Source: a bacterium (GTDB lineage: Bacteria; Cyanobacteriota; Sericytochromatia; S15B-MN24; UBA4093). Taken from it: a DNA stretch of 64,000 nt. Made by a program: the position numbers and the translations under genes. This document shows, one piece after another, positions 1 to 64,000 of this stretch. The stretch lies in NCBI GenBank assembly GCA_017744355.1, contig JAGIBK010000001.1, positions 771,694 through 835,693 of the forward strand. Direction: 5' to 3'. Within the stretch, counting starts at the first letter, position 1, and every line of letters begins with the position of its first letter. The notes beneath the pieces are model-generated. The model was not told where the DNA came from and did no database searches. It saw only the letters and a list, made by a program, of their open reading frames with translations.

Positions 1-1
1 C

Positions 2-538
2 ATCTACACGCGCATCGGAGCGCTCGGCCGCAGCCTCAGGCTCAACTCGGCCGAGACGCTCGAGGACCTGGCCGTCATCGCCAAGGATTTCTTTGGTGCC
101 TCGCTGCCGCCGCTCGACGGCGAAAGTCCGGATGCCTACCGCAACCGAATCGGGCTCAGGCTCTTCCTCCCCGGTGGGACGCGCGATGCCCTCCGCGTCG
201 CTCTCACCCGGCTGCTCGGTCAGGCACCCGTCATCGTCGAGCCTTGGAATCCTGGCGACTGCGGAGCGTGGGACGGCCCGCTCGGGTGGGACGGTCCCGG
301 CCTTTGGGGCGACCTCGACCTCCCATGGCAGGGCTTCGTCCAGACCAAGCGCCCCTCTTCGTCCATCGCTGCCGATGGACCCGTGATCGGTGCGTGGGAC
401 GGTCTTGCCGGCTGGGATCAGTCGTTCCTCGGCTTCAACGACGCCTTGCGCTCCCAGATCACGCCCGACTCGGTCGTCTACGACGCCATCAACGCCGTGA
501 AGCCGGAGGGCGTCACCGTCTGGGTCCAGCTCAGCTGA
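2..538 (+). CDS. Phage baseplate/tail protein (gpJ/gpI-like), C-terminal part. It is 5'-truncated by the window edge.
   Basis: The frame-2 ORF is open from the window start to TGA at 536-538. It lies immediately upstream of a tail-fibre gene in P2-like order (baseplate, then fibre, then fibre assembly). The translation is W/G/D-rich and ends ...VTVWVQLS. Calling it a baseplate protein rests on gene context, not on a domain match. Confidence 0.4.
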   Translation: MYTRIGALGRSLRLNSAETLEDLAVIAKDFFGASLPPLDGESPDAYRNRIGLRLFLPGGTRDALRVALTRLLGQAPVIVEPWNPGDCGAWDGPLGWDGPGLWGDLDLPWQGFVQTKRPSSSIAADGPVIGAWDGLAGWDQSFLGFNDALRSQITPDSVVYDAINAVKPEGVTVWVQLS

Positions 539-550
539 CGAGGAGTCCTC

Positions 551-2107
551 ATGAACCGAAGAATCGTCTATACCGCCCAGATTCCCCTCTCGACCGACTT
601 CTTGCAAGCGCAGAAGGACGCCCTGCAGGCGATCGGTCAGTTGGCCCAAGACGTGCTGACCAGCAGTGGCTCGCCCGCTCTGCTGGTGGGTCTGGCATGC
701 ACGCCGACGAATCCGGCCAGCATGACGGTCGATCTCGGGCCCGGATCCGTCTACCAGCGAGGGGCGATGGATGGTACGGCCTTCGGCTCGCTCCTGGCTG
801 ACGCCACGTCCGTGATGCAGCAAGGATTCTCGACCACGAGCCGGAACCTCGGGGGCTTCGTGGCGCCGACCATCCAGGGCCAGACCATCGATTATCTGGT
901 CCAGGCCCAGTTCCAGCAGGTCGACGCTCGCCCCCTGGTGTTGCCGTACTACAACTCGGCGAATCCTCAGGTGCCACTCGTGGGGCCGGGGGGCAATGGC
1001 GCCTCCCAGTCGACCGACCGCACCGGCATCCTCGCCGTCCAGGTCGTGGCAGGTGCCGCCGCGGCCACGGGGACCCAGAACACGCCGCCCGTAACCTCCG
1101 GATGGCTCCCCGCCTACGTCGTCTCGGTCTCGTACGGCCAGACCAGCATCGGCGCGCCGAACATCACGGTCCACCCCCTGGCGCCATTCCTGGCCAGCTT
1201 GACGAGCCAGCATCACCTCGGTCTGCCAGGCTCCGCGCCCCAGATCGACCTGTCAAGCGAAGTACGGGGTAAGCTCCCCGGCTCGGCGATCGCCACCGAC
1301 GACAATGGGATCGCAACCGGAGTGAACGCCGAGAAGGTCGATGGATACACTGCGTCAGATCTGCTCTACAACGGATCGTTCGGCCAACCCCTGGCATCTG
1401 GGGGCGGCCTCACCCGTTCGGCCAACGGTTCACTACAGGCCGACTGGGACGATGGCACGCGTCAGACCAGCAAGATCCCGCGCGGGAATCACACCCATGC
1501 GAACGATGCCACCGGTGGTCTGAGCGGCGCCCCCTTCGCGAAGCTCGGCTCCGCATCCGGAGCGACGTCGGCCAACTCGACAGTGGTGCATGCCAATAGC
1601 GCGGACAGCGCCACCACCGCCGGCAGTGCCGGATCCGCGACGAGCGCCGGCAGCGCCACCTATGCACAGGCCCTCAAGCAATCCGGCCAGGGCATCCTCG
1701 GCATCGTTCAGAGCGGCGGCAAGGTCTATCTTTGGGGCAACACGGACTCCAACCAGAGCAGCGGGAACGCAGGGACGGTCCGGGTCTCCAACGCCGACTA
1801 CGCAGACAGTTCGGGCTCGACCGGCACCGCCGATGCCCTGGCCAATATGATGGATGGCGAAGGGGGAATCGGCCTCACCGAAACCAAGTTCAAGGCCTCG
1901 GGCTACTACTACAGCAACCTGAACTTCGTGGCCGTGAACGTGCCTTCGGGCCGGAGCTACGTCGGGGCGATCGCCTACCAGGACACCTACGACGGCGATC
2001 CCGGCGACACCGGGCACCGCCCGGGCATCTCCTTCGGGGGCAACAAGGTGACGACCGACTCGAACGGCAACTTCGGCGGACGGGTCGTGTACTTCTGGGG
2101 GGAATGA
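551..2107 (+). CDS. Phage tail-fibre protein (Gly/Ser/Thr/Ala-rich, 518 aa)
   Basis: ATG at 551 is preceded by a GAGGAG RBS. The protein has low complexity and G/S/T/A-rich segments (e.g. SADSATTAGSAGSATSAGSAT) typical of fibre shafts. It sits in a tail module next to a second fibre gene. Confidence 0.55.
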   Translation: MNRRIVYTAQIPLSTDFLQAQKDALQAIGQLAQDVLTSSGSPALLVGLACTPTNPASMTVDLGPGSVYQRGAMDGTAFGSLLADATSVMQQGFSTTSRNLGGFVAPTIQGQTIDYLVQAQFQQVDARPLVLPYYNSANPQVPLVGPGGNGASQSTDRTGILAVQVVAGAAAATGTQNTPPVTSGWLPAYVVSVSYGQTSIGAPNITVHPLAPFLASLTSQHHLGLPGSAPQIDLSSEVRGKLPGSAIATDDNGIATGVNAEKVDGYTASDLLYNGSFGQPLASGGGLTRSANGSLQADWDDGTRQTSKIPRGNHTHANDATGGLSGAPFAKLGSASGATSANSTVVHANSADSATTAGSAGSATSAGSATYAQALKQSGQGILGIVQSGGKVYLWGNTDSNQSSGNAGTVRVSNADYADSSGSTGTADALANMMDGEGGIGLTETKFKASGYYYSNLNFVAVNVPSGRSYVGAIAYQDTYDGDPGDTGHRPGISFGGNKVTTDSNGNFGGRVVYFWGE

Positions 2108-2109
2108 GA

Positions 2110-2616
2110 ATGATCCACTTCCACTGCTACCAGCAAGAGCCCGTCGCGTACGACGTGGGCTTCGACCCTGCGACCGGAGCGTTGAAGGTCTCGGGTGCCT
2201 TGATGGCCGAGATCGAGCTGACCACCGCCGACATCCGCACTCGCTACGGCGATGGCGACCTTCTGGTCTACGTCTGGTCGGACCCCTCAGGCAGCGTCTC
2301 CATCGGGGTCTTCCCGGGCGAAAAGAACACCGTGTCGGAGGCTCGGAAGGCCTTCCTGAAGGAGATGTGGACGACCCGGTGCCTGTTGCTCATGGCTGAC
2401 CTGCCGGTGGGCACGGGGACCTGGCTCGATCCGGGCATGCGCGTCGTCTCCATCTACTCCTACACGGATCCCAAGGCGAGCGGCCACACCATCGAGGTGT
2501 CGTCCAACGAGCCTGACGCCAAGCTCGATGCCTTCAGCAGGTACCTCCAGGACAACCCGCTGCGCATAGCCTGGGCGCTCGAGAAGGGAACGGTCATCAA
2601 TGCGAAGGCAGTATGA
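2110..2616 (+). CDS. Probable tail-fibre assembly/chaperone protein (169 aa)
   Basis: ATG at 2110 lies right after the fibre gene stop (2107). The size and position match P2 gpG-like fibre assembly proteins. The inference is positional only. Confidence 0.35.
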   Translation: MIHFHCYQQEPVAYDVGFDPATGALKVSGALMAEIELTTADIRTRYGDGDLLVYVWSDPSGSVSIGVFPGEKNTVSEARKAFLKEMWTTRCLLLMADLPVGTGTWLDPGMRVVSIYSYTDPKASGHTIEVSSNEPDAKLDAFSRYLQDNPLRIAWALEKGTVINAKAV

Positions 2617-2893
2617 CGCAGCCAAGGGCCTCACCTGGATCGATCCGACTATCACCCACTCTGACGTCCGCGCCGACACGCAGAAGCGATTCGAGCCCCT
2701 ACGGGACGAGCAGCTCAAGGCCCTCATGCTCCAGGTCGCCAAGATCTCCGAAGCCTCGGGCGTCGCTCTCGACCCCGTGTTCGCCTCCGCGCTCGAGGAA
2801 CGCATCCGCCTGATGGCCGATCACGCTCTCAGGAAGGCCAGCGCCGAACCGGACGGTGACGCGCCCGACGTCCATATCACCCATGTTGGCTGA
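2600..2893 (+). CDS. Hypothetical phage protein (97 aa)
   Basis: ORF with an ATG start that overlaps the preceding gene end (translational coupling). No recognisable domain. Confidence 0.35.
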   Translation: MRRQYDAAKGLTWIDPTITHSDVRADTQKRFEPLRDEQLKALMLQVAKISEASGVALDPVFASALEERIRLMADHALRKASAEPDGDAPDVHITHVG

Positions 2894-2895
2894 CC

Positions 2896-3291
2896 GTGGG
2901 GCCCCTGAATCCAGTCCTGGATCCCTGCCCCGATGACGACGGCGGGCCGGGAGGCCTCCAGCAGAGCAGCCTGGTCTACCTGACTACCCAAGATGCGGCG
3001 GCCGGCGTGATCGTTGGGCCGAGCGCCAATCAAGGCGGCTACCTTCGGCAGACCTGGACGCTCTGGCTCAATGGCGACGCCATCCCCGACGAAGTGAACG
3101 CCACCCTCTGGTCGAGCCCGGACGGTCATCTCTGGGCCCCCTGCGCCCAGTACCAGAAGCGCCTCCCCGGGCCCGGCGGTGACGTCTTCGACCTGCCCAT
3201 CGCCTCGTACTTCCACGTGACCGTCGACCGGACCTGGCCGGGGAGCCCGAATCGTCCCGCCGTGAACTCGGCGATTCAGAGCACGAGGTAA
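2896..3291 (+). CDS. Hypothetical phage protein (131 aa, GTG start)
   Basis: The GTG start lies 3 bp after the previous stop, so the genes are contiguous in the late operon. No recognisable domain. Confidence 0.35.
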   Translation: MGPLNPVLDPCPDDDGGPGGLQQSSLVYLTTQDAAAGVIVGPSANQGGYLRQTWTLWLNGDAIPDEVNATLWSSPDGHLWAPCAQYQKRLPGPGGDVFDLPIASYFHVTVDRTWPGSPNRPAVNSAIQSTR

Positions 3292-3294
3292 CCC

Positions 3295-3546
3295 ATGTTG
3301 ATCTCTCGCGACGGTAGTCAGACCGTCCAGCCGCCACGGCTCGACTTCCCCTTGTCCCCGCCCTCGACGTCGTTCGTCGTCGAGCACGGCTTCGGCCGCC
3401 GGCCGAACACCGTGACCGTTCTCGCCGACCGGGGCGGCGGACGCCTCAAGGTGGTCCATCCCACCATCCTCTTCGGCCCCGCCCCGGCCTTTGACGTCAC
3501 GATCGTGACCTCGGCGCCCTTCACCGGTCTGGCTCTCCTCACTTGA
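3295..3546 (+). CDS. Hypothetical phage protein (83 aa)
   Basis: ATG at 3295-3297, tightly packed in the operon. No domain. Confidence 0.3.
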   Translation: MLISRDGSQTVQPPRLDFPLSPPSTSFVVEHGFGRRPNTVTVLADRGGGRLKVVHPTILFGPAPAFDVTIVTSAPFTGLALLT

Positions 3547-3577
3547 CCCCCACCCCTCTCGCGAAAAGGAGTCTCGC

Positions 3578-5065
3578 ATGCCGCTTTCCGACGACCTCGA
3601 AATGTTGTCCCCCGTCCTGCTGCCCAACCACGACCCCACCAACCCCAACCACGCCACCCGCAAGAGCTGGGTGCAGGCCCAGGACGCCGCCACCCTCGCG
3701 TCCGCCCAGGCCTACACCGACGCAGAGACGTCGCGTGCCGAGGCGGCCGAGGCCTTACTGGCCCCGCTCGCGAATCCGACCTTCACGGGCACTCCCCAGG
3801 CCCCCACGCCGACGTCCGGGAACAACTCCGCTCAGCTGGCCACCACGGCCTTCGTGCAGGCGACGGTGGGCTCGGCGATCGCCGGTATCGACTGGAAGCG
3901 TCCGGTCTTCGCGGCCATCGCGACGGATCCCGCGAACCTGGCGGCCGTATCGCTGCCCCTCGGTGGGGCCGACGGCGCCGACCAGGTCGGTCAGCGAGTC
4001 GGCATCTTCTCGTCAAGCGTGAAGGCCGGCCTCTACACGATCGCATCCATCTCGGGCGGTGGAGGTGGCAGTGTCGCGCTCGCCGCAGGTGGCACCGTTT
4101 ACCATGCGGAACCCATTCCCGACCTCAAGGCGCCCGCGTTCACGGCCGTCGCTCCGGGATCGCCCGCGCCCGCCGCCGGCTCCTACACCCTCGACATGCA
4201 CCTCTCCTACGATGGCAACGGGACGTTCACCTATGACCTGTTCGTGTCGGGAGGACCGAACAGCTGGAGCAAGACCGCGGCTGGCAGCGGCACCTTCGGC
4301 GGCTTGGCCGTAGGGATCACGACGGTCACGGCCACGTTCCCCGATGCCTCCCAGGTCGTGCTGACGCTCGGTGACGGGTGGAACGGCACCGGCTCGACGA
4401 CCGTCGGGACCGATATCGACACGGGGTCCGGCTCGGCCTCGGCCCAGATCTCGGTCGACTCAGGTGCCCAGACCGCGTCCCTCGTGCGCGCGAGCGACAT
4501 GGACGAGGCCGCCGAATTCGACACCATGGTCATGGTCCCGGTCCAGTACGGCACGCTGGGTGGCCGGTGGTACTACCTGTCGGCCACGAGCGACACGCCC
4601 TTCGTCGTGGGCACGAGCATCGCGACCTGGACCCAGTTCATCACGGGTGCCGAACTCAGCGCCAGCATGGGCGTGCAGCTCGTCGGCAACGACATTCGAG
4701 CCGATCTGCTGTCGACCGGTGGGTTGGGTCTCGACGGCGACAGCCTGAAGATCCGTCTCCCGGCCGACTCGGGCCTCGCCACCGATGCCACCGGCCTTTT
4801 CGTGCCGCCGATGGGGATCAAGCCCGAGATGAAGGCGACGATGACCGCCAAGATCGGGGACGGGGTGAACACGACCTACGTCATCAACCACAACCTGGGG
4901 GTCGAGAACGTCGTGGCCGTGCTCAAGCGGCGCAGCGACAACAAGGTGATGGGGATCTTCCCCTACCTCACCGACGCCGACAACCTGACCCTCGTGTTCT
5001 CGGACCCGCCCACCCAGGATCAGTACGAGATCTTCATCGAGCCGGTGTCGGCCCGCATCGCCTGA
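3578..5065 (+). CDS. Phage tail-fibre protein with conserved N-terminal fibre motif (495 aa)
   Basis: The N-terminus contains the widely conserved tail-fibre/collar motif (LANPTFTGTPQAPTPTSGNNSAQLATTAFVQA) shared by P2 gpH-like fibres. The remainder is G/T/S-rich. Confidence 0.7.
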   Translation: MPLSDDLEMLSPVLLPNHDPTNPNHATRKSWVQAQDAATLASAQAYTDAETSRAEAAEALLAPLANPTFTGTPQAPTPTSGNNSAQLATTAFVQATVGSAIAGIDWKRPVFAAIATDPANLAAVSLPLGGADGADQVGQRVGIFSSSVKAGLYTIASISGGGGGSVALAAGGTVYHAEPIPDLKAPAFTAVAPGSPAPAAGSYTLDMHLSYDGNGTFTYDLFVSGGPNSWSKTAAGSGTFGGLAVGITTVTATFPDASQVVLTLGDGWNGTGSTTVGTDIDTGSGSASAQISVDSGAQTASLVRASDMDEAAEFDTMVMVPVQYGTLGGRWYYLSATSDTPFVVGTSIATWTQFITGAELSASMGVQLVGNDIRADLLSTGGLGLDGDSLKIRLPADSGLATDATGLFVPPMGIKPEMKATMTAKIGDGVNTTYVINHNLGVENVVAVLKRRSDNKVMGIFPYLTDADNLTLVFSDPPTQDQYEIFIEPVSARIA

Positions 5066-5129
5066 TCCGCGAACCGATCGAGAGGGAGCTCCACCGAGGT
5101 GGGGCTCCCTCCCCTCATGAGGAGCCGCC

Positions 5130-5528
5130 ATGAACCACGTCAAACCCACCTCGCCCAAGGCGAGCAGGCGCCGACCCGCGCTCGAACCCAACGTCATCGT
5201 CGATCCCGAGGCAGGAGTGCCCACCGGTCCTGCCGCCGTCGTCTCGGCCGGCCCTCTGGCGCCCACGAAGACCGTCGATGCAACGGGCGTCCGGACGGCG
5301 TCGACCGGCATCGAGCATCGCCTGCGCCAAAAGCACGCCGAGGTCCTCATCCTCAAAGGGGATGCGTATGGGCTGGCTATCCAGCTCGAGAGCCTCGAGA
5401 GCGAGTACGAGCTCAAGCGCAGCGAGCTGCGGCGAGCTTGGGAAGCCGCACAGCGAAAGATTCGCACGCTCGGCGCGGCAATCGAGGCCGAGGAGACCGC
5501 GCTCGCGCTGCTGAGCGGGTGCCAGTGA
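5130..5528 (+). CDS. Hypothetical coiled-coil protein (132 aa)
   Basis: ORF between the fibre gene and the lysis genes. The C-terminal half is predicted helical/coiled-coil (LESLESEYELKRSELRRAWEAAQRKIRTLGAAIEAEE). Confidence 0.3.
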   Translation: MNHVKPTSPKASRRRPALEPNVIVDPEAGVPTGPAAVVSAGPLAPTKTVDATGVRTASTGIEHRLRQKHAEVLILKGDAYGLAIQLESLESEYELKRSELRRAWEAAQRKIRTLGAAIEAEETALALLSGCQ

Positions 5529-5539
5529 GGGGTGATGGA

Positions 5540-6022
5540 ATGAGGATGACCTTCGGATGTCGCTGGGGCCTGGTCCTGGTGTCCATGCTGCTTGGCGGCT
5601 CGACCTTTCTGGACCCGCTGGATGCCCCCCTGTACCAGGTTCGAGGAACGACCATCGTCGATGGTCAGCGCAATGGGGCCTTCTCGGCGATCGCCGGCAC
5701 CACGGGGGCGTTTTCCAGCGCAGTTTCCATGGCGAACCTGACCATCGTCGGAGTCGCCGTGACGAAGACGGGGAACTTCCCGGCCGCGGCCGGCCAGGTC
5801 TTCGCCACGGGCACGACCACCCTCTGGCTTCCCCCGGCAGCTCAGACCCCCACCGGTCGCTTGCTATTCGTCTGGAACGTGGGATCCAACACGGTGACGC
5901 TGGCCGCCACGGGATCCGACACCGTGACGGTGTTCGGAGCGAACAACGCCCAGGCCGGTCCGAGGCATTCGATGCTGGCCATTTGCCATTCCTTGTCGAG
6001 CTGGATCGTCCAGGTGAACTGA
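5540..6022 (+). CDS. Secreted hypothetical protein (160 aa, signal peptide)
   Basis: An in-frame ATG at 5540 gives MRMTFGCRWGLVLVSMLLGGSTF, which is signal-peptide-like. The T/G/A-rich body suggests a beta-rich secreted or phage structural protein. The track ORF 5099..6022 has a long unsupported 5' extension. Confidence 0.4.
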   Translation: MRMTFGCRWGLVLVSMLLGGSTFLDPLDAPLYQVRGTTIVDGQRNGAFSAIAGTTGAFSSAVSMANLTIVGVAVTKTGNFPAAAGQVFATGTTTLWLPPAAQTPTGRLLFVWNVGSNTVTLAATGSDTVTVFGANNAQAGPRHSMLAICHSLSSWIVQVN

Positions 6023-6045
6023 CCTTCGGAGAAAGGAGACGATTC

Positions 6046-6456
6046 ATGCCGGAAGAACAGGGCCCTCAGGCCTGGTTCCACCGCATCGAGGGAATGGTGG
6101 AGGACCTGCACCGCGCCATCCTCGGAGACGTGAGGACGGGCGCCCCCGGGTTGCTCGAGGGCCATCGGGACCACGAGCGCCGCCTCACACACCTCGAGCA
6201 CGCGCAGCGCGAGGGCATGGGGCGGACGGAAGCCGTGGAGCGGCGCGTCTCCGTTCTCGAGCAGGCCCCTGCGAGAGCAGCCGAAGCCGAGGTTGCCGAG
6301 CGCCAGGAAGCGAAGCGCCTCGTTCGCCGGGAGTGGACCGGGGGGATCGTCCGCGCGATCGCGTCAGCCATCGTCGGGGGGCTCATCGGCGCTGCGTTGA
6401 TGGTCTGGAGCGTCATGCGCCACGTCGGCGGAAGTCTATTCCGCAACGGCCCATGA
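6046..6456 (+). CDS. XhlA-like lysis-associated membrane protein (136 aa)
   Basis: ATG at 6046 with a GAAAGGAGA RBS. There is an N-terminal coiled coil and a single C-terminal TM (GGIVRAIASAIVGGLIGAALMVWSV). The gene lies immediately upstream of the endolysin and holin, as XhlA does in PBSX-type lysis cassettes. Confidence 0.45.
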   Translation: MPEEQGPQAWFHRIEGMVEDLHRAILGDVRTGAPGLLEGHRDHERRLTHLEHAQREGMGRTEAVERRVSVLEQAPARAAEAEVAERQEAKRLVRREWTGGIVRAIASAIVGGLIGAALMVWSVMRHVGGSLFRNGP

Positions 6457-6574
6457 GCCGGGCGGAGACGGCCGAGCTGTGGCTTGGCATCGGGATCATC
6501 CTCCAGGGACTTTGGGGCTGTGCCGTCGGGCTGGCCCTTTTGCATTGCTGGGACTTGCACGGAAAGGAGCGCCC

Positions 6575-7090
6575 ATGCCGAACCGATTCTACACCGCCGC
6601 CGATTGCGGGCCGGGCGGAGATCTCACCAAGTGCCACCTGCTGCTCAGCGAGGTGCGGTGCCACGACGACGCGGGTGACCCGTGCGCCGACTGTGGCGGC
6701 GAGGTCAAGCTGCTGGTCGAGACCGCCTGGGGCTTCAAGGCCATCCGAGAGGCCCTTGGCCAGCCCATCAAGGTGACGTCGGGCTATCGCTGCCGCAAGC
6801 ACCAGGAACGGCTCTTCGAGGCTGCGGTCGCGAAGTACGGTTCCAGGTCCGAGGCCGCCAAGCGCGTCGCACCGCCCGGAGCTAGCCCCCATGAGTATGC
6901 CGCGGCCCTGGATTGCCACCAGAATGCCATGACCCCACGGGCCTTCCGGGACTTCGTAGCCAAGCTGTTGAGTGGCGATTGCCGACTCGGCCTGTACGAG
7001 AGCTTCGTCCACTTCGACCGGGCCCACTACCTGAACCCCAACCCCGACCCCGCTCACTTCCGCCGCGGGGCCAGGTGGGGCCGCGCCTGA
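6575..7090 (+). CDS. Endolysin, peptidase M15 family (L-alanyl-D-glutamate peptidase / VanY-like)
   Basis: ATG at 6575 with a GGAAAGGAG RBS. Zn-peptidase M15 signatures are present: SGYRC..H and H-x-x-G-x-A-x-D (GASPHEYAAALD). Position in the phage lysis cassette fits. Confidence 0.75.
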   Translation: MPNRFYTAADCGPGGDLTKCHLLLSEVRCHDDAGDPCADCGGEVKLLVETAWGFKAIREALGQPIKVTSGYRCRKHQERLFEAAVAKYGSRSEAAKRVAPPGASPHEYAAALDCHQNAMTPRAFRDFVAKLLSGDCRLGLYESFVHFDRAHYLNPNPDPAHFRRGARWGRA

Positions 7091-7103
7091 CAAGAGGTCC
7101 TCG

Positions 7104-7469
7104 ATGAATCATGAATACGCCTGGTGGGCGGCCTTGACGGCCGCCCTTTGCTCTCCCTCGCTCCCCATGCTCCTTTGGAAAGGATGGTCCACTTTGAACG
7201 CGATCTTCCCCTCGATCCTGAAGATCCTGTCTCTGGTCGGTTCCCTGATCGTCATCGCCGAGGATGCACTCGGCCCTGGCACCGGCGAGCAGAAGAAGGC
7301 GAAGGTCATCGCCGATGTGCAAGCCCGCTTGCCGGGGCTTGCTGGTCAGCTCGGTATCCCCGAGTGGGCGATCGCCGTGTTCACCAATTCGGGTGTTCTC
7401 GGGGTCCTGGTCGACTCTCTGGTGGCGGTCGCCCAGGCTGCCTTGCCACAGCGAGATCTGGTAAAATGA
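7104..7469 (+). CDS. Holin-like small membrane protein (121 aa, 3 predicted TM)
   Basis: Three hydrophobic helices and a charged C-terminus. The gene lies immediately downstream of the endolysin. Confidence 0.5.
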   Translation: MNHEYAWWAALTAALCSPSLPMLLWKGWSTLNAIFPSILKILSLVGSLIVIAEDALGPGTGEQKKAKVIADVQARLPGLAGQLGIPEWAIAVFTNSGVLGVLVDSLVAVAQAALPQRDLVK

Positions 7470-7502
7470 GGTGGCTCGTTATGACGTCGTGCTGGAGCCT
7501 GC

Positions 7503-7943
7503 ATGTCTACAAAGGAACAAGAGAACGCAGCTTGGATCATCGTCGCCGACCGCACCAACATGGAGCGGTGCGCCAAGCACGGCGTGTTCGGACTGAACGC
7601 CAAAGGGGTCCTGCTTCAGATGCGACCGGGCGACGCGCTTGTGGGATACATTCGCGGCGAAAAGGTCTTTGGAGCGCTCGGAGAGGTTACCAAGCCCTAT
7701 TTCCTTGACGACGAGCCGTTGTTCGAGGGCGGCCTCTATCCCGATCGAGTCGGCATTGAGCTCAAGGTCTTCCCAAGTGGCCAAGGGCTCGATGTCTGGT
7801 CGCTGATCGACGATCTGGCGTTCGCCTCGAACAAGGTCAACTGGTGGGCATCCTTTGCCGGAGGAATTCGCAGGATTCCGATGGCGGACTTTGAGAAGAT
7901 CAAGGCTGCCTTTTCGTCGGCCTCAAAGCTAATTCCGAGCTAG
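7503..7943 (+). CDS. Stand-alone EVE/PUA-like domain protein (146 aa)
   Basis: The sequence pattern matches EVE (PUA-like) domains: WIIV...GVFGL...MRPGDALVGYIRGEKVFGALGEVTKPYF...VGIELKVF...IPMADFEKI. The gene has distinctly lower GC than its flanks. Confidence 0.5.
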   Translation: MSTKEQENAAWIIVADRTNMERCAKHGVFGLNAKGVLLQMRPGDALVGYIRGEKVFGALGEVTKPYFLDDEPLFEGGLYPDRVGIELKVFPSGQGLDVWSLIDDLAFASNKVNWWASFAGGIRRIPMADFEKIKAAFSSASKLIPS

Positions 7944-7959
7944 CAGTCCCGCGAAGCTA

Positions 7960-10059
7960 TCACTTGGTCGCGTGATAGATGACTCGGCTTGGTTCACCCT
8001 GTGCAACTTGAGCGCTATTCAAGTCTGACCAGCGTTCGCCCAGAACATGCTGGGCAATGGTGGGTGGCAGGGCGGCCGAAAACTTCAACTCATCAATCGC
8101 CTTCTCCGGTACATTTGGCGTGAGGCTATCCGGAGAAAGGTTCGATAGGGCCGCCCGAACGGCTTCTGGATCCGCGTCTCGAAAGGAAATCGAATAGTTG
8201 TCCAAGCTCCGAACCGGCAGCCCTTGGGCCTCTAATCCATTTGCAAGCATGCGATTGGCGAGCATGCCCGCAAAGGTCCACCACCGAACGCGGCCCCGAA
8301 CATCCCGAACGATCGCCGTCTCGCCCTCTCGGCACCAATCATGGTCGCTCTGGACCTTGGCGAAGAGCTCCCGAGCCCGATTCGATAGCCACTCCTCCAC
8401 GTGATCACCCGCCAAGACGGCACGAATCGAGCGGCAAAGGGGGGCATGTAGCGCGAGCGAGGATCCCTCCCAGCGCGATTTACCGCCCTCCTTTGTCGGC
8501 TCCACCCACGCAATCCGGGCATTCCAGTCGATCTCGAGAATGACCCAGCTCCGGCCCCCCAACAACAGCGTCGGCGGGCGTCCTTCGCGCTCTTGGAATG
8601 ACGAGGGATGGACCTGCCCCAGTTCTGTGCGCCCATGCCGGATCACGAACAGCGGGGGGGCCGTGAAAGCTGAGACCAAGTCCATGAAGTGCTGCCGACC
8701 GAACAGTTGCTCGCCACGCTTGCCGAACCCAAGCAGCCCCTCATCCTCGAACAGGACTTCGGACTCGATCATGAACCCGAGAATCGTGGCGACGGCCTCT
8801 GGTGGCATCGCATGAAAGGCCGACATACAGTGCAGCCAGTCGTGCCACTCTGAGCGCGCAAGACCGCCCTCCTGCAGCACCAGCGCCATCACCTGTTGAG
8901 CGAAGAGGTGCCACGGATGAAGCGGTGAAACGGCAGGTTCAACGAAGCCTTGCTGCCAGAGCCGCAGGAGCCCTGCTGCGCGTAAGACCGCGTCGGGGTC
9001 CGTTGCGAGAAAGAGGCAGTTGCGCCGCGAACCGGCTCGCCTCCCGGTTCGCCCCATGCGCTGCAGGAAGGAGGAGACGGTTCGCGGCGCATCGATCTGA
9101 ATGACGCGGTCGAGGTCTCCCACATCCAGCCCCAGCTCCAGGGTGCTGGTCGCGACGATCACACAGTTCGTTCCTGCCGCGAAGGCGGCCTCCGCCCGTC
9201 GCCTCTCATCAAGCCCCAAGGATCCGTGTGAGACGTAGGTCTCCACTTCCAGCTGGCGCAATGAGGCGGCCAGGAGCTCGACGCGGGCCCGGCTGTCACA
9301 AAACACCAGACGCTTCTCGCCATGGTGCATGCGGCTGATGACCAGCGCCGCGTTCTCCAACGATCCCACGTAGTCGATGACGACCTCCGGGGCCTGTGAA
9401 GAGACTCCTTCCACCTTCACCACCTGTGCAGCCGGACGCTCGGCCCCAACCAGCCAGGTCGCCAGTTCCTCGGGATTGCCGACGGTGGCTGACAACCCCA
9501 CCCGCTGCAAGTCACGTCCCGCCAGTCGTCCGAGTCGCTCGAGCACCGCCATAAGATGCCAGCCACGATCGTCTCCAGCGAAGGCATGCAACTCATCGAT
9601 GATGATGGCCCGGAGCCCCCCGAAAAGCACCTCATGGTCACAACGGGTGGAAATGAGCATGGCTTCGAGCGACTCGGGGGTCGTCAGGAGGATGTCCGGC
9701 GGATCCTTGAGAATGCGCCGACGTTGGCTGTCGGAAATGTCGCCATGCCAGAGGGCTGCACGGCGCCCCAAGAGCGAGCAGTATTGCTGGATGCGTGGTT
9801 CGAGGTTGTTGAGCAGCGCCTTGATCGGACACACGTAGAGCACCGACAGGTGATGCCACTCCTCGCTGAGCATCTTCGAGAGGATGGGTATGACGGCTGC
9901 CTCGGTTTTTCCGCCCGCCGTCGGAGCGAGCAAGAGGATGGACCGTCCGTCCATGATTGGAGGAATCGAAGCCTCCTGAATGGGGCGCAGGCTCGCCCAA
10001 CCGAGCGAGTTGACCACGTGGTACTGGACGGCTGCGTGTAGACGGTCGAAGGGACTCAA
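7960..10059 (-). CDS. brxHI: BREX type 2 Lhr-like DEAD/DEAH helicase BrxHI
   Basis: Walker A LLLAPTAGGKTEAA and a DELH box. About 700 aa Lhr-like architecture. It is the last gene of the pglWXYZ-brxD cluster and overlaps brxD by 4 bp. Confidence 0.8.
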   Translation of the reverse strand: MSPFDRLHAAVQYHVVNSLGWASLRPIQEASIPPIMDGRSILLLAPTAGGKTEAAVIPILSKMLSEEWHHLSVLYVCPIKALLNNLEPRIQQYCSLLGRRAALWHGDISDSQRRRILKDPPDILLTTPESLEAMLISTRCDHEVLFGGLRAIIIDELHAFAGDDRGWHLMAVLERLGRLAGRDLQRVGLSATVGNPEELATWLVGAERPAAQVVKVEGVSSQAPEVVIDYVGSLENAALVISRMHHGEKRLVFCDSRARVELLAASLRQLEVETYVSHGSLGLDERRRAEAAFAAGTNCVIVATSTLELGLDVGDLDRVIQIDAPRTVSSFLQRMGRTGRRAGSRRNCLFLATDPDAVLRAAGLLRLWQQGFVEPAVSPLHPWHLFAQQVMALVLQEGGLARSEWHDWLHCMSAFHAMPPEAVATILGFMIESEVLFEDEGLLGFGKRGEQLFGRQHFMDLVSAFTAPPLFVIRHGRTELGQVHPSSFQEREGRPPTLLLGGRSWVILEIDWNARIAWVEPTKEGGKSRWEGSSLALHAPLCRSIRAVLAGDHVEEWLSNRARELFAKVQSDHDWCREGETAIVRDVRGRVRWWTFAGMLANRMLANGLEAQGLPVRSLDNYSISFRDADPEAVRAALSNLSPDSLTPNVPEKAIDELKFSAALPPTIAQHVLGERWSDLNSAQVAQGEPSRVIYHATK

Positions 10060-11393
10060 ATCTCTAGCTCGAGCTCGATGGCATTGACGCTGCCCCCCTC
10101 CGTCGCCGCGCGCTCGACACGCGAGAGCTCGGAGTCGGAGAGGTTGAGGCGATAGTCGCGACGGGGATCGAAGTCAGGGAAGAGGTCCACGCGGTCCAGG
10201 ACCTCGCCGACGAGCTTCTTGAGGAAGATTCGTGGCGCGACCCCCACCTTTCCCCCCAACTTCCCCGTCACCGATGCAGCGAGATCTGCGACATAGTCGT
10301 CTCCGACCAGGGTCTGGACCCGATCGGCGTGCGCCGAGTTCTGGGCGAACAGGTCGCGGACCCGCCGTCCGACCTGCTGCAGCCGGGCCATATCGAAAGC
10401 CGGGAGGCGTATCTGGACGGCTCGGGGGTTGTCCCAGCGCGCATCATCCAGGAACTCGACGTGAAGGCGCTGGGCGAGGGGCGCGAGACGCTGGACCCCC
10501 TGGGGGCCATCGTAGAAGGCGGGCGTCCCCGTGATGAGCAGGTACAGGCCAGGGAAGCGCCCCGCCTCGATCTCGTCCATGAGCTGTCGAAGGGCATTGA
10601 GGCTCTTCTCGCGAACATCCGACCGGACGCGCTGCAAGGTCTCGATCTCGTCGAGGACAAGCACGAGCCCCCCATGCCCCGAGTCTCGCAGGACGACCAG
10701 CAGCCCCTGCAAGAAGCTCAAGGCCGCGAAGTGGTCGAGATCCCCCTTGATGCCCGCTTGTCGCTTGACGCTCGCCGCAACGTTGGGTTGCCCTCCAAGC
10801 CATGCGATGAGGCCTTCGGCCGTCTCATTGTCGCCGGAGGCCACGGCTTCGCGGTACGCTCGCAGGCAGGCGGAAAATGCCGGCGCCGATCGGCTCACCT
10901 CCACGAGGCGCTTTTCCATGAGCGCATGGGTGGCGGCGAGCAGGCGCTTCTCGTCATCATCGGAAACTTCCCCGCTGGCGAGCACCGCCTCCTCCAGCGT
11001 GTAGAACCAGCCGTCGATGATCGATCGCAGCGCCCCCTGGCGACAGTCCGCCGTGCTTAGATGTTCGATGAGTCGCCGGTAGATCGTCTCCAGGCGATGC
11101 AACGGCGTCTCCTGCTCGGAGATTTGGACCTCGGCGGCCGCGAAGCCCTCTCGCTTGGCATATTCCTGGAACCATCGGGCGAAGAACGTCTTCCCACAGC
11201 CGTAATCACCGCGGAGCGCCTTGAAGAGGCCCCGTCCCGAGCGCAAGACTCCGAGCTCTTCCGTGAGGACCGGAACGAATCGTTCGAGGCCATTAGCCAG
11301 CGCATCGAGCCCCGTGGCCGGCACGGTGCCGCGTCGCAGGGCATCGAGGAGTTCGCCCCGACGTTGGGGGCTAAGATCGAGGTCGTAGGTCAT
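10056..11393 (-). CDS. brxD: BREX ATPase BrxD (DUF2791 family)
   Basis: GDYGCGKTF P-loop. The 445-aa size and the position between pglZ and brxHI are typical of type 2 BREX. Confidence 0.8.
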   Translation of the reverse strand: MTYDLDLSPQRRGELLDALRRGTVPATGLDALANGLERFVPVLTEELGVLRSGRGLFKALRGDYGCGKTFFARWFQEYAKREGFAAAEVQISEQETPLHRLETIYRRLIEHLSTADCRQGALRSIIDGWFYTLEEAVLASGEVSDDDEKRLLAATHALMEKRLVEVSRSAPAFSACLRAYREAVASGDNETAEGLIAWLGGQPNVAASVKRQAGIKGDLDHFAALSFLQGLLVVLRDSGHGGLVLVLDEIETLQRVRSDVREKSLNALRQLMDEIEAGRFPGLYLLITGTPAFYDGPQGVQRLAPLAQRLHVEFLDDARWDNPRAVQIRLPAFDMARLQQVGRRVRDLFAQNSAHADRVQTLVGDDYVADLAASVTGKLGGKVGVAPRIFLKKLVGEVLDRVDLFPDFDPRRDYRLNLSDSELSRVERAATEGGSVNAIELELEI

Positions 11394-14038
11394 GGCAGCT
11401 GAAATTGCTTCTTGAGCAAGGGGAGATCCAAGGTGACGATTTGAGCCGCCTCATCCAGGTCGAGGATGCGGAACCCCTCTACGTTGACGAGCTTCATGGC
11501 GGCGGTCAGGCATCCCCGCAGGCGCAGTTCGGAGAGTGCCAAGGCCTGTCCGAGCTGCGAGCGAGGCATCGCGAAGTTGGCCTTGTCTAAGGCGGCCAGC
11601 AGTTTCCGCATGCCATCCTCCGCAAGGCCCGCCTTGCCGGCGCGTGCCTTTTGATGCGCGTAAACGCTCGACTGGAGCAAGGCTTCCACCCAACTCACGG
11701 AGTCTAGTGGCGCAGCAAACGGTGCGAACAGGGGCAAGGCGGTCGGATCCAGGACCGCTTTCTTGGCGGGTTTGGCTGCGGGAACAGCCGGAACGACAGG
11801 CTCCCACTCGGACCACCAAGAAGGGCGCACATCGGAAGGGAGCGGCTTGAACGCCAACGCCTCCTCGCTTACAAGCACTCCCGCTCCGAACACGCCGACG
11901 GGCACAAGCATCTCCTGCGGTGTTGCACCGCCGTGGTAACCGTTCTTCTTGGCCGCGTACCTAACACCTTCGCTCCAGGGCGCAAGCATGTCTGGTCGGC
12001 CGAGAAGGGCCTGGATCCGTGGCCCCCGGACCTCAAGCTCACCGTCAGCGGGAGCCACGCCTCCCGACTTCCAGCGTTCGGCACCATCTCCCGGCAGCAA
12101 GGCCGTACCGTCCTCAAGGATGTGGCCATGGTCGCTCGTCAACACGACGATCCGGCCTGCCTGCCGGGCTTCATGCAAGAGAGCATCAAGGTCCCGGAAC
12201 TGGTCGAGTCGCCAGCGCAAGCGAACCTGATCCGACTTTGCGAGGTGGTCATCCACGGCGTTGAGCACCACGCCCACCACCCGGCGCCGTCGATCCGAAA
12301 TAGCTGCCCTAAGATCCGGGGCCAGGCCAAACTCGGCGGAGTCCTGGATCTGCGCCTTGTGAAAGAGCAATGGGGGTGCCGAGGGGGCCAGGCGAACTAG
12401 GTCGGGATGCGTCTCGAAGGCGCTCTTTTCGTCGGCGCTCTTGCCAAGCTTGAGGCTTCCTGAGAGCAAGCTCGAACGCCCGCACTCGGTCACGCTGGGC
12501 AAGGTGGTCAAGAGCATGGGAAAGCGTCTTCCCTGCGGGTCTCCGAGCTCGCACCAGCCGGCGCGCTCCACGGACTCCTGGACAGGGCGGAAAACGGCCA
12601 TGCTCATGCCGTCGAGCACCACCACGAGCAAGGGCGCCTGCTCAGCGAGGGGCGCCATGAGGCCGGTAAGGGCTTGCTCAATGGGCATCAGGTCCGGGCT
12701 CGCTGTCGGCGCGAGGTTCCAATCTGCAAGCAGGCACGCGAACTCCCGATTCTGGGCTTCGCGCCGCGACTTGACGGCTTTAAGCAGGACCGAGATCGCC
12801 TTCGAGACGCCCGCATGCTCATCGCCACCGATGAGCTGCGAGCGCGCCCAGTCGACGAAGCTCTCTTCCGACCGGTAGCGCGAGGCGGCCTGGGAAAGCG
12901 AGGCGCTCGCCGCAACGCTCGGGTTGCGCTCCACGTAGCGTGCGAGCCGAACGGCCATCTTGAGGCGCTCAAGGCGCTCGGCATGAAGCCGCGCATCCCG
13001 ATGGGCCTCGACTTCCTGCAAGAGAGATGCCACGTCCGATGCCGGCGACTTGCCTGTGGCGGCTGCCTCGAGGCGATCGGCGAAGAGGCCGAGGCGCGCG
13101 TGGAAGCCCATGGACAGCACGGAGCTCAAGCTAGCGAAGCCTTCCGCCTTGAGGTCAGCAAGCAGCCACTCCGCGTGCTGCAGCGTCGTGCGTGCCTGCG
13201 TCTCGGACAAGTCGTCCAGGAGCCCGATGGCTGCAACTGCCCACTGTTTTGCCATCTCCGGGGTCAAGGCGGCATCCCCGATCTGGGATTCCAGGCGGCC
13301 CTGTGCACGGATACCATCCGGTTCGGCCATCGCCTGCGAAGCGAAGAGGACCTCGCAGACGCACCCAATGGCGATGAGTTTGTCGCGGCTGGCGCCTTCT
13401 AGCGCTGCGCCCAGAACGTTCCCGAGCGGGCCGGCGGTCTCGGCAAAGCGTGAGCGGATAGCCGCTCTCACCTCTGGCTCGAGAGCGCCATATCGCGCCA
13501 TCGCGAGCGGATCGAGGCTCCACGCGAGAACCATAGCGGCGTCCGGCCGCCCCGTCGATAGTCCCAGTTCCAGCTTCAGCACCTGATCCCAGGCTGAATC
13601 CAGGCTCAAGATGCCGGCCGGAGACGGCGGATAGCCGCCGAGCGGCTCGAGGCGCAAGAGGCATTCAGCCATCCACGTGTGCTTGATCAGGCGCGGGTCC
13701 AGTTGCTTGGCCCGGAAGCGATCTTGCACCAGCTCCCACGGCTTGAGCCTTACGAGCTCGCGGCGAGGGAACCGGACCAGAATGTCTTGGGTGAGGTCGG
13801 CCTCGGTCAAGCGGGTAAGGACGGCCATTGGTGATGCCTCTGGACGCTCAGATAGGGCAACCGACACGGCCAGCGGTGTTTCGCAGACGGCTACCGTCCA
13901 GGTCTCGTTTCCGACCCGGAGCTCCGAAGCCCCTTGCCAGCCGTCCGGCGCATGGACCCCGATGACGGAGGCATCCGCTCGCTTGGCGCGAAGCGAGGCA
14001 ATGAGGGCCGAGAGCTGGGGACCCGAAAGCGCGCTCAC
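11390..14038 (-). CDS. pglZ: BREX alkaline-phosphatase-superfamily protein PglZ
   Basis: 882 aa. The C-terminal PglZ domain has the LTSDHGH metal-binding motif. Conserved order after pglY. Confidence 0.85.
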   Translation of the reverse strand: MSALSGPQLSALIASLRAKRADASVIGVHAPDGWQGASELRVGNETWTVAVCETPLAVSVALSERPEASPMAVLTRLTEADLTQDILVRFPRRELVRLKPWELVQDRFRAKQLDPRLIKHTWMAECLLRLEPLGGYPPSPAGILSLDSAWDQVLKLELGLSTGRPDAAMVLAWSLDPLAMARYGALEPEVRAAIRSRFAETAGPLGNVLGAALEGASRDKLIAIGCVCEVLFASQAMAEPDGIRAQGRLESQIGDAALTPEMAKQWAVAAIGLLDDLSETQARTTLQHAEWLLADLKAEGFASLSSVLSMGFHARLGLFADRLEAAATGKSPASDVASLLQEVEAHRDARLHAERLERLKMAVRLARYVERNPSVAASASLSQAASRYRSEESFVDWARSQLIGGDEHAGVSKAISVLLKAVKSRREAQNREFACLLADWNLAPTASPDLMPIEQALTGLMAPLAEQAPLLVVVLDGMSMAVFRPVQESVERAGWCELGDPQGRRFPMLLTTLPSVTECGRSSLLSGSLKLGKSADEKSAFETHPDLVRLAPSAPPLLFHKAQIQDSAEFGLAPDLRAAISDRRRRVVGVVLNAVDDHLAKSDQVRLRWRLDQFRDLDALLHEARQAGRIVVLTSDHGHILEDGTALLPGDGAERWKSGGVAPADGELEVRGPRIQALLGRPDMLAPWSEGVRYAAKKNGYHGGATPQEMLVPVGVFGAGVLVSEEALAFKPLPSDVRPSWWSEWEPVVPAVPAAKPAKKAVLDPTALPLFAPFAAPLDSVSWVEALLQSSVYAHQKARAGKAGLAEDGMRKLLAALDKANFAMPRSQLGQALALSELRLRGCLTAAMKLVNVEGFRILDLDEAAQIVTLDLPLLKKQFQLP

Positions 14039-17000
14039 TTAGCCTCCACCATCTGGTAAACGGCCCAGGTGATGTCGATCTCGGTCTCGGGGGGAGCCGA
14101 CTTCAGCTGGTTTACGAGGTCCATGAGCAGCGTGGCAGCCTCGGCGGCTGGCATGGCGACCTTCTCTTGTCGGGGCTGGACCACTTGGCGCTTCTTGCCC
14201 TTCGGCAGGGGAGGCGCGGGAGGCGGGGGCGGGGGGATCAGCTCCTTGAGGATGCGGTGGGTAAGACGCTCAGCCTCCTTGAGCTTGTCCGAGAGCTTGT
14301 GGACATGCTCGTCACAGCGCAACGCCTCGTTGATGAGATCGAAGACGGGCTTCGCCTTTTCCTCGGGAACGTTGGTCAGGAGCTCGAAGGTGCTCCATGG
14401 CCCCCCCTCGAGGGTTCGGTGCAGCGCCTCGGCCTTGGCCATCGCGACGGCTAGAGCCGCCTCGGGGACGTTGAGCGGAGTCTTGGCGAAGGTCTCGACC
14501 ACCGCGTCCTTGCCGGCCGTGCTCAGAGCGCTCAACAGGCCGTGGGCGGCCTGGGCCGTTTGGTGACGTGCCGAGTCGGAAGGCTGAAGCCGTCGCTCTG
14601 CAAGACGGGTCTGGAGCTCCTTGAGGTAGAGGCTCACAGGCATCTGGAGAGCTTGAGGCTTGGCCTTGAGCTCCTCGATGAGCTTGGCGACGTTGGTGGC
14701 GCTGGGCAAGGACGACACCGTCGAGCCGAACAAGTTGGCTGCACGGCTGGCTGCCACACGCCAGGTCTCCTCGTCGGGTAGCGCCTGCTCGCGCAGCTCG
14801 TAGGCATTCTGGAGGTCTTCCATGGAGGGCGTCACGGTGACGCCGTTCATGTGGAAGATCCGGTTGGTCTGGGCAGCGAAGACCAGGATCGAGAGGTTTT
14901 GCAGCTCAGTGCTTAAGCCGCGCGGTTGCGGCTCATCGAGCCACTCCCTCAGCTGTCGAACCGACGGAGCCGCAATGCCCTTTTCGGAACACTTTCGGGT
15001 GAAGAAGCTCTTCCATTCGTCGCCCAGAACGAAGTGAGTCTCGCCCATGGCCCCGAGCTTGAGGGGAACGGCTATCTTGCGCATCTCATCCCGGACAGTG
15101 CGATCGACCTCGATGCGGCCGTCCTTCTCCTGGGTGGCCTTCAGTACGACTTCCAGGACCCTCTTGAGGCTGGGGCGCTTGATCTCCGTCTCGAAGCGGG
15201 GATGGTCGGGATAGTCATGATCGAGGGCCTGCTCGCACAGATGCTGAAGGCAGTCCTGGAAGCCGGACCCTACCGGCGGTTGGGGCTTGAAGCCCGGCAT
15301 CAGGGACCAGTAGTGCTCATCGAGCTCGAGCGCATGATCGATCCCGTTGGTCCGCATCTGAGCGATGCCATACCCTTCGAGCAAGCAGTTGATGATGCGC
15401 TGCCGCAGTTGCTGGCGCTGATTGTCGAGCAGGAGTCTTGCTTGTTCACGCTCAAGCTGGGTGAGGTTGGCGCTGTTCTCCTGTAGCTTGGTCCCCTGGA
15501 GCAGGTACTCAATCACGACCAGCTTGCCAAGGTCTTCCATGGCAGGCCGGTTGAAGAAGGATGGTAGCCACACGAGCGTGCGCGTAGCCTCGCCCGACTC
15601 CTGAACCTCCAGCACCTTGGCGCGATCGTCCTTCGGGCCATGGTCGTCCCGGTCGAAGGGGTAGTCGATGACCACCCGCCAGCCTTCCGACTGAGTCTTC
15701 AGAGCTTCGGCAGTCATTTCGCGGACGTTGGCGAACGTCAAATCGATCGTGCGCCGGGTGCCCCGCCAGAGGATCTCTTTGCGGTTGAAGAAGCCTTCTT
15801 GGGCCACTTCCTTGAACTGTTCGAAGAGCAACTCCTTGATCTTGGCGATGCGGTTGCTGGTGTTGTCCGCGCTCTTGGCGTTTTCGAGGATCGCATCGGT
15901 ATCGACCCCCGAGAGCTGGAGGGCGATGGTCGGGTTTGGCCCCTCGCCGGAGATCTTGATCTCACCGACCCTCGCCGCCCATGCCTGGAACTTGCGCAGG
16001 ACAATCTGAGCCTCCTGTCCTGCGATCGGAGACTTGATCGTGCCGTGGTTGAGCGCAGCGAGGCGCAGCGGGGTGAGGTTGCCGAGCACCTCGACGTCCG
16101 GAGCCAGGCTCGCCAGGATCAGGGTCTTGATCAAGCGGGCGTCGTTGGTGAAGCGCTTGGCGACGTCAGCTAGAGCGGTGCCATCGGCCACAGCCTCGGC
16201 GGTGACCTGATGCTCCTCCTCGAGCATGGGCTTGAGCTTCTGCTCGTAGAGCTTCACGGCCGTCTCGAAGGTTAGGCGCATCCCCTTGGAGAAGGGTTCA
16301 GCCCCCTCCTGGATGACGTCGAAGAGATCGCCCACGGGCACGACCTCGCCCACTTCGAGGGTATCACGCTTGTTGACCAAAAGCTGGATCATCAGCTTGA
16401 GCGCCGTGCGCTCGCGTTGCAGGACCGACGAGAGAGAGACTAATGCCCGGACCAGCGCGGGGCTGAAGGGGTAGAGCTTGCGGAAGTCGTCCTGGTTGCT
16501 ATTCCGGGTGAGCAGGGTGCTCATGATTTCTTCCCGAGCCTTGGCGGTCTTGGCGAAGGCCTCGTCCAGGATGCGTCGGGCCTCTTCGGACTTGGGCTTG
16601 AGGACGCGCTTCTCGGCGATGGCCGGGAGGTTACGGTCCTCAAGGGTAATCTCGTCGAAGCGGGCGTTCCACCACGTGAGGACGTCCGCGAAGCCGAGCT
16701 GCTCGGCGCCGGGCAGGTGCTCACCCACCAGCTCGCGCAGGTCCCGCTGGCGCGCGATGAAGCTGACGATGGGGATGGGGCGCTCCGAAGACTGGGCCTC
16801 CACCAGCTTCGCGACCTTCTGGCCCTCGCGATTGACGAAGTCGATGTCCGAGGCATGGCTCGCGAGCCACAGGATCAGCTCGTCGAGGAATAGAATGACC
16901 GCGTCGTAGCCCAAGGACTGCGCATGCTTGGACATGATGGAGAGGCCTTCGTCCAGGGAGACGAAGCCTCCGTCCGTGTGGCTCGCCAGGTCCTTAGCCT

Positions 17001-17670
17001 GCTGGAAGAAGGTGTCCACCAGCTTACCGACTAGGCGTGTCCGGTCGTCCGAGGTCGCCGGGGCGCTGAGGGCCGCATCGAAGGTCTCCGCATCCCATGA
17101 AGCCAGGCTGCCCCAGCCGGAGTCCTCATCCGATCCTAACGCGGCAAAGAAGGCCTCGTCGCCCATGCGCGCGCGCAGGGCCTGGGCGTCGCGGAAGAGC
17201 GCGTCGGCCAGGTAGAAGCCCGGGGTGGGGGCGTCGGGATGGACCTTGGCCACGTACTTGGCGTACTGGTCCAGGATGCCCGCCTCGAGGCTCCGTGCCC
17301 CGATCATGTGGTAGGGCACGACGAGGAATTTCCTGCCCTCGGTCCACGCATTGCTCTGGCTGACAACACCCGCTAGCTCAGGGACAGAGCGGGCAGTCGG
17401 ATTGTTCTGCAGTAGCAGGGTAAGGACCGCCATGAAGTGGCTCTTACCGCTACCAAAGCTTCCATGAAGGTATGCGCCCTTGCTGGTGTTGGCATCCAGC
17501 CCGCTCTTGACCAGGCTCATGGCCTGCTCGAAGCACTTGGCGAGCTGGGGTGTGACCACGTAGGACCCGAGGGTCGCCTCCGGGTGAACCACGCCGTCGG
17601 TGAGCTTGAGGACGAAGTCGCCCTGGTGGACGCGCTCGGGGATAGAGAAGATTTCGTTGATAGTCGTCAT
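14035..17670 (-). CDS. pglY: BREX large ATPase PglY/BrxC
   Basis: 1211 aa. N-terminal P-loop GSFGSGKSHFMAVL characteristic of BrxC/PglY (DUF499). Position between pglX and pglZ. Confidence 0.85.
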   Translation of the reverse strand: MTTINEIFSIPERVHQGDFVLKLTDGVVHPEATLGSYVVTPQLAKCFEQAMSLVKSGLDANTSKGAYLHGSFGSGKSHFMAVLTLLLQNNPTARSVPELAGVVSQSNAWTEGRKFLVVPYHMIGARSLEAGILDQYAKYVAKVHPDAPTPGFYLADALFRDAQALRARMGDEAFFAALGSDEDSGWGSLASWDAETFDAALSAPATSDDRTRLVGKLVDTFFQQAKDLASHTDGGFVSLDEGLSIMSKHAQSLGYDAVILFLDELILWLASHASDIDFVNREGQKVAKLVEAQSSERPIPIVSFIARQRDLRELVGEHLPGAEQLGFADVLTWWNARFDEITLEDRNLPAIAEKRVLKPKSEEARRILDEAFAKTAKAREEIMSTLLTRNSNQDDFRKLYPFSPALVRALVSLSSVLQRERTALKLMIQLLVNKRDTLEVGEVVPVGDLFDVIQEGAEPFSKGMRLTFETAVKLYEQKLKPMLEEEHQVTAEAVADGTALADVAKRFTNDARLIKTLILASLAPDVEVLGNLTPLRLAALNHGTIKSPIAGQEAQIVLRKFQAWAARVGEIKISGEGPNPTIALQLSGVDTDAILENAKSADNTSNRIAKIKELLFEQFKEVAQEGFFNRKEILWRGTRRTIDLTFANVREMTAEALKTQSEGWRVVIDYPFDRDDHGPKDDRAKVLEVQESGEATRTLVWLPSFFNRPAMEDLGKLVVIEYLLQGTKLQENSANLTQLEREQARLLLDNQRQQLRQRIINCLLEGYGIAQMRTNGIDHALELDEHYWSLMPGFKPQPPVGSGFQDCLQHLCEQALDHDYPDHPRFETEIKRPSLKRVLEVVLKATQEKDGRIEVDRTVRDEMRKIAVPLKLGAMGETHFVLGDEWKSFFTRKCSEKGIAAPSVRQLREWLDEPQPRGLSTELQNLSILVFAAQTNRIFHMNGVTVTPSMEDLQNAYELREQALPDEETWRVAASRAANLFGSTVSSLPSATNVAKLIEELKAKPQALQMPVSLYLKELQTRLAERRLQPSDSARHQTAQAAHGLLSALSTAGKDAVVETFAKTPLNVPEAALAVAMAKAEALHRTLEGGPWSTFELLTNVPEEKAKPVFDLINEALRCDEHVHKLSDKLKEAERLTHRILKELIPPPPPPAPPLPKGKKRQVVQPRQEKVAMPAAEAATLLMDLVNQLKSAPPETEIDITWAVYQMVEAK

Positions 17671-17682
17671 GTGAACGCCTCT

Positions 17683-20600
17683 TTAGTTACTCACCGATGC
17701 GCGCCGACCACGGCGAGCCGCAGTAGCCGGCGGTTTCCAAGCCTTGAGGTCGCTGACCGTGAGCTGATGCAGGTGAAGCTGCTCGAGGAGGTAGCCCTCG
17801 AAGAAATCCCCCATCCGCTGATCGTACTCGGGATCGATTTCGTTGTGCCATTGCTTAAGCCAAGGGGTCAGCTCCTGGAGGCCGGCGAAAAGGGGAGTCA
17901 GTCGCTCGGCACTCCACCCTTCGTTGGTCACGATCTGGGTCAGGTAGCTGGTGAGGGCACGGGCTTGCCGTAGGTGGTCCCAGCCCGCCCAACCGACAAG
18001 CAGGCTCGGATCCCCGTCACGAGAACAGTGAGGATAGCTTATGAAGCGCTCCTTAGGCACATCCAGGGCTCCCCGAAGGCGCCAGTAGGTCGCGCTAAGG
18101 AAATCCGCCGACTTGTATTTTGGCGGGGGGGGGATGGTACCCACGTCCTCACCGGCATCCTCGCGGCGCTGTAGCTCCCATGTGCGCTCCCAGACGGCCC
18201 GATGGCGTAGACCCGATTCCTTGTAGCGCAAGACAGGTAGGAAGGGTACGCTTTCGCTCTCAACGAGCTCCGCGACGAGCCGGCGCAGATCGACACCCTC
18301 ATGGCCGACGTAAAGTTCAGCAACCTGGAGGAACTCCGCGTCGGTCTGGGCTTTAGAGGCCAGGTCGTAAACGGTCTGGGGCATTGGGTCTTCATTTGCC
18401 CAGTAGCGGGGATCCTCCAGCCGGTCGATCAGCCACTCGCGCAGGGCCTCCTTTTCGAGTTCCTCCCATGCGGGGGTGTTCCAGCGGCGCTTGTACTCAG
18501 GCTTTTCGATCAGGGCGATATTTCGATCTGACTCGATCAGCGCGATCCGCTTCTCGACGACCGACTTGTAATCATCAGGCCAATGAGTAGGTATTTCGGT
18601 AACAGGAGTAGATCGGTGGCTTTCGAACCAAGCCGTCTCAAGCTCCCCGGCTGCCATTTGTCGGGCCATGACAATCTCGAAGGCCCGTTCGCCAAGTCGT
18701 ACCTCGGGAGGATTAGGATGCGTCAAGTCCTCCTCCGATAGACTATATAGACGATAGCAATGCCAATCAATCTCCTCTTGTATGGCGATCATTCCATGCA
18801 TGGATTTTGTGGCAACCGTATGAGCTCTATCAAGCTCATTTCGATCCAGAACACCATTTTCTGTTAACTTGCTCGGCAAATTCGCGGCGTATTGCTGAGC
18901 AAAATAATCAAGCTGTCTGGTCAAAGCAAGGGGACTTGTCCTGCTTAGTGGAAACTGACCAACCTTTGTGCCGTCGAATTCGTATCGGTTTTCCCAATCC
19001 AAGGTCCCCTTATTGGCATCCTTAGGAAAGCATACCTGTTTTAGCCAAAAGCATGCAATTGAGCTGTTTAGTACACCTAACAGCTTGAGGTGATCGTCCT
19101 CGGAAGCAGTAGATCCAAGCTTAATGACGGGTGCTGTTTGCTTGAAGACCTTCCCACCACGATCAAGCACGAAGTGGTTGTGGGTAGCGACGAAGGCAAA
19201 CACGATTGATAGCGGGAGTTTGTTTCTTTCGATCGGAATCTGATGATACTCGTAATATGGACGGCCGACTTGTTTGTAGGTTTGTTTTCCAAAAGCGGCT
19301 CGGCTTGCCAGTGTGGCTCGATAGTTCCACAAACAGGATGTTGCTATTCCTTCTGGAGCCAATCCAACATTGCCATCATAAGGAAAGAAAATAAGCTGCG
19401 GGGCCTGAAGTGACCACTCACGAACCCCATCGCCGACCGCCATCTGCCGGATATGTTGCTTTGACACGCTACGCGCACGAAGTGCCGAAAGGAAGAACGC
19501 CTCTTCCTCACTCACGATACAACCGAACCCGATACTGGCGACCTGGTCGTCGAGCGCCCCCCCCCCGGCATTGGCGTCGATAAATTCCTTGAGCTCAGCG
19601 GCACCACCTCCCCCGATGCTCCACGGATGCTTTGCCAATGTATTTCGATCGACGTCTGCTACGCTGACGAACTCGCCGGTACTACCCGGCTGGTCCACGA
19701 GTGTACAAATCTGCTGCCACACAAGACCTTTGGCAGGATCTTCCGGAGTGCCTGGCTCGCCCTTGATCCCCATCACCACGCGGATCGCTTGCGCCACCGG
19801 CCCCCTGTGCCTACCAAGGAGGATAACGGTTGGCGTGTTGTGGCCGGGAATTGAAGCGCCAGCCGTAGAGATTGCGTGCGTAAGATCCTGCCTGGGCAGG
19901 AATTCTTCGATCAGCTTCTTGCCAAATTCCCGCTTCATGAAAGAATCTGCAGTGATCATCCCAACGAAACCTGCGGACTGGCTGTCCACGCCGACAATCG
20001 CGAGGTCGAAGAAGCGTTCCGTGAATGGAACTCCAAGCGAATACTTGCGATGGCAAGTTGCGTAAAGTTCCCGATACTTAGCATTGATGGCTGGATCTGA
20101 GGCCGTGATGTACGGGGGATTACCGACCACGGCATGGTACTGCTGGCCAAGAATACGGTTGAGCTCAGCAAGATCCTCTGCTTGGAAGGAATGGCCATAT
20201 CCAGTCTGCTCGAGCCGCTCAGAACCTCCATATACCTCTGAGAAGGCAAAGAGCCTGTCGAATCGCTTGCCATGAAGCAGGCTATCGCCTGTAGCTAAGC
20301 TGATTTTAAAATCTGGCGCCTCTTTCAGCGTTTGCACAAGGCTGGCCTTGAGCGCTGCAATTAGCAGGCGAAAGCGTGCAATTGCCACCGCAAACGGATT
20401 CAGGTCCACCCCGTAGACCCCATTCAGCGCGCGCTGTGCAAGCTCCCTTTCGGGAATAGCGGGTTCAGCCTTGAACCAGCGATCCAGTAGACGCTCGAAT
20501 GCCCCAAGCAGGAAGTGCCCCGACCCGCACGTCGGATCGATGAGCCGAGTTTCCTTCAAGCCGAACTCTTCTAACGCGGGATCGAGCGTGCGATCGAGGA

Positions 20601-21231
20601 TGAACTCCTCGACGAACTCGGGCGTCTGAAGCAACGCATATCGCTTGCGTGCCGACTCCGAGAGGTCCTGGTAGAGATCCCCCAGAAAACGCGTCCGCCA
20701 CTCGGGATCCGTAAAGTCGTGAACCAATTCGCCGGTTTCGGGAACAATGCTCCGCCAAAACAGGAGGAGATCCTTGGCCATGTCCCCAGAAATTGAATAT
20801 GCCCAGAGCGGGTTATGATCCGGATCATACAGGGGAGCAGCCACCTTGAACTGGCGCACCCGCTCGAAGACATCTTGCAGATAGTCGCGGTCGCTCGCCA
20901 TCGGTTGCTTCCGGAAAAAAGCTTCCTGTGCATCCGAGGCCTCCTGCCGACGGTCTCCCGGTCCAGAGATCATGGGGTCGATGAGGCCATTGTCCTCCAG
21001 AAAGCGTACAAAGACGCATCCGAGCAACCAAGCCACCGCCGCCTGGGTGAGTACCCCGTCGCGCCAGACCTCGAAGGCCTCGGCCGTCCGCCCCGCCGCG
21101 CGGGCTGCGTCATACTCGCCTCGTAGCGTTGCACCCATTGACTCGTCGGTCTCGGAGCGCGATCGGAGATCGTCTTCGAGGCGAGTGCAACGGCGCTGCA
21201 AGTCAGTGAGTAGGCGCTTGGGATCAATCAC
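17683..21231 (-). CDS. pglX: BREX N6-adenine DNA methyltransferase PglX
   Basis: 1182 aa. Catalytic NPPY motif (VVGNPPYITA), an AdoMet-binding region, and a long C-terminal specificity region. Position between pglW and pglY. Confidence 0.85.
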   Translation of the reverse strand: MIDPKRLLTDLQRRCTRLEDDLRSRSETDESMGATLRGEYDAARAAGRTAEAFEVWRDGVLTQAAVAWLLGCVFVRFLEDNGLIDPMISGPGDRRQEASDAQEAFFRKQPMASDRDYLQDVFERVRQFKVAAPLYDPDHNPLWAYSISGDMAKDLLLFWRSIVPETGELVHDFTDPEWRTRFLGDLYQDLSESARKRYALLQTPEFVEEFILDRTLDPALEEFGLKETRLIDPTCGSGHFLLGAFERLLDRWFKAEPAIPERELAQRALNGVYGVDLNPFAVAIARFRLLIAALKASLVQTLKEAPDFKISLATGDSLLHGKRFDRLFAFSEVYGGSERLEQTGYGHSFQAEDLAELNRILGQQYHAVVGNPPYITASDPAINAKYRELYATCHRKYSLGVPFTERFFDLAIVGVDSQSAGFVGMITADSFMKREFGKKLIEEFLPRQDLTHAISTAGASIPGHNTPTVILLGRHRGPVAQAIRVVMGIKGEPGTPEDPAKGLVWQQICTLVDQPGSTGEFVSVADVDRNTLAKHPWSIGGGGAAELKEFIDANAGGGALDDQVASIGFGCIVSEEEAFFLSALRARSVSKQHIRQMAVGDGVREWSLQAPQLIFFPYDGNVGLAPEGIATSCLWNYRATLASRAAFGKQTYKQVGRPYYEYHQIPIERNKLPLSIVFAFVATHNHFVLDRGGKVFKQTAPVIKLGSTASEDDHLKLLGVLNSSIACFWLKQVCFPKDANKGTLDWENRYEFDGTKVGQFPLSRTSPLALTRQLDYFAQQYAANLPSKLTENGVLDRNELDRAHTVATKSMHGMIAIQEEIDWHCYRLYSLSEEDLTHPNPPEVRLGERAFEIVMARQMAAGELETAWFESHRSTPVTEIPTHWPDDYKSVVEKRIALIESDRNIALIEKPEYKRRWNTPAWEELEKEALREWLIDRLEDPRYWANEDPMPQTVYDLASKAQTDAEFLQVAELYVGHEGVDLRRLVAELVESESVPFLPVLRYKESGLRHRAVWERTWELQRREDAGEDVGTIPPPPKYKSADFLSATYWRLRGALDVPKERFISYPHCSRDGDPSLLVGWAGWDHLRQARALTSYLTQIVTNEGWSAERLTPLFAGLQELTPWLKQWHNEIDPEYDQRMGDFFEGYLLEQLHLHQLTVSDLKAWKPPATAARRGRRASVSN

Positions 21232-21244
21232 AGGGTTTCTCCGT

Positions 21245-24200
21245 TCAGGGCGTAGGCACGAGCGTGGAGCGATGGCGGTTTTCGAGCCAGGCGTGAGGAA
21301 TGCGAACCCACTCCGAGGCCGTTATCAGGGGGACAGCTTGCCTCTCTAGCTTGGGGGCGGTGCTTTGATCGTCCGATGCAATGAGCACCAAGTAGCCAGG
21401 GGCGCCGGAATCGGAACGAGCACAGTCGTCACGCAGGCGCTCGAGCAACTCCATGTGATCGTACCGGGCGATGAGCGCGTTCTCGACCATGAGGACAGGG
21501 GTGGAACTGGTCGACAGTTCTTGCTCGACCTCACCCATGGCCCGCTTCACCAGGCCCCGCAGGTTGCGCCAAGCGTTCGAGTCACGAGGTGTCCCATCAG
21601 CCGAAACGACCACCTCCCATTTGGCACCCACCGCCTGAGCCGCCGAGCGCAACTTGCGCACTAGGAGCGACTCGAAACTGACGCGATGCACCTCGAAGCG
21701 CTTCGTGATCTCGGCCTCGGCCCGTAGCAGATACTTGGGCTCGATGGCGAGCAAGAGAAAACGCCGGTCGGTGACGGCCCGCTCCAAGCGGGTTTCGAAG
21801 GCCCGAGCATCCAGGATCTCATCCGAGGGCAAGTTCTCGTGGGCCGAGGCGGTGCTCAGACGGTGCAAGGTGGAGGAAGACGCACCCACGAGGTGAATCC
21901 GGGTGGCGTAGGCTCCCCGTCCATCCAGTGCGACGTGATCCCACTCCATTTCGACCCCGGCGGCCTTGATCAGCTCGTCCAGCTGCGGACGCCCCGGCAA
22001 GGGAGCCGCCTCAGGGTAACGGCTCATAACGCGGTCTTGGACCTGTTTGACCGTCAACTCCTTAGGCCCAACGATAGCTCCCGCCCCAAGACGCAGCGCA
22101 CGATCAGCGCCCATGCCACGGGGATAAAGCTCCATGCGGCTGGACAGGCATGCCAATCGAGAGGCAGAACGAGCCAGCAAAAGGCATCGCTCGGGCGTCA
22201 GCTTAGCCATCGCCTCGGGAACAGGCACCGCTTGCAACTCTTCGAGCACCCGCTGCGGGGTCAGGAGAGGATCCGCCGCGGCAAGCTCATCTGCCTTTTC
22301 GCCCAGGCGCTCTGCGTACTGCGCGCGAGCCGACGCAGAATCCGCGAAGGCAGGTGACAAATCCCCGGTCGCGGCGAGGAACAAATGCGCTTTACCGCGA
22401 TAGAGGACGACCTGAGCCTTCTCGCGCACCGTCTCGACCTCGAGCGCGGCGCGAATCGCCGCCACCGCAAGTCGGGTCCGCACGGGCTCCTCGCTAATGG
22501 AGCCCCGCTGGGTCAGAATCGCTGCCGCCAGCTCCTCGCCAGTCATGATGCCGCCATGGCGTTCCAGGATGTCCCCGACATCCTTCCTCAACGCCGTCAT
22601 CCACGTATCGTCCCAGCGCTTGCGCGCGCGCTCAAGCACACTTTCGACCGTCGCTCGCGACACAGCCAGGCGTTCGGCTACGTCTCCCAATGGAAGCCAA
22701 GCGCCAATCCGCTCGTCGAGTCCAAGAATGGCCCTCAACACGGGAATCTCAACATCATCCAAGCGATCGTGGACCAGACGCCGCGAGAGTCGATCAACGC
22801 TCCAGCTCCGGGGATCGGTCTTGATGTCCTCGCTCGACGCTCCAACCTCGGCGTCAACCGCTTCGGGAAAGCGCTTTGCGAGACGCTCGGCCAGATCGCG
22901 AACGTCTTTGATGGTCTTGTTGCCAATCCCCTTGTTGCGGTAGAGGCGAATGCGGGGAAGCGCAATCACCTGCCGTACCGTGGCAGCTCCGAGGCGATCG
23001 AGCGAGCTCAGGATGCGAGGGCTGAGTCCCAGTGAGGCGAGTGGCGAGTCGAGGGTGGCCGAGGCGATGGCCCGATCGAGATCGAAGCCACCGTCGTGAT
23101 CCGTGGTGACCGTCGGTTTGTCGACTTGCTCGAAGACGCGGCGCCATGCCTTGAGCATCTGCTCGGCATTCTCGAAGCGGCGGCGGTAGTCGCTGTGCAG
23201 GGCTTTGGCGAAGAAGTCGGCCAGATCCTCGCGAACCGAAGGGTCGAAGAGGTTGGCATCGAGCGAAACCTCCACCGCGAGAGAGCCCGGGTCGGACTGG
23301 CCGTCTCCCCAAGTCGGGAGTACGCCGGTCGCCATCTCGTAGAGAGTCACACCGGCTGCGAAGCGCTCCGCGTAGAGATCCCAGCGGGGCGGAGTGCGGC
23401 GGCGGAGGAAGGGGTCCAGGTAGGGCGGCGTGCCCGCCCGTAGGTTCTCGACTGGGGTGCCCGAGAGAGAGAAGTCGAAGAGCACCAGCGTGCGTCGGCC
23501 GTTGCGCGTCTCGCCGATGGCGATGTTATCCGGCTTGATGTCCCGGTGCGAGATGCCCTGGGCCTCGAGGTAGGCCACCGCCAAAAGGAGCTCCTCACCG
23601 AAGCGCTCCAGCAAGTCCATGGAGAGGCGCCCCTCGTCGCGGAGCCGTTGCGCCATGGTCTCGCCAGCTCCCGACTGAGTGAGGTGGAGCGCCGCATGAC
23701 CGCTGATTTCGAGGACCTCGTTGAGCGCCACCAGGTGCTGGTGACGCAGGCCCTTAAGCAATTCTCCCTCTTGCCGGATGCGGTCGTTCTGCGCCGGATC
23801 CAGGGCGATCTTGAGGACGCCCTCCTTGCCATCGCGCTCGACCCAGAGGGCGACACTGGTCGCCCCTTTGCCGAGGGGACGCTTGACCACGAAGCCGCCC
23901 TCTAACTTGTCGCCCGGCTTGGCCTCCAGGGGGTTGGCTACGGCCTCGGGATCGGGCGCCGTGATGGCCTCTTCGAGTTGGTAGAGAAGATCCAGGAACT
24001 CGTCCACCGACCCCAAGCGTAGGTCCACGGCTGGAGAGGTGCTGAACTGGATGAGATCTGTGAGTTCCATGCTGGCGCCGTCCAGCGCGTCCTCGATGCG
24101 CAAGCCGTTGCCCGTGGCACATTTGGTCTGAAGCTCATGCAGGCTGGAGGCCGGCGGACGCCCAGAAAAGACGTGGTAAGCAATGGCTCCGAGCGAGAAG

Positions 24201-25456
24201 ACATCCAGCTTGACGCCATCGAATGCCATTCCCGCCAGCGACTCAGGCGCCTGATACAAGAGGCTTTGCGGATCCCCGAACAGGCTCAGGTGCATGCAGC
24301 CTTCCAGGGTGGGGCGCTGGTTGGTCAGGGTATCGCTCGAGCGCTTACCGGCTTGCCAGTCGAAAACCTTGAGGGTCCGATCCTGCGTCTCAGGCTTCGA
24401 AACCAGAACGGTTTGAGGGCTAAGGGCACGGTGGTAGATACGGTGGCGGTGCGCGAACTGCAAGGTCTCGGCAAGCACGCGAACGATGCGAATCCGCTCG
24501 CCCATATCGAGCTTGTCCAGATGCTCGCGCAGAAAGAAGTCGAGACGCTGCGCGTCGGGGTCGTGCTCGAACAGCACGGCCGGTCCCCGCTCGTGCTCGG
24601 TGAAATCGCTGGCCTTGAGAATTCCTGGGTAACTGATCCCGTCGAAAAGCAGGAACTCGCGCTCAGCCGCCTGTCTCCGCTCCACCCGCGAGAGTTCCGA
24701 TGCCTGCAAGGCATTTGGATAAAGGCGGACGCGTCGTAAGACCTTCGGCATGGCGACGTGGTGGGCCGCCCAGTCTTGGTAGGCATCGGTCTCGAGCAAC
24801 AGCTGATCCAGAAGGTAATCGCCGATGCGGCGGCTGCGCTGCGACGGCCGGATCCCCGCCTGGTCCATGGCGCGGGCGAAAGCCCGAGAAACCTCCGCCT
24901 CAAGCGCCCAATGGGCGGGACTTGGCAGGCCCGTTCGGCTATCGACCTCGCCCTTGAGCACCTCCATGATGCTCGGGCGCCCATCGCGCTGGGCCTCGGC
25001 CCGCAAAAATACGCTCGTTCGCCCGGTCTCCGTCAGTTCGCAGCGGAGATCCGGCGCCGACAGGAAGATCACCGGATCGACATAGGGGATGCGAACCTTC
25101 TTGAGCGCCGTTTGGCGAGAGAGGAGGCTCTTGAGCTTCTTCGACTTGCGGTCGGCCAAGAGCAACGGGTTGTCATCCGCCCGGGCTTTGCCGTCTAGAG
25201 ACCAGGTCCATGTACCGCCGTCCCCTTGAAGCAGGCCGGGGCGACTCTTGATCTCGACCAGGAATACCTTGTAGCGGGAGACCACGAGGAGGTCTACCTC
25301 GTTGAGGCTGCCGTCCTCGGCGATGAACTCGAAGTTGCTCCACGCTCGGAACGGTTCGCCATCTGGAAGTCGTTCACGGATGTAGGCCAACGCCTCGCGT
25401 TCCCAGGGGAACTCGGACTCAGAAACGACCGTCCATCGGCTGTTAGAGTTGCTCAT
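21245..25456 (-). CDS. pglW: BREX serine/threonine kinase PglW (N-terminal NERD/PD-(D/E)xK-like domain + kinase)
   Basis: 1403 aa. Hanks-type kinase catalytic loop HRDIKPDNIAIG. The N-terminus carries the NERD-like motif (EVDLLVV...LVEIKS). It is the first gene of the type 2 BREX operon. Confidence 0.85.
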   Translation of the reverse strand: MSNSNSRWTVVSESEFPWEREALAYIRERLPDGEPFRAWSNFEFIAEDGSLNEVDLLVVSRYKVFLVEIKSRPGLLQGDGGTWTWSLDGKARADDNPLLLADRKSKKLKSLLSRQTALKKVRIPYVDPVIFLSAPDLRCELTETGRTSVFLRAEAQRDGRPSIMEVLKGEVDSRTGLPSPAHWALEAEVSRAFARAMDQAGIRPSQRSRRIGDYLLDQLLLETDAYQDWAAHHVAMPKVLRRVRLYPNALQASELSRVERRQAAEREFLLFDGISYPGILKASDFTEHERGPAVLFEHDPDAQRLDFFLREHLDKLDMGERIRIVRVLAETLQFAHRHRIYHRALSPQTVLVSKPETQDRTLKVFDWQAGKRSSDTLTNQRPTLEGCMHLSLFGDPQSLLYQAPESLAGMAFDGVKLDVFSLGAIAYHVFSGRPPASSLHELQTKCATGNGLRIEDALDGASMELTDLIQFSTSPAVDLRLGSVDEFLDLLYQLEEAITAPDPEAVANPLEAKPGDKLEGGFVVKRPLGKGATSVALWVERDGKEGVLKIALDPAQNDRIRQEGELLKGLRHQHLVALNEVLEISGHAALHLTQSGAGETMAQRLRDEGRLSMDLLERFGEELLLAVAYLEAQGISHRDIKPDNIAIGETRNGRRTLVLFDFSLSGTPVENLRAGTPPYLDPFLRRRTPPRWDLYAERFAAGVTLYEMATGVLPTWGDGQSDPGSLAVEVSLDANLFDPSVREDLADFFAKALHSDYRRRFENAEQMLKAWRRVFEQVDKPTVTTDHDGGFDLDRAIASATLDSPLASLGLSPRILSSLDRLGAATVRQVIALPRIRLYRNKGIGNKTIKDVRDLAERLAKRFPEAVDAEVGASSEDIKTDPRSWSVDRLSRRLVHDRLDDVEIPVLRAILGLDERIGAWLPLGDVAERLAVSRATVESVLERARKRWDDTWMTALRKDVGDILERHGGIMTGEELAAAILTQRGSISEEPVRTRLAVAAIRAALEVETVREKAQVVLYRGKAHLFLAATGDLSPAFADSASARAQYAERLGEKADELAAADPLLTPQRVLEELQAVPVPEAMAKLTPERCLLLARSASRLACLSSRMELYPRGMGADRALRLGAGAIVGPKELTVKQVQDRVMSRYPEAAPLPGRPQLDELIKAAGVEMEWDHVALDGRGAYATRIHLVGASSSTLHRLSTASAHENLPSDEILDARAFETRLERAVTDRRFLLLAIEPKYLLRAEAEITKRFEVHRVSFESLLVRKLRSAAQAVGAKWEVVVSADGTPRDSNAWRNLRGLVKRAMGEVEQELSTSSTPVLMVENALIARYDHMELLERLRDDCARSDSGAPGYLVLIASDDQSTAPKLERQAVPLITASEWVRIPHAWLENRHRSTLVPTP

Positions 25457-25489
25457 CCGAACGCAGTAGATCCTCTCTTGATATCTCTA

Positions 25490-25500
25490 ACAGAATTATA
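25490..25500 (-). promoter_or_regulatory. Putative -10 element (TATAAT on the - strand) upstream of pglW
   Basis: The + strand ...agaattatact... reverse-complements to AGTATAATTCT, about 35-40 bp upstream of the pglW start, inside an AT-richer intergenic segment. Confidence 0.3.
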
Positions 25501-25594
25501 CTGGCGCCAGGCCTCAGTTGCTAGGTCCCAGGGCAGGCGTTCTTCCAAGACCTGCCGTCAATCTGGCGTCACTGGAGAAGTGTGGCCCGCCCCT

Positions 25595-25834
25595 CTAGCG
25601 AAGATGGCCAATTTTGCCCTCCTGACGAAGCCCCTCCGCAATGGCTTGCATAACCTCCGCTAAGTCCACTGTGCGCTCAAAGTCCACCACCGCCAGGTCC
25701 GGTAGGGGATCCATTTGCTCAACCTCGGCCTCAGTGAAGGCGATCTCGACGTCGTAGCCGCGAGCCTTGAGCTGCTCCTTGAGAAATTCGAGCAAGTCGG
25801 GGCGTGGGTCGACAATCGCGATCCGTAAAGGCAT
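25595..25834 (-). CDS. Small receiver (CheY)-like fragment protein, 79 aa
   Basis: RIAIVDPRPDLLEFL...DLAVVDFE resembles the N-terminal two-thirds of a response-regulator receiver domain. It is truncated relative to a full roughly 120-aa receiver. Confidence 0.3.
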   Translation of the reverse strand: MPLRIAIVDPRPDLLEFLKEQLKARGYDVEIAFTEAEVEQMDPLPDLAVVDFERTVDLAEVMQAIAEGLRQEGKIGHLR

Positions 25835-26025
25835 CGTGCGTTCTCCTTCGGATGGCTGCCCGTTTGCTGGGCTAGCGACAGCAGACTGTCGAGCCCTTTA
25901 CCGGGGACTGTCCACCACGTCGACAAGGGTGCTCGACCTGCACTGATTCAGCTTCACCCGTTAGCAGCAGGCTCAGTTGGCAAGCCCCGACAGTACCATA
26001 CCCGTGGTTACCCCCGCCCTCCAGG

Positions 26026-27159
26026 TCAAGCGGGTTTTTCAATCTCAGGGAAGCTGCTTAATGTCAACAGTCGCGCCCGGATATCCTTCGACGAGGCGGT
26101 CAGATCCACTGTGGCGAAGCGAATCTGGTGGCCCTGGATTACGACGCTTTCGTCCACACTGGCCCCTGCCGAAGGATGCAGCAACATGCCGAAGGCCTGG
26201 TCGGCCATAGGGTCACCTCGATCCACCTGGGACCGCAGATAAGCGTAGATCTGGTAGAGGTATCCGCTTCGCAGAGTTGCATCGCTGTACCATCCCTTCG
26301 CCAAGATGGTCGTGAACTTGGTGTCGATGACAATGCGTCGGTTCGTCGGCACGTGCTCCAGGATCACATCGGTCCGCATGGCAGGCAGGATGGCATCGAT
26401 TCCAGGGGTCTTGGCTTCGATGGCCCACCCCAGCGGGGCGCCCGTCCGCACCCGCCACCCCTGAGGAGTGAGCGTCACAGCGTAGAAGCCCCCGACGGCC
26501 TTCTCAAAAAGGCGGCGCACCCAAGTCTCCTCGCGCTCGGGCTGAAGCATGGCGTTAGGGCCCGCCGCCTCGGTGGGTAACGCCAGATCAAAGGCCAGTT
26601 TGGCCGCAGCTACCATGAATCGATCGGCGGTGTCGTTGCGCCCGAAGCGATCGGCGCTGATCTGGGCCCGGGTCGGAGGATTGCCGGACACCCCCATCGC
26701 TCGCAGGTCGCCCGCCATGGAGCGACAGCGGTGCGCCAATTCTGGGCGCCGAACCAGTCGGGCGATCTTCTCCAGGGCGGCTCGGACAAAACGGTTGCGC
26801 GGCGTATCGACCGTCAACTCGTCGAAATGGCAGGCCACCAGCCCCCGGGACAGAAGTTGCCGCCGCTCGGTGCCGATCAGGTCGATCCGACCTCGAACCC
26901 GGTTCAAGACGGCGTCCCGCGATTGGTAGCCATACGTGAGCTGACGGCGCTGCCGCTGTTCGACCGCCTGAGCCAGGATCTCCGCGACCAGGCCCGGCAA
27001 GTCCTCCAGGTCGTCCTCCTGACCGAGCGAACCATCGCCCCGAGTTCGATAGAGCTCCGAAGCGTAGAGCATCAGCAGCCAGAGGTTGCGCACCGGGATG
27101 CGGCCGATGAATCCGGCCGCATCCGAAGCTATCTCCTGCGCCGCCAAGGAGCTGCTCAT
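26026..27159 (-). CDS. mcrC: Type IV restriction endonuclease subunit McrC
   Basis: The N-terminal IPVRNLWLLMLYA matches the McrC IPIRNLYYMLTYA region. C-terminal PD-(D/E)xK core VIDTKFT and YLYQIYAYL follow the E. coli McrC pattern. 4-bp overlap with mcrB. Confidence 0.8.
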   Translation of the reverse strand: MSSSLAAQEIASDAAGFIGRIPVRNLWLLMLYASELYRTRGDGSLGQEDDLEDLPGLVAEILAQAVEQRQRRQLTYGYQSRDAVLNRVRGRIDLIGTERRQLLSRGLVACHFDELTVDTPRNRFVRAALEKIARLVRRPELAHRCRSMAGDLRAMGVSGNPPTRAQISADRFGRNDTADRFMVAAAKLAFDLALPTEAAGPNAMLQPEREETWVRRLFEKAVGGFYAVTLTPQGWRVRTGAPLGWAIEAKTPGIDAILPAMRTDVILEHVPTNRRIVIDTKFTTILAKGWYSDATLRSGYLYQIYAYLRSQVDRGDPMADQAFGMLLHPSAGASVDESVVIQGHQIRFATVDLTASSKDIRARLLTLSSFPEIEKPA

Positions 27160-29408
27160 TCCCAGTCCTTCAGCAGCAGCTCGCGGGCCTTTTTGGCCTC
27201 GGCGGGCGAGTCGAACCAGTACTCCTCCAACAACGGTCCAATCTCGGTCTCGACGACCTGGCGGAACCAGGAGCGGGTCTCACCCGGTTCGAGGGGGTAC
27301 GGGGGCGTCACGTAGCTATGTCCAACGCGGAACTGCTTGCCCAGCCGGGCATCCCCGGCGATGGTCGCATTGCAGACTTCTAGCCGCGCCTCGATGTCGT
27401 TCGCTAGGTCGGCCTCGAGCCCGCAGTGTTGGGTGACCCAGTCGCGCCACGCCGGACCCAGGCGCGGCTCCAGATCCGCGAAGGCGAAGCGACGCCTCAG
27501 GGCCAGATCGACCAGTGCCAGTGAGCGGTCGGCGATGTTCATCGTGCCGATCACGTGGAGGTTTTCCGGGATATGGACGGGGCGGCGTACCCCATCTGCA
27601 TCGGGATAGCAGAGCTCGAGCGCCTCGCTGGGCGTACGTTTACCGGCCTCCAGTAGCGTTAGCAACTCGCCGAAGATCTGCGCGGGGTTGCCGCGGTTGA
27701 TCTCCTCGATGACCACGACAAAGCGTGACATTGGAGCCTTGGCTGCCGCCTTGATGGCTTCCATGAAGATGCCGTCGGCCAGGGAAAGTTTGCCGTCGCC
27801 CGTGGGGCGCCAGCCGCGCACGAAGTCCTCGTAGGACAGGTTCGGATGGAACTGCACCGCTCGAACCTTGCTCTCGTCCTTCTGGCCGATCAGGGAAAAG
27901 GCCAGGCGCTTGGCCAGCCAGGTCTTGCCCGTACCGGGCGGGCCCTGGAGGATCAGGTTCTTCTTGGTCCGTAGTCGCACGAGCAGCTGGTCAAGCTCCT
28001 TCCGGGTGAGGAAGCAGCCCTCCTGCAGCACGTCGTCGATCGAGTAGGGCACCAAGGACTCGGCCTTCTGCACGAGTCCGGGATCTTCATCCTCGGATTC
28101 GTCGGTGGGGTCCGTGGATGGCTGCGATGGAGTCGTCGCGCTGGGGTCCTTGTAATGCCAGGCCGACAGTGAGAGCTCCGGAAAGGAATGGGCCGGGTAC
28201 GAGGGCTCCTGGAAACGTGGGATCAGGGCGTCCATGATCGCCAGGTAGTCGGTGGCGTTACAGAGGCCCTTCGGGCCATGCCGCTCGATGGGCACGCCGA
28301 GCTTCTTGGTGATGTAGAGCTTGGAGCCGCTGTCGAGGCTGAGAAACGACCAAGGTCGGATCCAGTACAATCCGAAGGTGAGGTTCCAGGCCACCAGTGG
28401 GCGTCCGTTGGCATGGTCAAAGGCCAGGGAGAAGCGCGCACGAGCTTCCTCATCGTCCGATTCCGCGAAAGCCAGCGCGGCGGCAAACAGCGCCCAGAGC
28501 GAATCGATGTGGTCCGGGGTGCGGGCACTCTCCCTGGGAAAGTACCAGGACTTTAGGTTGTTCAGTACGGGTATGCCCTCGAAGGATTCCGGGATCGGCT
28601 CCTCGACGCCCAGGAACTGGCCCAGTTCCTTCATGATGATGCGCCGATTTGCATCAGTGATGCCCCGATTGAACAACCCCATGACCGTGAACGGGCAGAT
28701 ATCTCTCAGGAAGCCCGTCGTGCCGTCGGGATACTCGTCTTGCGACAGATGGCCCAGGCCTTCGACGTGCTGGGCGATGCCTTGAATGGCTTCGAGCAGC
28801 GGCTTGCGATCGTCCCGATATGCCAGCAGCTTGTCGGCGATCGCCTCGTAGAACTTCGTCCACCCAAAGCGCTTCGCCTCCGGCGCCTGGGTCCCGAACC
28901 GCTCTCGCCAGAACGGTGCGTTGCAGAAGCGGGCGTAGTCCTGCGTATCGCCCTCGAAGGCGAACGCGATCAAGCCGTCGGTCATCCAGTCGCCGGCCTG
29001 CACTCGCCAGATGGTCGCCCGGTGGGTGTAGAAGTACCACTCTCGGGCCGGGGTGACCGGCATCCAGTCCACTCGCACCCGCTGGCCGTCGTTCAAGTTC
29101 TCGACGATCGTTCCAATGGCCTTGATGGCCATCACCGAGACGGACAGACCACGATTGTCGAAGGGAAGCCCGTGTTTGCGGACGTAGGACGATTTGATGG
29201 CGATCCGGTCGCCGGGCCGCATCGACCTGACGAGCTCGAGATACTTGTCATCGTAGCCGTTCTCCCAGACGCCTTCCGCCAGGAACCGCGCCGTGTGGTC
29301 ATCCGTGTCGTTGTAAAAGGCACCGACGAACCAGGCTGTCGGGTGCTTCACCGACTCCACGGTAGCGGTGGCAAGGGACGATGGGCTCAGCTGTTCTTCT
29401 GCGTTCAC
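27156..29408 (-). CDS. mcrB: McrB-family GTP-dependent AAA+ subunit with long N-terminal DNA-recognition extension (750 aa)
   Basis: Walker A LILQGPPGTGKTW. Walker B VVVIEEINRGN. McrB signature IGTMNIADRS. About 430 aa N-terminal region of unassigned fold precedes the GTPase. Confidence 0.8.
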   Translation of the reverse strand: MNAEEQLSPSSLATATVESVKHPTAWFVGAFYNDTDDHTARFLAEGVWENGYDDKYLELVRSMRPGDRIAIKSSYVRKHGLPFDNRGLSVSVMAIKAIGTIVENLNDGQRVRVDWMPVTPAREWYFYTHRATIWRVQAGDWMTDGLIAFAFEGDTQDYARFCNAPFWRERFGTQAPEAKRFGWTKFYEAIADKLLAYRDDRKPLLEAIQGIAQHVEGLGHLSQDEYPDGTTGFLRDICPFTVMGLFNRGITDANRRIIMKELGQFLGVEEPIPESFEGIPVLNNLKSWYFPRESARTPDHIDSLWALFAAALAFAESDDEEARARFSLAFDHANGRPLVAWNLTFGLYWIRPWSFLSLDSGSKLYITKKLGVPIERHGPKGLCNATDYLAIMDALIPRFQEPSYPAHSFPELSLSAWHYKDPSATTPSQPSTDPTDESEDEDPGLVQKAESLVPYSIDDVLQEGCFLTRKELDQLLVRLRTKKNLILQGPPGTGKTWLAKRLAFSLIGQKDESKVRAVQFHPNLSYEDFVRGWRPTGDGKLSLADGIFMEAIKAAAKAPMSRFVVVIEEINRGNPAQIFGELLTLLEAGKRTPSEALELCYPDADGVRRPVHIPENLHVIGTMNIADRSLALVDLALRRRFAFADLEPRLGPAWRDWVTQHCGLEADLANDIEARLEVCNATIAGDARLGKQFRVGHSYVTPPYPLEPGETRSWFRQVVETEIGPLLEEYWFDSPAEAKKARELLLKDWE

Positions 29409-29495
29409 GTCGTATCCTCGTATTCGATGCTCGGGTAATATGCTCGATGCTTGATTATGGCCATACGATCGGATAAATGGGTCAGGTACGCTAAC

Positions 29496-30923
29496 TCAGT
29501 CAGGTTCCCTCTCTGTGTTCTGCCCCCAGAATGCCAGGTCATGGTCCTCCAGGCCCCTGCGATAGAGATCCCAGGCGAGTCGCTCGATGACCTCACGCAT
29601 CGCCAGGCGATCTCGCCAGCGCGAGGGGATCGCCTCGACACCGTAGTAGGCTCCAGCCAGCTGGCCCGCAATCGCCGCCGTCGTGTCGGCATCGTGACCC
29701 AGGTTCACGGCCAGCAGGACCGTATCCTCGAAGCTCTCCGCGCGATCGAAGGCCCAGAGTGCCGCTTCAAGAGACTCCACAACGTAGCCGGTTCCTCGGA
29801 TCTCCGGAGGCTGCTTGCGCTTGAAGGAGCCCTGGGCAATCGTTGCGATTTCCGCGCAGAGCGGATGCGCCTGGTAGTAACCGTCGATGGGGCTGAAGAC
29901 AGGCGCCAGCAGATCCTCCTTCCCGTACCCCTTGAGGGCACCAATCAGGAGCCCGCTGAAGAAGCGGCAAGCATCCACGGCCGTCGTGGCACCGTGTGTC
30001 ACGCGCGAACTCTCGCCGGCCAGGTGGATGGCCGTGGCAGGGTCCTGGTACAGGAACAGCGGCAGTGGTGCGAGACGCATCAGGGAGCCGTTGCCCGCCT
30101 TGCGGGGGTCCGTGGATCCGGCGACTGGATTGCCCGCGGACTCGAAGGCCTCGAGAGCCTCCCGGACGGTCACGCCGATATCGAAGCACCGCCCCGTGCT
30201 ACTCAGGTATCCTTCGCGGTACCAGCGCAGATAGCGCTTCATCTGTGACTCGGGTTGGAACCCATCTTCGATCAAGCTCTCGGCCAGGCACAGGGCCATC
30301 GAGGTGTCATCCGTCCACTGCCCGGGCGCGAGGCGGAACGGGCCGCCACCGACCATGTCGACGACCGGCTCGAACCGCCCGGGAGTCTGGAATTCGACCG
30401 TCGTGCCCAGCGCATCGCCGACCGCGAGTCCCAAGAGGGCGCCGAGGAATCTTCCCGAGAGATCCGAGGGCCGCTCTCGGTCACGATCAGGACGGCTCCC
30501 CATGAACATGGGGTCACCAAGCCCGGGATTTTGCAGACGCTCTCGCAGCGCATGATACTGGGAGCGCCACTCTGCCTCGGGGGGGAGGTCGCCCGTATGG
30601 TGGGTCCCGCGGCAAGTGTGGTAAAGCGTCAACCACACGTCGAGGATCCCACCGATCCAGGTGCCGGTACGGGTGTAGATCTGCGTTCGGGCGCGGGCCA
30701 GTTCGCTGATGTCACCGTAGCCGAACTCCGTGGCCAGGTCGTAACCCCGGATGGCGAGGTGGAGGACCCAGTATTCATCGAACGTGGGGTCCAGGGGCAG
30801 GGCCGAGAGATCACCGTGGAAGAATGAGGCCATGGCTGGCCGGATCCGGTCGAGGAAGTCGTCGACTGGATATAGATAGACTCGGCGGCGATCCCGGGTG
30901 GTGCGCATTACGGGCTCCTTCAC
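29496..30923 (-). CDS. ADP-ribosylglycohydrolase (DraG/ARH family) with about 150-aa N-terminal domain of unknown function
   Basis: ARH motifs GALLGLAVGDALG, GQWTDDTSMALCL, GNGSLMRLAP and GHDADTTAAIAGQLAG. The N-terminal 150 aa have no recognisable similarity. The GTG start overlaps the upstream exonuclease stop (GTGA). Confidence 0.75.
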   Translation of the reverse strand: MKEPVMRTTRDRRRVYLYPVDDFLDRIRPAMASFFHGDLSALPLDPTFDEYWVLHLAIRGYDLATEFGYGDISELARARTQIYTRTGTWIGGILDVWLTLYHTCRGTHHTGDLPPEAEWRSQYHALRERLQNPGLGDPMFMGSRPDRDRERPSDLSGRFLGALLGLAVGDALGTTVEFQTPGRFEPVVDMVGGGPFRLAPGQWTDDTSMALCLAESLIEDGFQPESQMKRYLRWYREGYLSSTGRCFDIGVTVREALEAFESAGNPVAGSTDPRKAGNGSLMRLAPLPLFLYQDPATAIHLAGESSRVTHGATTAVDACRFFSGLLIGALKGYGKEDLLAPVFSPIDGYYQAHPLCAEIATIAQGSFKRKQPPEIRGTGYVVESLEAALWAFDRAESFEDTVLLAVNLGHDADTTAAIAGQLAGAYYGVEAIPSRWRDRLAMREVIERLAWDLYRRGLEDHDLAFWGQNTEREPD

Positions 30924-31681
30924 GTTTCCTGAGTTTGCACCGGAAGGCGCACGCTGTCCTCACGAGCACCCGGGCGCGGCAAGCCATGCGCGATCCTGAC
31001 CAGCGCCGCAATTTGCTTGGGCGATAGATAACCCTTGAGCTGATACTGCCCCTCGCAGGATGCCAGGAAGGAGTTGCCCGGCAGGGCCTTTTGAGCCTCG
31101 TCCAGGAGCAAGGGAAACAGGGTCCCCGCCCGGGCCCGTTCCACCAGTTCGGGAGCCTCGGCGAGAAAGCGAGATAGGACCTGGGCGGTGGCCCTGACGT
31201 CACCCAGCGCGTCGTGTGCCTCATGAGGAAGCCCATAGTAGGCGGTAAGGGTTTCAAGGCGCGCATCGGCAGTTAGTTCCCGGGCCTGGAGGTGGACCCG
31301 GGCCACATGGACGGTGTCGATGAAGTCCGTCCGACGCGGAACCTCAAGGCCGAGTCGACCCTCGCAGGCGCGCAGGAAGTCCAGGTCGAAGCCGATGTTG
31401 TGGCCCACCACAACGGGTAGCTCCGAGAGGGTGCCCACGTAGTCGGCGAGCATGCCGAAGGCCTGCCGTGGCTCCATCGCATGGGTGAAGTCCTCGAGGG
31501 TCCTCCCCTGGATGGCGAGCGCTTCCTCAGTGACCGTCTCGGGTCGCTGAGGCCGAATCAGGGTCGCGAAAGCCGCCAACTCTCGCAGCGAGTCATCCAG
31601 CAGCAGAGCCGCCACTTGGGTGGGCTCGTGCTCGGTCGGGTCCAGCCCCGTCGTCTCGAAGTCGAGAACAAGATACTTCAT
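30920..31681 (-). CDS. DEDDh 3'-5' exonuclease (DnaQ/Pol III epsilon-like) with C-terminal extension
   Basis: Exo I YLVLDFETTGLDP. Exo II VVGHNIGFDLDFL. Exo III HDALGDVRA. An ATG (MKYLV) at about 31681 overlaps the AddA-like stop by 4 bp. The track ORF extends to a GTG at 31756. Confidence 0.75.
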   Translation of the reverse strand: MKYLVLDFETTGLDPTEHEPTQVAALLLDDSLRELAAFATLIRPQRPETVTEEALAIQGRTLEDFTHAMEPRQAFGMLADYVGTLSELPVVVGHNIGFDLDFLRACEGRLGLEVPRRTDFIDTVHVARVHLQARELTADARLETLTAYYGLPHEAHDALGDVRATAQVLSRFLAEAPELVERARAGTLFPLLLDEAQKALPGNSFLASCEGQYQLKGYLSPKQIAALVRIAHGLPRPGAREDSVRLPVQTQET

Positions 31682-34600
31682 GTGCTGGTCCCTGCCGCCT
31701 GGGAGGTCGGCGCCGAGGCGGTGATCGCGCTGGGGCACAGCAGGACATAGGGGCACCCGGGACAGGTCCTCGGTGAAGGAAGCGCCTCGAACCGGCCTTC
31801 TCCGATGGATTGCACGATCGCGGCGGCCTGGGCGCCTGCCGCCTCAAGTCGATCGGGCGTGAACTCGTGCAGCGTCCCGTGCTGCAAATAGGCCAACAGG
31901 CCTCGAGGCTTGCCGACCGCCCGCGTGTAGACCCAGAGCTGCATGGCATGGTGATCGGGGTCCATCACCCGGTCGGTCTTGTAGTCCAGGATGAAGTCGG
32001 GACCGATGGCGTCCACCACCCCCTTCAGCTCCAGGCCCCCGAGACTTAGCGTGATGGGACGTTCCCGCTCGGAGATGGCCTCCCGCACCTCCCGGAACAC
32101 CTCTTCGCTCCGGAAGGAGCGGGCAAAGCGCAAGGCCGTCTCGACGAGATCGGGAGCGAGGTCGGAGACATGCGGGGCGAGCGCCGCCGCCTCGTCGAGG
32201 TCGAGTTCCAGGGCCAGGTGTGCGGCCGTACCCACCCGGTTCGCATGGGGGACCGGCACCGGCAGGGGCGGCGCAAGCTCCGTCGCATCATCCGAGGGCA
32301 CTGCCCCGTGGGGACCGACCTCCTCGCTACCGGGATGGCCATCGACGTAGCGATAGGCAAAGGCTCTCGGACACCGTGCAAACACAGCCAGCGCCGTGAC
32401 CGGCAGCTCGCTCAGCACCGTCCCCAGGGGCTGCTCGAACCAGCGGGCAGGAAGCGGGACCGGATCCAACGGTCCAGGCAACGGGGGCCGCTCGTCACCG
32501 GGCTGCGGCTGGACCTCGTCGATAACTAGCCCGGCCTCTTCGAGACCCGGCGCCAGAAAAGCCAGGGCGCCCTTGACCGGGTCGGGGGCCGTCAGCAGCA
32601 GGCGATCGCGGACCCGAGTCAGGGCCACGTAGAAAATCCGGCGCTCCTCCGCCTCCTCGCGTTCCTGCACGCGTCGTTTGTGGAGCTTCAACCGCAGGGG
32701 CTCCTGCGAATTACCCTCCTCGTCCTTGAACTTCAGCCCCACGCCCAGCTCCGCATCGAAGCGGATCCGGGTCCGATCGGCCGGCTTGTCGGCCGTGAGG
32801 TTGGGCACCACGACCACCGGCCATTCCAGACCCTTGGCGGCATGGATGGTCATGAGCAGCACCGCGTTGCCTGCCTCCAGAGCGGGTCGATCGAGCTCGA
32901 TCTCGGCCTCGCTCAGGCGTCGGATGCGGCGTACGACCGTCAAGACGTCCTGCGCGCCACGCTCGAGCCGACGTACCTGGTCGATCAAGCCGCTCCAGTC
33001 CGCCAGGCGCCGGTGCGCGCCCGGCATCCCTGCCAGCACCGCACTGTAGCCGGTGAGCCGATCCGCCAGTTGCAACAAGCGGCTGGGCGGCTCGCTGCGC
33101 TGGTCCAGGAGTTCCTGCAGAATGTCGCGCGCCGTCACCAGATCGGGCTCGCTTGATGCCTCCACCACCTGCCACCAGCTGCTCGCGCCGCGTGCGTCGG
33201 CCGCGCGATGCAGGACGGCATCCGAGACGGCGAAGAACGGGCTACGCAGGATCGCCACCAGGGCCTGGTCATCGCGCCGATCCGCCAGAAAGCGAAGCAG
33301 CGCGGTCCCGTCCAGTGCCTCGCGGGTGGCGAGCAGGTCGCTGCCTCGGGCCAGGGTTGTTGGTATGCCCTCCGCGGCCAGGGCCTCCTCGTAGATCGCC
33401 AGCGGCGCTCCCGTCCGGCACAGCACCGCGACATCCCCCCACCTCATCGGGCGCAGCTCGCCCGCGCCCTTGTCATGCAGGAGCAGACCTTCCTCATGCC
33501 AGGCCTTGAGGCGCCGGGCGATATGGCGAGCCTCAATGCGGCGTCTCGCCTCCACATCTCCGGCAGCCGCCTTGGGGACGTGAGCGGCCTCCAGGTGCGG
33601 CAGATCATGAGGGACACTTCGCTGACCCACGAGATCCTGGCGCAGACTTCCGAGCGACGGGCCACATACCCGGTTGATGATCTCGAGAAGCGGACCGTGC
33701 GTGCGGAAACTCTCCTTGAGGCTCACGCGATCGCCCCCGCGTCCGGCGATCGCCTCGGCCATCCGACCGAACACCGTCACGTCGGCACGGCGGAACCCGT
33801 AGATCGACTGCTTCTCGTCGCCCACGATCGTGAGAATCGCGCCCTCGGTGAGCAGGTTCAGCAGGCGGGCCTGGACCGGGTTGGTGTCCTGTACCTCGTC
33901 GAGCAGAAAAGCCCGCCAGCGACTCCAGTAGTAGGCAAGAACCTCGGGGTGCTCCAGGGCGCGCAGGGCATGGACCTCGAGATCGCCGAAGTCCAGTACC
34001 CGCTCCTGAGCCTTGGCCGCCGTGAGGTGGCCCCGGATCTGAGCGAAGGCCTGGCGCAAGGCCGGGACCATTTCCGCCAGCACGTCGTCGAGCGCGCCGG
34101 GCTCGAGCCACAACAACGACTCCTGGGACAGCAGGTCCCGAACCTCGCTCAGGGCCTTTTTGACCTCCTCGTATTGCTCGGGGTCCCAGCCCTTCTTGCT
34201 CCCGACATTGAGCTTGATGCCCAGCACCGGCGCGAAGTCCGGCCACGGTGCTCCGGCAGTCCGTCGTGCCAGGGCATCAGTCAGAGCCAGGGTTTCGACC
34301 CGCTGGGTTTCCCTGAGACCATCGCCCGCGCAGCGTCTCAGGGCACTCACGGCTTCTTGCCACGGGTCCGAGGTGATCAACCTGGCCACGAGGGATTCGC
34401 GTTCGGCAGACAGCACGGCGGGGAGATCAAGTGGATCCCTGGCCAGTGCCTCTTCGGCCGTCAGGGGATCGGCGCCGAAAGCCTCCATGGCGGCCCGCAG
34501 CAGGTCCGACGGAATTGAGTCCTGGATCTCGGCGGGCAGGCCAGCGATCGCTTCGTCTAACTGTTCCAACGCCCAGATGGGGCCCTCGGGCCGATCTTCC

Positions 34601-34950
34601 AGGATGGTGAAATCGGCCGGAACCCCGGCCGCATCGGGGTGCTCGCGGCAGATCCGGGCGGCGAGGGCGTGCATGGTCATGATGGGCGCCGCCTCCAGCT
34701 CCACGGCCACCTGAGGCGCGAAGGGTGGCTGAGCAGCGGCGACGTCCTTGCGAATCCGGGATCGCATTTCGGCTGCGGCCATGTCCGTGAACGTGGTGGC
34801 CACGATCTCGAGCGGCGAGAGGCCATGCGTCCGCAACAGCTGCAGGTAGCGCGCCGAGAGCATGTGTGTCTTGCCGGTACCGGCTCCCGCCGTGACGCAC
34901 ACATCCCCGGGTGCCTCGACGGCACGTTGCTGGTCGAGCGTGAGTGGCAT
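31678..34950 (-). CDS. AddA/AdnB-like helicase-nuclease: UvrD-family SF1 helicase + C-terminal RecB-family nuclease with 4-Cys cluster
   Basis: Motif I VTAGAGTGKTHML. 1090 aa. C-terminal RecB nuclease motif ILDYKTDR. Cysteines (FARCPRAF...CPGCPYVLLC) suggest an Fe-S staple. Confidence 0.8.
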   Translation of the reverse strand: MPLTLDQQRAVEAPGDVCVTAGAGTGKTHMLSARYLQLLRTHGLSPLEIVATTFTDMAAAEMRSRIRKDVAAAQPPFAPQVAVELEAAPIMTMHALAARICREHPDAAGVPADFTILEDRPEGPIWALEQLDEAIAGLPAEIQDSIPSDLLRAAMEAFGADPLTAEEALARDPLDLPAVLSAERESLVARLITSDPWQEAVSALRRCAGDGLRETQRVETLALTDALARRTAGAPWPDFAPVLGIKLNVGSKKGWDPEQYEEVKKALSEVRDLLSQESLLWLEPGALDDVLAEMVPALRQAFAQIRGHLTAAKAQERVLDFGDLEVHALRALEHPEVLAYYWSRWRAFLLDEVQDTNPVQARLLNLLTEGAILTIVGDEKQSIYGFRRADVTVFGRMAEAIAGRGGDRVSLKESFRTHGPLLEIINRVCGPSLGSLRQDLVGQRSVPHDLPHLEAAHVPKAAAGDVEARRRIEARHIARRLKAWHEEGLLLHDKGAGELRPMRWGDVAVLCRTGAPLAIYEEALAAEGIPTTLARGSDLLATREALDGTALLRFLADRRDDQALVAILRSPFFAVSDAVLHRAADARGASSWWQVVEASSEPDLVTARDILQELLDQRSEPPSRLLQLADRLTGYSAVLAGMPGAHRRLADWSGLIDQVRRLERGAQDVLTVVRRIRRLSEAEIELDRPALEAGNAVLLMTIHAAKGLEWPVVVVPNLTADKPADRTRIRFDAELGVGLKFKDEEGNSQEPLRLKLHKRRVQEREEAEERRIFYVALTRVRDRLLLTAPDPVKGALAFLAPGLEEAGLVIDEVQPQPGDERPPLPGPLDPVPLPARWFEQPLGTVLSELPVTALAVFARCPRAFAYRYVDGHPGSEEVGPHGAVPSDDATELAPPLPVPVPHANRVGTAAHLALELDLDEAAALAPHVSDLAPDLVETALRFARSFRSEEVFREVREAISERERPITLSLGGLELKGVVDAIGPDFILDYKTDRVMDPDHHAMQLWVYTRAVGKPRGLLAYLQHGTLHEFTPDRLEAAGAQAAAIVQSIGEGRFEALPSPRTCPGCPYVLLCPSAITASAPTSQAAGTST

Positions 34951-37569
34951 TCAGGCCTCCTTTCGCCCGAGTCGAGCGCCGGCCCGGCAAACCACCCCGT
35001 GCTCGCAGTACTCGCAAGCTGCCCGCTTGAGGTCAGGCGCAACGGGGAAGTGCCCTTCTTCCAGGTGGGCCTTCAACCGGCTCAAGAGCAGTTCCAGGGC
35101 CGGCTCGTCAACCTCGGCCCTGTGTCGCTTGGGCTTCGAGAGGGTGTAGTACGAGGCCTCCCGCACCGCCACGCCGGGGTACAGGGCCGGCGCCGCCGCC
35201 TCGATGTAGATGGGAAGTTGCAGGTCGATGGTGTTCTTGCGCGAGGCGTCCTGGGCCTTGCCGTAGATTGCGCTGCCGGCCTTGTAGTCGAGGATGACCA
35301 GCTCGCCACCAACGCGATCGATGCGGTCCACCTGCCCCTGGACCTTGAACCCCCTCCATTCCCCCTTGAAGTGGCCCTCGGTGGCGGCGATTTCGCCCCC
35401 CGCGTCGAGGAACCCCTCGTGCAGGACGGCGCGGCGCAGCACCGTCAGGTGCTCCTCCCGGCGGGCATCCCAGCCGGGAAGGTCGGACAGACGATATCCC
35501 AGCTCCGGAACGAGCTCGCCTTCGGCCTCCAGCATAGAGGCCTCGAGACGATCGAGCACGGATTGGCGCGGGTCGGTCGCTCCGATGGCCGCACGGCAGG
35601 CCAGCTCGAGGGTCTTGTGGTAGAGCAGCCCCCGGACCTGAGGCTCGATGCCCTCGATCGCCTCGTCAGGCTCCTTGATCCGCAGGACCTTTTGGGCATA
35701 CCAGCGGAAGGGACACTGCCCGAGGGATGAGAGCTGGCTGGCGCTAAAGGTTCGCCGGCGCCAGTCCACCGGGATCCCGGAGGTGCCGTCGTGAGGGTTG
35801 GCCTCCCGGAGCGAACCCGGCGCCTCCCGGCGGCGCTCGATGGCGAGCGCCATCCTGGCCCTCGCCAGCACGGCGTCTTCGTCCGCGTAGTCGGACAGGA
35901 TCTTGATCCGGCGTCCCTCCTCGGGGCTCGCGACCGGAACCTCGGGAGTTTCGAGCTTGATGCCGAGCCATCCGAAGGCCGGGCTGGGCAGGCGAGCTTT
36001 GCCCGCCTGGAGGCGAGAGCAGGTGAACGTCAGCGTCTCGGAGGCCACGGTGAGCAGCGAGTCGAACGTGAGCCGCTCCCGTCGGGCGGCAGACGTTGCG
36101 GTCTCGAGCGGAAGGCCGGCTGTCTCGAGGCGCTGGCGGGTGATGAAGTCCAGCACGGGATCGTCGTTCAGGCGCGCGGGAAGCTCGTCTTCCGCCGTCC
36201 CGATTACGAAAAGGTGCTTCACTCGTGCGCCAAAGAGCGCCAGCGGAGTATGCAGGCCCACGCCCCCCCGGGCGGGATGGGCCGGGGTCGTCAGGATGCT
36301 CAGGGCCTCCCGGACCTCCTGGAGGAACTCCGCCCGCGAGCGAGAAGAGGTATCTCGTTCGCCCAGAAGATCCAACGCTCGCGTGAACCGGCCCACGGCG
36401 ATCGTCTCGGCCGCCCAGTGGCGCGCACGCCGGACGATGCCCAGGCGCTGCAGCAGAACGCGCAGACGCTGGGCCCATTCCAATCCCGTGGCCGCCTCAG
36501 GCCAGACCAGTTCCTGGGTTGGCACCCCCAGCGCGGCCCACTCGTCGGGCCCATGGGGATGACTGGCTCGGGCCTCGAGACGCTTCTCGCCGTTGAGCGC
36601 CCGGCACAGCGGATGGCCCAGCAGTCGAAACGTGGGTTCGAAGGGAAGGTTTGTCTCGATCACCTCGGTGAGCAGACCCAGCCAGTGCCCGAAGCGAGTT
36701 TCTGAGAGCGGAATCTGGTACTCGGCATGGACCGGCACCCCATGTTCGGCGGCGATTGCGAGCACCAACGGTCCGTGGGCTGCATCGTCGCGGGCCGCGA
36801 TCGCGACCTCGGCGGGCGATGTCCCACCTAGCAGGAGCTCCTTGACATGGGCCAGCACGGCTCGTACCTCGGCCACCTGGTCCGCTAACTGCCAACCCCG
36901 CATTGTCGAGGGGCGCTGCGGCGCTTCCAGGTCGGCACGTTGCACCCGCCAGCCGGCTTGCTCAAACCGCTCGGCAAGGGCCACGTTCTCGTGAACCGCG
37001 TCGTGCTCACCTCCCGGTAGGATCAGGGCCGAGCCGGGAGCCGCCAACGCCAGCAGGAACGCTTCCTCATCGCGCCCCAGGCGCGGGTAACCGGTCACCA
37101 GCACCGACTGCCGCTTCACGGAGCCTTGAATCGCCAGCCAGTAGGTCTCGGCAGGATCATGGAGCCTCAGCTCACGAAGGCGAGCGAGGTAACCCTGGAC
37201 GAACCGAGCGACCTGCTGAACCCGGGGATCGTCGAATGCTGCAAGTTGTTCGAGGTCCAGTCCGGCGCGCAGCACCTCGGCCACGACGGGGGCCAGGCGG
37301 CGTGCGGTGCCAGCCGGGTCCGGGAACCCATGGGCAAGTGCGAGGTCACGCAGAAGGTGTGGCGCCGTGAGGGCATCGATGGCCGTCCGACCAGCGCGGG
37401 CGAGCAGACCCTGCGCCAGGCGTTGGAGGCTGACGTGTGGCACTCCGAGGGCCCGTGCGGCACGAGGATTGGGGGTCACGACCAGGCGACCAGGCACCAG
37501 GGCGGTTGCCTGAGGGTGCGGCGCCGATGTGAGGTAGAGGGTGGGGTTCGCCTCCCGTTCAGCCGTCAT
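34951..37569 (-). CDS. AddB-like subunit: degenerate helicase-like N-terminus + RecB-family nuclease with Fe-S cysteines
   Basis: 872 aa and no Walker A. C-terminal ILDYKAGSA nuclease motif. Cys pattern CPFRW...CEYCEHGVVC typical of the AddB iron staple. Directly abuts the AddA-like gene. Confidence 0.7.
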   Translation of the reverse strand: MTAEREANPTLYLTSAPHPQATALVPGRLVVTPNPRAARALGVPHVSLQRLAQGLLARAGRTAIDALTAPHLLRDLALAHGFPDPAGTARRLAPVVAEVLRAGLDLEQLAAFDDPRVQQVARFVQGYLARLRELRLHDPAETYWLAIQGSVKRQSVLVTGYPRLGRDEEAFLLALAAPGSALILPGGEHDAVHENVALAERFEQAGWRVQRADLEAPQRPSTMRGWQLADQVAEVRAVLAHVKELLLGGTSPAEVAIAARDDAAHGPLVLAIAAEHGVPVHAEYQIPLSETRFGHWLGLLTEVIETNLPFEPTFRLLGHPLCRALNGEKRLEARASHPHGPDEWAALGVPTQELVWPEAATGLEWAQRLRVLLQRLGIVRRARHWAAETIAVGRFTRALDLLGERDTSSRSRAEFLQEVREALSILTTPAHPARGGVGLHTPLALFGARVKHLFVIGTAEDELPARLNDDPVLDFITRQRLETAGLPLETATSAARRERLTFDSLLTVASETLTFTCSRLQAGKARLPSPAFGWLGIKLETPEVPVASPEEGRRIKILSDYADEDAVLARARMALAIERRREAPGSLREANPHDGTSGIPVDWRRRTFSASQLSSLGQCPFRWYAQKVLRIKEPDEAIEGIEPQVRGLLYHKTLELACRAAIGATDPRQSVLDRLEASMLEAEGELVPELGYRLSDLPGWDARREEHLTVLRRAVLHEGFLDAGGEIAATEGHFKGEWRGFKVQGQVDRIDRVGGELVILDYKAGSAIYGKAQDASRKNTIDLQLPIYIEAAAPALYPGVAVREASYYTLSKPKRHRAEVDEPALELLLSRLKAHLEEGHFPVAPDLKRAACEYCEHGVVCRAGARLGRKEA

Positions 37570-38207
37570 GGGTGCACCGGACGCTTCTGCGATGGGACCA
37601 CCGCCACCAGCTCGGACGGGGCCGCCACATAGAAGAGGGCGATATCGAGGTCCTGGGCCTCGCCCCGGACCAGATCCAAGGCGCTTTCTGTCATTCGCTC
37701 ATTGGCATCTCGTGCCGAATCGATCACCAGCATCGCCAGCTGCGGGATTGAGGCAGGCGCACGATGGGCAATCTCTTGACCCAGGGCATGCAGCTTCCTG
37801 AGGTCCTTGAGCACTTCCCCCGGGGATAGGCGTCCTTTGTCGCGCTCAGAGGCCTTGCTCTCCAGGGCCAGTAGCATCTGGCGCAGGGTATTGTCGCGGT
37901 TCCGGCGCCGCCAGTCGGCTTCGATGCCCTCGGCGAAAATGACCACATCCGGGATGGGCTCGAACCCTCCGCGGTAGCCCTCGGCCTTTCGCCGGTCGAG
38001 TTGCCGGAACAGCGTCGTCTTGGGACGCGGAATCCAGATCTTGACGTTCATTCCCAGCTGCTCGAGGGGAACCTGACCGTGCACGCGCAGTGCGTGGTAA
38101 ACCATCGCTTGGTAGTGCTGCTCCGAGCCGAGGACTGCGCAGCATTCCGTCGCGATAACCGGGAGAGCACGCTTTAAGGCTGTTAGTGCGTCTTTGGGCG
38201 TCTTCAT
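37566..38207 (-). CDS. Small PD-(D/E)xK-like hypothetical protein (213 aa)
   Basis: Candidate restriction-endonuclease-fold core (EPIPDVVIF ... LALESK). First structural gene downstream of the WYL regulator. 4-bp overlap with the AddB-like start. Confidence 0.35.
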   Translation of the reverse strand: MKTPKDALTALKRALPVIATECCAVLGSEQHYQAMVYHALRVHGQVPLEQLGMNVKIWIPRPKTTLFRQLDRRKAEGYRGGFEPIPDVVIFAEGIEADWRRRNRDNTLRQMLLALESKASERDKGRLSPGEVLKDLRKLHALGQEIAHRAPASIPQLAMLVIDSARDANERMTESALDLVRGEAQDLDIALFYVAAPSELVAVVPSQKRPVHP

Positions 38208-38258
38208 TGCTGCGTCCTCGAGAAAGGCGTGGGGCGTCGAAGGTGACGAGCTTCTTTC

Positions 38259-39263
38259 TTAAGTAACCATCGATTGCTTCTTGAATGGGTCAGGCTGGTT
38301 GACCTCCGTCGGCGCGAGTTCCGAGGCCATTCGGGCGATGGTGGCCTGAACCTCGGCAACCACAAAGTCGGGCTCGACCACCCGGGCCTGACCGCCGTAG
38401 GACAGAATCCTGCGCACGGCCCGCAAAGGAATGCTCTCCTTGATGGCCACCAGACGGCTGCCGTCAGGCGTCTCCTCAAGGACTCGCAGGCGCTGGGGAA
38501 CCCTCTGGAACCCCGAGGCCATCGACGCCGAGAGCCAGATCTGAAACTCAAAGGCTGGGACCTGATCCAGCGAGACTGGGGTATCGAGCACCTCGACAGC
38601 CGGGCTGGTCTTGGTGGAGCAGAAGCGATCCAGGCGGAATTCCCGGTTCTTGTGCCACTCCGTGCTGCCCTCGGCCTCGGGGCAGTGCGCATGGAGGTAC
38701 AGAAAGCCGTCCTGCCAGGTTAGATAGGCCCGGTCCACCAGGTACCGCTTGGGTTCGCGGTTCAGTGGACGATAGGTCAGGCGCATCATGCGGCCGGTCT
38801 GAATGCCATGCTGAAGGCTGTCGAGGACCTGCGCGTCGTAGGCCGTGTTGCCCGTCCTCAGGAGGCGACCGGTGTAGGGATCAGACAGGCCTTCGCGAAC
38901 CGAGGCAGGCACTCGCTCGAATAGCGTGCGAAGGCGCTCCGCTTCCGGCAACTTGAGATCCTCGAATAGCGCCACGGCGGTCTGCAGGGCCGCCGCTTCC
39001 TCGTTGTTGGCGAACAGCTCCAGGTGCCCCATGTCCAGCTCATAGGCCTGCTTGGTCAGCTTGTCGCCGGGGCCTAGCGGACGAAAGCCAATGCCCAGCT
39101 TGCGCAACGCCTTGACGTCGGCCGAGATTGAGGCTTCCGAGAGCCCGGCATCCGTCTCGTAGTCCGAAGACAGTTCCAGTAGGCGGCTGAGAACCTCACC
39201 CCGAAACAAGGGGCCAGTAAGCAGCATCTTGAGGATGTTCCAGCGGCGTTCGAACGCGTCCAT
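38259..39263 (-). CDS. WYL-domain transcriptional regulator (wHTH + WYL; BrxR/CapW-like)
   Basis: N-terminal HTH (ERRWNILKMLLTG...VLSRLLELS). Central WYL-type motif (YLVDRAYLTWQDGFLYLHAHC). The ATG at 39263 has a GAAGGGGG RBS. The track ORF extends to a TTG at 39329. Confidence 0.7.
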   Translation of the reverse strand: MDAFERRWNILKMLLTGPLFRGEVLSRLLELSSDYETDAGLSEASISADVKALRKLGIGFRPLGPGDKLTKQAYELDMGHLELFANNEEAAALQTAVALFEDLKLPEAERLRTLFERVPASVREGLSDPYTGRLLRTGNTAYDAQVLDSLQHGIQTGRMMRLTYRPLNREPKRYLVDRAYLTWQDGFLYLHAHCPEAEGSTEWHKNREFRLDRFCSTKTSPAVEVLDTPVSLDQVPAFEFQIWLSASMASGFQRVPQRLRVLEETPDGSRLVAIKESIPLRAVRRILSYGGQARVVEPDFVVAEVQATIARMASELAPTEVNQPDPFKKQSMVT

Positions 39264-39398
39264 CGCGCCCCCCTTCGACGAATTTGCATGAATTAGCTTG
39301 CTTGACCCATTCGTACCCCAACCGATCAAAACTAACCCTCGTTCGCTACCAAAACATCATGGCAACCGGAGTAGATTCGGTTTCGAGCGGAGGAATCA

Positions 39399-40367
39399 AT
39401 GCTAGACGTGAAGGTCAAGTCGGACACGATCTGGGTCGGCGAGCACTTCTCGGTCGACTTTCAGCGGACCCTGCGCATTCCTGACGACGGGATCGTCTAT
39501 CCGCTACCGCCCGGCCTGAGTCGCTTTCCCGTGCGCAGGGTCGACGACTACCTCGACCGAGTGCCGCCTGCCTGGCGTGAGCACGGTGGCGTCTTCATTC
39601 CCATGTACCAGCGAGAGGCGCTCTGGCTCTGCTTCGGCGGCTCCTACTGGAAGCCCCACGCGGTTAAGATCGCCATCGGCAAGATCAACGTGGTGACCGG
39701 TAGGGGCTGGGCTCAGCCCCTCGAGGAATCCCCTCAGGATTACCTCGTCTGCCCGGATCAGCCCTGGCTCGATGGGATCAATGCCGGGGAGGGGATGATT
39801 CGCCAGTTCGTCGCCATGCCGCTCGGCCAGGGGTACACCGTCGAGGGACAGCTCACCGGCGCCGAGAAACATGGAGGCATCCAGCTCATCGCCTTCGCCC
39901 CGAAGCCGGGGCGTTTTCCCGACGAGCCGCCGCGGGTCGAGACCTGCGATTACCTGGTTTGCGAGAGCGCGGCCGCACCGAGCATGGGCCTAGCGGCCGG
40001 CGGCAAGATGACCCAGAAGATCTATGCGGACGAGTACGGTCTCGACACCTGGGACCAGGAGAACTACGGGCGGGTGTTCATCCACATCGTCGACAGCATG
40101 GTGTTCCGGGAGATCACAGGGGAAGAACCGCCTCCCACGCCCGTCACGGCGAAGACCTACGCCCAATATCACCTGCCCTGGTTCTCCCTCTATGACGAAC
40201 TGAAGCAGGACCTACCGCCCTCGGGCATCCTCAAGGGGGTGAAGTCTGTCAAACAGGTCGACGTCGAGAAGGGCCACCAACCGCAGCAAGACGACAGCTC
40301 GGTGCCGGTGGACAATATCGTCAAGCTAGGCAAGAAGCCAAACACGGTCCGGGACGGCGAGTGGTAG
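39399..40367 (+). CDS. Hypothetical protein (322 aa), divergent from the WYL regulator
   Basis: Long ORF. No domain recognised by eye. Confidence 0.35.
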   Translation: MLDVKVKSDTIWVGEHFSVDFQRTLRIPDDGIVYPLPPGLSRFPVRRVDDYLDRVPPAWREHGGVFIPMYQREALWLCFGGSYWKPHAVKIAIGKINVVTGRGWAQPLEESPQDYLVCPDQPWLDGINAGEGMIRQFVAMPLGQGYTVEGQLTGAEKHGGIQLIAFAPKPGRFPDEPPRVETCDYLVCESAAAPSMGLAAGGKMTQKIYADEYGLDTWDQENYGRVFIHIVDSMVFREITGEEPPPTPVTAKTYAQYHLPWFSLYDELKQDLPPSGILKGVKSVKQVDVEKGHQPQQDDSSVPVDNIVKLGKKPNTVRDGEW

Positions 40368-40438
40368 CCGTGCTGCCGCTGGGTGTCCCGATTGTCTTCC
40401 CGAGCCCTCAATTCAACTCACAAAGGAGTTCCCGCGCC

Positions 40439-40861
40439 ATGCGAAGTCCCATACTCCCGCTCCTCACGACCGCGATGCTGGTCTTGGGATCGACCGCTCT
40501 TTCTGGTTGTAACGCCCTCTCCGGAATCTCCTCGTTGCCCGGCGTATCCTCGGTCGTTCCGGCGCCCAGCATCGATGGCGACTGGCTGGTGGTGCGTCCC
40601 GGATTCTCGACCTTCAGCCTCTCGCTTTACGAGAAGGGCGGGAAGATCACGGGTTCGGCTGGGACCGAACCCTATACGAATCCGCTGGCCGGTACCCGGA
40701 CGGGGAACAAGGTCGAGTTCGTCATCACCTTCAAGGACAGCACGACCGTCACCTACAGCGGGGACCTCAGCTCCGACGGTTCCCAGATCACGGGCGTCAT
40801 CGGCTCGGGTAGCTCAGCAGCCGATACCTTCACCGCCAACAAAAAGTCCTCCTCGCGCTGA
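40439..40861 (+). CDS. Lipoprotein (about 140 aa)
   Basis: AAAGGAG RBS. MRSPILPLLTTAMLVLGSTALSGC forms a signal peptide with a lipobox Cys. S/T/G-rich body. Confidence 0.5.
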   Translation: MRSPILPLLTTAMLVLGSTALSGCNALSGISSLPGVSSVVPAPSIDGDWLVVRPGFSTFSLSLYEKGGKITGSAGTEPYTNPLAGTRTGNKVEFVITFKDSTTVTYSGDLSSDGSQITGVIGSGSSAADTFTANKKSSSR

Positions 40862-40887
40862 AGCACAGCTGCGGAAAGGCCCGGTGA

Positions 40888-41727
40888 TTGATGCGCGACG
40901 ACGAGGAATTGTCGATCGATCCTGGTGATGACGAGCAGGGGCAAGATCTGATCGCCGAGATCGAGGCCCTCTGGGAGCAGCTCCAAGACGGGCTGCCCCC
41001 AGAGGAGCGTACGAATTTCGAGGGGACCCCGCGTTCGGTGTTCGCAATCGGCACAGCTACTCAACTTCGGTTGTTCGTCGAACCCGACCTCCCCGCCGTG
41101 CCCGGCCTCGATGCGCACGAGTTGTTTGACGAAACGGTCCCCCTGGAGGCCAGCCTCCAGAAGCTTTGTCGCTGGATTGCTGCCCGCCGCGGCAAGCGAT
41201 GCACGGCCCGGCAGCGATCCCTTCTCCGGTGGCATCTCGAGACCCGGGCGGCGGCGATCCCCCTTCACCTGGTCTTCGAAGGGGAGCCATCCATGCAGGT
41301 CACCATCCTCAACCCCGCAGCGAGCCGGGACTGGGACGATGAGGTCCCGGTCCTCGACGGCTGGCATGAGGAGCAGTTTCTGCGCCGGTTCTCGGGGATC
41401 CGCGAGAAGACCCTCGACTACCTCCAAGATGCCGAGAGCAAGTACATGGTGTTGCTGGGCTTGGAGCCCTGGCACACGTTCTACGCGACCGAGGTCGACT
41501 TCCTGCACGAGGTCGCAAGCTACGAGCTCATCATCACGCTCGGCCGATCCGGCCTGGTGGAGCATGTGCAGGAGGCTTTTGCCTACCTCGTGGCGAGAGA
41601 CCGGGGGATCGATGCCGAAACCGCGGCGACCTTCCAGCGATTCAAGCTGCTCTACCTGTTCGCCAAGGGTCTGGCGACCGACGACGAGATCCCGTCGCTT
41701 GACGATGAAGACGAGGTCCTGTTCTGA
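40888..41727 (+). CDS. Hypothetical acidic cytoplasmic protein (279 aa)
   Basis: Long ORF, D/E-rich. No domain recognised. Confidence 0.35.
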   Translation: MMRDDEELSIDPGDDEQGQDLIAEIEALWEQLQDGLPPEERTNFEGTPRSVFAIGTATQLRLFVEPDLPAVPGLDAHELFDETVPLEASLQKLCRWIAARRGKRCTARQRSLLRWHLETRAAAIPLHLVFEGEPSMQVTILNPAASRDWDDEVPVLDGWHEEQFLRRFSGIREKTLDYLQDAESKYMVLLGLEPWHTFYATEVDFLHEVASYELIITLGRSGLVEHVQEAFAYLVARDRGIDAETAATFQRFKLLYLFAKGLATDDEIPSLDDEDEVLF

Positions 41728-41728
41728 G

Positions 41729-42238
41729 ATGGCGGAGATAGGGCTGCTCCTGTGCCTGGTCATGGCGGCGTTCTCGTTGGTGTTCTGGGTGACCGGCGCC
41801 GCGATCGCCTGGGTCGGCGAGTTGCTGGACTTGCTGATCAGTTGTGGCAAGAGGGCTGCGAAGCCGGACCGCGGGCGGCATCGTAGGCCGTTGATAACAC
41901 GCTACCCTGCGACAGCCCTGGGAACGAGACCTTACGACTACCTCCTGGTGGAAGCGGCTCGGCACTACTTCCGGAGGGTCAACGATCGTCACCAGGAGAT
42001 ATTGGCAGCGTTGCCGGCCCCTGACAGTGACAGGCGCCGTGCTCTGGACGATTTCGACTTGGCGCGGGCGCACGAGATGGCCACCCTTGGTTTCCTGGTC
42101 GGCAGGATTGTAGCCTCGAGGGAATCGGAAGATGAAGACACTTCGATGACGGCTACGATGACTGAAGGTCGCCGACGGCGACAGCTTGCCTGCCATGCCT
42201 ATCAGGGCTATCGTAATCATCGGCGTGCAGTTTTCTGA
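41729..42238 (+). CDS. Hypothetical membrane-anchored protein (169 aa)
   Basis: ATG 2 bp after the previous stop. N-terminal TM (IGLLLCLVMAAFSLVFWVTGAAIAWV). Confidence 0.35.
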   Translation: MAEIGLLLCLVMAAFSLVFWVTGAAIAWVGELLDLLISCGKRAAKPDRGRHRRPLITRYPATALGTRPYDYLLVEAARHYFRRVNDRHQEILAALPAPDSDRRRALDDFDLARAHEMATLGFLVGRIVASRESEDEDTSMTATMTEGRRRRQLACHAYQGYRNHRRAVF

Positions 42239-42253
42239 GCAAGGTAAGGTGCC

Positions 42254-44617
42254 ATGCGGTTACGCTCGTTCCCTCTTCCCGAATACGTCAAGGACCGGCA
42301 CGTCTGCTTCCGGGATCCTTGTCGTGATTTCCTGGTAATTGCCACTCCCGAGGAGCGCGTGAGGCAAAATGTACTCCGAACCTTGATGGAGGGCTACGGC
42401 TACCCACAGGAAGCACTTCGCACTGAACTGAAGATGGCTCGCGGCAAGGCCGACCCGCGTCGCTCGGATGTCGTCGCCATGGTCCCGGGGCCCGACTCCG
42501 AGCTTAATGTTCCCTTCCTCGTGGTTGAGTGCAAGCGTCCAGGAATCATGCTGGGCCAGGAGGTAATCGAACAGGGCAACTACTATGTGGGCAAGCTGGG
42601 AGCCTCTTTCCTGGTGCTTACAAATGGCCAGGAGTCCACGCCCTATGCAGTGACTCGCGAGGGGCTGCGAAAAGTTGCCGACATCCCCACCTTTGAACAG
42701 GCATGCAGCGGCACTGGCTGGGAGGCTCGCTACATGGTGGAGCCCAGCTATGTGCGGCCCAGCATGGGGCAATTACGGGACGACGAGTGGGTGGGCGAGG
42801 TCTTCGCGGACCACATCGGGGCCGATACCCCCCGCGAGCTTTGGGCGTCGATCGCCAACTTGACCTCCTTGTTCTACGTTGATGAGCCGCTCTTCACTTC
42901 ACCCATCGACGCTCCGGCCGGCTATAGATTGGTCGAGGATTGGGGAGCCCGGATGCATCGCTTTACAAATGCCGGCGGCGGAGATTGGCCCGGTTGGTAC
43001 CGTAGCCTGCTGGTGCGCGATCGCGAAGGTGGCGACCATCTTGTCAGGCTTGCCCTGATGGCCAGCGCAAAAACTGAACACGACCTTCACTGGGGGAACA
43101 TCGCGGGCCGCACCTACCTGCTGGTAGCCGTCAGCGACTTCTTCGCCACCCACAACGCCCTGCAACTCAACGTCAACACCCACTGGGAGCTAGATTCCGC
43201 ACAACGGGTGGTTCGGGTTTCGCACTCGGGGGCCATGAGTGGCCGCGGCTCCTACAAGCATGAGCGAGTCGTCTCATGGGTGGCACAACATGCCCCAGAA
43301 CTGGTCGAGCAAGACCTTGTGATGCTGGGTAGCTTCCCGGTCGAGCGGCTGCTGGAATGGCAGGACATCGAGCTGTTGGTTGCCAATCTATGTGTCTACG
43401 CTCTGTTGCGTGACGGGTTGCGGAGCGAGGAGAAGCCCGGTGCAAAGCGAGGGACTCCTTCCAAACCTGCGATTCGGGAAAGTCTGGCCGCTGCGATCGC
43501 CGATCCTACAAAGCGTGATCTCCCAAACCGCAGCGGACACACGCCCCTGATGCAAGCCGCCTTCCGGGGCTACGATGACCTCGTGGCCTGCGCGCTGGAC
43601 GCAGGGACGTGCCTCGATACGCAGGACCTCGCCGGAATGTCAGCCCTAATGCATGCCGCCAGCAAGGGACGGCTTGCGGCCGTCGAGCGACTGATGGCAG
43701 CCGGCGCTAACCCAGACCTGATCAGTAGGGATTCCCAGAGCGCCCTTCACCTGGCGATCGAGGGGGGATTCGGGGATGTCGTCAAGGCTCTGGTCGGCGC
43801 TGGTGCTTCCACGACGATCCGCGACGGCCAAGGAGTAGATGCCTTGCTGTCCGCCATCTACGCGGACCTCGAAACGATCGCATGCTGGCTTATCTCCCGG
43901 AGCGTGTGCCTGCAGACCCGCAGCGAGGGGGGGCAGAATCCGCTGCATGCCGCGGCCCAACAGGGCCACCTAGAGGTCGCCAGACTACTCGTGGCTGCTG
44001 GCCTGGAGGTCGATCCGCGCGATCGCGAGGGCTGGACACCGCTGATGTTCGCCGCACAGCAAGGACACTTCGAGGTGCTCCGTTTGCTTCTTGATGCCGG
44101 AGCCGACCCTCACGCCACCTGTTCGGACACCGAGGATCCGGTGGTGAATTTTGCCGCCGATGGCGACAGCCCCGCGGCGCTCGATCTGTTATTGGCCAGA
44201 GGTGCTGATCCCTTTCAACCGAACAAGGAGGGTCGAGCCGCCCTGGCAATCGCTGCCTCGGCTGGTCAGGTCCCGAATCTGGTGCGCCTCCTGGCTCTAT
44301 CCCATGATCTGGAAGTAAGGGGCGACGATGGCGCCACTCCCCTAATGCTGGCTACTGCCGGTGGGCACCTGGGCGCCGTGGAAGTCTTGATTCGGGCAGG
44401 CGCAGATCTCGAAGCTCACGACAACGAGGGACTGACCGCCCTCCACATAGCGGTCGCCTGCTGTCAACTCGATTCGTTCCGGTGCCTTCTGGCTCACGGG
44501 GCCAATGCCCATGCCCTCACCGCGGAAGGAAAGACTCCACTTGATCTCGCGCGGAACGCCGGTTGGCGGGAGTTCGAGCAGGTTCTGATATTGGAGGAAA
44601 GTCGGGGAGTGTGGTGA
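42254..44617 (+). CDS. HSDR_N-type PD-(D/E)xK nuclease domain fused to about 10 ankyrin repeats (787 aa)
   Basis: The N-terminal 140 aa match the type I R-subunit N-terminal nuclease domain pattern (RSDVVAM...FLVVECKRP...LVLTNG). The C-terminal 350 aa are tandem ANK repeats (GHTPLMQAA..., G.SALMHAASKG..., GQNPLHAAAQQGHLEVARLL...). Confidence 0.7.
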   Translation: MRLRSFPLPEYVKDRHVCFRDPCRDFLVIATPEERVRQNVLRTLMEGYGYPQEALRTELKMARGKADPRRSDVVAMVPGPDSELNVPFLVVECKRPGIMLGQEVIEQGNYYVGKLGASFLVLTNGQESTPYAVTREGLRKVADIPTFEQACSGTGWEARYMVEPSYVRPSMGQLRDDEWVGEVFADHIGADTPRELWASIANLTSLFYVDEPLFTSPIDAPAGYRLVEDWGARMHRFTNAGGGDWPGWYRSLLVRDREGGDHLVRLALMASAKTEHDLHWGNIAGRTYLLVAVSDFFATHNALQLNVNTHWELDSAQRVVRVSHSGAMSGRGSYKHERVVSWVAQHAPELVEQDLVMLGSFPVERLLEWQDIELLVANLCVYALLRDGLRSEEKPGAKRGTPSKPAIRESLAAAIADPTKRDLPNRSGHTPLMQAAFRGYDDLVACALDAGTCLDTQDLAGMSALMHAASKGRLAAVERLMAAGANPDLISRDSQSALHLAIEGGFGDVVKALVGAGASTTIRDGQGVDALLSAIYADLETIACWLISRSVCLQTRSEGGQNPLHAAAQQGHLEVARLLVAAGLEVDPRDREGWTPLMFAAQQGHFEVLRLLLDAGADPHATCSDTEDPVVNFAADGDSPAALDLLLARGADPFQPNKEGRAALAIAASAGQVPNLVRLLALSHDLEVRGDDGATPLMLATAGGHLGAVEVLIRAGADLEAHDNEGLTALHIAVACCQLDSFRCLLAHGANAHALTAEGKTPLDLARNAGWREFEQVLILEESRGVW

Positions 44618-44716
44618 AACGCCTAGCCAGACCGGCTATTCCAAGCAAACAGCGACTCATCAAGCCCTCACCCCGTAGGGCTATGAAGCTCGGGGAACAG
44701 AGCACGGACTCGATGC

Positions 44717-45334
44717 GTGATAGGAACTGATATGACCCAGGAAAATGGCTCGCCAGCAGGAAGGGCAAGGGAATGGACACTGGCTGGGCTGGCAACCGCA
44801 CTTGCTGCCGTGGCTGCCCTGCTTTGGGTTGGCGGCATCCTCGTTCAGTTGGCCAACCACAAAGCCCAGCCCGAGCTGGTCGTGGCCGAGATCTTGGCAG
44901 CCGAACTGCTTGCAGTGGCTGGCCTCTTGGCCCTGATGATCCGCCAGCACGCCATCAGCTTGGACGGACCAACCCGACTGGCTCTCGCGAGCTGCTTGGT
45001 GGTCGCTAACATGGTCCTCTTGCCCAGCCCGTCCCCGACCGGCATTATCGGAATGGTCCTGTTGTTATGGGGGATCGTGTTCTTGATGCTCCTGAGTGGC
45101 GGATTCTCGGCACTCCTCCGGCCAACACCCTATGCGATCCGGACCGGCACCGAAGCCAGTGGCTGTGCTGCCGCGTTGTACTCTCCCCTGCTCCTGTTTC
45201 CGCTGGGGTTGGCGTCCGCACTGATCTATACTGTTATGGGACGGATGCTGCTGATCTTCTTTGTTGGGGTCGGCCTCTTGGTGTTCGGGGCCTGTTTCCT
45301 CAAAGCCGCCCTGGAGGAGCGCTCTCAACCCTGA
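44717..45334 (+). CDS. Polytopic inner-membrane protein (about 5 TM, 205 aa)
   Basis: Multiple hydrophobic helices. No domain recognised. Confidence 0.4.
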   Translation: MIGTDMTQENGSPAGRAREWTLAGLATALAAVAALLWVGGILVQLANHKAQPELVVAEILAAELLAVAGLLALMIRQHAISLDGPTRLALASCLVVANMVLLPSPSPTGIIGMVLLLWGIVFLMLLSGGFSALLRPTPYAIRTGTEASGCAAALYSPLLLFPLGLASALIYTVMGRMLLIFFVGVGLLVFGACFLKAALEERSQP

Positions 45335-45372
45335 TGCAGGGTGCGGAGCAACGAAGGACAAGAGGGAGGACC

Positions 45373-46083
45373 ATGACTGGCGTTCGTAGAGGTACCGGTA
45401 GACGACAGGCGCGGGAGGGCGAGATCGGTCAGGCCGAGATTCGCCGCGATGTTGCCGCCTGGTCCCGCGAGCAGCTGGAGCAGTTCGCCATCGTGCAGAT
45501 CCTCAGCAGCACTGTGCTGCGCGATCGCCTGCGCCGCAAGCTGGCCGTGACTCGCAGTCCCGCTGCTGCGCTGGAACAGCTCATCGCCGACGTTGATCGG
45601 GTCCTGGACGTTGACTTCATCGAGAGGCGCGAGGTTCGATCGTTCATCGACGATCTCGATGAACTCCTGGCGGCCATCGAGACCATGGCGGAGGTTGCGC
45701 CCGAGCAGGCGGTTGATGCCGCCCTGCACTTCCTCGAGGCGATCCCCCGGGTCTTTGAACGCGTCTACGACGAGTGCGAGCTGGCGACGTTCTGCTCGGA
45801 GCTGGCAACCCTTGCTGTGAAGCTCGCTGCTCGCTCGTCCCGGGGCATCTGGACTACAGGACAGAAGCTCGTGAAGGCGTACCTGACTGACGACTACGGG
45901 CGGTTTGACGAAGTGCCAGAGATCATGGCCAAGGCCCAACTCGATCGGGATCAGCGCTTGGCGCTCGCCGGCATCCTCGAATCCGAGGCCGCTCGGCTTG
46001 ACCAGTTCCAGGGCGCTCGTCTAACAGCTGCAGCCCATCGCTTGCGACTTGCCCGGGGCCCGCGGCGGAAGGTTTCGACATAG
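45373..46083 (+). CDS. Hypothetical alpha-helical protein (236 aa)
   Basis: ATG at 45373 with an AGGGAGGA RBS. No domain recognised. Confidence 0.35.
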   Translation: MTGVRRGTGRRQAREGEIGQAEIRRDVAAWSREQLEQFAIVQILSSTVLRDRLRRKLAVTRSPAAALEQLIADVDRVLDVDFIERREVRSFIDDLDELLAAIETMAEVAPEQAVDAALHFLEAIPRVFERVYDECELATFCSELATLAVKLAARSSRGIWTTGQKLVKAYLTDDYGRFDEVPEIMAKAQLDRDQRLALAGILESEAARLDQFQGARLTAAAHRLRLARGPRRKVST

Positions 46084-46123
46084 GCGCTGTCTTGCACGCC
46101 CCCGGAGCCATGCGGAATCAGGG

Positions 46124-47032
46124 CTAATCCTCCTGGCCGAGCATCGTCCTGGCCTGCTTGCAGAACTCCTCCCAGGACAGCGCGCCCATCTGAACCTCGT
46201 CCTCCCACTCCCGGAGCTGCTCCACGATGTCGCTGTCCTCGAACCAGTCATCGAGCAGGTCATGGAGCTCTCGGAGGTTGGGAACGCGGGGGCCATCGAG
46301 CAGGGTGCGAACATCGGCGAGCAACTCCCGAAGAAGCCTCGCCTCCTCCTGTTTCGACGTTTCGTCCCGCAGCCCGTACTTCACCAGCAGCAAGTCGAGG
46401 CCCTCTTCCTCCTCCAGGGCGGTCCGCGCATCATCGGTGCCCCATTCGCCGCCGCATGAGAAGGCCAGTAGCTTGGTGCTGCTCCACATCAGGTGGCCAA
46501 GGTGAGACATCAGCTGCTCCTTGAAGGCCACTGGCAAGTCTGGCGTCCGATCGAGCAACCGCTGGATGTAGCGCACGTCCCTGACCTGATCGCTGGTCTT
46601 CTCGATGCACCAGGAGCTCATGTCGAACTGGAACTCCGGCGAGTGCAACTCGAACCGCTTGGTGCGGATGGGGGTGCCCAAATACGGCAGGAGCATGGCG
46701 CTCACGACGTAGGTGACGTCCTCGTCCTTCACGGTCCAGTACAGCGCCAGGATGCCTGTACCACCACCCGTCAGCCTTCCGGGCGTGAGCGAGACGAACG
46801 GTCCACTGCCGATCCCCTCGCCGGTCCAGATATCGCCGGCCCATCCTGCGGTACGCGCCTCCACCTGGGCTTCCTCGATGATGCCGAAGGCATGGGCCTT
46901 TCGCTCGGCGGACCCGGGCTCGTCCCCGGCCAGGCAGGCCAGGTAGGGCTCGAGTGCCAGGTTGGCAGGTAACGCGTCGGCGCCCTCGAGACGGTAGACG
47001 TAGCGGAGATGGAGCTTCGGCTCGGCTTGCAT
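46124..47032 (-). CDS. Hypothetical protein (302 aa)
   Basis: Long ORF on the opposite strand with an acidic C-terminal tail. No domain recognised. Confidence 0.35.
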   Translation of the reverse strand: MQAEPKLHLRYVYRLEGADALPANLALEPYLACLAGDEPGSAERKAHAFGIIEEAQVEARTAGWAGDIWTGEGIGSGPFVSLTPGRLTGGGTGILALYWTVKDEDVTYVVSAMLLPYLGTPIRTKRFELHSPEFQFDMSSWCIEKTSDQVRDVRYIQRLLDRTPDLPVAFKEQLMSHLGHLMWSSTKLLAFSCGGEWGTDDARTALEEEEGLDLLLVKYGLRDETSKQEEARLLRELLADVRTLLDGPRVPNLRELHDLLDDWFEDSDIVEQLREWEDEVQMGALSWEEFCKQARTMLGQED

Positions 47033-47501
47033 GTCTTGCCTCCAAGGGGCCGGGCGGTGGATAGAGCATAGATTTTAGCACGGTCAGCCGAATGCGCCGC
47101 GAAGGCTTTCCTCAGTGTCCGGCAGGAAGCTCGCCTCGGACTTCGACCTCGGCATCCTCCTTCTGCAACACTTCGGCGATGACGCGCGTCGTCACTGCCT
47201 CGAGGTGCTCGCTTGGATTCCCGAGACCCAAGCAGGCCAGCTTGACCAGCTGTAAGGTGCATGGACTGCAGTTGCGGCCCCTGCTGCGTCTCGCACGAGG
47301 TCCTAGCCGATCCTGTTACCTGACGCCCCCAGGCGCAGTGTGGCCGGCGTTTGACCTTTCAGGTGGCTTAGAATTTCGGAGAGCCCCGAGAGTTCCAGGC
47401 CAGATTAGCCCCGGCTCCTGTCTCTACCCCCTGTTTGGTTGGCTGGTTTTGCGGTAACCTTGTAGCCAAGGGTAGATTCCGAGGTCGCAGGGGCTATAAC
47501 A

Positions 47502-50441
47502 ATGTTTGCCAACAATCGTAAAGAGCTGAACCTGGTGAATCCGCCCGAGGGCAAGAAGGGCCTACGGGAAAGCCAGCTCGGTGCCGTGATGGCGGCAACC
47601 TCCCACTTCACGGTCAACCGGGACCCTGCGCTCATCTGCATGCCGACCGGGTCGGGCAAGACCGCGGTCCTGATGGCGCTCTGCTATCTCTTGTCAGCGA
47701 AAAAGGTTCTGCTCATCACGCCAAGTCAGCTCGTCCGCAGGCAGATCGCTAAGGATTTCAGCGAGCTTGCGACGCTTCAGCGGATCGGGCTGCTGCCTAC
47801 GACTGTCGCCGCACCCCGGGTCATTGAGGTGAAGAACCGGGTCAAGGACGAGGCCGCCTGGCAGAAGCTGCTGGCTGAGTACGACGTGCTGGTTGCAACC
47901 CCCAACAGCGTCAGCCCCTCGACGAAGAGTGGCATCTCGCCGCCACCAGATGGCGCCTTCGACGTCGTTCTTGTTGATGAGGCTCACCATAGCCGAGCGA
48001 AGACCTGGGCGGATCTGCTTGCGCAGTTTCCGACTGCGAAGCAGATTCTCTTGACCGCAACGCCTTTCAGGCGCGACGGGCGCGACATTCGCGCCCGCTT
48101 TGTCTACAACTACCCCTTGCGCAAGGCGGTCGAAGACGAGACCTTCGGCGAGATCCAGTACGTGCCCATCGACGTGGAACCGGAAAAGGTGGACCGGGAG
48201 ATAGCCAAAAAGGTCGAAGCGATTTTTTTGGAGGACAAGAAGGCGGGCCTCGAGCATCGCGTCATCGTGCGCACCAGCCGCAAAGACCGGGCTGATGAGC
48301 TGTATGACCTCTACAAAACGCACGCCCCCAGCCTGCGGCTCGCGGTCGTGAGCAGCAATAAGTCGATGGCGGTTATCGAAAAGGCCATCGACGGACTCGA
48401 GAAGGGCGACCTGGATGGCATCATTTGCGTCGACATGTTGGGTGAGGGCTTTGATATGCCCAATCTCAAGATCGCGGGCCTGCATGCCCCCCATAAGTCG
48501 CTGGCCATAACGCTCCAGTTCATCGGTCGGTTTGCTCGAACCATTGTCAAGCAGAGCGGCCAGAAAATCGGCCCGGCCAAGTTCGTGGCGGCGCTCAATG
48601 ACATGGAGATCGAGAAGGAGAAGCTCTTCAGGGAAGACGCCGATTGGAAGCGCATCATCGTAGATCTCAGCGAGAAGCGTATCGGCACGGAGCTTTCGAC
48701 CCAGGAGTTCTTTGAGGCGTTCGATGTGCTCAAGGAGCCGATGGATGCCGACGTGCCGCAGTACCTCTCCAAGACGAGCTTCCGACCTTTCTGCCACGTC
48801 AAGGTCTTTGAGGTCGTGGGTGGGTTCGCCCTGCGCGCGAGTCTTGATTCGCCCAATCACGACGTGCTGTTCCATGAGATCAGCGTCAAGCATCAGACCG
48901 CAGTCATTGTCTGGGCAACCCGCAAGAAGCCAAAGTGGCTGAAAGACGATGTCTTGAGCAATGTCACCCACGAGATGGTCGTCGTCCACTACGACCCGAC
49001 AACCCGGTTGATGTTCGTTTGCTCCACCGACCGAAGGGAGGAGTTCTACGCGCACGTCCTCAGTCAGTTCGTGGGGGGGATGTACCGCGAGCTGCCCTTG
49101 ACGGTGCTCCGGCGGGCGATGGCCGGTTGGACGGACGAGCGGTTCAGTAGCGTAGGCATGCGTAGTCGCCGCTTCCGGACCGGCACCGAGTCCTATCAGA
49201 TCAAGGCGGGCTCGAATACTCAGCTGGCCGTACATGCGTCGGACGGCCAGAACTACGTGGGGGGGCATCATGTCGGCAGCGGCAAGAACGAGAAGGGCCA
49301 GACCGTCTTGCTGGGGCTCAGCGGCACGTCCAAGATGTGGACGATCAAGTACGTTCCAATACCTGAGCTTATCGAGTGGTGCGATGAGCTCGCTGTAAAG
49401 GTTTCCGACGAGACCCATGACCAAGCAAAGTTACCACTCGGGGACGTCTTCGAGTACGGTGAGCAAATTACAGCATTCCCCAATGGCCTGGATCCGTTTG
49501 CCGGCGAATGGCACATGGATGTCTTCAAGAATGGGCACCGGGCGAGACTCGTCGACAGCAATGGCTCTTCAACTGTAGCGCCGCTTCAGGACCTCGAGTT
49601 GCAGGTTGATCCTAAGCAGAGCACCACCAACCGACTCGTGTTCACCATTGGCAAGGGCTCCACCAACGTCGAATTCGATTTGGTCCTCAAGCCCTTCCCG
49701 ACGTTCTCTGTGACCCCAGGCCAATCTTGCGCCTTGTACGCGTGCCACGGGCAAGACGTAGACGGCGACTTCGTGACCTACCTCAACGGAAAGCCGCCTG
49801 TCTTCTACTTTGAGGATATGTCCTCCCTCGCACAGAAAGATGTCTACGTGGCTCGCAAGACCGACGTTGTCCATTTCCCTGTCGGCCGGCTAGATTGCGT
49901 TGACTGGAAGGTCGCCAAGGTAGACATTCGGCAAGAAGTGACCACGTCGAAGGTGGGGCACACCTCGATCCACGACCATTTGAAGAAGGCGCTTTTGCCC
50001 TTGTTCGACGTGCTCATCTACGACCAAGGTGCAGGCGAGGTGGCCGACTTCATCGGATTCGAGAATGGGGCGACACCCCGCGTCGTACTCTACCACTGCA
50101 AGGGCTCGGGCAAGACCACAGCAGGTAGCCGGGTCGACGACCTCTATGAGGTTTGCGGTCAGGCCATCAAATCCGTTCAATGGGCAGATAAGCGCCGTTT
50201 GCTCGAGAACCTCAATAACACCAACCGCAAGGTCAGGCAGTACCTCAAGGGGACGGCCGCGGACGCCCAAGCCATCGTAGCGGCGATTGGCGGCCGTGAC
50301 TTCGCTCTCGAAATCGTCATCGTCCAACCAGGGCTCAAATCCAAGCCCAAGGTCGTGGACCGTCTTGCCCGCCTCCTCGGTGCTGTAGATGAGCATCTCC
50401 ACTCCAGTACGGGCTCTCAGCTGCGGGTGATGTGTTCCTGA
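47502..50441 (+). CDS. SF2 DEAH-box helicase with C-terminal PD-(D/E)xK/NERD-like nuclease-type domain (979 aa)
   Basis: Motif I CMPTGSGKTAV. Motif II VLVDEAHH. Motif III LLTATP. Motif VI QFIGRFART. C-terminal candidate nuclease core (FDVLIYDQGAGEVADF...VVLYHCKGSG). Confidence 0.7.
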   Translation: MFANNRKELNLVNPPEGKKGLRESQLGAVMAATSHFTVNRDPALICMPTGSGKTAVLMALCYLLSAKKVLLITPSQLVRRQIAKDFSELATLQRIGLLPTTVAAPRVIEVKNRVKDEAAWQKLLAEYDVLVATPNSVSPSTKSGISPPPDGAFDVVLVDEAHHSRAKTWADLLAQFPTAKQILLTATPFRRDGRDIRARFVYNYPLRKAVEDETFGEIQYVPIDVEPEKVDREIAKKVEAIFLEDKKAGLEHRVIVRTSRKDRADELYDLYKTHAPSLRLAVVSSNKSMAVIEKAIDGLEKGDLDGIICVDMLGEGFDMPNLKIAGLHAPHKSLAITLQFIGRFARTIVKQSGQKIGPAKFVAALNDMEIEKEKLFREDADWKRIIVDLSEKRIGTELSTQEFFEAFDVLKEPMDADVPQYLSKTSFRPFCHVKVFEVVGGFALRASLDSPNHDVLFHEISVKHQTAVIVWATRKKPKWLKDDVLSNVTHEMVVVHYDPTTRLMFVCSTDRREEFYAHVLSQFVGGMYRELPLTVLRRAMAGWTDERFSSVGMRSRRFRTGTESYQIKAGSNTQLAVHASDGQNYVGGHHVGSGKNEKGQTVLLGLSGTSKMWTIKYVPIPELIEWCDELAVKVSDETHDQAKLPLGDVFEYGEQITAFPNGLDPFAGEWHMDVFKNGHRARLVDSNGSSTVAPLQDLELQVDPKQSTTNRLVFTIGKGSTNVEFDLVLKPFPTFSVTPGQSCALYACHGQDVDGDFVTYLNGKPPVFYFEDMSSLAQKDVYVARKTDVVHFPVGRLDCVDWKVAKVDIRQEVTTSKVGHTSIHDHLKKALLPLFDVLIYDQGAGEVADFIGFENGATPRVVLYHCKGSGKTTAGSRVDDLYEVCGQAIKSVQWADKRRLLENLNNTNRKVRQYLKGTAADAQAIVAAIGGRDFALEIVIVQPGLKSKPKVVDRLARLLGAVDEHLHSSTGSQLRVMCS

Positions 50442-50767
50442 ACCCCAGCCAACCGATGAAATAGAATGAATCAGTTAATGTGACCCATAGTGGGGTTTGT
50501 TGGCCGATATTGATGGTGGAGGTGACTACCAGTAAATGGGGGCAGGTCCGGCGGTGTGCACCAAGGATAGCCTTGCCATGAGACTCGATCGTCGCCAGGC
50601 GTGACAGTTCGAAGCCAGATGCGCAGCCCCATTCCAAAAGGGCGGATGGATCAGGCCGCAAGCTAAGCTGCGCACTGTTCGCGCGCCTTTTTGGACTAGC
50701 AAATGTTAACCCTTCAGCTGTATCGGGTACACCAAGGTGCCGCCCACTGAATCGAGAGGGTAGAACG

Positions 50768-52036
50768 ATGACCAACAACTTTGAAGAGCGCCTCAAGAAC
50801 GTGCGTGATCTTCTCCGATCCACCGATGAGATGTTCGAAAACGCCGTAAGCTATCTCCCGAAGGACATCCAGAAATTTATCCGTGAACAGGTCTACGACC
50901 GCCTTTTTGGTGAGCTAAGGGAGTCTATCGTTCAGTCTCGCCCGCCCCGCATCATGGTCATCGGACGTACGGGCCACGGCAAGTCGTCGTTCATCAATGC
51001 CCTGGCGGGGCGGAGGGTTGCCGAAACCAGCAAGGATAGACCTGGTCAGCACCAAGCCGAGGAGCATCCCATCGTCTTTCCAAGTGGGTTCTCATGGAAC
51101 GTAATTGACTCCCGCGGGCTTTTCGATGCGACGACTCCGGATGGGGCCAGCGAAACGAATGCCGCAGACACCCTAAAGAGAGACTTGGAAACGTACGATC
51201 CTGATGTAATCATCCACGTTCTGCCGGCGAACGAGCGAGCAATCAGCGAGGACCTAACGGTCTTCCGTCGCTTCCAGGATGGATTCCGGGTCTCAAAGCC
51301 AACCATCATAGTCTTGAACAAGGCCGACGCAGTCAATCCGCTTAGAGCCTGGCCTCCCGAGGCATACCCCCAGAAGGCCGGCGAGTTGTTGGCCCACATG
51401 CGATACCTTGCCGATGAAGTTCTGCGGGTCGAGCACGAGGATCTCGTGGAAGATAGACCCTTCTTGGGATTCTTGGTAAAGGACAGCGCGTATCAGGCAA
51501 TCATTCCCGTGGCGTCTTACCGTGAGGAAGGCGAAGAAGAGTGCGTTTGGAACCATGATTTGGTTCGTTCATTCATCGGTAATGTTCTGCCCAAAAGTGC
51601 TCAGTTCTCCTTTTACGTTGCGCAGAACAACATGAGCTTATTGCGTGAGTACACAGACAACATCATAAACTCGTTTGTTGTTGCAGCGGGAGGGGTTGGC
51701 GGCACTCCGATACCCGTTGCCGATATTGTCGTTCTTACACCTCTGCAAATGCTGATGATCGCTCTAATTGGAACAATGGCCGGACGTCCTCCGTCGATGG
51801 ACACCGCGACGGAGTTCCTTGCCGCGGCTGGCGTCAATGTGGGCGTCGGACTTGGACTACGGGCCGCTGCCCAAACCATCTTGAGGGTCTTCCCGCCGAC
51901 TGCCCCTTTCGCTCCCTTTATCAGCGCGGGCGTCGCGTCACAGGGAACCTTGGCCTTGGGCAAGGCGGCACAGGCGTACTTCTTCAAGGATGTGACTGAT
52001 CCCGGAGGTGCCGGAAAAGTCCCCGTTACACCGTAG
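50768..52036 (+). CDS. P-loop GTPase with C-terminal DUF697-like hydrophobic domain (422 aa)
   Basis: G1 IMVIGRTGHGKSSFINALAG. G3 DSRG. G4 LNKAD. The C-terminal G/A-rich hydrophobic region resembles DUF697. Lower GC than its surroundings. Confidence 0.6.
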   Translation: MTNNFEERLKNVRDLLRSTDEMFENAVSYLPKDIQKFIREQVYDRLFGELRESIVQSRPPRIMVIGRTGHGKSSFINALAGRRVAETSKDRPGQHQAEEHPIVFPSGFSWNVIDSRGLFDATTPDGASETNAADTLKRDLETYDPDVIIHVLPANERAISEDLTVFRRFQDGFRVSKPTIIVLNKADAVNPLRAWPPEAYPQKAGELLAHMRYLADEVLRVEHEDLVEDRPFLGFLVKDSAYQAIIPVASYREEGEEECVWNHDLVRSFIGNVLPKSAQFSFYVAQNNMSLLREYTDNIINSFVVAAGGVGGTPIPVADIVVLTPLQMLMIALIGTMAGRPPSMDTATEFLAAAGVNVGVGLGLRAAAQTILRVFPPTAPFAPFISAGVASQGTLALGKAAQAYFFKDVTDPGGAGKVPVTP

Positions 52037-52229
52037 GGACACGGTCGTCTGCCTACGGGAACCGCCTATGAAGTAACGGGCATGCGAACCTGCATCTTCC
52101 AAACACCCTTCAAACGGTGGATGTCGCAGATCAATTGCTTGATCTCGGCTGGCAGCCGCGCCAGAGCTTGATTCGACGGGCAACCATGATGACAGAACAC
52201 CCAGCGGCTCGGTTTAGCGAGTCTGGACC

Positions 52230-52280
52230 CACCGTTGACATCGTAGAGGTCACTGGTTCGAATCCAGTTGTGCCCACTAA
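52230..52280 (+). other. tRNA 3'-half remnant (T-arm + acceptor 3' strand): putative integration att repeat
   Basis: ...gtagaggtc ACTGG TTCGAAT CCAGT tgtgccc a. This gives a canonical T-stem/loop (TTCGAAT) and a 7-nt acceptor 3' strand. No complementary 5' acceptor strand (gggcaca) lies upstream. The 3' tail is cta, not CCA. Confidence 0.45.
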
Positions 52281-52543
52281 AGAACCCCGGATTAGCGATT
52301 CATCTCGCTTTCCGGGGTTCTTTCTTTGCGGAAGCCGAGTTCAAGGCCCAGCCGCCAAGTTCGCATCGACCCGCCCCCGCCTCCTCTGCGAGAAAAATTC
52401 TGGTGGAGGCGCGATTTAACAAGAGGCGAGAAAGCGTTAGCGTTCAGTCATCTGCAGGATGTCTACCTTGGTGTGTGACCTTGCCCCGGGAGGCCCGAGC
52501 GCCGAACCCGTTTCCGCTTCGGCCCCCACAAGAGGAGGCAACC

Positions 52544-53335
52544 ATGTGTCGTTCGGGATGGCTTGTCGGCCTGTGTGCCGTGGGGATCGCTTGCATGACC
52601 GGCTGCGCCGGGATACCTGGCACGTCGAGTGGGGACCTCAGCGGGGCCCAGTCCGGCTTTGCGCTCACCGTCCCGGCCCCAGACGGCTATCAGGGCACCG
52701 GCGATCTGAGCATGCGCTTCACAATGCCCCGTGGTACGGACTACGAGCTCGCGGCCCTCGGCTCGGACATCGAGCGGATTGACGTCATCCTCACCGCACA
52801 GGGCGCCATCTCCTTGCCCCCAGGCATCCCGCTGCCGTTCCCCGCCTCGCAACCCAAAGGGATGCCGACCCATCCGAGCACGGAGCCCGTGAACGCTCCG
52901 CCCCTGCCCCCGAAGGACCTGGAAACATTTCCCAACATCCTGACCGACCCGCCGCCCCCGGGGGCTCCCACCACTCCTTACCCTGTTCCCGCACCGCCCC
53001 CCCGCCTGGAGAAGCCCTTGTATCATCCCAACGTGCTCGCCAAGGCGTCCATCAGCCGCGGTGAGCTGGACAAAGGTCAAGGAGATGTCGTCTTCAACGG
53101 CCTAAAGGCCGGGGTCTACGGTATCGAGCTCGTGGCGTTCGGCCGAGATGGCCAGCAGATCGCCACCTCCATGCAGAGCGCGACGATCCGCGACGGACAA
53201 ACCGTCAGCGTGAACGCCACCTTCCCCCTCGGCGGACAGGGAAGCGGGACCAACGTCACCACGAGCGTCACGACCGGCCCCGGAACTCTGGTTTCAGCAA
53301 GCGCCGGAGGCGAGGTCCCCCCCGCGCGCCCATAA
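52544..53335 (+). CDS. Proline-rich lipoprotein (263 aa)
   Basis: AGGAGG RBS. MCRSGWLVGLCAVGIACMTGC is a lipoprotein signal. Pro-rich linker (PPLPPKDL...PPPPGAPTTPYPVPAPPP). Confidence 0.5.
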   Translation: MCRSGWLVGLCAVGIACMTGCAGIPGTSSGDLSGAQSGFALTVPAPDGYQGTGDLSMRFTMPRGTDYELAALGSDIERIDVILTAQGAISLPPGIPLPFPASQPKGMPTHPSTEPVNAPPLPPKDLETFPNILTDPPPPGAPTTPYPVPAPPPRLEKPLYHPNVLAKASISRGELDKGQGDVVFNGLKAGVYGIELVAFGRDGQQIATSMQSATIRDGQTVSVNATFPLGGQGSGTNVTTSVTTGPGTLVSASAGGEVPPARP

Positions 53336-53574
53336 CGGCCCGAGAGGCAGGTCTGTCGCGGGCGATCGCCGAAGCGGGTCTCGGAGGCCTCCTCCGCAAC
53401 CCGCTTCCTTGGGAAGAATGTTTTCTCAACCTGCTCGTATTAAACGAATGGAACCGCGTGGATCAACGACGAGCATGGCGACCGACAGGATTCCTTGTTG
53501 CCCCCTGAGCGTCGCAACCGGCTGAAGCGCTCCGAGGAGCGCAGCTGCCAGGCGCAAAGTGAAGGTCAAGCACC

Positions 53575-56193
53575 TCACAACAGGACTTGTACATACCCTT
53601 CCGTTCCGTGAACCCGGATTCTTTGCCCGTCTTTTATCAGTTTGGTCGCATTCTCCACGCCGACGACGGCGGGCAAGCCATACTCCCGGGCAATGACGGA
53701 TCCGTGGGTCATCAAGCCGCCCACCTCGGTGACAAGGCCTTTCAAGGATACGAACAAAGGCGTCCAGCTCGGGTCGGTGAAAGAAGTGACCAGGATATCT
53801 CCCGCTTCGAGGTTGGCATCTTTCAGGCTCGAAACGACACGAGCCCGTCCCTCGACGACTCCGGAAGAAACGGGAAGTCCGGCGATCGCATCGGCAGGGA
53901 GGTCCTCTCGTTTGTACGCACCCGCCAGGATTTCACCTTCAGACGTGAGCACTCGCGGTGGCGTGAGTCTTTCAAATACTCCAAACGCGACTTTTCGTTC
54001 GCTAATGATCGAGTCATCGAGCTCCTTGGTGCGTACGACTTCACGGAACTCCTCGAAGGTGAGGTAGTAAATATCTTCTTTCTCTCGGGTCACGTTGGCG
54101 GCCACGAGTCGTTCAGCTTCTTTCAGAAGCGCCTGCTTATAAACGAAGTACCGACTCACGATGCCGTATTTAGGATATTCACGGTAGCCGCTGAGATTTC
54201 GGACGAGGTTGATCATCCGTTTCGTCTCTTCGACTTTTTCCTCGCCATCCGGCAATTGCTTCACGCGCTCCAAGAGCTCATGCGCTTTGTCCAAGGCCTC
54301 TTGTCGCCCTTTCTCGAATTTCTGGTGGCTGGCATGAGGCGCAAAGTTCTGGATATTCCCGAGAATCATCGGGACGAGCGTGGTGGGCCTTTCCATCCAC
54401 CGCGGTCTGGTGATATCGATCTCACCGGCACACCGCATGCCGTATTTCTGGAGATAGGCCTGGATGGCTTCTCGGGCTTCTCGACCACCTTCGAGGTTCA
54501 TCAGTTCCTCAAAGAACCGATCATCGGTGGCATGCGGTAAGTAGCTGATGACCTCTGGATAGGGACGGATCACATCCGAGACATCCAGCAACTCTAGCCC
54601 CATCTCCGAGGTGATGTTGTTGGGGACGGCTTGAGAAAGCTTGTCTGCTACGTTTTTCTCTCCCAGCCACTCCTGCATCTTATCGTTGAGCCAGAATGCC
54701 GCATTCATCGCCGTGATGATCACGCCCAGGCTTTGCGGGTCGGCCATGAGTTTTCTCAGCTGCTGGATGTCTTCCAGGATGAAATCAAATAGCTCGGATC
54801 CTGATCTTGCCTGGATATCCTGTTTCAAGGCGTCGAGCGATGCTTGAGTGCTTCCAATCAAGTCAGAAACGGTCTCCGGATCGTAGTCGTTCAAGGTCTG
54901 AAGCGTCGCAGGCGATAAGCCTGGATGGCCTTTGCCGGAACTCGGTCCCTGGGGCTCCTCTTGGTGCAATTGGATAAAATCCCCTCGCTCCAAGAGGGTC
55001 GTCAGGGCATCCTTGATGAGCGGATCGGATTTTCCCAGGCCATTCACGATCATGCCGCGCTTGGCAGGAGAAGCCAGTTCCTGCGTGATGTCGACGAACA
55101 GGCGTCCACCTGCTTCAAACATGGGGCGAGCAGCCGTCAACTGGAAGAACGACAGCCCCAGGGGTTTCATGGGGTCGGTCATCATCTGCTGATGCCCGAC
55201 GGAGACATAGACGCGGTTTTCTTTATCACCGGCCTCGGGGATGGGGTACAGCGTCGTGATCGGCCGACTCTGGACGATATGAAACGCATCATCTGCCAGG
55301 CACCATTCGATGTCCTGGGGCTGGCCGAAATGTTCTTCGAGCTTTCGCCCCAAGCGCTCGAGCCGCAAAATCTGCTCATCCGTGAGCGCTTGCCGATTTT
55401 GCAGCGCTGGCGGGATCTCCCGTTCTTTCGTACCGCCGTCTTTCAAAGCATCGTACGATAGCCTTTTGGCAGCTATCTTCTTGTCGATGATCTTGCCATC
55501 ACGCAGTTTGTAGGTGTCGGGGTTCACCAGGCCGGAAACCAGGGCCTCACCGAGACCGAAACTCGCTTCAATGGCGGACGCCTTCCGATTGGATGTGACA
55601 GGGTCGGCCGTGAACAAGGTTCCCGCCGCCTCCGGGATGATCATCTCCTGGACGACGACAGAGAGATGAACCTTGCGGTGGTCGTAGCCGTTTTGAAGGC
55701 GATAGGCAACCGCTCTCTCGGTGAAGAGCGAGGCCCAGCACTTGCTGATGTGCCGGAGGATGGATTCGCATCCGATGATGTTCAAATAAGTATCGTGCTG
55801 CCCGGCGAAGGAGGCCGTCGGCAGATCCTCTGCCGTTGCGCTGGATCGTACGGCATAGGCGTTTTTCGCTCCGAGCCTGGAGAGATGACGGGTGATCGCT
55901 TCCTGGATGTCTTCGGGGATGGTAAGGCCTTCGATGATCCTGCGAATTCTGCCGCTCAAGCCGCTGATTTCAGCCCGATCTTCGATGTTCAGAAGCGATA
56001 ACTGGTCAAGAAGCTCCAGGACCGACGGCGTTTCCTCGATGATTCGCTTGTAGGCTTCGGTCGTGACACAGAATCCCTCTGGTACGCGGAGGCCTTCCAC
56101 CCGGGAGATTTCACCCAAGTTCGCACCCTTGCCGCCTACAGCCAGGAAGCTTGTTTTGTCGATGTCCTGAAAGCCCAGAACGTATGAACTCAT
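53575..56193 (-). CDS. Rifampicin phosphotransferase-like PEP-utilising enzyme (PEP synthase family, 872 aa)
   Basis: N-terminal ATP-grasp/PPDK_N-like region. C-terminal swivelling phosphohistidine domain GGLMTHGSVIAREYGLPAVVG at the extreme C-terminus. Size matches the Rph family. Low GC. Confidence 0.65.
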   Translation of the reverse strand: MSSYVLGFQDIDKTSFLAVGGKGANLGEISRVEGLRVPEGFCVTTEAYKRIIEETPSVLELLDQLSLLNIEDRAEISGLSGRIRRIIEGLTIPEDIQEAITRHLSRLGAKNAYAVRSSATAEDLPTASFAGQHDTYLNIIGCESILRHISKCWASLFTERAVAYRLQNGYDHRKVHLSVVVQEMIIPEAAGTLFTADPVTSNRKASAIEASFGLGEALVSGLVNPDTYKLRDGKIIDKKIAAKRLSYDALKDGGTKEREIPPALQNRQALTDEQILRLERLGRKLEEHFGQPQDIEWCLADDAFHIVQSRPITTLYPIPEAGDKENRVYVSVGHQQMMTDPMKPLGLSFFQLTAARPMFEAGGRLFVDITQELASPAKRGMIVNGLGKSDPLIKDALTTLLERGDFIQLHQEEPQGPSSGKGHPGLSPATLQTLNDYDPETVSDLIGSTQASLDALKQDIQARSGSELFDFILEDIQQLRKLMADPQSLGVIITAMNAAFWLNDKMQEWLGEKNVADKLSQAVPNNITSEMGLELLDVSDVIRPYPEVISYLPHATDDRFFEELMNLEGGREAREAIQAYLQKYGMRCAGEIDITRPRWMERPTTLVPMILGNIQNFAPHASHQKFEKGRQEALDKAHELLERVKQLPDGEEKVEETKRMINLVRNLSGYREYPKYGIVSRYFVYKQALLKEAERLVAANVTREKEDIYYLTFEEFREVVRTKELDDSIISERKVAFGVFERLTPPRVLTSEGEILAGAYKREDLPADAIAGLPVSSGVVEGRARVVSSLKDANLEAGDILVTSFTDPSWTPLFVSLKGLVTEVGGLMTHGSVIAREYGLPAVVGVENATKLIKDGQRIRVHGTEGYVQVLL

Positions 56194-56656
56194 GTCTTTC
56201 GCTCCTTTGGGAATCCTCTCATCAGTACCCGGATTTCAGCTCGTCCATCTCGGTGAAAGCCGGCACCAGCAGGCCATCATGCGGTAAGCCCCCCCGGTTG
56301 CGGCAAGCCCCCTCGCAAGGTATATACTTATAGTGGGGAAAGCTTCTCTATCCCTCTTGGATCAGGCGTGCGACTCCACTCGGGGTTTCTCTCAGCCGCC
56401 CACACACCTTCTTACGATGTCCTGGTGACAGCTCGAAACTCGTCCAGCCAGGCTCACTCACCCCCCGGAACTGCGATTCGTTTCGCTTTCCGGGGGGTTT
56501 CCTATCTAGACATACTGATTCTCGCTTGCCATCCGATCTGCAAGCATATTGCTCGGATGATCACTCGATGCGCGGTCCAAGGACCATTCCTCTGAAAGCC
56601 TGAAGCAGCGACATCCTTCCGAAAGCCTACAATGAGATTACGATGGAGGAATCACC

Positions 56657-57394
56657 ATGGATTTGAACATTCAGGGAAAACGCGCGCTGGTCATGGGCGC
56701 CTCGAGCGGCCTTGGCCGAGCGATCGCAAAGGCGCTGGTCGATGAGGGCGTGAAAGTGGCTATCTGCGCGAGGGGCGAGGCACGTCTCTTGGAGACGGCC
56801 AACGCGATCGGAGCAGAGCTGGCTTTGACTTGCGATCTCGCTCAGCCGGGCGGCGCGGAAGCCCTCATGCGCCAAGTCATCGAGCGCTTGGGCGGGATCG
56901 ACATTCTCGTGACGAATACCGGCGGGCCGCCTAAGGGGAACTTTGCCGATCTGTCTGCCGGAGCATGGCAAACGGGATTCTCCGGTCTTTGGATGAGCGC
57001 GGTGGAGGCCATTCGCGTGGCCCTCCCCGGAATGAAAGCGCGCCAGTGGGGGCGTATTCTGCTGGTTACCTCGGTTGCCGCCAAAGAGCCCTTGGCAGGT
57101 CTGACCGTCTCCAACGCCCTGCGAGCTGGACTTTTGGGGCTGACCAACAGCCTCAGCCGAGAAGTGGCGGCGGAAGGGATCACCGTTAACGCCCTCATGC
57201 CGGGTTATACCAAGACCGAGCGATTGGCGGAACTCGGGATCCCCGACGAGTCCTTGACGGATCAGATCCCAGCCGGACGACTGGGACGCCCGGAAGAGTT
57301 GGGAGCCCTGGCGGCCTTCTTGGCTTCCGAACAGGCAAGCTACATCACGGGCCAGGCGATCGCTTGTGACGGTGGCTATCTGAGAAGTATCTAA
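56657..57394 (+). CDS. Short-chain dehydrogenase/reductase (SDR) family oxidoreductase
   Basis: Coenzyme-binding motif GASSGLGRAIA. NTGG motif. 245-aa classical SDR. Confidence 0.8.
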   Translation: MDLNIQGKRALVMGASSGLGRAIAKALVDEGVKVAICARGEARLLETANAIGAELALTCDLAQPGGAEALMRQVIERLGGIDILVTNTGGPPKGNFADLSAGAWQTGFSGLWMSAVEAIRVALPGMKARQWGRILLVTSVAAKEPLAGLTVSNALRAGLLGLTNSLSREVAAEGITVNALMPGYTKTERLAELGIPDESLTDQIPAGRLGRPEELGALAAFLASEQASYITGQAIACDGGYLRSI

Positions 57395-57460
57395 CGGGAC
57401 TTCAGCCATCCCCGAGGAAACTTTCTAGCCTCATCCTGCCAAATTTGGCAGCCTGTTGTG

Positions 57461-57978
57461 TTAATACAACAAGCTGCCTTTTTTGTTGTGGCTCTGGAAG
57501 AAGCCTTTTGCCGATTTGGCACCTTCCGGATCGATCTCAAAGGGTTGTGCCGAAGACGGCAGACGTTTGATGTCGCGCTTCGGCGGCAGGCCAAACTGCC
57601 TCATGTATTTGCGGCTGAACTGGGATGGGCTGACGTAGCCAAGCCGCAAGGCAGCACGACTGGCATCGAGGTCCTCGACGAGCATCAAGCGCCGCGCTTC
57701 CTGGAGGCGCAACTGCTTCAGGAACTGCAAAGGGCTCATCGAGGTGCTCTCGCGGAAGTAATGGTGCATCGACGAGGGCTCATTGCTGCCCTGCTGGCGA
57801 GTTCCTCCACGCTGAGTGGCTCGGCGTAGTGTTGAGGGAATGGGATCGCAAGGTCCACATTGCCGCTGCCCCAACGTGCAAACTTGGCGGCCATCTCCGA
57901 GCGCAATGCCGCAGTATCCAGGCGTTGCGCGTGATGTCTGATCGCATCGCTCATCCCGCTTTTCTCCGTTCGGTCCAT
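57461..57978 (-). pseudogene. AraC-family regulator remnant: frameshifted, N-terminal sensor domain lost
   Basis: The two AraC HTH halves lie in different frames. [15 protein letters not shown] is in ORF 57736..57978. [28 protein letters not shown] is in ORF 57461..57874. Only about 55 aa lie upstream, so there is no sensor domain. Confidence 0.55.
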
Positions 57979-58172
57979 CGGCTAACCCCGTGCGGCCGTA
58001 TACCTCGTCTCATGGCGCACCTTTGCTGGTCGTGGAGGATTGTGCAAGAAGTCTGGAGGATTCACCTACTTTGTTCGCCCTCCCCTGAGTACGATGACCT
58101 CGCCCTTTCGGTGGCCTTGAGCACCCGGGAGGCTCCCCAATCGTCTTCTAGCGACCAAGAGGAGGACTGAGG

Positions 58173-58580
58173 ATGAAACTCCAGCGCAGCGGTTCACAGC
58201 CCTCCGTGAAAGGACCGGCTGAAAACTTCACCGGCAACGTCCGCATCGATCCCCTGTTCCAGGCTCCCGGTCCGGGTAGCGTTAGCGGATCCTATGTCAC
58301 CTTCGAACCAGGGGCCCGCTCGGCCTGGCACACGCACCCGCTGGGCCAGACCCTGATCGTGACGGCCGGCTGCGGCTACGTTCAGAGCGAGGGCGGCCCG
58401 CTCAAGGTCATCCGGCCAGGGGACGTGGTCAGCTGCCCACCCAATGAGAAGCACTGGCACGGTGCCTCGCCGACCACGGGCATGACCCACATCGCCATTC
58501 AGGAGGCGCTTAACGGCAAAGCCGTCGAATGGCTGGAAAAGGTCAGCGACGAAACGTACTACGCCACCCCCGAGGCGTGA
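58173..58580 (+). CDS. Cupin-domain protein (135 aa)
   Basis: Two-His cupin motifs ([14 protein letters not shown]... [10 protein letters not shown]). Confidence 0.6.
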
Positions 58581-58594
58581 GAAAGGAATCCCCC

Positions 58595-58918
58595 ATGTCC
58601 GACAACCGACCGCCCTCTGCTGCTCAGAAGCAGTTCGGAGAAATCGCGCCAAAGCTCGCAGAGCTGACCGACCGGGTGCTGTTCGGCGAGGTGTGGCCTG
58701 GCCCGGAGCTCTCCCAGCGCGATCGCAGCCTGGTGACCGTCACGGCCTTGATTGCGGGCGGGCACACCGAACAGCTGCCGTTTCACATGAACCGGGCCCT
58801 TGAGAACGGGGTGACGCGAGACGAGATCATCGGCATCATCACTCACCTCGCGTTTTATGCCGGATGGCCTCGGGCCATGTCCGCCATTCAAGTCGCAAAG
58901 GAAGTCCTCACGAAATAG
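58595..58918 (+). CDS. Carboxymuconolactone decarboxylase (AhpD-like, CMD) family protein (107 aa)
   Basis: The CMD-family pattern (EVWPGPELSQRDRSLVTVTALIAGGHTEQLPFHMNRALENGVTRDEI...HLAFYAGWP) is present. ATG at 58595. Confidence 0.6.
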   Translation: MSDNRPPSAAQKQFGEIAPKLAELTDRVLFGEVWPGPELSQRDRSLVTVTALIAGGHTEQLPFHMNRALENGVTRDEIIGIITHLAFYAGWPRAMSAIQVAKEVLTK

Positions 58919-58988
58919 GCGGCCAAACGGTGTAGCACAACCCAAGACACCGATCGCTATCGTCTTTGAACAGACAAGGAGTATCACC

Positions 58989-59090
58989 ATGCGAGCAACG
59001 ATCCTGTACGGACCACGCGACGTGCGTTTTGAAGCGCGAGACGAAAGGAGCGGGGGTGTCCACGAATCGGAGCAAGGCCACTCTGGCTGA
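58989..59090 (+). pseudogene. Zn-dependent alcohol dehydrogenase N-terminal stub (33 aa)
   Basis: Strong AAGGAG RBS and MRATILYGPRDVRFE, a classic Zn-ADH N-terminus. The ORF terminates after 33 codons. Confidence 0.35.
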
Positions 59091-59239
59091 CCTCCTGATC
59101 GCGTCACCTCCGCCACGATGCTTCAGGCGGTAGGCCTATTCCAAGCAGGCTTTACGGTGGGGCACGACGGGCATTGTGGACCAACAATGACGGAGGTAGT
59201 GTATCGGCGCCAAAAGCACATGCATGGAGGAGGTTCCGC

Positions 59240-59827
59240 ATGAAAGCAAGCAGTCTGGCCGCATTAGCCCTCATGTCAGCAGGTTGCGCTGCCCAGGCCC
59301 CGACGATCGGCCAGACCCCGGAAAGCAAGCCGGCGCCGACCGTTGCCCATGTCACTGCCGAAAACCCGCCTGCCAATACCGATCGCGCCGTGGCCATGGG
59401 GCCGATGGGCCAGCCGAGCATGGGCCGATCGAGAGGCGGGCCTGGAATGGGGCGATCGAGAGGCGGGCCGGGCATAAGGCAGGGCAACTTTCCGCGCGCG
59501 AGAGGGCGGTACCTGCCCCCCACGACCTTCATGGGTCCAGCGCAGCCGGTTCCGATGGGGCCATTTGACGTGACCCCCGGCCGCGCGCCCCAGACCCAGG
59601 ATGAATGGGACTACGTCCTTTCCCGCCTCTCCTGGGGCCAGAAGATGACCTTGATCAACCAGATAAAGGGGCAAGTCGGCATGCAACCCTCCGTCTTCCC
59701 GCCTTACAGCGGCCCGCCTACCAGCGCGCCGCAAGATCCCTGGGCGGGGCGGGGCGGCATCCGCAGCACTCCCGATACGACGTTCCTCCCGCCGCAGCCG
59801 CAGCCAGTTCCGGTGACCGGCGAGTAG
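59240..59827 (+). CDS. Lipoprotein with tandem MGRSRGGPG repeat (about 196 aa)
   Basis: GGAGGAGG RBS. MKASSLAALALMSAGC is a lipoprotein signal. A direct DNA repeat encodes MGRSRGGPG twice. Confidence 0.5.
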   Translation: MKASSLAALALMSAGCAAQAPTIGQTPESKPAPTVAHVTAENPPANTDRAVAMGPMGQPSMGRSRGGPGMGRSRGGPGIRQGNFPRARGRYLPPTTFMGPAQPVPMGPFDVTPGRAPQTQDEWDYVLSRLSWGQKMTLINQIKGQVGMQPSVFPPYSGPPTSAPQDPWAGRGGIRSTPDTTFLPPQPQPVPVTGE

Positions 59828-60363
59828 CCGCTCACTTGGGAAGTAAGCGGAACCCATGCCAGGCTCGGTGATGAGGTGTGTGCTCCGGAAGGAGACACTC
59901 GTCCAGCCAAGCCCACTCACAACCCCCTGGAAAAGACCAGGGGGGCTTTTCTTTTGGTTAGAAATCAAGCAGGTCATCGAGGTGCTCCAACACAAGCATT
60001 CATTCCTGGTATTCTTGCGCCCGAGGATCTGTGGCAGCCGGTGCAACACACCACCCAGCAACCACGAGAGACGGACGTTTCGCAGGGTCACGCCATCTCC
60101 TCACCCCGGTTCCTCAACGCAGTTGGGCACGCTTGACGATGGTACGTCCAGATCGCTTCGGTCGAGTGGATCATGTCTGCAACGCTAACCAGATGAAACG
60201 TGTCCCGTATCATCTAGCGCTTGGTGTCGCTCATCTTCAATCAAGCCCTTCTGCACGCATGATTAGGCGTCTTGCTGACGGCTCTCATCATTTCAATGTT
60301 GTAACGTCTTGACATTCTTGAAGAACACACCTCGCTCGTTGAAGCCGAAACACCTGTGACTTC

Positions 60364-61203
<840 letters not shown>

Positions 61204-61415
61204 CGATGCTTCAGAAATTAGGGTGAGCGTTTTCTCGACGAGCCCAGTGCTGGATTCAAGGCCCAGGTAGAGATACCTGGGCCTCTTCTTGTTCGCCTAG
61301 CCAGGATTGACGTTCTTCCGAAAAAAAGATCCTGCTGAAAGGTCCATGCTTCGCTTACCACGGCCGAGGCGTAAAGGCCGTGCATGGATGCCCCCTTGCA
61401 CGCCGGGCACGGTAC

Positions 61416-62549
61416 TCAGAGTCTGCCCTGGCCCCGCAGCGCTTGGTCCAGGTCCGCGCATAGGTCCTCGGGGTGTTCCAACCCCACGGACAGCCGTAGC
61501 AAGTTGACCGGGGTTTTAGTGGACGGGCCTTCAATCGAAGCCCTGTGCTCGATCAGGCTCTCGAATCCACCCAGGCTCGTCGCTCTCGTGAACAAGCGGA
61601 CGCGGGCCGCCACCGCCATGGCTTCGTCATGGCCACCCTTGACCTGGAAGGAGAGCATCCCGCCGAAAGCGCGCATCTGACGGGCGGCAATGTCGTGGCC
61701 TGGATGCGTGGGCAGGCCCGGATAATGGACGAGCTCGACGGCCGGGTGGGCGTCAAGGAAGCCGGCCAAGGCCATCGCATGATCGGCGTGGGCGCGCATG
61801 CGAAGTGGCAAGGTCCGCAGCCCGCGCAGCGCCAACCAGGCCTCGAACGGCGAGGGCACCGCGCCGGCCTGAATCTGAAGCTCCCGGATACGCTTGAACA
61901 GTGGCGTGGCGCTCTTCGAGACGACCATTCCACCCAGCACGTCGTGGTGGCCCCCGATGTATTTGGTCGTCGCATGCACCACGAGGTCGACCCCGAGGTC
62001 GAGCGGCCGCTGGAAGATGGGCGTGCACCAGGTGTTGTCGCAGGCCACGGCCGCACCGCTCGCCTTGGCCAAGGCCACAACCGCGGCAATGTTCGTGACT
62101 TTCAGCAACGGGTTGGACGGCGTTTCGATCCAGACCAGGCGGGTGGGCGTCTCCAATGCCTCCCGCACCTGGGCGAGGTCGTCCATATCCACGAAGGCCA
62201 CGTCGAGGCCCCAGGGCAGGAAGACATCCCGCAGAATCTTGCCGACGCCCATGTAGGCGTCATTCGGCGCAACGACTCGATCACCGGGCGCGAGTGCTTG
62301 GAAGACGGCAGTCGCCGCGGCCATGCCGGAGGAGAAAGCTGCCGCGGCTTCGCCGCCTTCGAGCAGGGCCATCGCTTCTTCCAGTGCCGCGCGGTTGGGG
62401 TTGGAGTCTCGGCTGTACTCGAAGCCGCGCGGGTACTCCCCCGACGGGTCACGCTCAAAGGTGGTCGACAGCGAGATAGGCGGGGCGATCGCCCCCGTCG
62501 CAGGATCAGGACGTTGGGCCGCATGGACGGCGAGAGTCTCGAGATGCAC
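61416..62549 (-). CDS. PLP-dependent Cys/Met-metabolism enzyme (cystathionine gamma-synthase/beta-lyase / O-succinylhomoserine sulfhydrylase family)
   Basis: PLP-lysine region HATTKYIGGHHDVLGG. 377-aa fold-type I. Cannot distinguish MetB, MetC and MetZ from sequence alone. Confidence 0.8.
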   Translation of the reverse strand: MHLETLAVHAAQRPDPATGAIAPPISLSTTFERDPSGEYPRGFEYSRDSNPNRAALEEAMALLEGGEAAAAFSSGMAAATAVFQALAPGDRVVAPNDAYMGVGKILRDVFLPWGLDVAFVDMDDLAQVREALETPTRLVWIETPSNPLLKVTNIAAVVALAKASGAAVACDNTWCTPIFQRPLDLGVDLVVHATTKYIGGHHDVLGGMVVSKSATPLFKRIRELQIQAGAVPSPFEAWLALRGLRTLPLRMRAHADHAMALAGFLDAHPAVELVHYPGLPTHPGHDIAARQMRAFGGMLSFQVKGGHDEAMAVAARVRLFTRATSLGGFESLIEHRASIEGPSTKTPVNLLRLSVGLEHPEDLCADLDQALRGQGRL

Positions 62550-62602
62550 GGTGATTCACTCTTTCTTTAAGGGCAGCGCTTCAACCAGGAATACAGGCTC
62601 GC

Positions 62603-63250
62603 TCATGGGCGCACCAGCCCGGTGAACGAGACACCTTCAGCCAGCTGGCTATCCGGCACTGGCGCCTCCATCGTCAGCTTGAGCGGCACCACGCCGGCCC
62701 AGACCGGAAGCGCATAATCGTCCTCATCATCGACAGGGCCCCCCGTGCGGATCTTGGCGGATGCCTCGGCGATCGGCAGCGCCAAGACCATCGTGCCGGC
62801 GAGCTCGGCAGAGCTAGGTTGGCGTGCCACCTCCCAGCGCCCTGGGGTCAGGTGTTCGGTGAGCGCCCGCAGCGCTTCTCGCTTGGCGCTTTCGTCCTCC
62901 ACGAGACTCGCCTGGCCGAAGACAACCACAGAGCGATAGTTCATGGAGTGGTGAAACGCCGAGCGTGCCAGAACCAAGCCATCGAGGAGGGTGACGGAGA
63001 GGCAGACATCCGCGCCAGCCCTGAGCGTTCGCAAGAGACGGCTTGCGGCAGCGCCATGGAGGTAAAGCGTCTCATCTATCCGAGCGTAGGCCATGGGGAT
63101 CACGAAAGGCTGGCCGTCGGCGACAAACCCGACATGGCCGACAAGGCCCTCATCCAGGATGGCGTGGACCACCTCTCGATCGTAGGCGGCTCGCTTGGCT
63201 CTGCGCTTGATGGTTGAGCGCTCGGTGGGCGGATAAATCCGGTCGGTCAT
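62603..63250 (-). CDS. Pyridoxamine 5'-phosphate oxidase-like FMN-binding protein (215 aa)
   Basis: ATG at 63250 with an AGGAGA RBS. PNPOx-like split-barrel pattern. The track ORF has an unsupported 61-codon 5' extension. Confidence 0.55.
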   Translation of the reverse strand: MTDRIYPPTERSTIKRRAKRAAYDREVVHAILDEGLVGHVGFVADGQPFVIPMAYARIDETLYLHGAAASRLLRTLRAGADVCLSVTLLDGLVLARSAFHHSMNYRSVVVFGQASLVEDESAKREALRALTEHLTPGRWEVARQPSSAELAGTMVLALPIAEASAKIRTGGPVDDEDDYALPVWAGVVPLKLTMEAPVPDSQLAEGVSFTGLVRP

Positions 63251-63395
63251 GGGGCATCTCCTGGGACGAGGGGGGTGAACGAGAAGCAGACCTGGCTTTC
63301 GCAGCCCAAGCTGCACGGTTAGAATAAGGCGAAGATTGGTCTGGCAAAATAGCCAATTTCTTCTTAAACCACCAAGCCATTGCGAGGTATCCGCC

Positions 63396-64000
63396 GTGGA
63401 GCTGTCCCTCACGCTCGACAACGCCGCCCCCACGCCGCTGTACCACCAGCTCTACGAGGCGTTACGCCAGGCCATCCTGTCGCGACGATTGGCGCCGGGC
63501 GATCGCCTTCCCTCGACGCGAGACCTGGCCAACGCACTTGCAGTCTCGCGCACGACCGTCACCGTCGCCTACGATCAGCTCTTCGCTGAGGGCTACCTCG
63601 TGGCCCGCACCGGCGCCGGCACCTTCGTAAGCAGTGAGTTGCCCGATGCGTTGCTCAAGCCCGCGGCACCCGAGTTTGCCGCTCCGGCCACTCGTCCGCC
63701 ACTGCCCCTCTCCGCCTATGGGGTTCGCCTGGCATCAGCGGGCCCCCTGCGCGGCGCGAGTCACCCCGCGGCCATCACCTTCGGCCACTACGGCCGCCCA
63801 GCCCTCGATGAGTTTCCCATCGACATCTGGCGCCGGCTGATGCTGCGCCATGCCCGCTCAGGACGCGCACCGCTCGGCTATACCGAAGACGCCCAGGGCC
63901 ATGCCCCTTTGCGTGAGGCCTTGGCGACGTACCTGCAACGATCACGGGCCGTACGCTGCACCCCCGAGCAGATCGTGATTGTTGGCGGTTCGCAGCAGGG
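63396..64000 (+). CDS. MocR/PdxR-type GntR-family regulator (HTH + aminotransferase-like domain), 3'-truncated by the window edge
   Basis: GntR wHTH (PLYHQLYEALRQAILSRRLAPGDRLPSTRDLANALAVSRTTV) followed by an aminotransferase class I/II start. Divergent from the PNPOx-like gene. Confidence 0.7.
   Translation, partial: MELSLTLDNAAPTPLYHQLYEALRQAILSRRLAPGDRLPSTRDLANALAVSRTTVTVAYDQLFAEGYLVARTGAGTFVSSELPDALLKPAAPEFAAPATRPPLPLSAYGVRLASAGPLRGASHPAAITFGHYGRPALDEFPIDIWRRLMLRHARSGRAPLGYTEDAQGHAPLREALATYLQRSRAVRCTPEQIVIVGGSQQ

Follow-up and report, generated by a model that had tools for sequence, protein, structure and literature searches.

In the window (the whole 64,000-nucleotide stretch of Sericytochromatia DNA analysed in this study), six co-directional ORFs were found on the minus strand at 29496-39263, exactly where the original prediction had placed them. 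In the order of transcription, these are G1 (38259..39263), an HTH-WYL-WCX transcription regulator of 334 aa; G2 (37566..38207), an orphan of 213 aa; G3 (34951..37569), an AddB-like subunit of 872 aa with a PDDEXK_1 domain; G4 (31678..34950), an AddA-like subunit of 1090 aa with UvrD helicase and PDDEXK_1 domains; G5 (30920..31681), an RNase_T/DEDDh 3′-5′ exonuclease; and G6 (29496..30923), an N-terminal domain fused to an ADP_ribosyl_GH (ARH) domain. The genes had been described as overlapping by 4 bp at every junction except the first. This is true of the G2/G3 and G4/G5 junctions, each with an ATGA overlap, whereas G3 and G4 abut without overlap (TGAATG, with AAGGAGG just upstream) and the 4-bp overlap of G5 and G6 requires a GTG start of G6. 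When the start codon of G6 is chosen from the junction sequence, the true start is likely to be the ATG at 30908, which has GAAGGAG ahead of it and gives a protein of 470 aa, as in the Logan gene call. G1 and G2 are separated by 51 nt, and there are no intergenic terminators across the overlapping or abutting junctions of the operon.

G3 consists of a degenerate helicase-like N-terminal region and a RecB-type nuclease (PDDEXK_1, 9e-32 in Pfam) with a four-cysteine cluster. It has no Walker A motif, and C619, C852, C855, C861, D748, D761-Y-K763, Q784, and Y788 are invariant across 23 homologues. The AF2 model of G3 (pLDDT 88) matched AddB (4cej_B, E 1.6e-32) best in a Foldseek search of the PDB, followed by AdnA and RecC. 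G4 matched UvrD-helicase (3e-51), UvrD_C, and PDDEXK_1 (2e-13) in Pfam, its best PDB match was AddA (3u44_A, 4e-42), and it scored 239 bits against NCBIfam addA_Gpos, under the cut-off of 708. Judging from the motifs AGAGTGKT21-28, DEVQD351, ILDYK987, QLWVY1004, C860, and CPGCPYVLLC1063, G4 has an intact, active-looking SF1A UvrD-type motor, and it also carries a RecB-type nuclease with a four-cysteine cluster. Since sequence, motifs, and modelled fold all agree with the AddA/AddB assignment made originally, the pair is a genuine but divergent AddAB-type helicase-nuclease. It has a single UvrD-like motor, whereas RecB-type nuclease domains are present in both subunits, and a four-cysteine iron-staple motif accompanies each of them. 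Both subunits are indeed under the canonical length (872 and 1090 aa versus about 1160 aa for AddB and about 1230 aa for AddA in the PDB chains of Bacillus subtilis).

The pair resembles AddAB of B. subtilis (PDB 3U4Q and 4CEJ) in having two adjacent genes in the addB-addA order, an AddA with a UvrD-like SF1A motor and a C-terminal RecB-type nuclease, and an AddB with a dead helicase-like body and a RecB-type nuclease with a four-cysteine iron-sulfur motif. However, G3 and G4 score far under the NCBIfam equivalog cut-offs, G3 is without Walker A, the nuclease domain of G4 has the four-cysteine motif as well, and the G3/G4 clade is patchy, often plasmid-borne, and accompanied here by a WYL regulator and extra genes. 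The mycobacterial AdnAB (PDB 6PPJ), which ranks second after AddAB by both fold and sequence, is likewise a heterodimeric end-resection machine with a RecB-type nuclease per subunit. In contrast to G3, which is without helicase motifs, both AdnA and AdnB keep motor domains. G4 also matched many GajB profiles of PADLOC via the common UvrD core. Unlike Gabija, which combines the GajA OLD nuclease and the GajB UvrD helicase, the operon has no GajA/OLD-family partner; G4 has its own nuclease and pairs with an AddB-like subunit.

The DEDDh call for G5 was confirmed by an RNase_T match in Pfam (7e-26) and by the motifs LDFE6 and HDALGD156, and PADLOC gave a cas-associated DEDDh match (9e-30). The last 80 aa or so of G5 form a conserved C-terminal extension, and the family of G5 is small, a word-indexed search giving 18 clusters at E<=1e-15. 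Its relatives adjoin WYL/WCX genes in the loci L002/L090/L094, L089, and L093, and the exonuclease accompanies the AddAB-like pair in two lineages. Away from the pair, it is found next to WYL/WCX proteins in type III CRISPR loci. The closest relatives with a readable context (67-69% identity) have no AddAB nearby and belong to type III CRISPR or Cas02710 loci, and others without AddAB lie in mobile-element contexts.

G6 matched ADP_ribosyl_GH over the full profile (2e-82, 277 bits) and keeps all the family-invariant residues, including D170, T204-D-D-T207, and D411-A-D-T-T415, so the ARH call stands. Over residues 156-457, G6 scored 324 bits with the Tri1 model (cut-off 490), and the PDB matches include 2cwc (2e-81) and Tri1 (6dre, 4e-73). 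Thus, G6 resembles the Tri1/DraG ADP-ribosylarginine hydrolases in both model and structure, with the conserved metal-site residues all present, but it lies under the equivalog cut-off, is fused to an N-terminal domain, and is without a cognate toxin. Profile searches of the window detected no ADP-ribosyltransferase near the operon. The N-terminal domain (about residues 22-135) is of a helical type and has 35 relatives, which stand alone, are fused behind DUF488, or lie just before Eco57I/MmeI-type methylase domains, as in type IIG-like DNA methylases. The ARH fusion was found in two lineages, but of two loci with AddB proteins 97% identical to each other, one has it and the other does not; the gene content after a VWA gene varies inside the L002 lineage.

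Searches of Pfam, NCBIfam, and PADLOC gave no match to G2, not even with the threshold relaxed to E<5; no fetched locus has a homologue of it, and its single-sequence AF2 model was unusable (pLDDT 39). A motif seen by eye (PD86-87 ... E116-S-K118) is the sole basis for the resemblance to PD-(D/E)xK nucleases. Thus, five of the six domain calls (G1 and G3 to G6) hold. The slot after the WYL gene is filled by G2 here versus an unrelated 271-aa protein in the metagenomic relative L083.

The operon lies in a defence island, in agreement with the original prediction; the island spans about 45 kb. A McrBC-like pair (26026..29408, minus strand) encodes a 750 aa AAA_5/McrB_lid protein and a 377 aa partner, with Pfam and PADLOC REase matches. 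A complete type 2 BREX/Pgl system (PglW, PglX, PglY/BrxC, PglZ, BrxD, and BrxHI) occupies 7960-25456, and the PADLOC candidate PDC-M72A is also present. Two uncharacterised genes, U322 and U140 (39399..40861, plus strand), are divergent from G1; they have no family matches, and their counterparts in L083, which likewise diverge from a WYL gene, show 80% and 79% identity.

G1 matched WYL (6e-7) and WCX (2e-11) in Pfam and WYL in PADLOC (5e-19). Its sole PDB match was a weak one to PafBC (6sj9, E 0.0035), and the solved BrxR and CapW structures gave no sequence match under E 0.01. Orthologues with 72-74% identity were found in L083, L002, L090, and L094, always at most 4 kb from the AddB-AddA pair; they were seen solely beside AddBA, in three lineages. 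It was found that a 9-mer, TGACCCATT, has three copies in the 64 kb versus 0.30 expected, and none of 100 shuffles reached three. The copies lie 67-87 nt upstream of G2, the McrB-like gene, and the divergent U322, all three pointing at the downstream genes. The predicted operator of G2 (38284..38304, minus strand), a palindrome GGTCA-N7-TGACC extended to TGACCCATT, lies within the last codons of G1 and ends 76 nt ahead of the G2 start; the exact palindrome occurs only here in the window. The predicted operator of the McrB-like gene (29476..29507, minus strand; TGACCCATT at 29476-29484 and the inverted repeat I2) ends 67 nt ahead of the McrB GTG and is identical to the G1/U322 site at 24 of 32 nt. 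The predicted promoter/operator of the divergent G1/U322 intergenic region (39280..39350, plus strand) is a conserved non-coding block with TGACCCATT at 39303-39311, 87 nt ahead of the U322 start. Five DNA sequences from three lineages, whose AddB proteins are merely 43-60% identical, share 57 invariant columns in this block (about 105 shared columns in the alignment). At the U322 site, TGACCCATT overlaps a -35-like TTGACC, so its conservation could partly be plain promoter sequence.

In L083, the palindrome precedes both addB and the gene that comes next after WYL, and matching sites lie ahead of addB and two other genes. In L002, matching sites precede VWA-DUF4177-ARH genes. The presence of TGACCCATT upstream of G2, McrB, and U322 and at equivalent positions in relatives suggests that G2, McrBC, and U322/U140 belong to one predicted WYL regulon. 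The proposed WYL control is thus backed by a common cis-element upstream of G2 and, equivalently, upstream of addB in a relative. It is known that PafBC/DriD-type WYL regulators sense ssDNA and control damage responses. As WYL-type regulators of DNA-damage genes they may serve as a model for G1, although G1 is a single chain of 334 aa only weakly related to PafBC. G1 also resembles BrxR and CapW in its HTH-WYL-WCX organisation, its predicted palindromic operator, and its position as the first gene of a defence block including BREX, but the sites predicted for it lie ahead of the AddAB operon, McrBC, and U322 and not of the BREX genes.

Is this gene set common? The G3/G4 pair forms a distinct short clade with 143 confirmed loci among 185,579 species genomes, distributed patchily, with members in Deinococcota, Cyanobacteria, Sericytochromatia, and a small number of further groups. 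In most of the 80 fetched genome loci, the AddB and AddA genes are direct neighbours, mostly as a two-gene cassette, and none of the 80 has the WYL, G2, DEDDh, or ARH fusion gene with the pair. The three closest metagenomic relatives also have the pair without DEDDh, ARH, or G2, in differing contexts (BREX, toxin-antitoxin genes, or SSB/RecQ). These loci, with the pair alone, speak against the original view of the six genes as a conserved dedicated system. The pair is often borne by plasmids or megaplasmids; it was found on 29 plasmids, including 18 of Thermus, six of Deinococcus, and three of Picosynechococcus, with type I-U CRISPR, toxin-antitoxin, and restriction-modification genes as neighbours. 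In L083, as in five to six Nostocales-type loci, BREX or BrxC-like genes lie directly 3′ of AddA. The L085 pair adjoins SSB and RecQ, the L002 and L004 pairs adjoin SbcCD-like genes, and an SMC/RecN-like ATPase is also among the neighbours of relatives. AddA lacks the nuclease domain in some relatives, and no conserved flanking synteny was found around the pair. Since the 127 flanking ORFs in a census around mainly cyanobacterial pairs are mostly ordinary genes, the link to defence islands is not general to the family.

RecBCD and AddAB are absent from most cyanobacteria. Deletion of the addAB homologue on pAQ6 of Synechococcus PCC 7002 was viable and reduced transformants 400-500-fold; this family member behaves as a recombination enzyme rather than one that keeps incoming DNA out. 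The Deinococcus pair was noted earlier and left uncharacterised, and it is a pseudogene in D. deserti.

On the other hand, L002 again combines WYL, AddBA, DEDDh, and the ARH fusion, although the genes are ordered differently there. Since G5 and the N-terminal domain of G6 are rare, it is hard to attribute to chance that another, only distantly related lineage has a DEDDh exonuclease, an ARH fusion, and a G1-type WYL gene close to AddBA. A conserved WYL/AddB/AddA/DEDDh/ARH synteny did not emerge, with DEDDh and ARH recurring beside the pair in just this one other lineage, but the co-occurrence itself leaves the original prediction unrefuted on that point.

I somewhat favour the reading that the locus is an inducible accessory AddAB operon for DNA-end processing, controlled by WYL and carried in a BREX/McrBC island. 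The claim that no described defence system combines these genes was sustained by PADLOC and literature searches, in which none matched; PADLOC gave only generic GajB, Cas4, DEDDh, and WYL matches on the operon. Since the AddAB pair alone recurs widely, the locus is seen as a known enzyme in a variant, regulated form, and a new six-gene immune system is not proven. Under such a system, the AddAB-like complex would degrade phage ends, the DEDDh exonuclease would finish them, WYL would switch the system on, and ARH would gate the nuclease or undo phage ADP-ribosylation. The tight packing and translational coupling, the island with BREX, McrBC, and PDC-M72A, the recurrence of the set in L002 among McrBC-like and helicase-nuclease genes, and the ARH fusion behind the same predicted operator in both lineages are consistent with it. 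So is the validated DarHTG (Liu-DS3; NAR 2026, PMC13069673), consisting of the DarT toxin, the UvrD-like DarH, and the ARH-fold DarG3, which joins a UvrD-family helicase and an ADP-ribosylglycohydrolase-fold protein in one defence operon. However, the window yielded neither DarT nor any other ADP-ribosyltransferase, the helicase here is within a full AddAB heterodimer with nucleases, and the ARH domain of G6 is of the Tri1 / Thermus thermophilus ARH type. With the pair alone in the 80 genome loci and three closest relatives, the ARH gene missing beside a 97% identical AddB, G2 unique to the window among the fetched loci, G5 relatives in CRISPR and mobile-element contexts without AddAB, and a homologous pair that promotes recombination of incoming DNA, I consider one dedicated anti-phage system of all six genes unlikely.

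The operon might instead be a housekeeping, damage-inducible repair operon under a PafBC/DriD-like WYL activator, encoding the sole machine for double-strand break end resection, with the BREX/McrBC neighbourhood incidental. ssDNA sensing by PafBC/DriD-type regulators, PafBC as the sole PDB match of G1, the SSB/RecQ, SbcCD-like, and SMC/RecN-like neighbours of relatives, the recombination phenotype of PCC 7002, and the mostly ordinary cyanobacterial flanks point in this direction. It is nevertheless doubtful, given the patchy distribution (143 loci), the frequent plasmid location, the D. deserti pseudogene, the lack of conserved flanking synteny, the varied contexts of the closest relatives, and a predicted regulon that takes in McrBC. 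That the genes are a mosaic of unrelated co-directional island cargo, with no common regulation or function outside the AddAB pair, is quite improbable: the unrelated genes in the slot after WYL, the variable content after VWA in the L002 lineage, and the independent distributions of G5 and G6 fit a mosaic, but the overlapping or abutting junctions without terminators, the cis-element common to three promoters, and the reunion of three rare gene families in a second lineage do not.

In the favoured reading of an accessory AddAB operon, the G3/G4 complex would, as its family does, load on dsDNA ends, unwind, and degrade. This end processing may serve recombination, as with the PCC 7002 homologue, and in lineages mostly without RecBCD it may in addition eliminate foreign DNA that is linear or has been restricted; a defence role of the operon is plausible. 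By analogy with PafBC and DriD, G1, predicted to be the regulator from the conserved cis-element, may respond to a nucleic-acid signal, for instance ssDNA, and switch these promoters. G2, G5, and G6 would be lineage-specific additions, although the translational coupling of G2 to G6 argues for joint function more than the label 'add-ons' implies. G5, a habitual partner of WYL/WCX proteins, probably trims 3′ ssDNA, which would either complete degradation or remove the signal of the regulator. G6 may be a mobile ARH cargo reversing ADP-ribosylation, and it is predicted to be under the same regulator in two lineages.

Six co-directional genes lie on the minus strand between 29496 and 39263, and the ORF list agrees with the original prediction on this point. 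In the direction of transcription, they encode a protein with WYL and WCX domains in profile searches (G1, 38259-39263), an orphan with no match in Pfam, NCBIfam, or PADLOC even at E<5 (G2, 37566-38207), an AddB-like protein with a PDDEXK_1 domain (G3, 34951-37569), an AddA-like protein with UvrD helicase and PDDEXK_1 domains (G4, 31678-34950), an RNase_T/DEDDh protein (G5, 30920-31681), and a fusion of about 155 unassigned residues to a full ADP-ribosylglycohydrolase (ARH) domain (G6, 29496-30923). All junctions but the first had been thought to be 4-bp overlaps. This is true of G2/G3 and G4/G5 (ATGA), while G3 and G4 abut as TGAATG, leaving addB and addA adjacent and co-oriented, and G6 more probably starts past the G5 stop codon, at an ATG 12 nt beyond it with GAAGGAG ahead, where an independent gene call also places it. 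The start codon of G6 differs between gene callers, and NCBI record MBO9539715.1 annotates the ARH part alone (335 aa). The longer gene model is preferable because a distant locus, L002, keeps the N-terminal domain at 48% identity and 35 further proteins also have it. A sigma-70 promoter scan gave 0 sites, and none of the terminator matches is intergenic. Rfam found no RNA family and ARAGORN no tRNA, which left no tRNA genes to mark the borders of the island.

G3 and G4 are a real AddAB-type pair. The heterodimer had been proposed from the sequence, and the proposal holds in motifs, profiles, PDB matches, and the fold of a G3 model. G4 has the make-up of an AddA, with an SF1A UvrD-like motor, intact ATPase motifs, and a C-terminal RecB-family nuclease. 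Pfam assigns UvrD-helicase, UvrD_C, and PDDEXK_1 to it; in the motor, Walker A (AGAGTGKT) and motif II (DEVQD) are intact, and the nuclease domain has ILDYK, QxxxY, and C...CxxCxxxxxC. Its best solved relatives in the PDB are AddA and then AdnB. G3 appears, from its sequence and its model, to have the inactive helicase-like body and the RecB-family nuclease with a four-cysteine iron-sulfur staple that are typical of an AddB. Its nuclease signature is the same as that of G4, and helicase motifs are absent. C619, C852, C855, C861, and D-DYK are invariant among 23 homologues. The AlphaFold (AF2) model from the alignment of these homologues has a pLDDT of 88, and the best Foldseek match is B. subtilis AddB chain B (E 1.6e-32), followed by AdnA and RecC. 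B. subtilis AddB has a Walker A ATP-binding motif; the pattern [AG]xxxxGK[ST] occurs nowhere in G3, which thus lacks one. The NCBIfam scores are far below the equivalog cut-offs for both AddA (addA_Gpos, 239 vs 708; addA_alphas, 177 vs 861) and AddB (addB_alphas, 54 vs 487; addB_Gpos, 36 vs 904). Thus, the pair belongs to a separate, shorter clade and is not an orthologue of the characterised AddAB enzymes.

Is the six-gene arrangement found in other genomes? A word-indexed protein search returned only 26 clusters. Pattern scanning, with each species represented by a single genome, gave 143 loci, mostly in cyanobacteria and otherwise in Sericytochromatia, Trueperaceae, Deinococcales, Thermaceae, and Acidobacteriota. 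When 80 fetched loci were searched by tblastn with the six window proteins, AddB and AddA were adjacent in most of them, and none had WYL, G2, DEDDh, or ARH-fusion homologues within 10 kb. The proteins closest to G3 (54-63% identity) are encoded in loci that have only the pair, and the settings are of three kinds. In L083, the pair adjoins BREX (type 1, directly after AddA) and a WYL gene lies 3 kb upstream; in L084, it lies among toxin-antitoxin genes; and in L085, it adjoins SSB and RecQ. A second, distant lineage (L002, L090, and L094; AddB 43% identical) combines two WYL genes with DEDDh and AddBA, in another gene order. Within this lineage, only L002 has an ARH fusion, 2.8 kb downstream of the AddA gene, and L090, whose AddB is 97% identical to that of L002, has other genes at that position. 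Judged by the 80 loci and by the lack of ARH in L090, the six genes of the original prediction are not a conserved system, although they form an operon here.

These loci show two further features. Two genes divergent from G1, U322 and U140 (39399-40861, plus strand), have no family matches; at 79-80% identity to their L083 counterparts (4089-5594), they are better conserved than AddB (60%). The VWA gene is followed by DUF4177 and ARH-fusion genes in L002 (8306-11374) and by two unknown ORFs in L090 (1-2986).

G1 has WYL and WCX domains above the Pfam cut-offs, and an N-terminal wHTH was recognised by eye only (GLSEASISADVKALRKLGIGF, invariant in three orthologues). Its orthologues (72-74% identity) were found solely in loci with AddBA; a metagenome scan with the G1 alignment found nothing. 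Intergenic regions were compared across the loci that have both a G1 orthologue and AddBA. The 64-kb window has three copies of the 9-mer TGACCCATT against an expectation of 0.30, a count that none of the shuffled sequences attained. The copies face U322, G2, and the McrB gene from 87, 76, and 67 nt upstream, respectively. In L083, the distances are 88 nt to the U322 homologue, 86 nt to the gene after WYL, and 126 nt to addB; in the L002 lineage, a copy precedes the VWA-DUF4177-ARH genes by 60 nt. Three of the sites form GGTCA-N7-TGACC, of which the window has a single exact occurrence and L083 has two. Of 32 nt, 24 are identical between the McrB and G1/U322 sites, and the intergenic block next to the WYL gene keeps 57 invariant columns in the three lineages. 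No such site stands in front of the BREX/Pgl locus (7960-25456). The 9-mer and palindrome sites are enriched and keep their positions. I read them as the predicted operator of G1-type regulators, although the core overlaps a -35-like TTGACC. The slot after the VWA gene in L002 and L090 is then a putative variable cargo slot behind this predicted operator. In the papers on DriD and PafBC, WYL regulators sense ssDNA. By analogy, the WYL domain of G1 may sense ssDNA or another nucleic acid.

The reading of G5 as a DEDDh exonuclease was correct. The match covers the whole RNase_T profile (positions 1-164 of 164), and the catalytic residues D7, E9, H156, and D161 are present and kept in the L002 homologue. 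The family is small, with 18 clusters at E<=1e-15, and a metagenome scan with the G5 alignment gave only relatives of 30-47% identity. The relatives of 67-69% identity with a readable neighbourhood adjoin WCX proteins and lie beside Cas02710 genes; others are in a mobile-element region. AddAB was not found beside these CRISPR, Cas02710, or mobile-element relatives. The DEDDh gene adjoins a WYL/WCX gene in four of five lineages, which suggests that this exonuclease family may be a recurrent WYL/WCX partner and provides a further lead. WCX-domain proteins of 424-445 aa and Cas02710 genes accompany the DEDDh gene in L089 (6893-10744), a type III-B CRISPR-Cas locus, and in L093 (1501-5201).

The ARH domain of G6 had also been named rightly. 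It matches Pfam positions 1-287 of 287 (277 bits), keeps all columns invariant in 12 homologues, including the residue set of the binuclear metal site, and resembles T. thermophilus ARH (PDB 2cwc) and Tri1 (6dre), although its score for the Tri1 equivalog is 323.8 bits against a cut-off of 490. Among 8000 hits, the stand-alone proteins listed come from many phyla, and most of them are 63-69% identical to it. Residues 1-155 (30459-30923) hold a domain of about 110 residues without a Pfam family. This N-domain has 35 relatives (P0165-P0199) among 1.84 billion representatives. In these, it stands by itself, follows DUF488, or directly precedes the Eco57I/MmeI-type methylase domain of large type IIG-like proteins. 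A search of the literature on DUF488 offered nothing useful. The unannotated domain common to the ARH fusion and the type IIG-like methylases is another lead. G2, a candidate PD-(D/E)xK nuclease, has a D...(D/E)xK-like motif (PD86...ESK116); its single-sequence AF2 model is unusable (pLDDT 39), no relative was found in the fetched loci, and it has no similarity to the gene at the same position in L083. By analogy with DarT, G2 or the N-domain of G6 was considered as a hidden ADP-ribosyltransferase toxin, and no support for this was found.

No system-specific profile set of PADLOC-DB v2 covers the operon. The PADLOC matches are generic (cas-associated WYL, Cas4, GajB, cas-associated DEDDh, and PDC-S48), with none for G2 or G6. 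The combination had been called undescribed, and neither a PADLOC model nor a paper describing it was found. The nearest defence precedent for a helicase with an ARH-fold protein is DarHTG, from which the operon differs in that a scan of genes between 26 and 53 kb gave no ADP-ribosyltransferase domain. I regard the locus as a short-clade AddAB under the predicted control of a WYL regulator, with add-on genes.

The surroundings of the locus make a defence role plausible. Downstream of the operon lie a McrBC-like pair and then a complete type 2 BREX/Pgl locus (PglW, PglX, PglY/BrxC, PglZ, BrxD, and BrxHI; 7960-25456, minus strand) with very strong PADLOC scores. Upstream are unknown genes, an HSDR_N-ankyrin protein, a ResIII helicase, and a GTPase, and metabolic genes begin at about 53.5 kb. 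No flanking genes are conserved around the AddBA pairs. A sample of 127 flanking ORFs matched 211 Pfam families, mostly ordinary and with no dominant defence family, so the idea that the whole clade is confined to defence islands was dropped. The pair is on 29 plasmid records (18 in Thermus, six in Deinococcus, and three in Picosynechococcus), with type I-U CRISPR, HEPN, toxin-antitoxin, restriction-modification, and AIPR genes as neighbours. Neither the AddB nor the G5 alignment matched anything in scans of viral contigs, and thus a phage origin was also dropped. Deinococcota are described as lacking RecBCD and AddAB. According to the literature, most cyanobacteria lack both enzymes, and the pair has been recorded, uncharacterised, from D. 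swuensis and, as a pseudogene, from D. deserti. Deletion of the pair on plasmid pAQ6 of Synechococcus PCC 7002, whose homologue is 37% identical to G3, is reported to be tolerated and to lower natural transformation 400-500-fold; thus, the family behaves as a recombination enzyme there. This single experimental datum for the family points, by analogy, to recombination.

RecBCD and AddAB have central roles in both repair and immunity, where they break down restricted DNA and provide CRISPR spacers as well as Argonaute guides. The AddAB-like enzyme of the window would process DNA ends for recombination and could destroy linear foreign DNA. G1 would control three promoters, those of U322, G2-G6, and McrBC. 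With one WYL protein and one predicted operator, this regulatory hypothesis would link an end-processing nuclease to McrBC. The DEDDh protein might trim 3' ssDNA or remove the WYL signal. The ARH fusion may be a mobile cargo gene that undoes ADP-ribosylation, perhaps at or close to DNA, given the association of its N-domain with DNA methylases. A wider proposal is that, in lineages without RecBCD, AddAB cassettes on islands and plasmids are inducible executioner nucleases for neighbouring restriction-type systems. Here, a single WYL regulator, on a nucleic-acid signal, would co-induce McrBC, the AddAB-like enzyme, DEDDh, and the DNA-directed ARH, so that invading DNA broken by McrBC or BREX is fully destroyed and stripped of ADP-ribose marks. 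I consider this proposal rather unlikely. If true, WYL-AddAB-DEDDh would be a new inducible defence module, and a defensive role of the module would in itself add a new inducible effector. If the module is not defensive, the pair is still likely to be the missing end-resection enzyme of these lineages. The locus brings to notice a short clade of AddAB enzymes, so far uncharacterised, that travels on plasmids and islands in Deinococcota and cyanobacteria, the very phyla in which RecBCD and AddAB are described as absent or mostly absent.

Several minor features of the region and of the clade are as follows. An 88-aa ORF (25660-25926, minus strand) between the McrC-like gene and PglW, without a Pfam match, looks by eye like a truncated receiver domain of a response regulator. 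A 787-aa protein (42254-44617, plus strand) with an HSDR_N_2 nuclease-like N-terminus and ankyrin repeats matches the PADLOC candidate PDC-M72A (4e-54). A 979-aa ResIII/SNF2-type helicase and a 422-aa GTPase-like protein (MMR_HSR1/AIG1/dynamin-like) follow one another at 47502-52036 on the plus strand and may be another defence module. A 1236-aa DUF6079 (BrxC/PglY-like) gene is directly 3' of the AddA-like gene in five or six Nostocales-type loci (L005, L008, L011, L012, L079, and L015; at about 16.4-20.2 kb in most and at 7955-11662 in L012). Some AddA-like partners (L003, L016, L071, L009, and L010) are just 840-870 aa in length, without the C-terminal nuclease domain, and in L009 and in L010, a Nostoc plasmid, addB and addA are separated by three small genes. 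In many Pleurocapsales loci, AddB has no AddA next to it. Near AddBA in L002 and L003 is the gene for a very large DUF4011-AAA_11-AAA_12-MTES_1575-DUF3320 helicase-nuclease, to which L004 has a partial match, and SbcCD-like genes are near the pair in L002 and L004; these regions span 14418-21374 in L002, 3265-8052 in L003, and 8524-15721 in L004.

Follow-up and report, generated by a model that had tools for sequence, protein, structure and literature searches.

An ADP-ribosylglycohydrolase with an N-terminal domain of an undescribed predicted all-alpha family, encoded in a nuclease operon of a Sericytochromatia defence island

A nuclease operon within a defence island

The analysed stretch of DNA, hereafter the window, comprises 64,000 nucleotides of contig JAGIBK010000001.1 from a bacterium of the class Sericytochromatia and is a defence island that contains McrBC together with a complete BREX type 2 system, as recognised with Pfam, PADLOC and NCBIfam. 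The gene of interest, encoding an ADP-ribosylglycohydrolase (ARH), is the last in a row of six genes arranged in the order WYL, p213, AddB-like, AddA-like, DEDDh, ARH (Table 1); the genes overlap or abut from ARH up to p213. A preliminary interpretation of this DNA, made without database searches (the sequence-only reading), had placed the ARH gene inside a nuclease operon. This placement holds, and the operon lies within a defence island, adjoining McrBC and BREX type 2, but it is longer than the DEDDh-ARH pair, extending over six genes from WYL through ARH.

Both the AddA-like and the AddB-like protein contain a PDDEXK_1 nuclease domain, and the former also contains the UvrD motor (Pfam), with scores far below the respective NCBIfam equivalog cut-offs (239 versus 708 for AddA; 54 versus 487 for AddB). 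The listed DEDDh ORF overlaps the AddA-like gene by 79 nt, so its true start is probably located further downstream. For the WYL protein, the sole match among PDB sequences is PafBC, and this match is weak (E=0.004). The p213 protein showed no match in any library, including at E<=10, and its single-sequence AF2 model (pLDDT 39) is unusable. The absence of library matches led us to reject DarT or another ADP-ribosyltransferase (ART) as its identity. By eye only, a possible nuclease-like motif, D87...E116-x-K118, was noticed in p213.

The McrBC genes start 87 nt downstream of the ARH stop codon, and no terminator-like site was found in the gap between ARH and McrB; possibly, McrBC is co-transcribed with the ARH operon, but its membership is uncertain. 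Searches with Pfam, PADLOC and NCBIfam detected no ART among the nine neighbouring proteins, a result that very divergent ARTs could escape, and no toxin or secretion gene in the operon. No phosphatase was detected in the operon (Pfam). The window lacks nif and DraT genes, and neither a tRNA gene nor noteworthy promoter-like sites or operator-like inverted repeats were found.

Table 1. Features of the ARH operon and the adjacent McrBC genes (window positions)
Feature	Position	Strand	Remarks
McrC	26026-27159	-	NCBIfam, above equivalog cut-off
McrB	27156-29408	-	Pfam and NCBIfam
ARH ORF as listed	29496-30923	-	475 codons counted from GTG
ARH domain, Tri1/DraG type	29550-30455	-	Residues 157-458; catalytic motifs intact
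Linker	30456-30503	-	About residues 141-156; conserved RP(D/E)R..ERPSDL; contains NCBI start M141
N-domain	30504-30908	-	Residues 6-140 (listed ORF); belongs to an acidic, predicted all-alpha family
Start region	30906-30923	-	GTG 30923-30921, AAGGAG 30920-30915, ATG 30908-30906
DEDDh (RNase_T/DnaQ-like) 3'-5' exonuclease	30920-31756	-	Pfam RNase_T 8.9e-26; PADLOC DEDDh
AddA/RecB-like UvrD helicase with C-terminal PD-(D/E)XK nuclease	31678-34950	-	Pfam
AddB-like protein with C-terminal PD-(D/E)XK nuclease	34951-37569	-	Pfam PDDEXK_1 8.8e-32
p213, protein without assigned family	37566-38207	-	ATGA overlap with the AddB-like gene
WYL + WCX one-component regulator	38259-39329	-	Head of the operon; Pfam WYL and WCX; PADLOC WYL

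Start site and translation of the N-terminal region

The GTG codon from which the listed ARH ORF is counted overlaps the DEDDh stop codon (TGA, 30922-30920), so that the sequence GTGA, through which the two genes had been proposed to be translationally coupled, is indeed present. However, a perfect AAGGAG Shine-Dalgarno sequence is located 6 nt upstream of ATG 30908, and the alignment of the homologous protein P0002 with the ARH protein begins at the methionine of the same ATG. For these two reasons, ATG 30908, rather than the GTG at the overlap, is probably the start codon, and the protein is more likely to consist of 470 aa and to begin 12 nt past the DEDDh stop. The Shine-Dalgarno sequence overlaps this stop, and the two genes, separated by a 12-nt gap, are tightly coupled even with this start. 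Thus, the GTGA overlap and the tight coupling stand, whereas the use of GTG as the start probably does not. Moreover, the coupling is not retained in the second locus with the same genes, L001, where these are rearranged (see below).

The NCBI annotation of the gene (P0001; 335 aa, 100% identical) begins at M141 and omits the N-terminal domain, which raises the alternative that the first 140 codons are untranslated and the true gene is the 335-aa ARH. We regard this alternative as close to refuted. GC3 remains at 0.73-0.87 in frame across the N-terminal region, P0002 is 49% identical to it at the amino acid level and shares family-specific motifs, and the region is matched by a family HMM constructed without the query and its four closest relatives, at E=5e-23 (scaled to 1.84 billion proteins). 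On the strength of these three observations, we conclude that the N-terminal 135-140 or so residues are, by all indications in the sequence, coding; the strong Shine-Dalgarno sequence ahead of ATG 30908 further argues against an untranslated N-terminus, as does a Microvirga plasmid gene in which RefSeq cuts a member of the same domain family. Given that gene callers trimmed the domain in at least two public annotations, the family is under-represented in protein databases.

The ADP-ribosylglycohydrolase domain

The Pfam profile ADP_ribosyl_GH (PF03747) aligns over its entire length (positions 1-287 of 287) with residues 161-435, at 277.4 bits compared with a gathering cut-off of 26.2. Of the binuclear metal site, whose motifs are GDA, TDDT, GNGS and DxDTT, the residues D170, T204-D205-D206-T207, G277-N278-G279-S280 and D411-A-D413-T414-T415 are kept; of the 113 columns with a conservation of 97% or more across 103 close homologues, 110 are retained. 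The full-length match and these columns substantiate the original assertion that the C-terminal part carries all the DraG/ARH metal motifs. The closest matches among PDB sequences include 2cwc (E=1.7e-81) and Tri1 (6dre, E=4e-73). The best-scoring named family in NCBIfam is Tri1 (NF041672), at 323.8 bits, without reaching the cut-off of 490; this model is matched only over profile positions 67-359 of 361, that is, the Tri1-type N-terminal extension (positions 1-66) is absent. The DraG model (TIGR02662) yields 165.3 bits, with a cut-off of 337 likewise not reached. The domain is, according to its family, a predicted ADP-ribosyl hydrolase of the Tri1/DraG type with an intact active site, and the linkage that it would cleave is most likely that of arginine-linked ADP-ribose.

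Most relatives of this ARH are standalone proteins of 305-320 aa. Among the best 120, P0002 is the only one that contains the N-domain. This region is thus no common accessory of metabolic DraG homologues; had it been one, the sequence-only reading would have been weakened.

The N-terminal domain represents an undescribed family

The N-terminal region of about 140 residues shows no Pfam match even at E<=10 and no match in PHROGs, NCBIfam, PADLOC or PDB sequences, as expected from the statement in the sequence-only reading that it resembles no recognised family. A Foldseek search, which had been suggested for this region, was run with the AlphaFold model and returned no match, and the N-domain by itself retrieved nothing in a word-indexed protein search; the family was found by an exhaustive HMMER search. 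The family profile produced 128 hits, 4 of which are repeat artefacts, leaving 124 credible cluster representatives. Hence the description of the domain as unassignable is correct with respect to curated libraries but not in the sense of an orphan. We conclude that the N-domain belongs to a sizeable, undescribed and unannotated family, predicted to be all-alpha, that occurs in many architectures.

The AF2 model of the N-domain (pLDDT 94.6) consists of seven helices, with paired N- and C-terminal strands. Family members are about 120 aa long and acidic (median pI 5.0; median net charge -6), and the query possesses the full set of family motifs, namely, GDF..P, (D/N)GY.LA, TG.W.G, ELW..LF and an invariant Arg; acidic and His positions are conserved as well. 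Because of the acidic character of the family, a general DNA-binding role was down-weighted. Profile comparison showed no kinship of the N-domain with the phosphatase-ARH fusion P0073, the DUF6508-ARH fusion P0013 or the unassigned C-terminal region of P0106. For pattern scans, the subgroup motif ELW[LIC]CLF[FY]E proved workable; the broader family alignment is too diverse for patterns.

Architectures and genomic contexts of the N-domain family

Members of the family are found as standalone proteins, as an insert in the BREX type 1 methyltransferase PglX, and in fusions with other domains, including ARH (in both orders), Macro (locus L020), NUDIX, DSP-phosphatase, DUF488 (P0122, a weak, sub-cut-off match of the N-terminal domain), REase-ARP/PDDEXK_13, PDDEXK_5, HNH and Ada-Zn (Ada_Zn_binding). 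The search for the same domain on other effectors that had been advocated at the outset thus turned up many fusions. In the protein with the reverse order, P0162, the ARH is only 46% identical to that of the query, which points to a separate fusion event; its neighbours are sensor kinases and TctC genes, with no evident defence island, and some of the standalone family members are located among housekeeping genes. A cassette of REase-ARP, DUF2958 and the N-domain is conserved in 10 loci. The fusion with the Ada metal-binding domain has as neighbours genes for 3'-5' exonucleases and a mutagenesis cassette of the imuA-imuB-dnaE2 type.

In BREX type 1 PglX, the domain is recognised with HMM E-values down to 1e-54 (loci L009-L014) and sits as an insert between SAM motif I and the preceding FFTPxxVVxF motif; the loci with this insert also encode BrxB, BrxC, PglZ and BrxL. 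The type 2 PglX of the window itself lacks the insert. An accessory module close to the SAM pocket of PglX provides a concrete, testable lead on the mechanism of BREX. More generally, the family ties enzymes of ADP-ribose removal or processing (ARH, Macro, NUDIX, DSP-phosphatase) to nucleases and to a BREX methyltransferase.

Given that the N-domain is fused to unrelated ADP-ribose-processing folds and to nucleases, is inserted in a methyltransferase and is acidic, and that its termini are adjacent in the AF2 model, which suits insertion, we infer that it is a transferable module with a regulatory or targeting function, not a catalytic one, and that it probably acts by binding a small ligand or another protein. 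The invariant Arg, together with the conserved acidic and His positions, could equally form a catalytic or a ligand site. A bolder proposal, and a distinctly unlikely one in our estimate, is that the domain acts as a signal-receiving switch common to immune enzymes that are otherwise unrelated, namely, PglX of BREX type 1, the REase-ARP and HNH nucleases, and several unrelated ADP-ribose-processing folds; it would detect a shared infection cue and gate the enzyme to which it is attached. Candidates for this cue are a phage protein, a NAD- or ADP-ribose-derived molecule, or ADP-ribosylation of the invariant arginine. Should this be the case, a subset of BREX systems would respond to the same signal as the ARG-centric systems, and a handle on BREX control would become available.

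A second, rearranged locus and partial relatives

The only other locus found to encode an ARH preceded by the N-domain, L001, contains the same gene set in a rearranged form. The WYL orthologue lies beside the ARH gene, and the orthologues of the AddB-like, AddA-like and DEDDh genes occur in a changed order: genes for WYL, a vWA protein and a DUF4177 protein are located between ARH and AddBA, and the DEDDh gene, which is divergent, lies apart. Sequence identity between the orthologues is 71% for WYL, 63% for ARH, 56% for DEDDh and 48% for the AddA-like protein; the AddA-like and AddB-like orthologues, at 43-48%, diverge faster than ARH and WYL. An SbcCD-like pair is encoded nearby. Scans at the DNA level across GTDB genomes, JGI metagenomes and IMG/VR found no further ARH gene of this architecture; the patterns used were narrow, being based on the query and P0002, so that only close relatives are excluded.

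Orthologues of the AddB-like protein were identified in L001, L033, L034 and L035, the latter three being short loci from an AddB-based metagenome scan. One of these, L033, with an AddA-like orthologue 69% identical to that of the query, extends past the AddA match, whereas the other two contigs end inside AddA. In this 12.8-kb contig, the match to the AddA-like protein ends near residue 813 of 1090, and the 1.5 kb that are left contain neither a DEDDh nor an ARH gene. The linkage of ARH to the AddAB-like and DEDDh genes is based on two loci, which may be phylogenetically related, and could be due to shared ancestry, not selection.

Other close relatives of the ARH are found in conflict-related surroundings. 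In Deferrisoma, ARPP-1, PTP-SAK and ARH adjoin Fic and PIN genes, and an ARH-phosphatase fusion adjoins BrxL and McrBC.

Possible functions of the operon

A class of ARG-centric conflict systems has been predicted computationally (Iyer, Burroughs, Anantharaman and Aravind 2022, Viruses 14:1977, section 3.8; PMC9503650). The template of these systems consists of an ARG without a coupled ART or sirtuin, a WYL or Nudix regulator (present in over 42%), and REases with helicases; a rhodanese-phosphatase-type phosphatase is coupled in about 55%, and vWA appears as a 'chaperone' component (PMC9503650). The N-domain was not found in the text of that paper. We give roughly even chances to the operon being an instance of such a system. 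In this case, the WYL repressor would keep the operon off until sensing an infection-derived ligand; the hydrolase, to judge from its family membership, would strip ADP-ribose that an invader ADP-ribosyltransferase has placed on host macromolecules; the REase-fold helicase-nuclease and the exonuclease would serve as nucleic-acid-degrading effectors; and the N-domain might gate or direct the attached enzyme through a protein partner or small ligand. The sequence-only reading had held ARH enzymes to be rare in immunity. This view needs revision, as they are less rare than that: the same ARH clade is the core of the WYL/Nudix-regulated ARG-centric systems (PMC9503650), and a validated ARH-type protein, DarG3, is combined with a UvrD-like helicase (PMC13069673).

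An operon for DNA repair or damage response, which we consider unlikely, would combine a PafBC-like WYL regulator with AddAB-type end resection and a proofreading-type exonuclease, and the ARH would allow resection by freeing DNA ends, bases or repair proteins of this modification, ADP-ribose. Human ARH3 can remove ADP-ribose from DNA ends, and enzymes of double-strand-break resection have the same architecture as the AddA/AddB-like pair; the PafBC match of the WYL protein, weak as it is, the family member on an Ada metal-binding domain beside exonuclease and mutagenesis genes, and the SbcCD-like pair near the L001 genes also fit such a role. However, the ARH has its closest counterparts in the arginine-specific Tri1 and the 2cwc enzyme rather than in ARH3, the scores of the AddA-like and AddB-like proteins lie far under every NCBIfam equivalog cut-off, and their orthologues diverge faster than ARH and WYL; furthermore, the operon is flanked by McrBC/BREX and other defence-like genes, and the acidic N-domain family argues against a general DNA-binding role.

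The two remaining explanations treat the neighbouring nuclease genes as unrelated. It appears quite improbable that the ARH is an independent single-gene module, or a partner of McrBC, merely packed into the island. In L001, other genes do separate ARH from AddBA, with DEDDh located elsewhere, most ARH relatives are standalone, and the window, L001 and L045, which otherwise differ from one another, each have an McrBC-type pair after or beside the ARH gene. Yet L001, for all its rearrangement, has the complete set of five gene families, the McrBC pairs of the three loci are only distantly related to each other, and in the window the short gap, the Shine-Dalgarno sequence over the DEDDh stop and the overlapping or abutting genes up to p213 speak for a tie of ARH to the operon. 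Highly doubtful, too, is an orphan Tri1-like immunity protein directed against interbacterial ADP-ribosylating toxins, in which the N-domain would be a toxin-binding plug in place of the Tri1 extension and the neighbours unrelated cargo. The extension of Tri1 reportedly blocks the active site of Tre1, and with Tri1 being the best NCBIfam model and its structure (6dre) a strong match, the part of Tri1 that is replaced in the query is exactly this extension. Against this stand the score below the equivalog cut-off, the lack of a detected toxin or secretion gene in the operon, and the presence of the N-domain in PglX, nucleases, Macro, NUDIX and Ada-Zn proteins and the REase-ARP cassette, a poor fit to a toxin-specific plug.

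With respect to counter-ADP-ribosylation, the ARG-centric reading that we favour, the reversal by the host of phage-inflicted ADP-ribosylation has so far only been predicted, and this locus offers a compact example, from regulator to effectors, that can be cloned and tested.

Comparison with known systems

The query ARH belongs to the same Pfam family as DraG, the ADP-ribosyl-[dinitrogen reductase] hydrolase, and shares its binuclear-metal motifs but scores well below the DraG cut-off and lacks a DraT or nif context. With Tri1, the immunity protein for the type VI toxin Tre1, it has in common the hydrolase fold and motifs as well as an N-terminal appendage ahead of the hydrolase; this appendage, however, is an unrelated 135-aa helical domain where Tri1 has its extension, and no Tre1-like toxin or secretion genes are located near the query. 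The nuclease genes resemble AddAB and AdnAB, with a UvrD motor and PD-(D/E)XK domain in the large subunit, a C-terminal PD-(D/E)XK domain in the second subunit, and abutting genes. Unlike these, the query pair remains far below the equivalog thresholds and is co-operonic with WYL, DEDDh and ARH inside a defence island.

DarG proper is a macrodomain protein, not an ARH. In DarHTG, a validated defence system, the DarT toxin is accompanied by the ARH-like antitoxin DarG3 and the UvrD-like helicase DarH (NAR 2026, PMC13069673). The combination of an ARH-fold hydrolase with a UvrD-family helicase is shared with our operon, whereas no DarT was detected here (PADLOC and Pfam), the helicase has a RecB-type nuclease and an AddB-like partner, and the ARH is Tri1/DraG-like, in contrast to DarG3, which resembles the eukaryotic and archaeal ARH3-type enzymes (PMC13069673). 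In BREX type 1 PglX, the N-domain lies inside a methyltransferase, whereas in the query it precedes a hydrolase.

The ARG-centric systems resemble the operon in the presence of an ARH without a transferase, a WYL regulator and REase-fold effectors linked to a helicase; in addition, the sister locus L001 encodes a vWA protein, and close homologues of the ARH are fused or adjacent to rhodanese-phosphatase-type phosphatases and ARPP. The differences are that the window lacks a phosphatase, ARPP or chaperone gene and that the effector is a full AddAB-like two-subunit helicase-nuclease along with a DEDDh exonuclease. The operon itself fits a known, predicted type of system; the N-domain family is the new part.

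Organization of the operon and its neighborhood

As the sequence-only reading had it, the ADP-ribosylglycohydrolase (ARH) gene belongs to a nuclease operon, with the genes for AddB-like, AddA-like and DEDDh exonuclease proteins located upstream on the same strand, behind those for a WYL regulator and a small protein, p213 (see the table). From p213 through ARH, neighboring genes overlap, abut or lie 12 nt apart, and the gap between the WYL gene and p213 is 51 nt. p213 has no match in any library searched and no ortholog in L001, the second locus with an N-domain-first ARH; inspection by eye suggests a possible nuclease-like D...ExK motif. No ADP-ribosyltransferase was detected among the operon and neighboring proteins with Pfam, PADLOC or NCBIfam.

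The setting is a defense island: McrB and McrC are encoded 87 nt downstream of ARH, followed by a complete BREX type 2 (Pgl) system, whose PglW scores 1528 bits against the PADLOC PglW profile. On the far side of the WYL gene, the HSDR_N_2-ankyrin and ResIII/SNF2-type genes may be additional defense genes. The region also encodes a homolog of Rph (1462 bits; the NCBIfam cut-off is 999), a 322-aa protein without a family match, divergent from the WYL gene, and a Pro/Ser/Arg-rich ORF of 181 codons that is probably not a gene.

Coordinates of the operon, its surroundings and the features of other loci discussed in the text
Locus	Feature	Position	Strand
Window	BREX type 2/Pgl: BrxHI-like helicase, BrxD, PglZ, PglY, PglX (DUF7008), PglW	7960-25456	-
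Window	McrB + McrC	26026-29408	-
Window	ARH	29496-30923	-
Window	DEDDh exonuclease	30920-31756	-
Window	AddA-like (UvrD + PD-(D/E)XK)	31678-34950	-
Window	AddB-like	34951-37569	-
Window	p213	37566-38207	-
Window	WYL+WCX regulator	38259-39329	-
Window	322-aa protein	39399-40367	+
Window	Pro/Ser/Arg-rich ORF	40383-40928	+
Window	Type I restriction HSDR_N_2 domain, then many ankyrin repeats	42254-44617	+
Window	ResIII/SNF2-type helicase	47502-50441	+
Window	Rph homolog (rifamycin-inactivating phosphotransferase)	53575-56193	-
L001	McrBC-type pair	11449-16037	
L003	P0162 (ARH, then N-domain)	8001-9317	
L045	McrBC-type pair	1020-4341	
L047	N-domain gene of Microvirga terrae plasmid NZ_CP102847.1	5992-6690	

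The hydrolase is intact

The ARH ORF is present in the window with 475 codons, and residues 161-435 cover the whole Pfam ADP_ribosyl_GH profile (277 bits). Among solved structures, 2cwc, a Thermus enzyme, is nearest (E=1.7e-81), together with Serratia Tri1 6dre (E=4e-73). The top NCBIfam model is ADP-ribosylarginine hydrolase Tri1, with 323.8 bits (cut-off 490) over no more of the profile than positions 67-359; the DraG model gives 165 against a cut-off of 337. An alignment with 103 close homologs has 113 columns with a conservation of at least 97%, and the protein retains 110 of them, including GDA, TDDT, GNGS and DADTT, which bears out the full motif set initially noticed. Given these motifs and columns, together with the Tri1 and DraG matches, the hydrolase part is intact and of the Tri1/DraG type.

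The N-terminal region is translated

The NCBI record of this gene (P0001; 335 aa, 100% identical) begins at M141, as would be expected if the N-terminus of the ORF were untranslated. Several lines of evidence make this highly improbable. GC3 in the first 140 codons is 0.73-0.87, equal to that of the hydrolase part; the N-domain-first homolog P0002 (457 aa; Logan assembly) shares 49% identity with the N-terminal region, including blocks such as GYDLA.EFGYGD and LQNP..DP.F; a profile of 114 family members, built without the query or the four sequences nearest to it, recovers the query with E=5e-23 (database size, 1.84 billion proteins); and a perfect AAGGAG lies 6 nt 5' of ATG 30908. Thus, the 140 upstream codons are coding.

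The P0002 alignment begins at the same ATG, which is the likely start codon, so that the gene would begin 12 nt past the DEDDh stop codon. Of the translational coupling originally proposed, the GTGA overlap with the DEDDh gene stands, whereas GTG is probably not the start codon. In the Microvirga terrae plasmid locus, RefSeq protein WP_349774739.1 similarly starts inside the N-domain, at 6115; given these two truncated records, the domain is under-represented in protein databases.

A portable domain family

Searches of Pfam, with E values up to 10 allowed, and of PHROGs, NCBIfam, PADLOC and PDB sequences found no match to the N-domain, in agreement with the first impression of an unrecognizable region. 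The domain is not devoid of kin, however: an exhaustive HMMER search with a two-sequence profile (E<=1e-3) yielded 128 cluster representatives, of which four were discarded as repeat-protein artefacts. The family alignment contains the motifs GDF..(I/L)P, (D/N)GY.LA..LG.GD and TG.W.G.A.ELW.CLF.E.RR.RH, with R105 invariant and G60, Y61, W89, W97 and L100 nearly so. The proteins are acidic (median pI 5.0, median net charge -6). The AlphaFold2 model (44-sequence alignment; mean pLDDT 94.6, pTM 0.87) is an independently folding unit of seven helices, in which a short strand at the N-terminus is paired with one at the C-terminus, so that both domain ends are adjacent. The Foldseek comparison suggested earlier produced no match in PDB (best E=1.8) or BFVD (best E=0.8). 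The domain is nearly absent from phage collections, with one contig in IMG/VR and zero matches in INPHARED.

Standalone proteins of 100-200 aa make up about half of the representatives, and some of them are encoded among housekeeping genes. A search for fusions to other effectors, also proposed at the outset, recovered nucleases, ADP-ribose enzymes and an Ada metal-binding domain. The partners are REase-ARP/PDDEXK_13 (on either side), HNH, PDDEXK_5, NUDIX, Macro (L020), a DSP-phosphatase (PTP-SAK), the Ada domain (L047), a DUF488-type N-terminal domain (P0122; a weak match, under the Pfam cut-off) and, with the N-domain C-terminal, ARH (P0162). The ARH of P0162 is 46% identical to that of the query, which implies an independent fusion; its gene lies among sensor kinase and TctC genes, with no obvious defense island.

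In long methyltransferases, the domain follows the FFTPxxVVxF motif and precedes SAM motif I (DPACGS), two motifs that are separated by about 160 residues in P0139, a member of this type, versus about 20 in the PglX of the window, a type 2 protein that lacks the domain. PADLOC identifies these methyltransferases as the PglX proteins of BREX type 1 loci that also encode BrxB, BrxC, PglZ and BrxL (L009, L010, L012-L014, L028, L030, L031). The loci come from Planctomycetes, Myxococcota, Chloroflexi and Cyanobacteria, and in several, PglX is apparently split into two ORFs.

Ten loci (L008, L011, L015-L018, L021-L023, L041; Alphaproteobacteria and one metagenomic contig) share a cassette consisting of a divergent Rep-like gene, PDDEXK_13/REase-ARP, DUF2958 and, last, a standalone N-domain gene. 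Because a tyrosine integrase is often alongside, the cassette appears to be carried as cargo by small integrative elements of Alphaproteobacteria.

Related hydrolase loci

Apart from the window, an N-domain-first ARH was found in L001 alone, the pattern-based DNA scans reaching close relatives only. The operon gene set recurs there in a different order (identities: WYL 71%, AddB 43%, AddA 48%, DEDDh 56%, ARH 63%), with vWA and DUF4177 genes immediately upstream of ARH and a different McrBC-type pair immediately downstream; the two loci may have common ancestry. Among other close ARH homologs, one, in Deferrisoma, lies in an ARPP-1, phosphatase and ARH cluster, another adjoins BrxL and McrBC, and one is in an uninformative setting. 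McrBC-type GTPase/nuclease pairs adjoin ARH of this clade in three loci (the window, L001 and L045) that otherwise differ, and the relationship among the pairs is only distant; this adjacency could be defense-island packing or a true association.

Possible function and comparison with known systems

In the model that we propose, the WYL protein would act as a repressor that releases the operon on binding an infection-derived ligand, the hydrolase would strip ADP-ribose, probably arginine-linked, from host targets, and the nucleases would act against the nucleic acid of invaders. The N-domain could be a module that binds a partner or ligand and so directs or gates the enzyme to which it is joined, in view of its acidity, its capacity for insertion and the variety of enzymes that carry it. 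We regard this model, taken as a whole, as evenly poised between right and wrong.

A damage-response or repair operon, in which ARH would clean DNA or repair proteins, appears unlikely; its AddA-like and AddB-like proteins fall under the AddAB equivalog thresholds, and the surrounding genes are those of defense systems. That ARH is functionally unlinked to the upstream genes, or linked instead to the adjacent McrBC, is improbable, considering the tight gene spacing and the recurrence in L001. An orphan Tri1-like immunity protein is quite improbable: Tri1 is the best NCBIfam match, but the query scores below the cut-off, lacks the Tri1 N-terminal extension and sits in a context that is not Tri1-like. 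Likewise, the DraG score is below membership, and the context is not DraG-like.

Returning to the proposed defense model, in the validated DarHTG system, DarT is accompanied by an ARH-like antitoxin and by a UvrD-like helicase (PMC13069673), whereas no DarT is detectable at the window locus. The closest parallel is with the predicted ARG-centric systems, which are proposed to reverse phage-inflicted ADP-ribosylation (Iyer et al. 2022, PMC9503650, section 3.8). These contain ARH without a coupled transferase and a WYL or Nudix regulator, often joined by a phosphatase of the rhodanese-phosphatase type; their further components are ARPP, chaperones (vWA or others) and effectors that have a restriction-endonuclease fold and are accompanied by helicases. 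The window locus has the ARH, the regulator and the REase/helicase features; the phosphatase is missing, and a vWA protein is found in the sister locus L001. The Pfam name REase-ARP indicates that this nuclease partner of the N-domain was curated from the same work, in the text of which we found no description of the helical N-domain itself. The initial observation holds up, and the locus is a variant of a kind of system that is so far only predicted; its most valuable element is an undescribed domain family common to BREX PglX, nucleases and ADP-ribose-processing enzymes.

Follow-up and report, generated by a model that had tools for sequence, protein, structure and literature searches.

A nuclease joined to a β-rich reader domain is the layout of PvuRts1I/AbaSI and MspJI, and many bacterial ankyrin-repeat proteins are secreted effectors. 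Type I HsdR subunits and Type IIB/IIG enzymes such as RM.BsaXI (PF13588; structures 3h1t and 8w0p) have a nuclease of the PD-(D/E)xK fold that shows the motifs D...ExK and QxxxY. STAND/NLR-type proteins such as Avs and bNACHT combine a nuclease effector at the N-terminus with a superstructure-forming repeat array at the C-terminus, and the array is taken to recognise phage proteins. Repeat arrays of bacterial NLR-related defence proteins are regarded as sensors of the antigen-receptor type (bioRxiv 10.1101/2022.07.19.500537). Here we analyse a protein which shares the fold and both motifs with HsdR and RM.BsaXI, and in which the nuclease is followed by an ankyrin (ANK) array. It is encoded in a stretch of 64,000 nt, referred to as the window, which contains the following features:

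7960-25456, type 2 BREX/Pgl cluster, upstream of the nuclease-ANK gene
26026-29408, McrBC, upstream of the nuclease-ANK gene
38259-39329, minus strand, WYL/WCX regulator (Pfam)
39399-40367, plus strand, gene for a 322-aa protein, g322 (ORF)
40439-40861, plus strand, lipoprotein gene (ORF, LSGC lipobox)
40888/40891-41727, plus strand, gene for an acidic 279-aa protein (ORF, pI 4.5)
41729-42238, plus strand, TM169, a 169-aa protein with one N-terminal TM segment (ORF)
42254-44617, plus strand, nuclease-ANK gene, 787 aa (Pfam, family alignments, AF2, repeat register)
44717/44732-45334, plus strand, TM205, a polytopic membrane protein of 200-205 aa with about 5 TM segments (ORF, hydropathy)
45373-46083, plus strand, DUF6880-like gene, 236 aa (ORF, weak Pfam match)
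46124-47032, minus strand, gene for a 302-aa protein, convergent with the plus-strand string (ORF)
47502-50441, ResIII helicase, a separate gene 2.9 kb from the nuclease-ANK gene with three genes between

The first-pass annotation described a string of plus-strand genes adjoining a WYL regulator in a defence-cluster setting, and the regulator, BREX/Pgl and McrBC assignments confirm this. The ORFs lie on the plus strand as described, except for the final gene (46124-47032), which runs on the minus strand; it is convergent, and therefore outside any plus-strand operon. The 236-aa 'helical protein' has a weak match to DUF6880 (E=7e-10). The short intergenic gaps were correctly read: the acidic gene and TM169 meet at TGA-g-ATG (41725-41731), and a 15-bp spacer with AAGGTAAGG precedes the nuclease-ANK ATG at 42254. 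The gap from the nuclease-ANK gene to the TM205 gene is 100-114 bp.

The nuclease-ANK protein, which is on record with identical sequence as P0036, is organised as follows:

aa ~25-148, HSDR_N_2 PD-(D/E)xK nuclease domain (Pfam, alignments)
42326..42700, plus strand, catalytic core: E58, D72, E92-C93-K94 (VVECK), Q107xxxY111, T123-N124-G125
aa ~150-395, 42701..43438, plus strand, family-specific β-rich domain (AF2, conserved residues)
aa ~396-426, flexible linker
aa 427-787, 43532..44614, plus strand, 11 ankyrin repeats with an exact 33-residue period (Pfam, repeat register)

The proposed fusion is borne out by Pfam, which finds HSDR_N_2 at aa 32-145 (E=2.4e-19, 69.9 bits against a cutoff of 25) and Ank_2 (E=6e-56, 187 bits against 27.3); with its 11 tandem 33-aa repeats the protein is a genuine ankyrin-repeat protein. 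In an alignment of 113 family sequences E58, D72, E92, K94, Q107 and Y111 are invariant, while the remaining catalytic-core positions, including T123-N124-G125, are invariant or at least 90% conserved. The catalytic residues of VVECK are thus present throughout, and the loss of catalytic residues that the first-pass annotation named as counting against its proposal is not seen. Profile searches match the nuclease domain to HsdR (3h1t, E=4.5e-8) and RM.BsaXI (8w0p, E=4.9e-7), and the best Foldseek match is again 3h1t.

The AF2 model covers aa 1-417, that is, the nuclease and β-rich domains only (pLDDT 94, pTM 0.89). This two-domain core is predicted to fold confidently, with pLDDT mostly above 90 in the β-rich domain, and residues 400-406, directly ahead of the ANK array, are disordered in the model. 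The β-rich domain has a set of conserved residues (N239, G242, Y249, H300, L303, H324, G326, G359, Y382, R386, R390), no Pfam match even at E≤10, and no significant Foldseek match in PDB or BFVD. The whole protein has neither TM segment nor signal peptide. Searches of Pfam, PADLOC and NCBIfam gave no match to an SF2 helicase/translocase (ResIII plus Helicase_C), and those of Pfam and PADLOC no STAND, NACHT, NB-ARC or AAA NTPase domain.

A search of 1.84 billion clustered proteins places the first ~400 aa in an uncharacterised family with 440 cluster representatives at E≤1e-30; a word-index search gave 35 matches. The protein matches the family profile with E=5.9e-134 and is colinear with it over ~aa 1-395, covering both domains. 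Family members are 25-49% identical to aa 1-395 and keep all of the conserved residues (R24, TPEExVRQ, E58, D72, ECK, QxxxY, TNG, N239, G242, Y249, H300, G359, Y382, R386). They include DZB84_18390 of Bacillus sp. HNG and WP_269562310.1 of Hymenobacter canadensis, and records label such proteins of ~370-410 aa as 'type I restriction enzyme HsdR N-terminal domain-containing proteins'. Most members are stand-alone proteins, and 116 of the top 150 representatives are 360-450 aa long. The window protein belongs to this family and has ~390 aa extra, made up of the linker and 11 ANK repeats.

Only two of these 150 representatives (P0036 and P0040) carry the ANK fusion, a rare architecture. We found no description of an HSDR_N_2-ankyrin architecture in the literature, which agrees with the first-pass annotation, and no characterised member of the two-domain family; no described homologue ties the family to defence. 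The two fusions are colinear over 778 residues, the array of P0040 having 12 repeats, and because of this the fusion is taken to be inherited rather than a local accident. They are 52-56% identical in the N-terminal nuclease module and 35% in the ANK part. Other repeat arrays occur N-terminally on the same core, namely Sel1 (P0090, P0125) and TPR (P0178), so that the core bears repeats of three kinds in different lineages. The Sel1 and TPR variants and the faster divergence of the ANK part lend indirect support to a role of the array as a recognition module. Faster divergence of the ANK part could equally reflect weaker constraint on the repeats. Most members have no repeat array, and therefore repeat sensing cannot be the general mechanism of the family.

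PADLOC matches the protein to PDC-M72A (E=4e-54), Ankyrin (E=1e-36) and MzaA (E=2.5e-17). These matches are confined to the ANK repeats (aa 479-779) and leave the nuclease core outside the models; that to PDC-M72A spans profile positions 215-361 of 392, again within the repeats, and no gene neighbouring the nuclease-ANK gene matches a PDC-M72 model. The MzaA score in NCBIfam is 122 bits against a cutoff of 800. A Legionella-type Dot/Icm ankyrin effector was considered and rejected, the best match (AnkY) reaching 108 bits where the cutoff is 600.

The surroundings of the homologues are varied. Cmr type III-B adjoins P0001, the closest stand-alone homologue, a PDC-S37/Hhe-like gene adjoins the homologue in locus L027, and MkoA, PDC-S01 and IetA matches are found among the nearest neighbours of homologues. 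Seven of nine large neighbours have no PADLOC match, and metabolic genes surround the homologue in locus L002. In many neighbourhoods of homologues no defence genes can be recognised. Checks for carriage by phages were negative. A nuclease that is solitary and free of a methylase must have some means of self-protection, and none was identified.

The first-pass annotation proposed a multi-gene, membrane-associated module, in which the lipoprotein, acidic and TM proteins would act together with the nuclease-ANK protein, for example as a membrane-anchored sensor controlling the nuclease. In its favour, the acidic gene, TM169 and the nuclease gene lie almost end to end on one strand. However, homologues of the seven neighbour genes were detected neither near the 45 full-length homologues nor near the second nuclease-ANK gene. 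When 705 neighbour ORFs from the 45 loci were clustered, no partner recurred in more than 8 loci, and the 148 nearest neighbours match 132 different Pfam families, none found with more than 4 members; hsdM and hsdS do not recur among them. In locus L085 the WYL-g322-lipoprotein segment is syntenic at 76% nucleotide identity, the synteny ends at the lipoprotein stop (40860), and nothing of the string beyond it is kept. L091 lacks window positions ~42120-45347 and has the acidic and TM pair without the nuclease; of the DUF6880-like gene it shares no more than the first ~30 codons. The nuclease-ANK gene and TM205 are absent together from L091, as an indel cassette, which speaks for a link between these two, as does the gene for a 200-aa 5-TM protein that follows the P0001 gene in locus L001. 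Against this, TM205 has no sequence similarity to the L001 protein (E=33), and in 43 of the 45 loci the homologue is not followed by a polytopic membrane gene. TM205 as a companion of the nuclease is therefore possible but unproven. Since the relatives reveal the string as a mosaic of separable pieces, the membrane-associated module is not supported: homologues are scattered without conserved neighbours, the nuclease-ANK protein itself has no membrane signature, and comparative genomics largely refutes this very improbable reading.

The pieces are WYL plus g322 plus lipoprotein, the acidic and TM pair, and the nuclease-ANK plus TM205 indel cassette; the DUF6880-like gene and the convergent 302-aa gene (45373..47032) are unrelated variable cargo. 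By this comparison the lipoprotein, acidic and TM genes on either side are neighbours through island mosaicism, and not subunits. The acidic and TM169 pair, for which 5.8 billion clusters gave just 2 homologues, is lineage-restricted and translationally coupled, and not an obligate partner of the nuclease. The trio at 38259..40861 (WYL on the minus strand, g322 and lipoprotein on the plus strand) is a conserved unit separate from the nuclease cassette; g322 itself belongs to a very widespread, highly conserved and unannotated family (>8000 matches at 60-67% identity), which deserves attention of its own. The island is thus put together from at least four cassettes that move independently, and close packing of genes in a defence island is no evidence of a functional module.

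A solitary Type IV-like endonuclease, modification-dependent or specific for foreign DNA, is possible, if doubtful. The β-rich domain would read DNA, the PD-(D/E)xK domain would cut it, and the ANK array would be an accessory for localisation or oligomerisation. It would suit a single gene in the same island as McrBC and BREX, with no methylase or specificity-subunit match (Pfam, PADLOC, NCBIfam) among the genes at 37566-47032, and a family that mostly does without repeat arrays; the closest relatives of the nuclease domain are those of Type I and Type IIB/IIG enzymes, PADLOC MTase_I models match aa 22-146, and the core layout may be likened to that of PvuRts1I/AbaSI and MspJI. However, Foldseek against PDB and Pfam gave the β-rich domain no similarity to SRA, EVE/PUA or other reader folds, and the recurrent gain of protein-binding repeat arrays would be unexplained. 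A role as accessory nuclease in DNA repair or recombination, with an incidental island location, is improbable: AddA/AddB-like genes lie 5 kb away and are syntenic in a relative, and many homologues are located away from recognisable defence genes, but the distribution is sporadic, presence differs between close relatives, homologue neighbourhoods are extremely variable, GC content is 0.62 against 0.68 in the upstream core genes, and repair nucleases are not typically fused to repeat arrays. We consider it highly improbable that the protein acts as toxin in a toxin-immunity or addiction pair, with the acidic protein as nuclease inhibitor or DNA mimic, or a secreted effector directed at eukaryotes or competitors. 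The acidic gene lies just upstream, apparently within one operon with the nuclease gene, and the repeats match Legionella effector models; however, the acidic protein occurs without the nuclease in L091 and accompanies no nuclease homologue, the effector scores are far below their cutoffs and concern the repeats only, there is no signal peptide, adjacent secretion-system gene in the window or polymorphic-toxin delivery domain, and in free-living Firmicutes and Proteobacteria the family occurs mainly as stand-alone proteins.

With moderate confidence, we therefore regard the 787-aa protein as a solitary cytoplasmic DNA endonuclease effector with a repeat array for protein recognition. Judged by the comparisons above, its gene is an accessory cassette inside a defence island, present or absent between close relatives, and the nuclease plus β-rich core is normally a single gene with no conserved partner; the nuclease-ANK gene is a plausible single-gene defence candidate. 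The HsdR-N/RecB-type PD-(D/E)xK core would cut DNA, and the β-rich domain may, as a guess, supply substrate binding or control. In this lineage the core would have acquired a C-terminal solenoid of 11 ankyrin repeats as a protein-recognition module, which might license the nuclease on binding a phage or mobile-element protein, or tether it to a cellular partner. The protein would then be a single-protein immune sensor and effector without the NTPase switch of Avs/NLR-type systems.

A bolder and rather unlikely extension is that the core family as a whole represents new single-gene anti-phage nucleases, with swappable repeat arrays as phage-protein receptors, the NTPase switch dispensed with, and the β-rich domain as a new regulatory or DNA-reading fold. 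Should the family prove defensive, the defence catalogue would gain a compact nuclease system that consists of one protein and has a new fold, and with it a simple model of repeat 'receptors' coupled directly to an effector without an NTPase switch, in which ANK, Sel1 and TPR variants would be natural specificity swaps.

Compared with known systems, the protein is not a complete Type I HsdR subunit: the N-terminal endonuclease is present, and the motor and hsdM/hsdS are missing. Unlike HsdR and RM.BsaXI, it has no SF2 translocase, methyltransferase, specificity domain or hsdM/hsdS neighbours, and is solitary, with a novel β-rich domain and an ankyrin array. Nor is it a STAND/NLR-like sensor, having the effector and the repeat array without the central NTPase. 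In contrast to Avs and bNACHT, there is no NTPase switch between effector and repeats, the protein is far smaller, and activation through oligomerisation cannot be taken for granted. What it shares with these STAND/NLR-type defence proteins is the combination of a nuclease effector with a repeat array.

The 787-aa nuclease-ANK protein carries an HSDR_N_2 nuclease domain at residues 32-145 (Pfam, E = 2.4e-19), while its C-terminal part consists of 11 ankyrin repeats in an exact 33-residue register from residue 427, with Pfam ankyrin models spanning residues ~430-780 (Ank_2, E = 6e-56). The matches to the PDC-M72A, 'Ankyrin', MzaA and Legionella Ank effector models in PADLOC and NCBIfam mean only 'ankyrin', since all of them are confined to the repeats and the NCBIfam scores are far under their cutoffs. 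PADLOC MTase_I models match residues 22-146, and PDB profile matches are to an HsdR fragment (3h1t) and RM.BsaXI (8w0p), indicating that the nuclease domain belongs to the type that Type I and Type IIB/IIG restriction enzymes have N-terminally.

In an alignment of 113 family members, the residues E33, E34, R37 (these three forming the TPEExVRQ helix), E58, D72, E92, K94, Q107, Y111, G242, Y382 and R386 are invariant, and R24, C93, N124, G125, N239, Y249, H300, L303, H324, G326, G359 and R390 are at least 90% conserved. In PD-(D/E)xK motif nomenclature, D72, E92-x-K94 and Q107xxxY111 constitute a complete RecB/HsdR-type catalytic set. The first-pass annotation had named missing catalytic residues as a ground for refutation; all five are retained in every one of the 113 members. 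The protein is predicted to cleave DNA. A high-confidence AlphaFold2 model made from the family alignment (pLDDT 94, pTM 0.89) has an alpha/beta nuclease domain ending near residue 148, then a helical connector, a sheet of ~10 strands (residues 225-362), a long C-terminal helix (369-393) and a disordered stretch (400-406) immediately before the ankyrin array.

A search with residues 1-417 matched 35 proteins, nearly all of 373-410 aa and with ~90% query coverage, none of which has ankyrin repeats. Among 1.84 billion cluster representatives, 440 matched the family profile at E ≤ 1e-30; of the best 150, 116 measure 360-450 aa and 17 exceed 480 aa. The long members include the window protein itself (P0036), a second nuclease-ANK protein (P0040, 829 aa), two proteins with N-terminal Sel1 repeats (P0090 and P0125) and one with N-terminal TPR repeats (P0178), the remainder having extensions without annotation. 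One enzymatic core is found repeatedly with three kinds of protein-binding solenoid. P0040 has one more repeat than the window protein and is otherwise colinear with it across 778 residues at 43% identity (nuclease 52%, beta-rich domain 56%, ankyrin array 35%), which indicates that the fusion has been inherited and maintained, and that the repeats evolve faster. No further nuclease-ANK loci were found in JGI metagenomes. Bacillus sp. HNG has two family paralogues within 8 kb of each other on a single contig (L003, 2252-3376 and 10001-11197). The family was not described in any paper found by literature searches covering ankyrin-nuclease defence, PF13588 and the N-terminal domain of HsdR; among the papers searched, PF13588 is mentioned only by a 2012 PD-(D/E)XK classification. 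The nuclease-ANK fusion is real and rare, and belongs to an unnamed, unstudied and uncharacterised family that carries the generic annotation 'HsdR N-terminal domain-containing protein'.

The gene lies in a string of seven plus-strand ORFs (39399-46083).

Features of the plus-strand gene string
39399-40367, plus strand, g322, 322 aa
40439-40861, plus strand, lipoprotein, signal peptide closed by LSGC
40888-41727, plus strand, acidic279, an acidic protein (pI 4.5)
41729-42238, plus strand, TM169, with a single N-terminal TM helix
42254-44617, plus strand, nuclease-ANK, 787 aa
44717/44732-45334, plus strand, TM205, a polytopic membrane protein
45373-46083, plus strand, DUF6880-like protein, 236 aa, the DUF6880 match being weak

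The first-pass annotation had proposed a single plus-strand string from 39399 to 47032. This stands for the seven ORFs and fails for the 302-aa gene at 46124-47032, which is on the minus strand and convergent with the string, so that the proposed span holds a gene that no plus-strand operon could include. The short spacers it described were confirmed: the acidic279/TM169 junction reads TGA-g-ATG (41725-41731), and the 15 bp before the ATG at 42254 contain a Shine-Dalgarno-like AAGGTAAGG. The gap between nuclease-ANK and TM205 is 100-114 bp. A scan for promoter and terminator consensus sequences gave nothing beyond the expectation from shuffled sequence.

The proposal that these genes form a conserved multi-gene module was not supported at other loci. 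Homologue loci from 81 genomic regions (L001-L081) were compared, of which 45 have a full-length homologue. When 13 window proteins were searched by tblastn against the loci of the closest stand-alone homologue (P0001, at L001) and of L002 (E ≤ 1e-2), the nuclease core was matched and none of the neighbours; against all 81 loci (E ≤ 1e-3) the only neighbour match was GTPase-like, in two Johnsonella loci; and against the two P0040 loci (E ≤ 10), where the neighbours are small ORFs and an RcpC/SAF gene, matches were merely at chance level (E ≥ 0.68). Clustering of 705 neighbouring ORFs from the 45 full-length loci gave no family present in more than eight loci and none fixed in position, and the nearest 148 neighbours match 132 distinct Pfam families, each in at most four members. 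Judged by hydropathy of immediate neighbours, a polytopic membrane protein lies downstream only at L001, and it has no similarity to TM205 (E = 33). The family gene is inherited as a solitary one. Full-length family matches numbered 0 in 50,697 phage records and 1 in 2.9 million IMG/VR contigs; the family occurs in 2 of 72,556 plasmids, a PHROGs search gave no match, and no near-identical DNA was found in plasmids.

The GTPase (50768-52036, plus strand, 422 aa, MMR_HSR1/AIG1-like), downstream of the string, is alone among the window genes in recurring close to a homologue. Its 26%-identical relative in L049 and L062 (Johnsonella, 8715-9848) lies ~150-350 bp directly upstream of the family gene, an arrangement that may be due to chance or to a loose association within islands.

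Two relatives show the string to be a mosaic. L085 has the order AddA-AddB, a different insert, then WYL-g322-lipoprotein, with nucleotide identity to the window of 67% across AddA/AddB and 76% from WYL to lipoprotein; synteny ends with the stop codon of the lipoprotein gene (window ~40860), beyond which are HTH regulators, AbiE and a SAVED gene. In L091, acidic279 is 81% identical and is accompanied by a TM protein that shares 52% identity with TM169; in place of window ~42120-45347, containing nuclease-ANK and TM205, L091 has ~0.9 kb with an oppositely oriented gene. A further 170 bp of homology covers the beginning of the DUF6880-like gene, and a Prok-JAB gene comes next. Nuclease-ANK behaves as an accessory cassette, and its replacement in L091 marks the site as a cassette-exchange hotspot. 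Together these comparisons show at least four independently assorting units: WYL/g322/lipoprotein, acidic279/TM169, nuclease-ANK/TM205 and the rest. Acidic279, which has just two homologues in 5.8 billion clusters, was considered as an antitoxin and rejected, since acidic279 and the nuclease each occur in the absence of the other.

The L091 replacement gene (1219-2214, minus strand) has two repeated motifs and is DUF2924-like by eye; the Prok-JAB gene and a 616-aa gene, both lying after it (2528-4902, minus strand), are possibly a ubiquitin-like conjugation defence module. A second variable slot is occupied in the window by a 213-aa basic protein (pI 9.1; 37566-38207, minus strand) between AddB and the WYL regulator, for which no library gave a family match; in L085 it is swapped for four different genes (DUF6998, OB+HD, 124-aa and 271-aa). 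The g322 family is very large (more than 8000 matches, a lower bound) and unusually well conserved, with ~80 invariant positions and 60-67% identity among members from Firmicutes (Thermincola), Rubrobacteraceae, cyanobacteria and Acidobacteriota. Searches of Pfam, NCBIfam, PADLOC and PHROG gave no match to g322, and its AF2 model (pLDDT 70) has no fold counterpart in PDB. The gene is usually solitary, next to a divergently transcribed regulator, which is of WYL type in the window and L085 and is a response regulator of GerE type in L096-L099. The Thermincola potens copy has an OB+HD protein on one side and a ThsB-TIR gene on the other, with a type III CRISPR locus nearby.

The placement within a defence island was upheld. 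Upstream of the string, on the minus strand, are the following genes, and AddA/AddB-like genes.

Upstream minus-strand genes
7960-25456, minus strand, complete type 2 BREX/Pgl system (BrxHI, BrxD, PglZ, BrxC/PglY, PglX, PglW)
26026-29408, minus strand, McrBC, after BREX/Pgl
29496-31756, minus strand, ADP-ribosylglycohydrolase (475 aa, E = 2e-82) and DEDDh/RNase T-type exonuclease, with a 4-bp overlap

The BREX/Pgl matches in PADLOC are near full length, with E down to 0. Flanked by McrBC on one side and the AddA/AddB-like genes on the other, the ADP-ribosylglycohydrolase and the exonuclease are possibly a pair with a role in defence; in PADLOC the exonuclease matches PDC-S48 and models of Cas-associated DEDDh proteins. 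The GC content of the AddAB region is 0.68; it drops to 0.62 over the string and to 0.56-0.59 further right. Downstream are the GTPase and a 979-aa ResIII/DEAD helicase (47502-50441, plus strand), which has an N-terminal ResIII/DEAD/Helicase_C motor (residues 20-350), ~630 C-terminal residues without a Pfam match, and weak PADLOC matches to Type I/IV REase and PbeA models. Across the family the defence context is mixed: P0001 adjoins a type III-B Cmr operon, the L027 homologue adjoins a PDC-S37/Hhe-like gene, and a few nearest neighbours match MkoA, PDC-S01 and IetA models; the L002 homologue is surrounded by metabolic genes, and seven of nine large neighbours searched with PADLOC had no match.

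We give about an even chance to nuclease-ANK being a solitary cytoplasmic endonuclease, in which a self-sufficient core of nuclease and beta-rich domain is joined by an ankyrin array adding protein recognition. The most likely role of the array would be to license or target the nuclease upon meeting a phage or MGE protein, which would make this a defence protein. The main rival, distinctly less probable though still plausible, is a restriction enzyme of a Type IV-like kind, with DNA read by the beta-rich domain and the ankyrin array as an accessory; the two readings could both hold. We regard nuclease-ANK either as an effector nuclease with a repeat array for its sensor or as a solitary nuclease of restriction-like type.

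The other models are less likely. A repair role is improbable. The membrane-module model is more doubtful still: the proposed module is absent, and the sole residual hint is a weak one of partnership between nuclease-ANK and TM205, which were gained or lost together once and have an analogous though dissimilar TM gene at L001. Toxin-immunity or secreted-effector models are the least credible.

Nuclease-ANK resembles the PADLOC ankyrin models through its repeats only. Lacking a motor domain and hsdM/hsdS neighbours, it is not an HsdR subunit. It also has no NTPase, and so is not a STAND/NLR sensor. Although it differs in this from the bacterial NLR-related defence proteins, the swapping of solenoids on its family's core follows a pattern also found in their 'antigen-receptor-type' domains (bioRxiv 10.1101/2022.07.19.500537).
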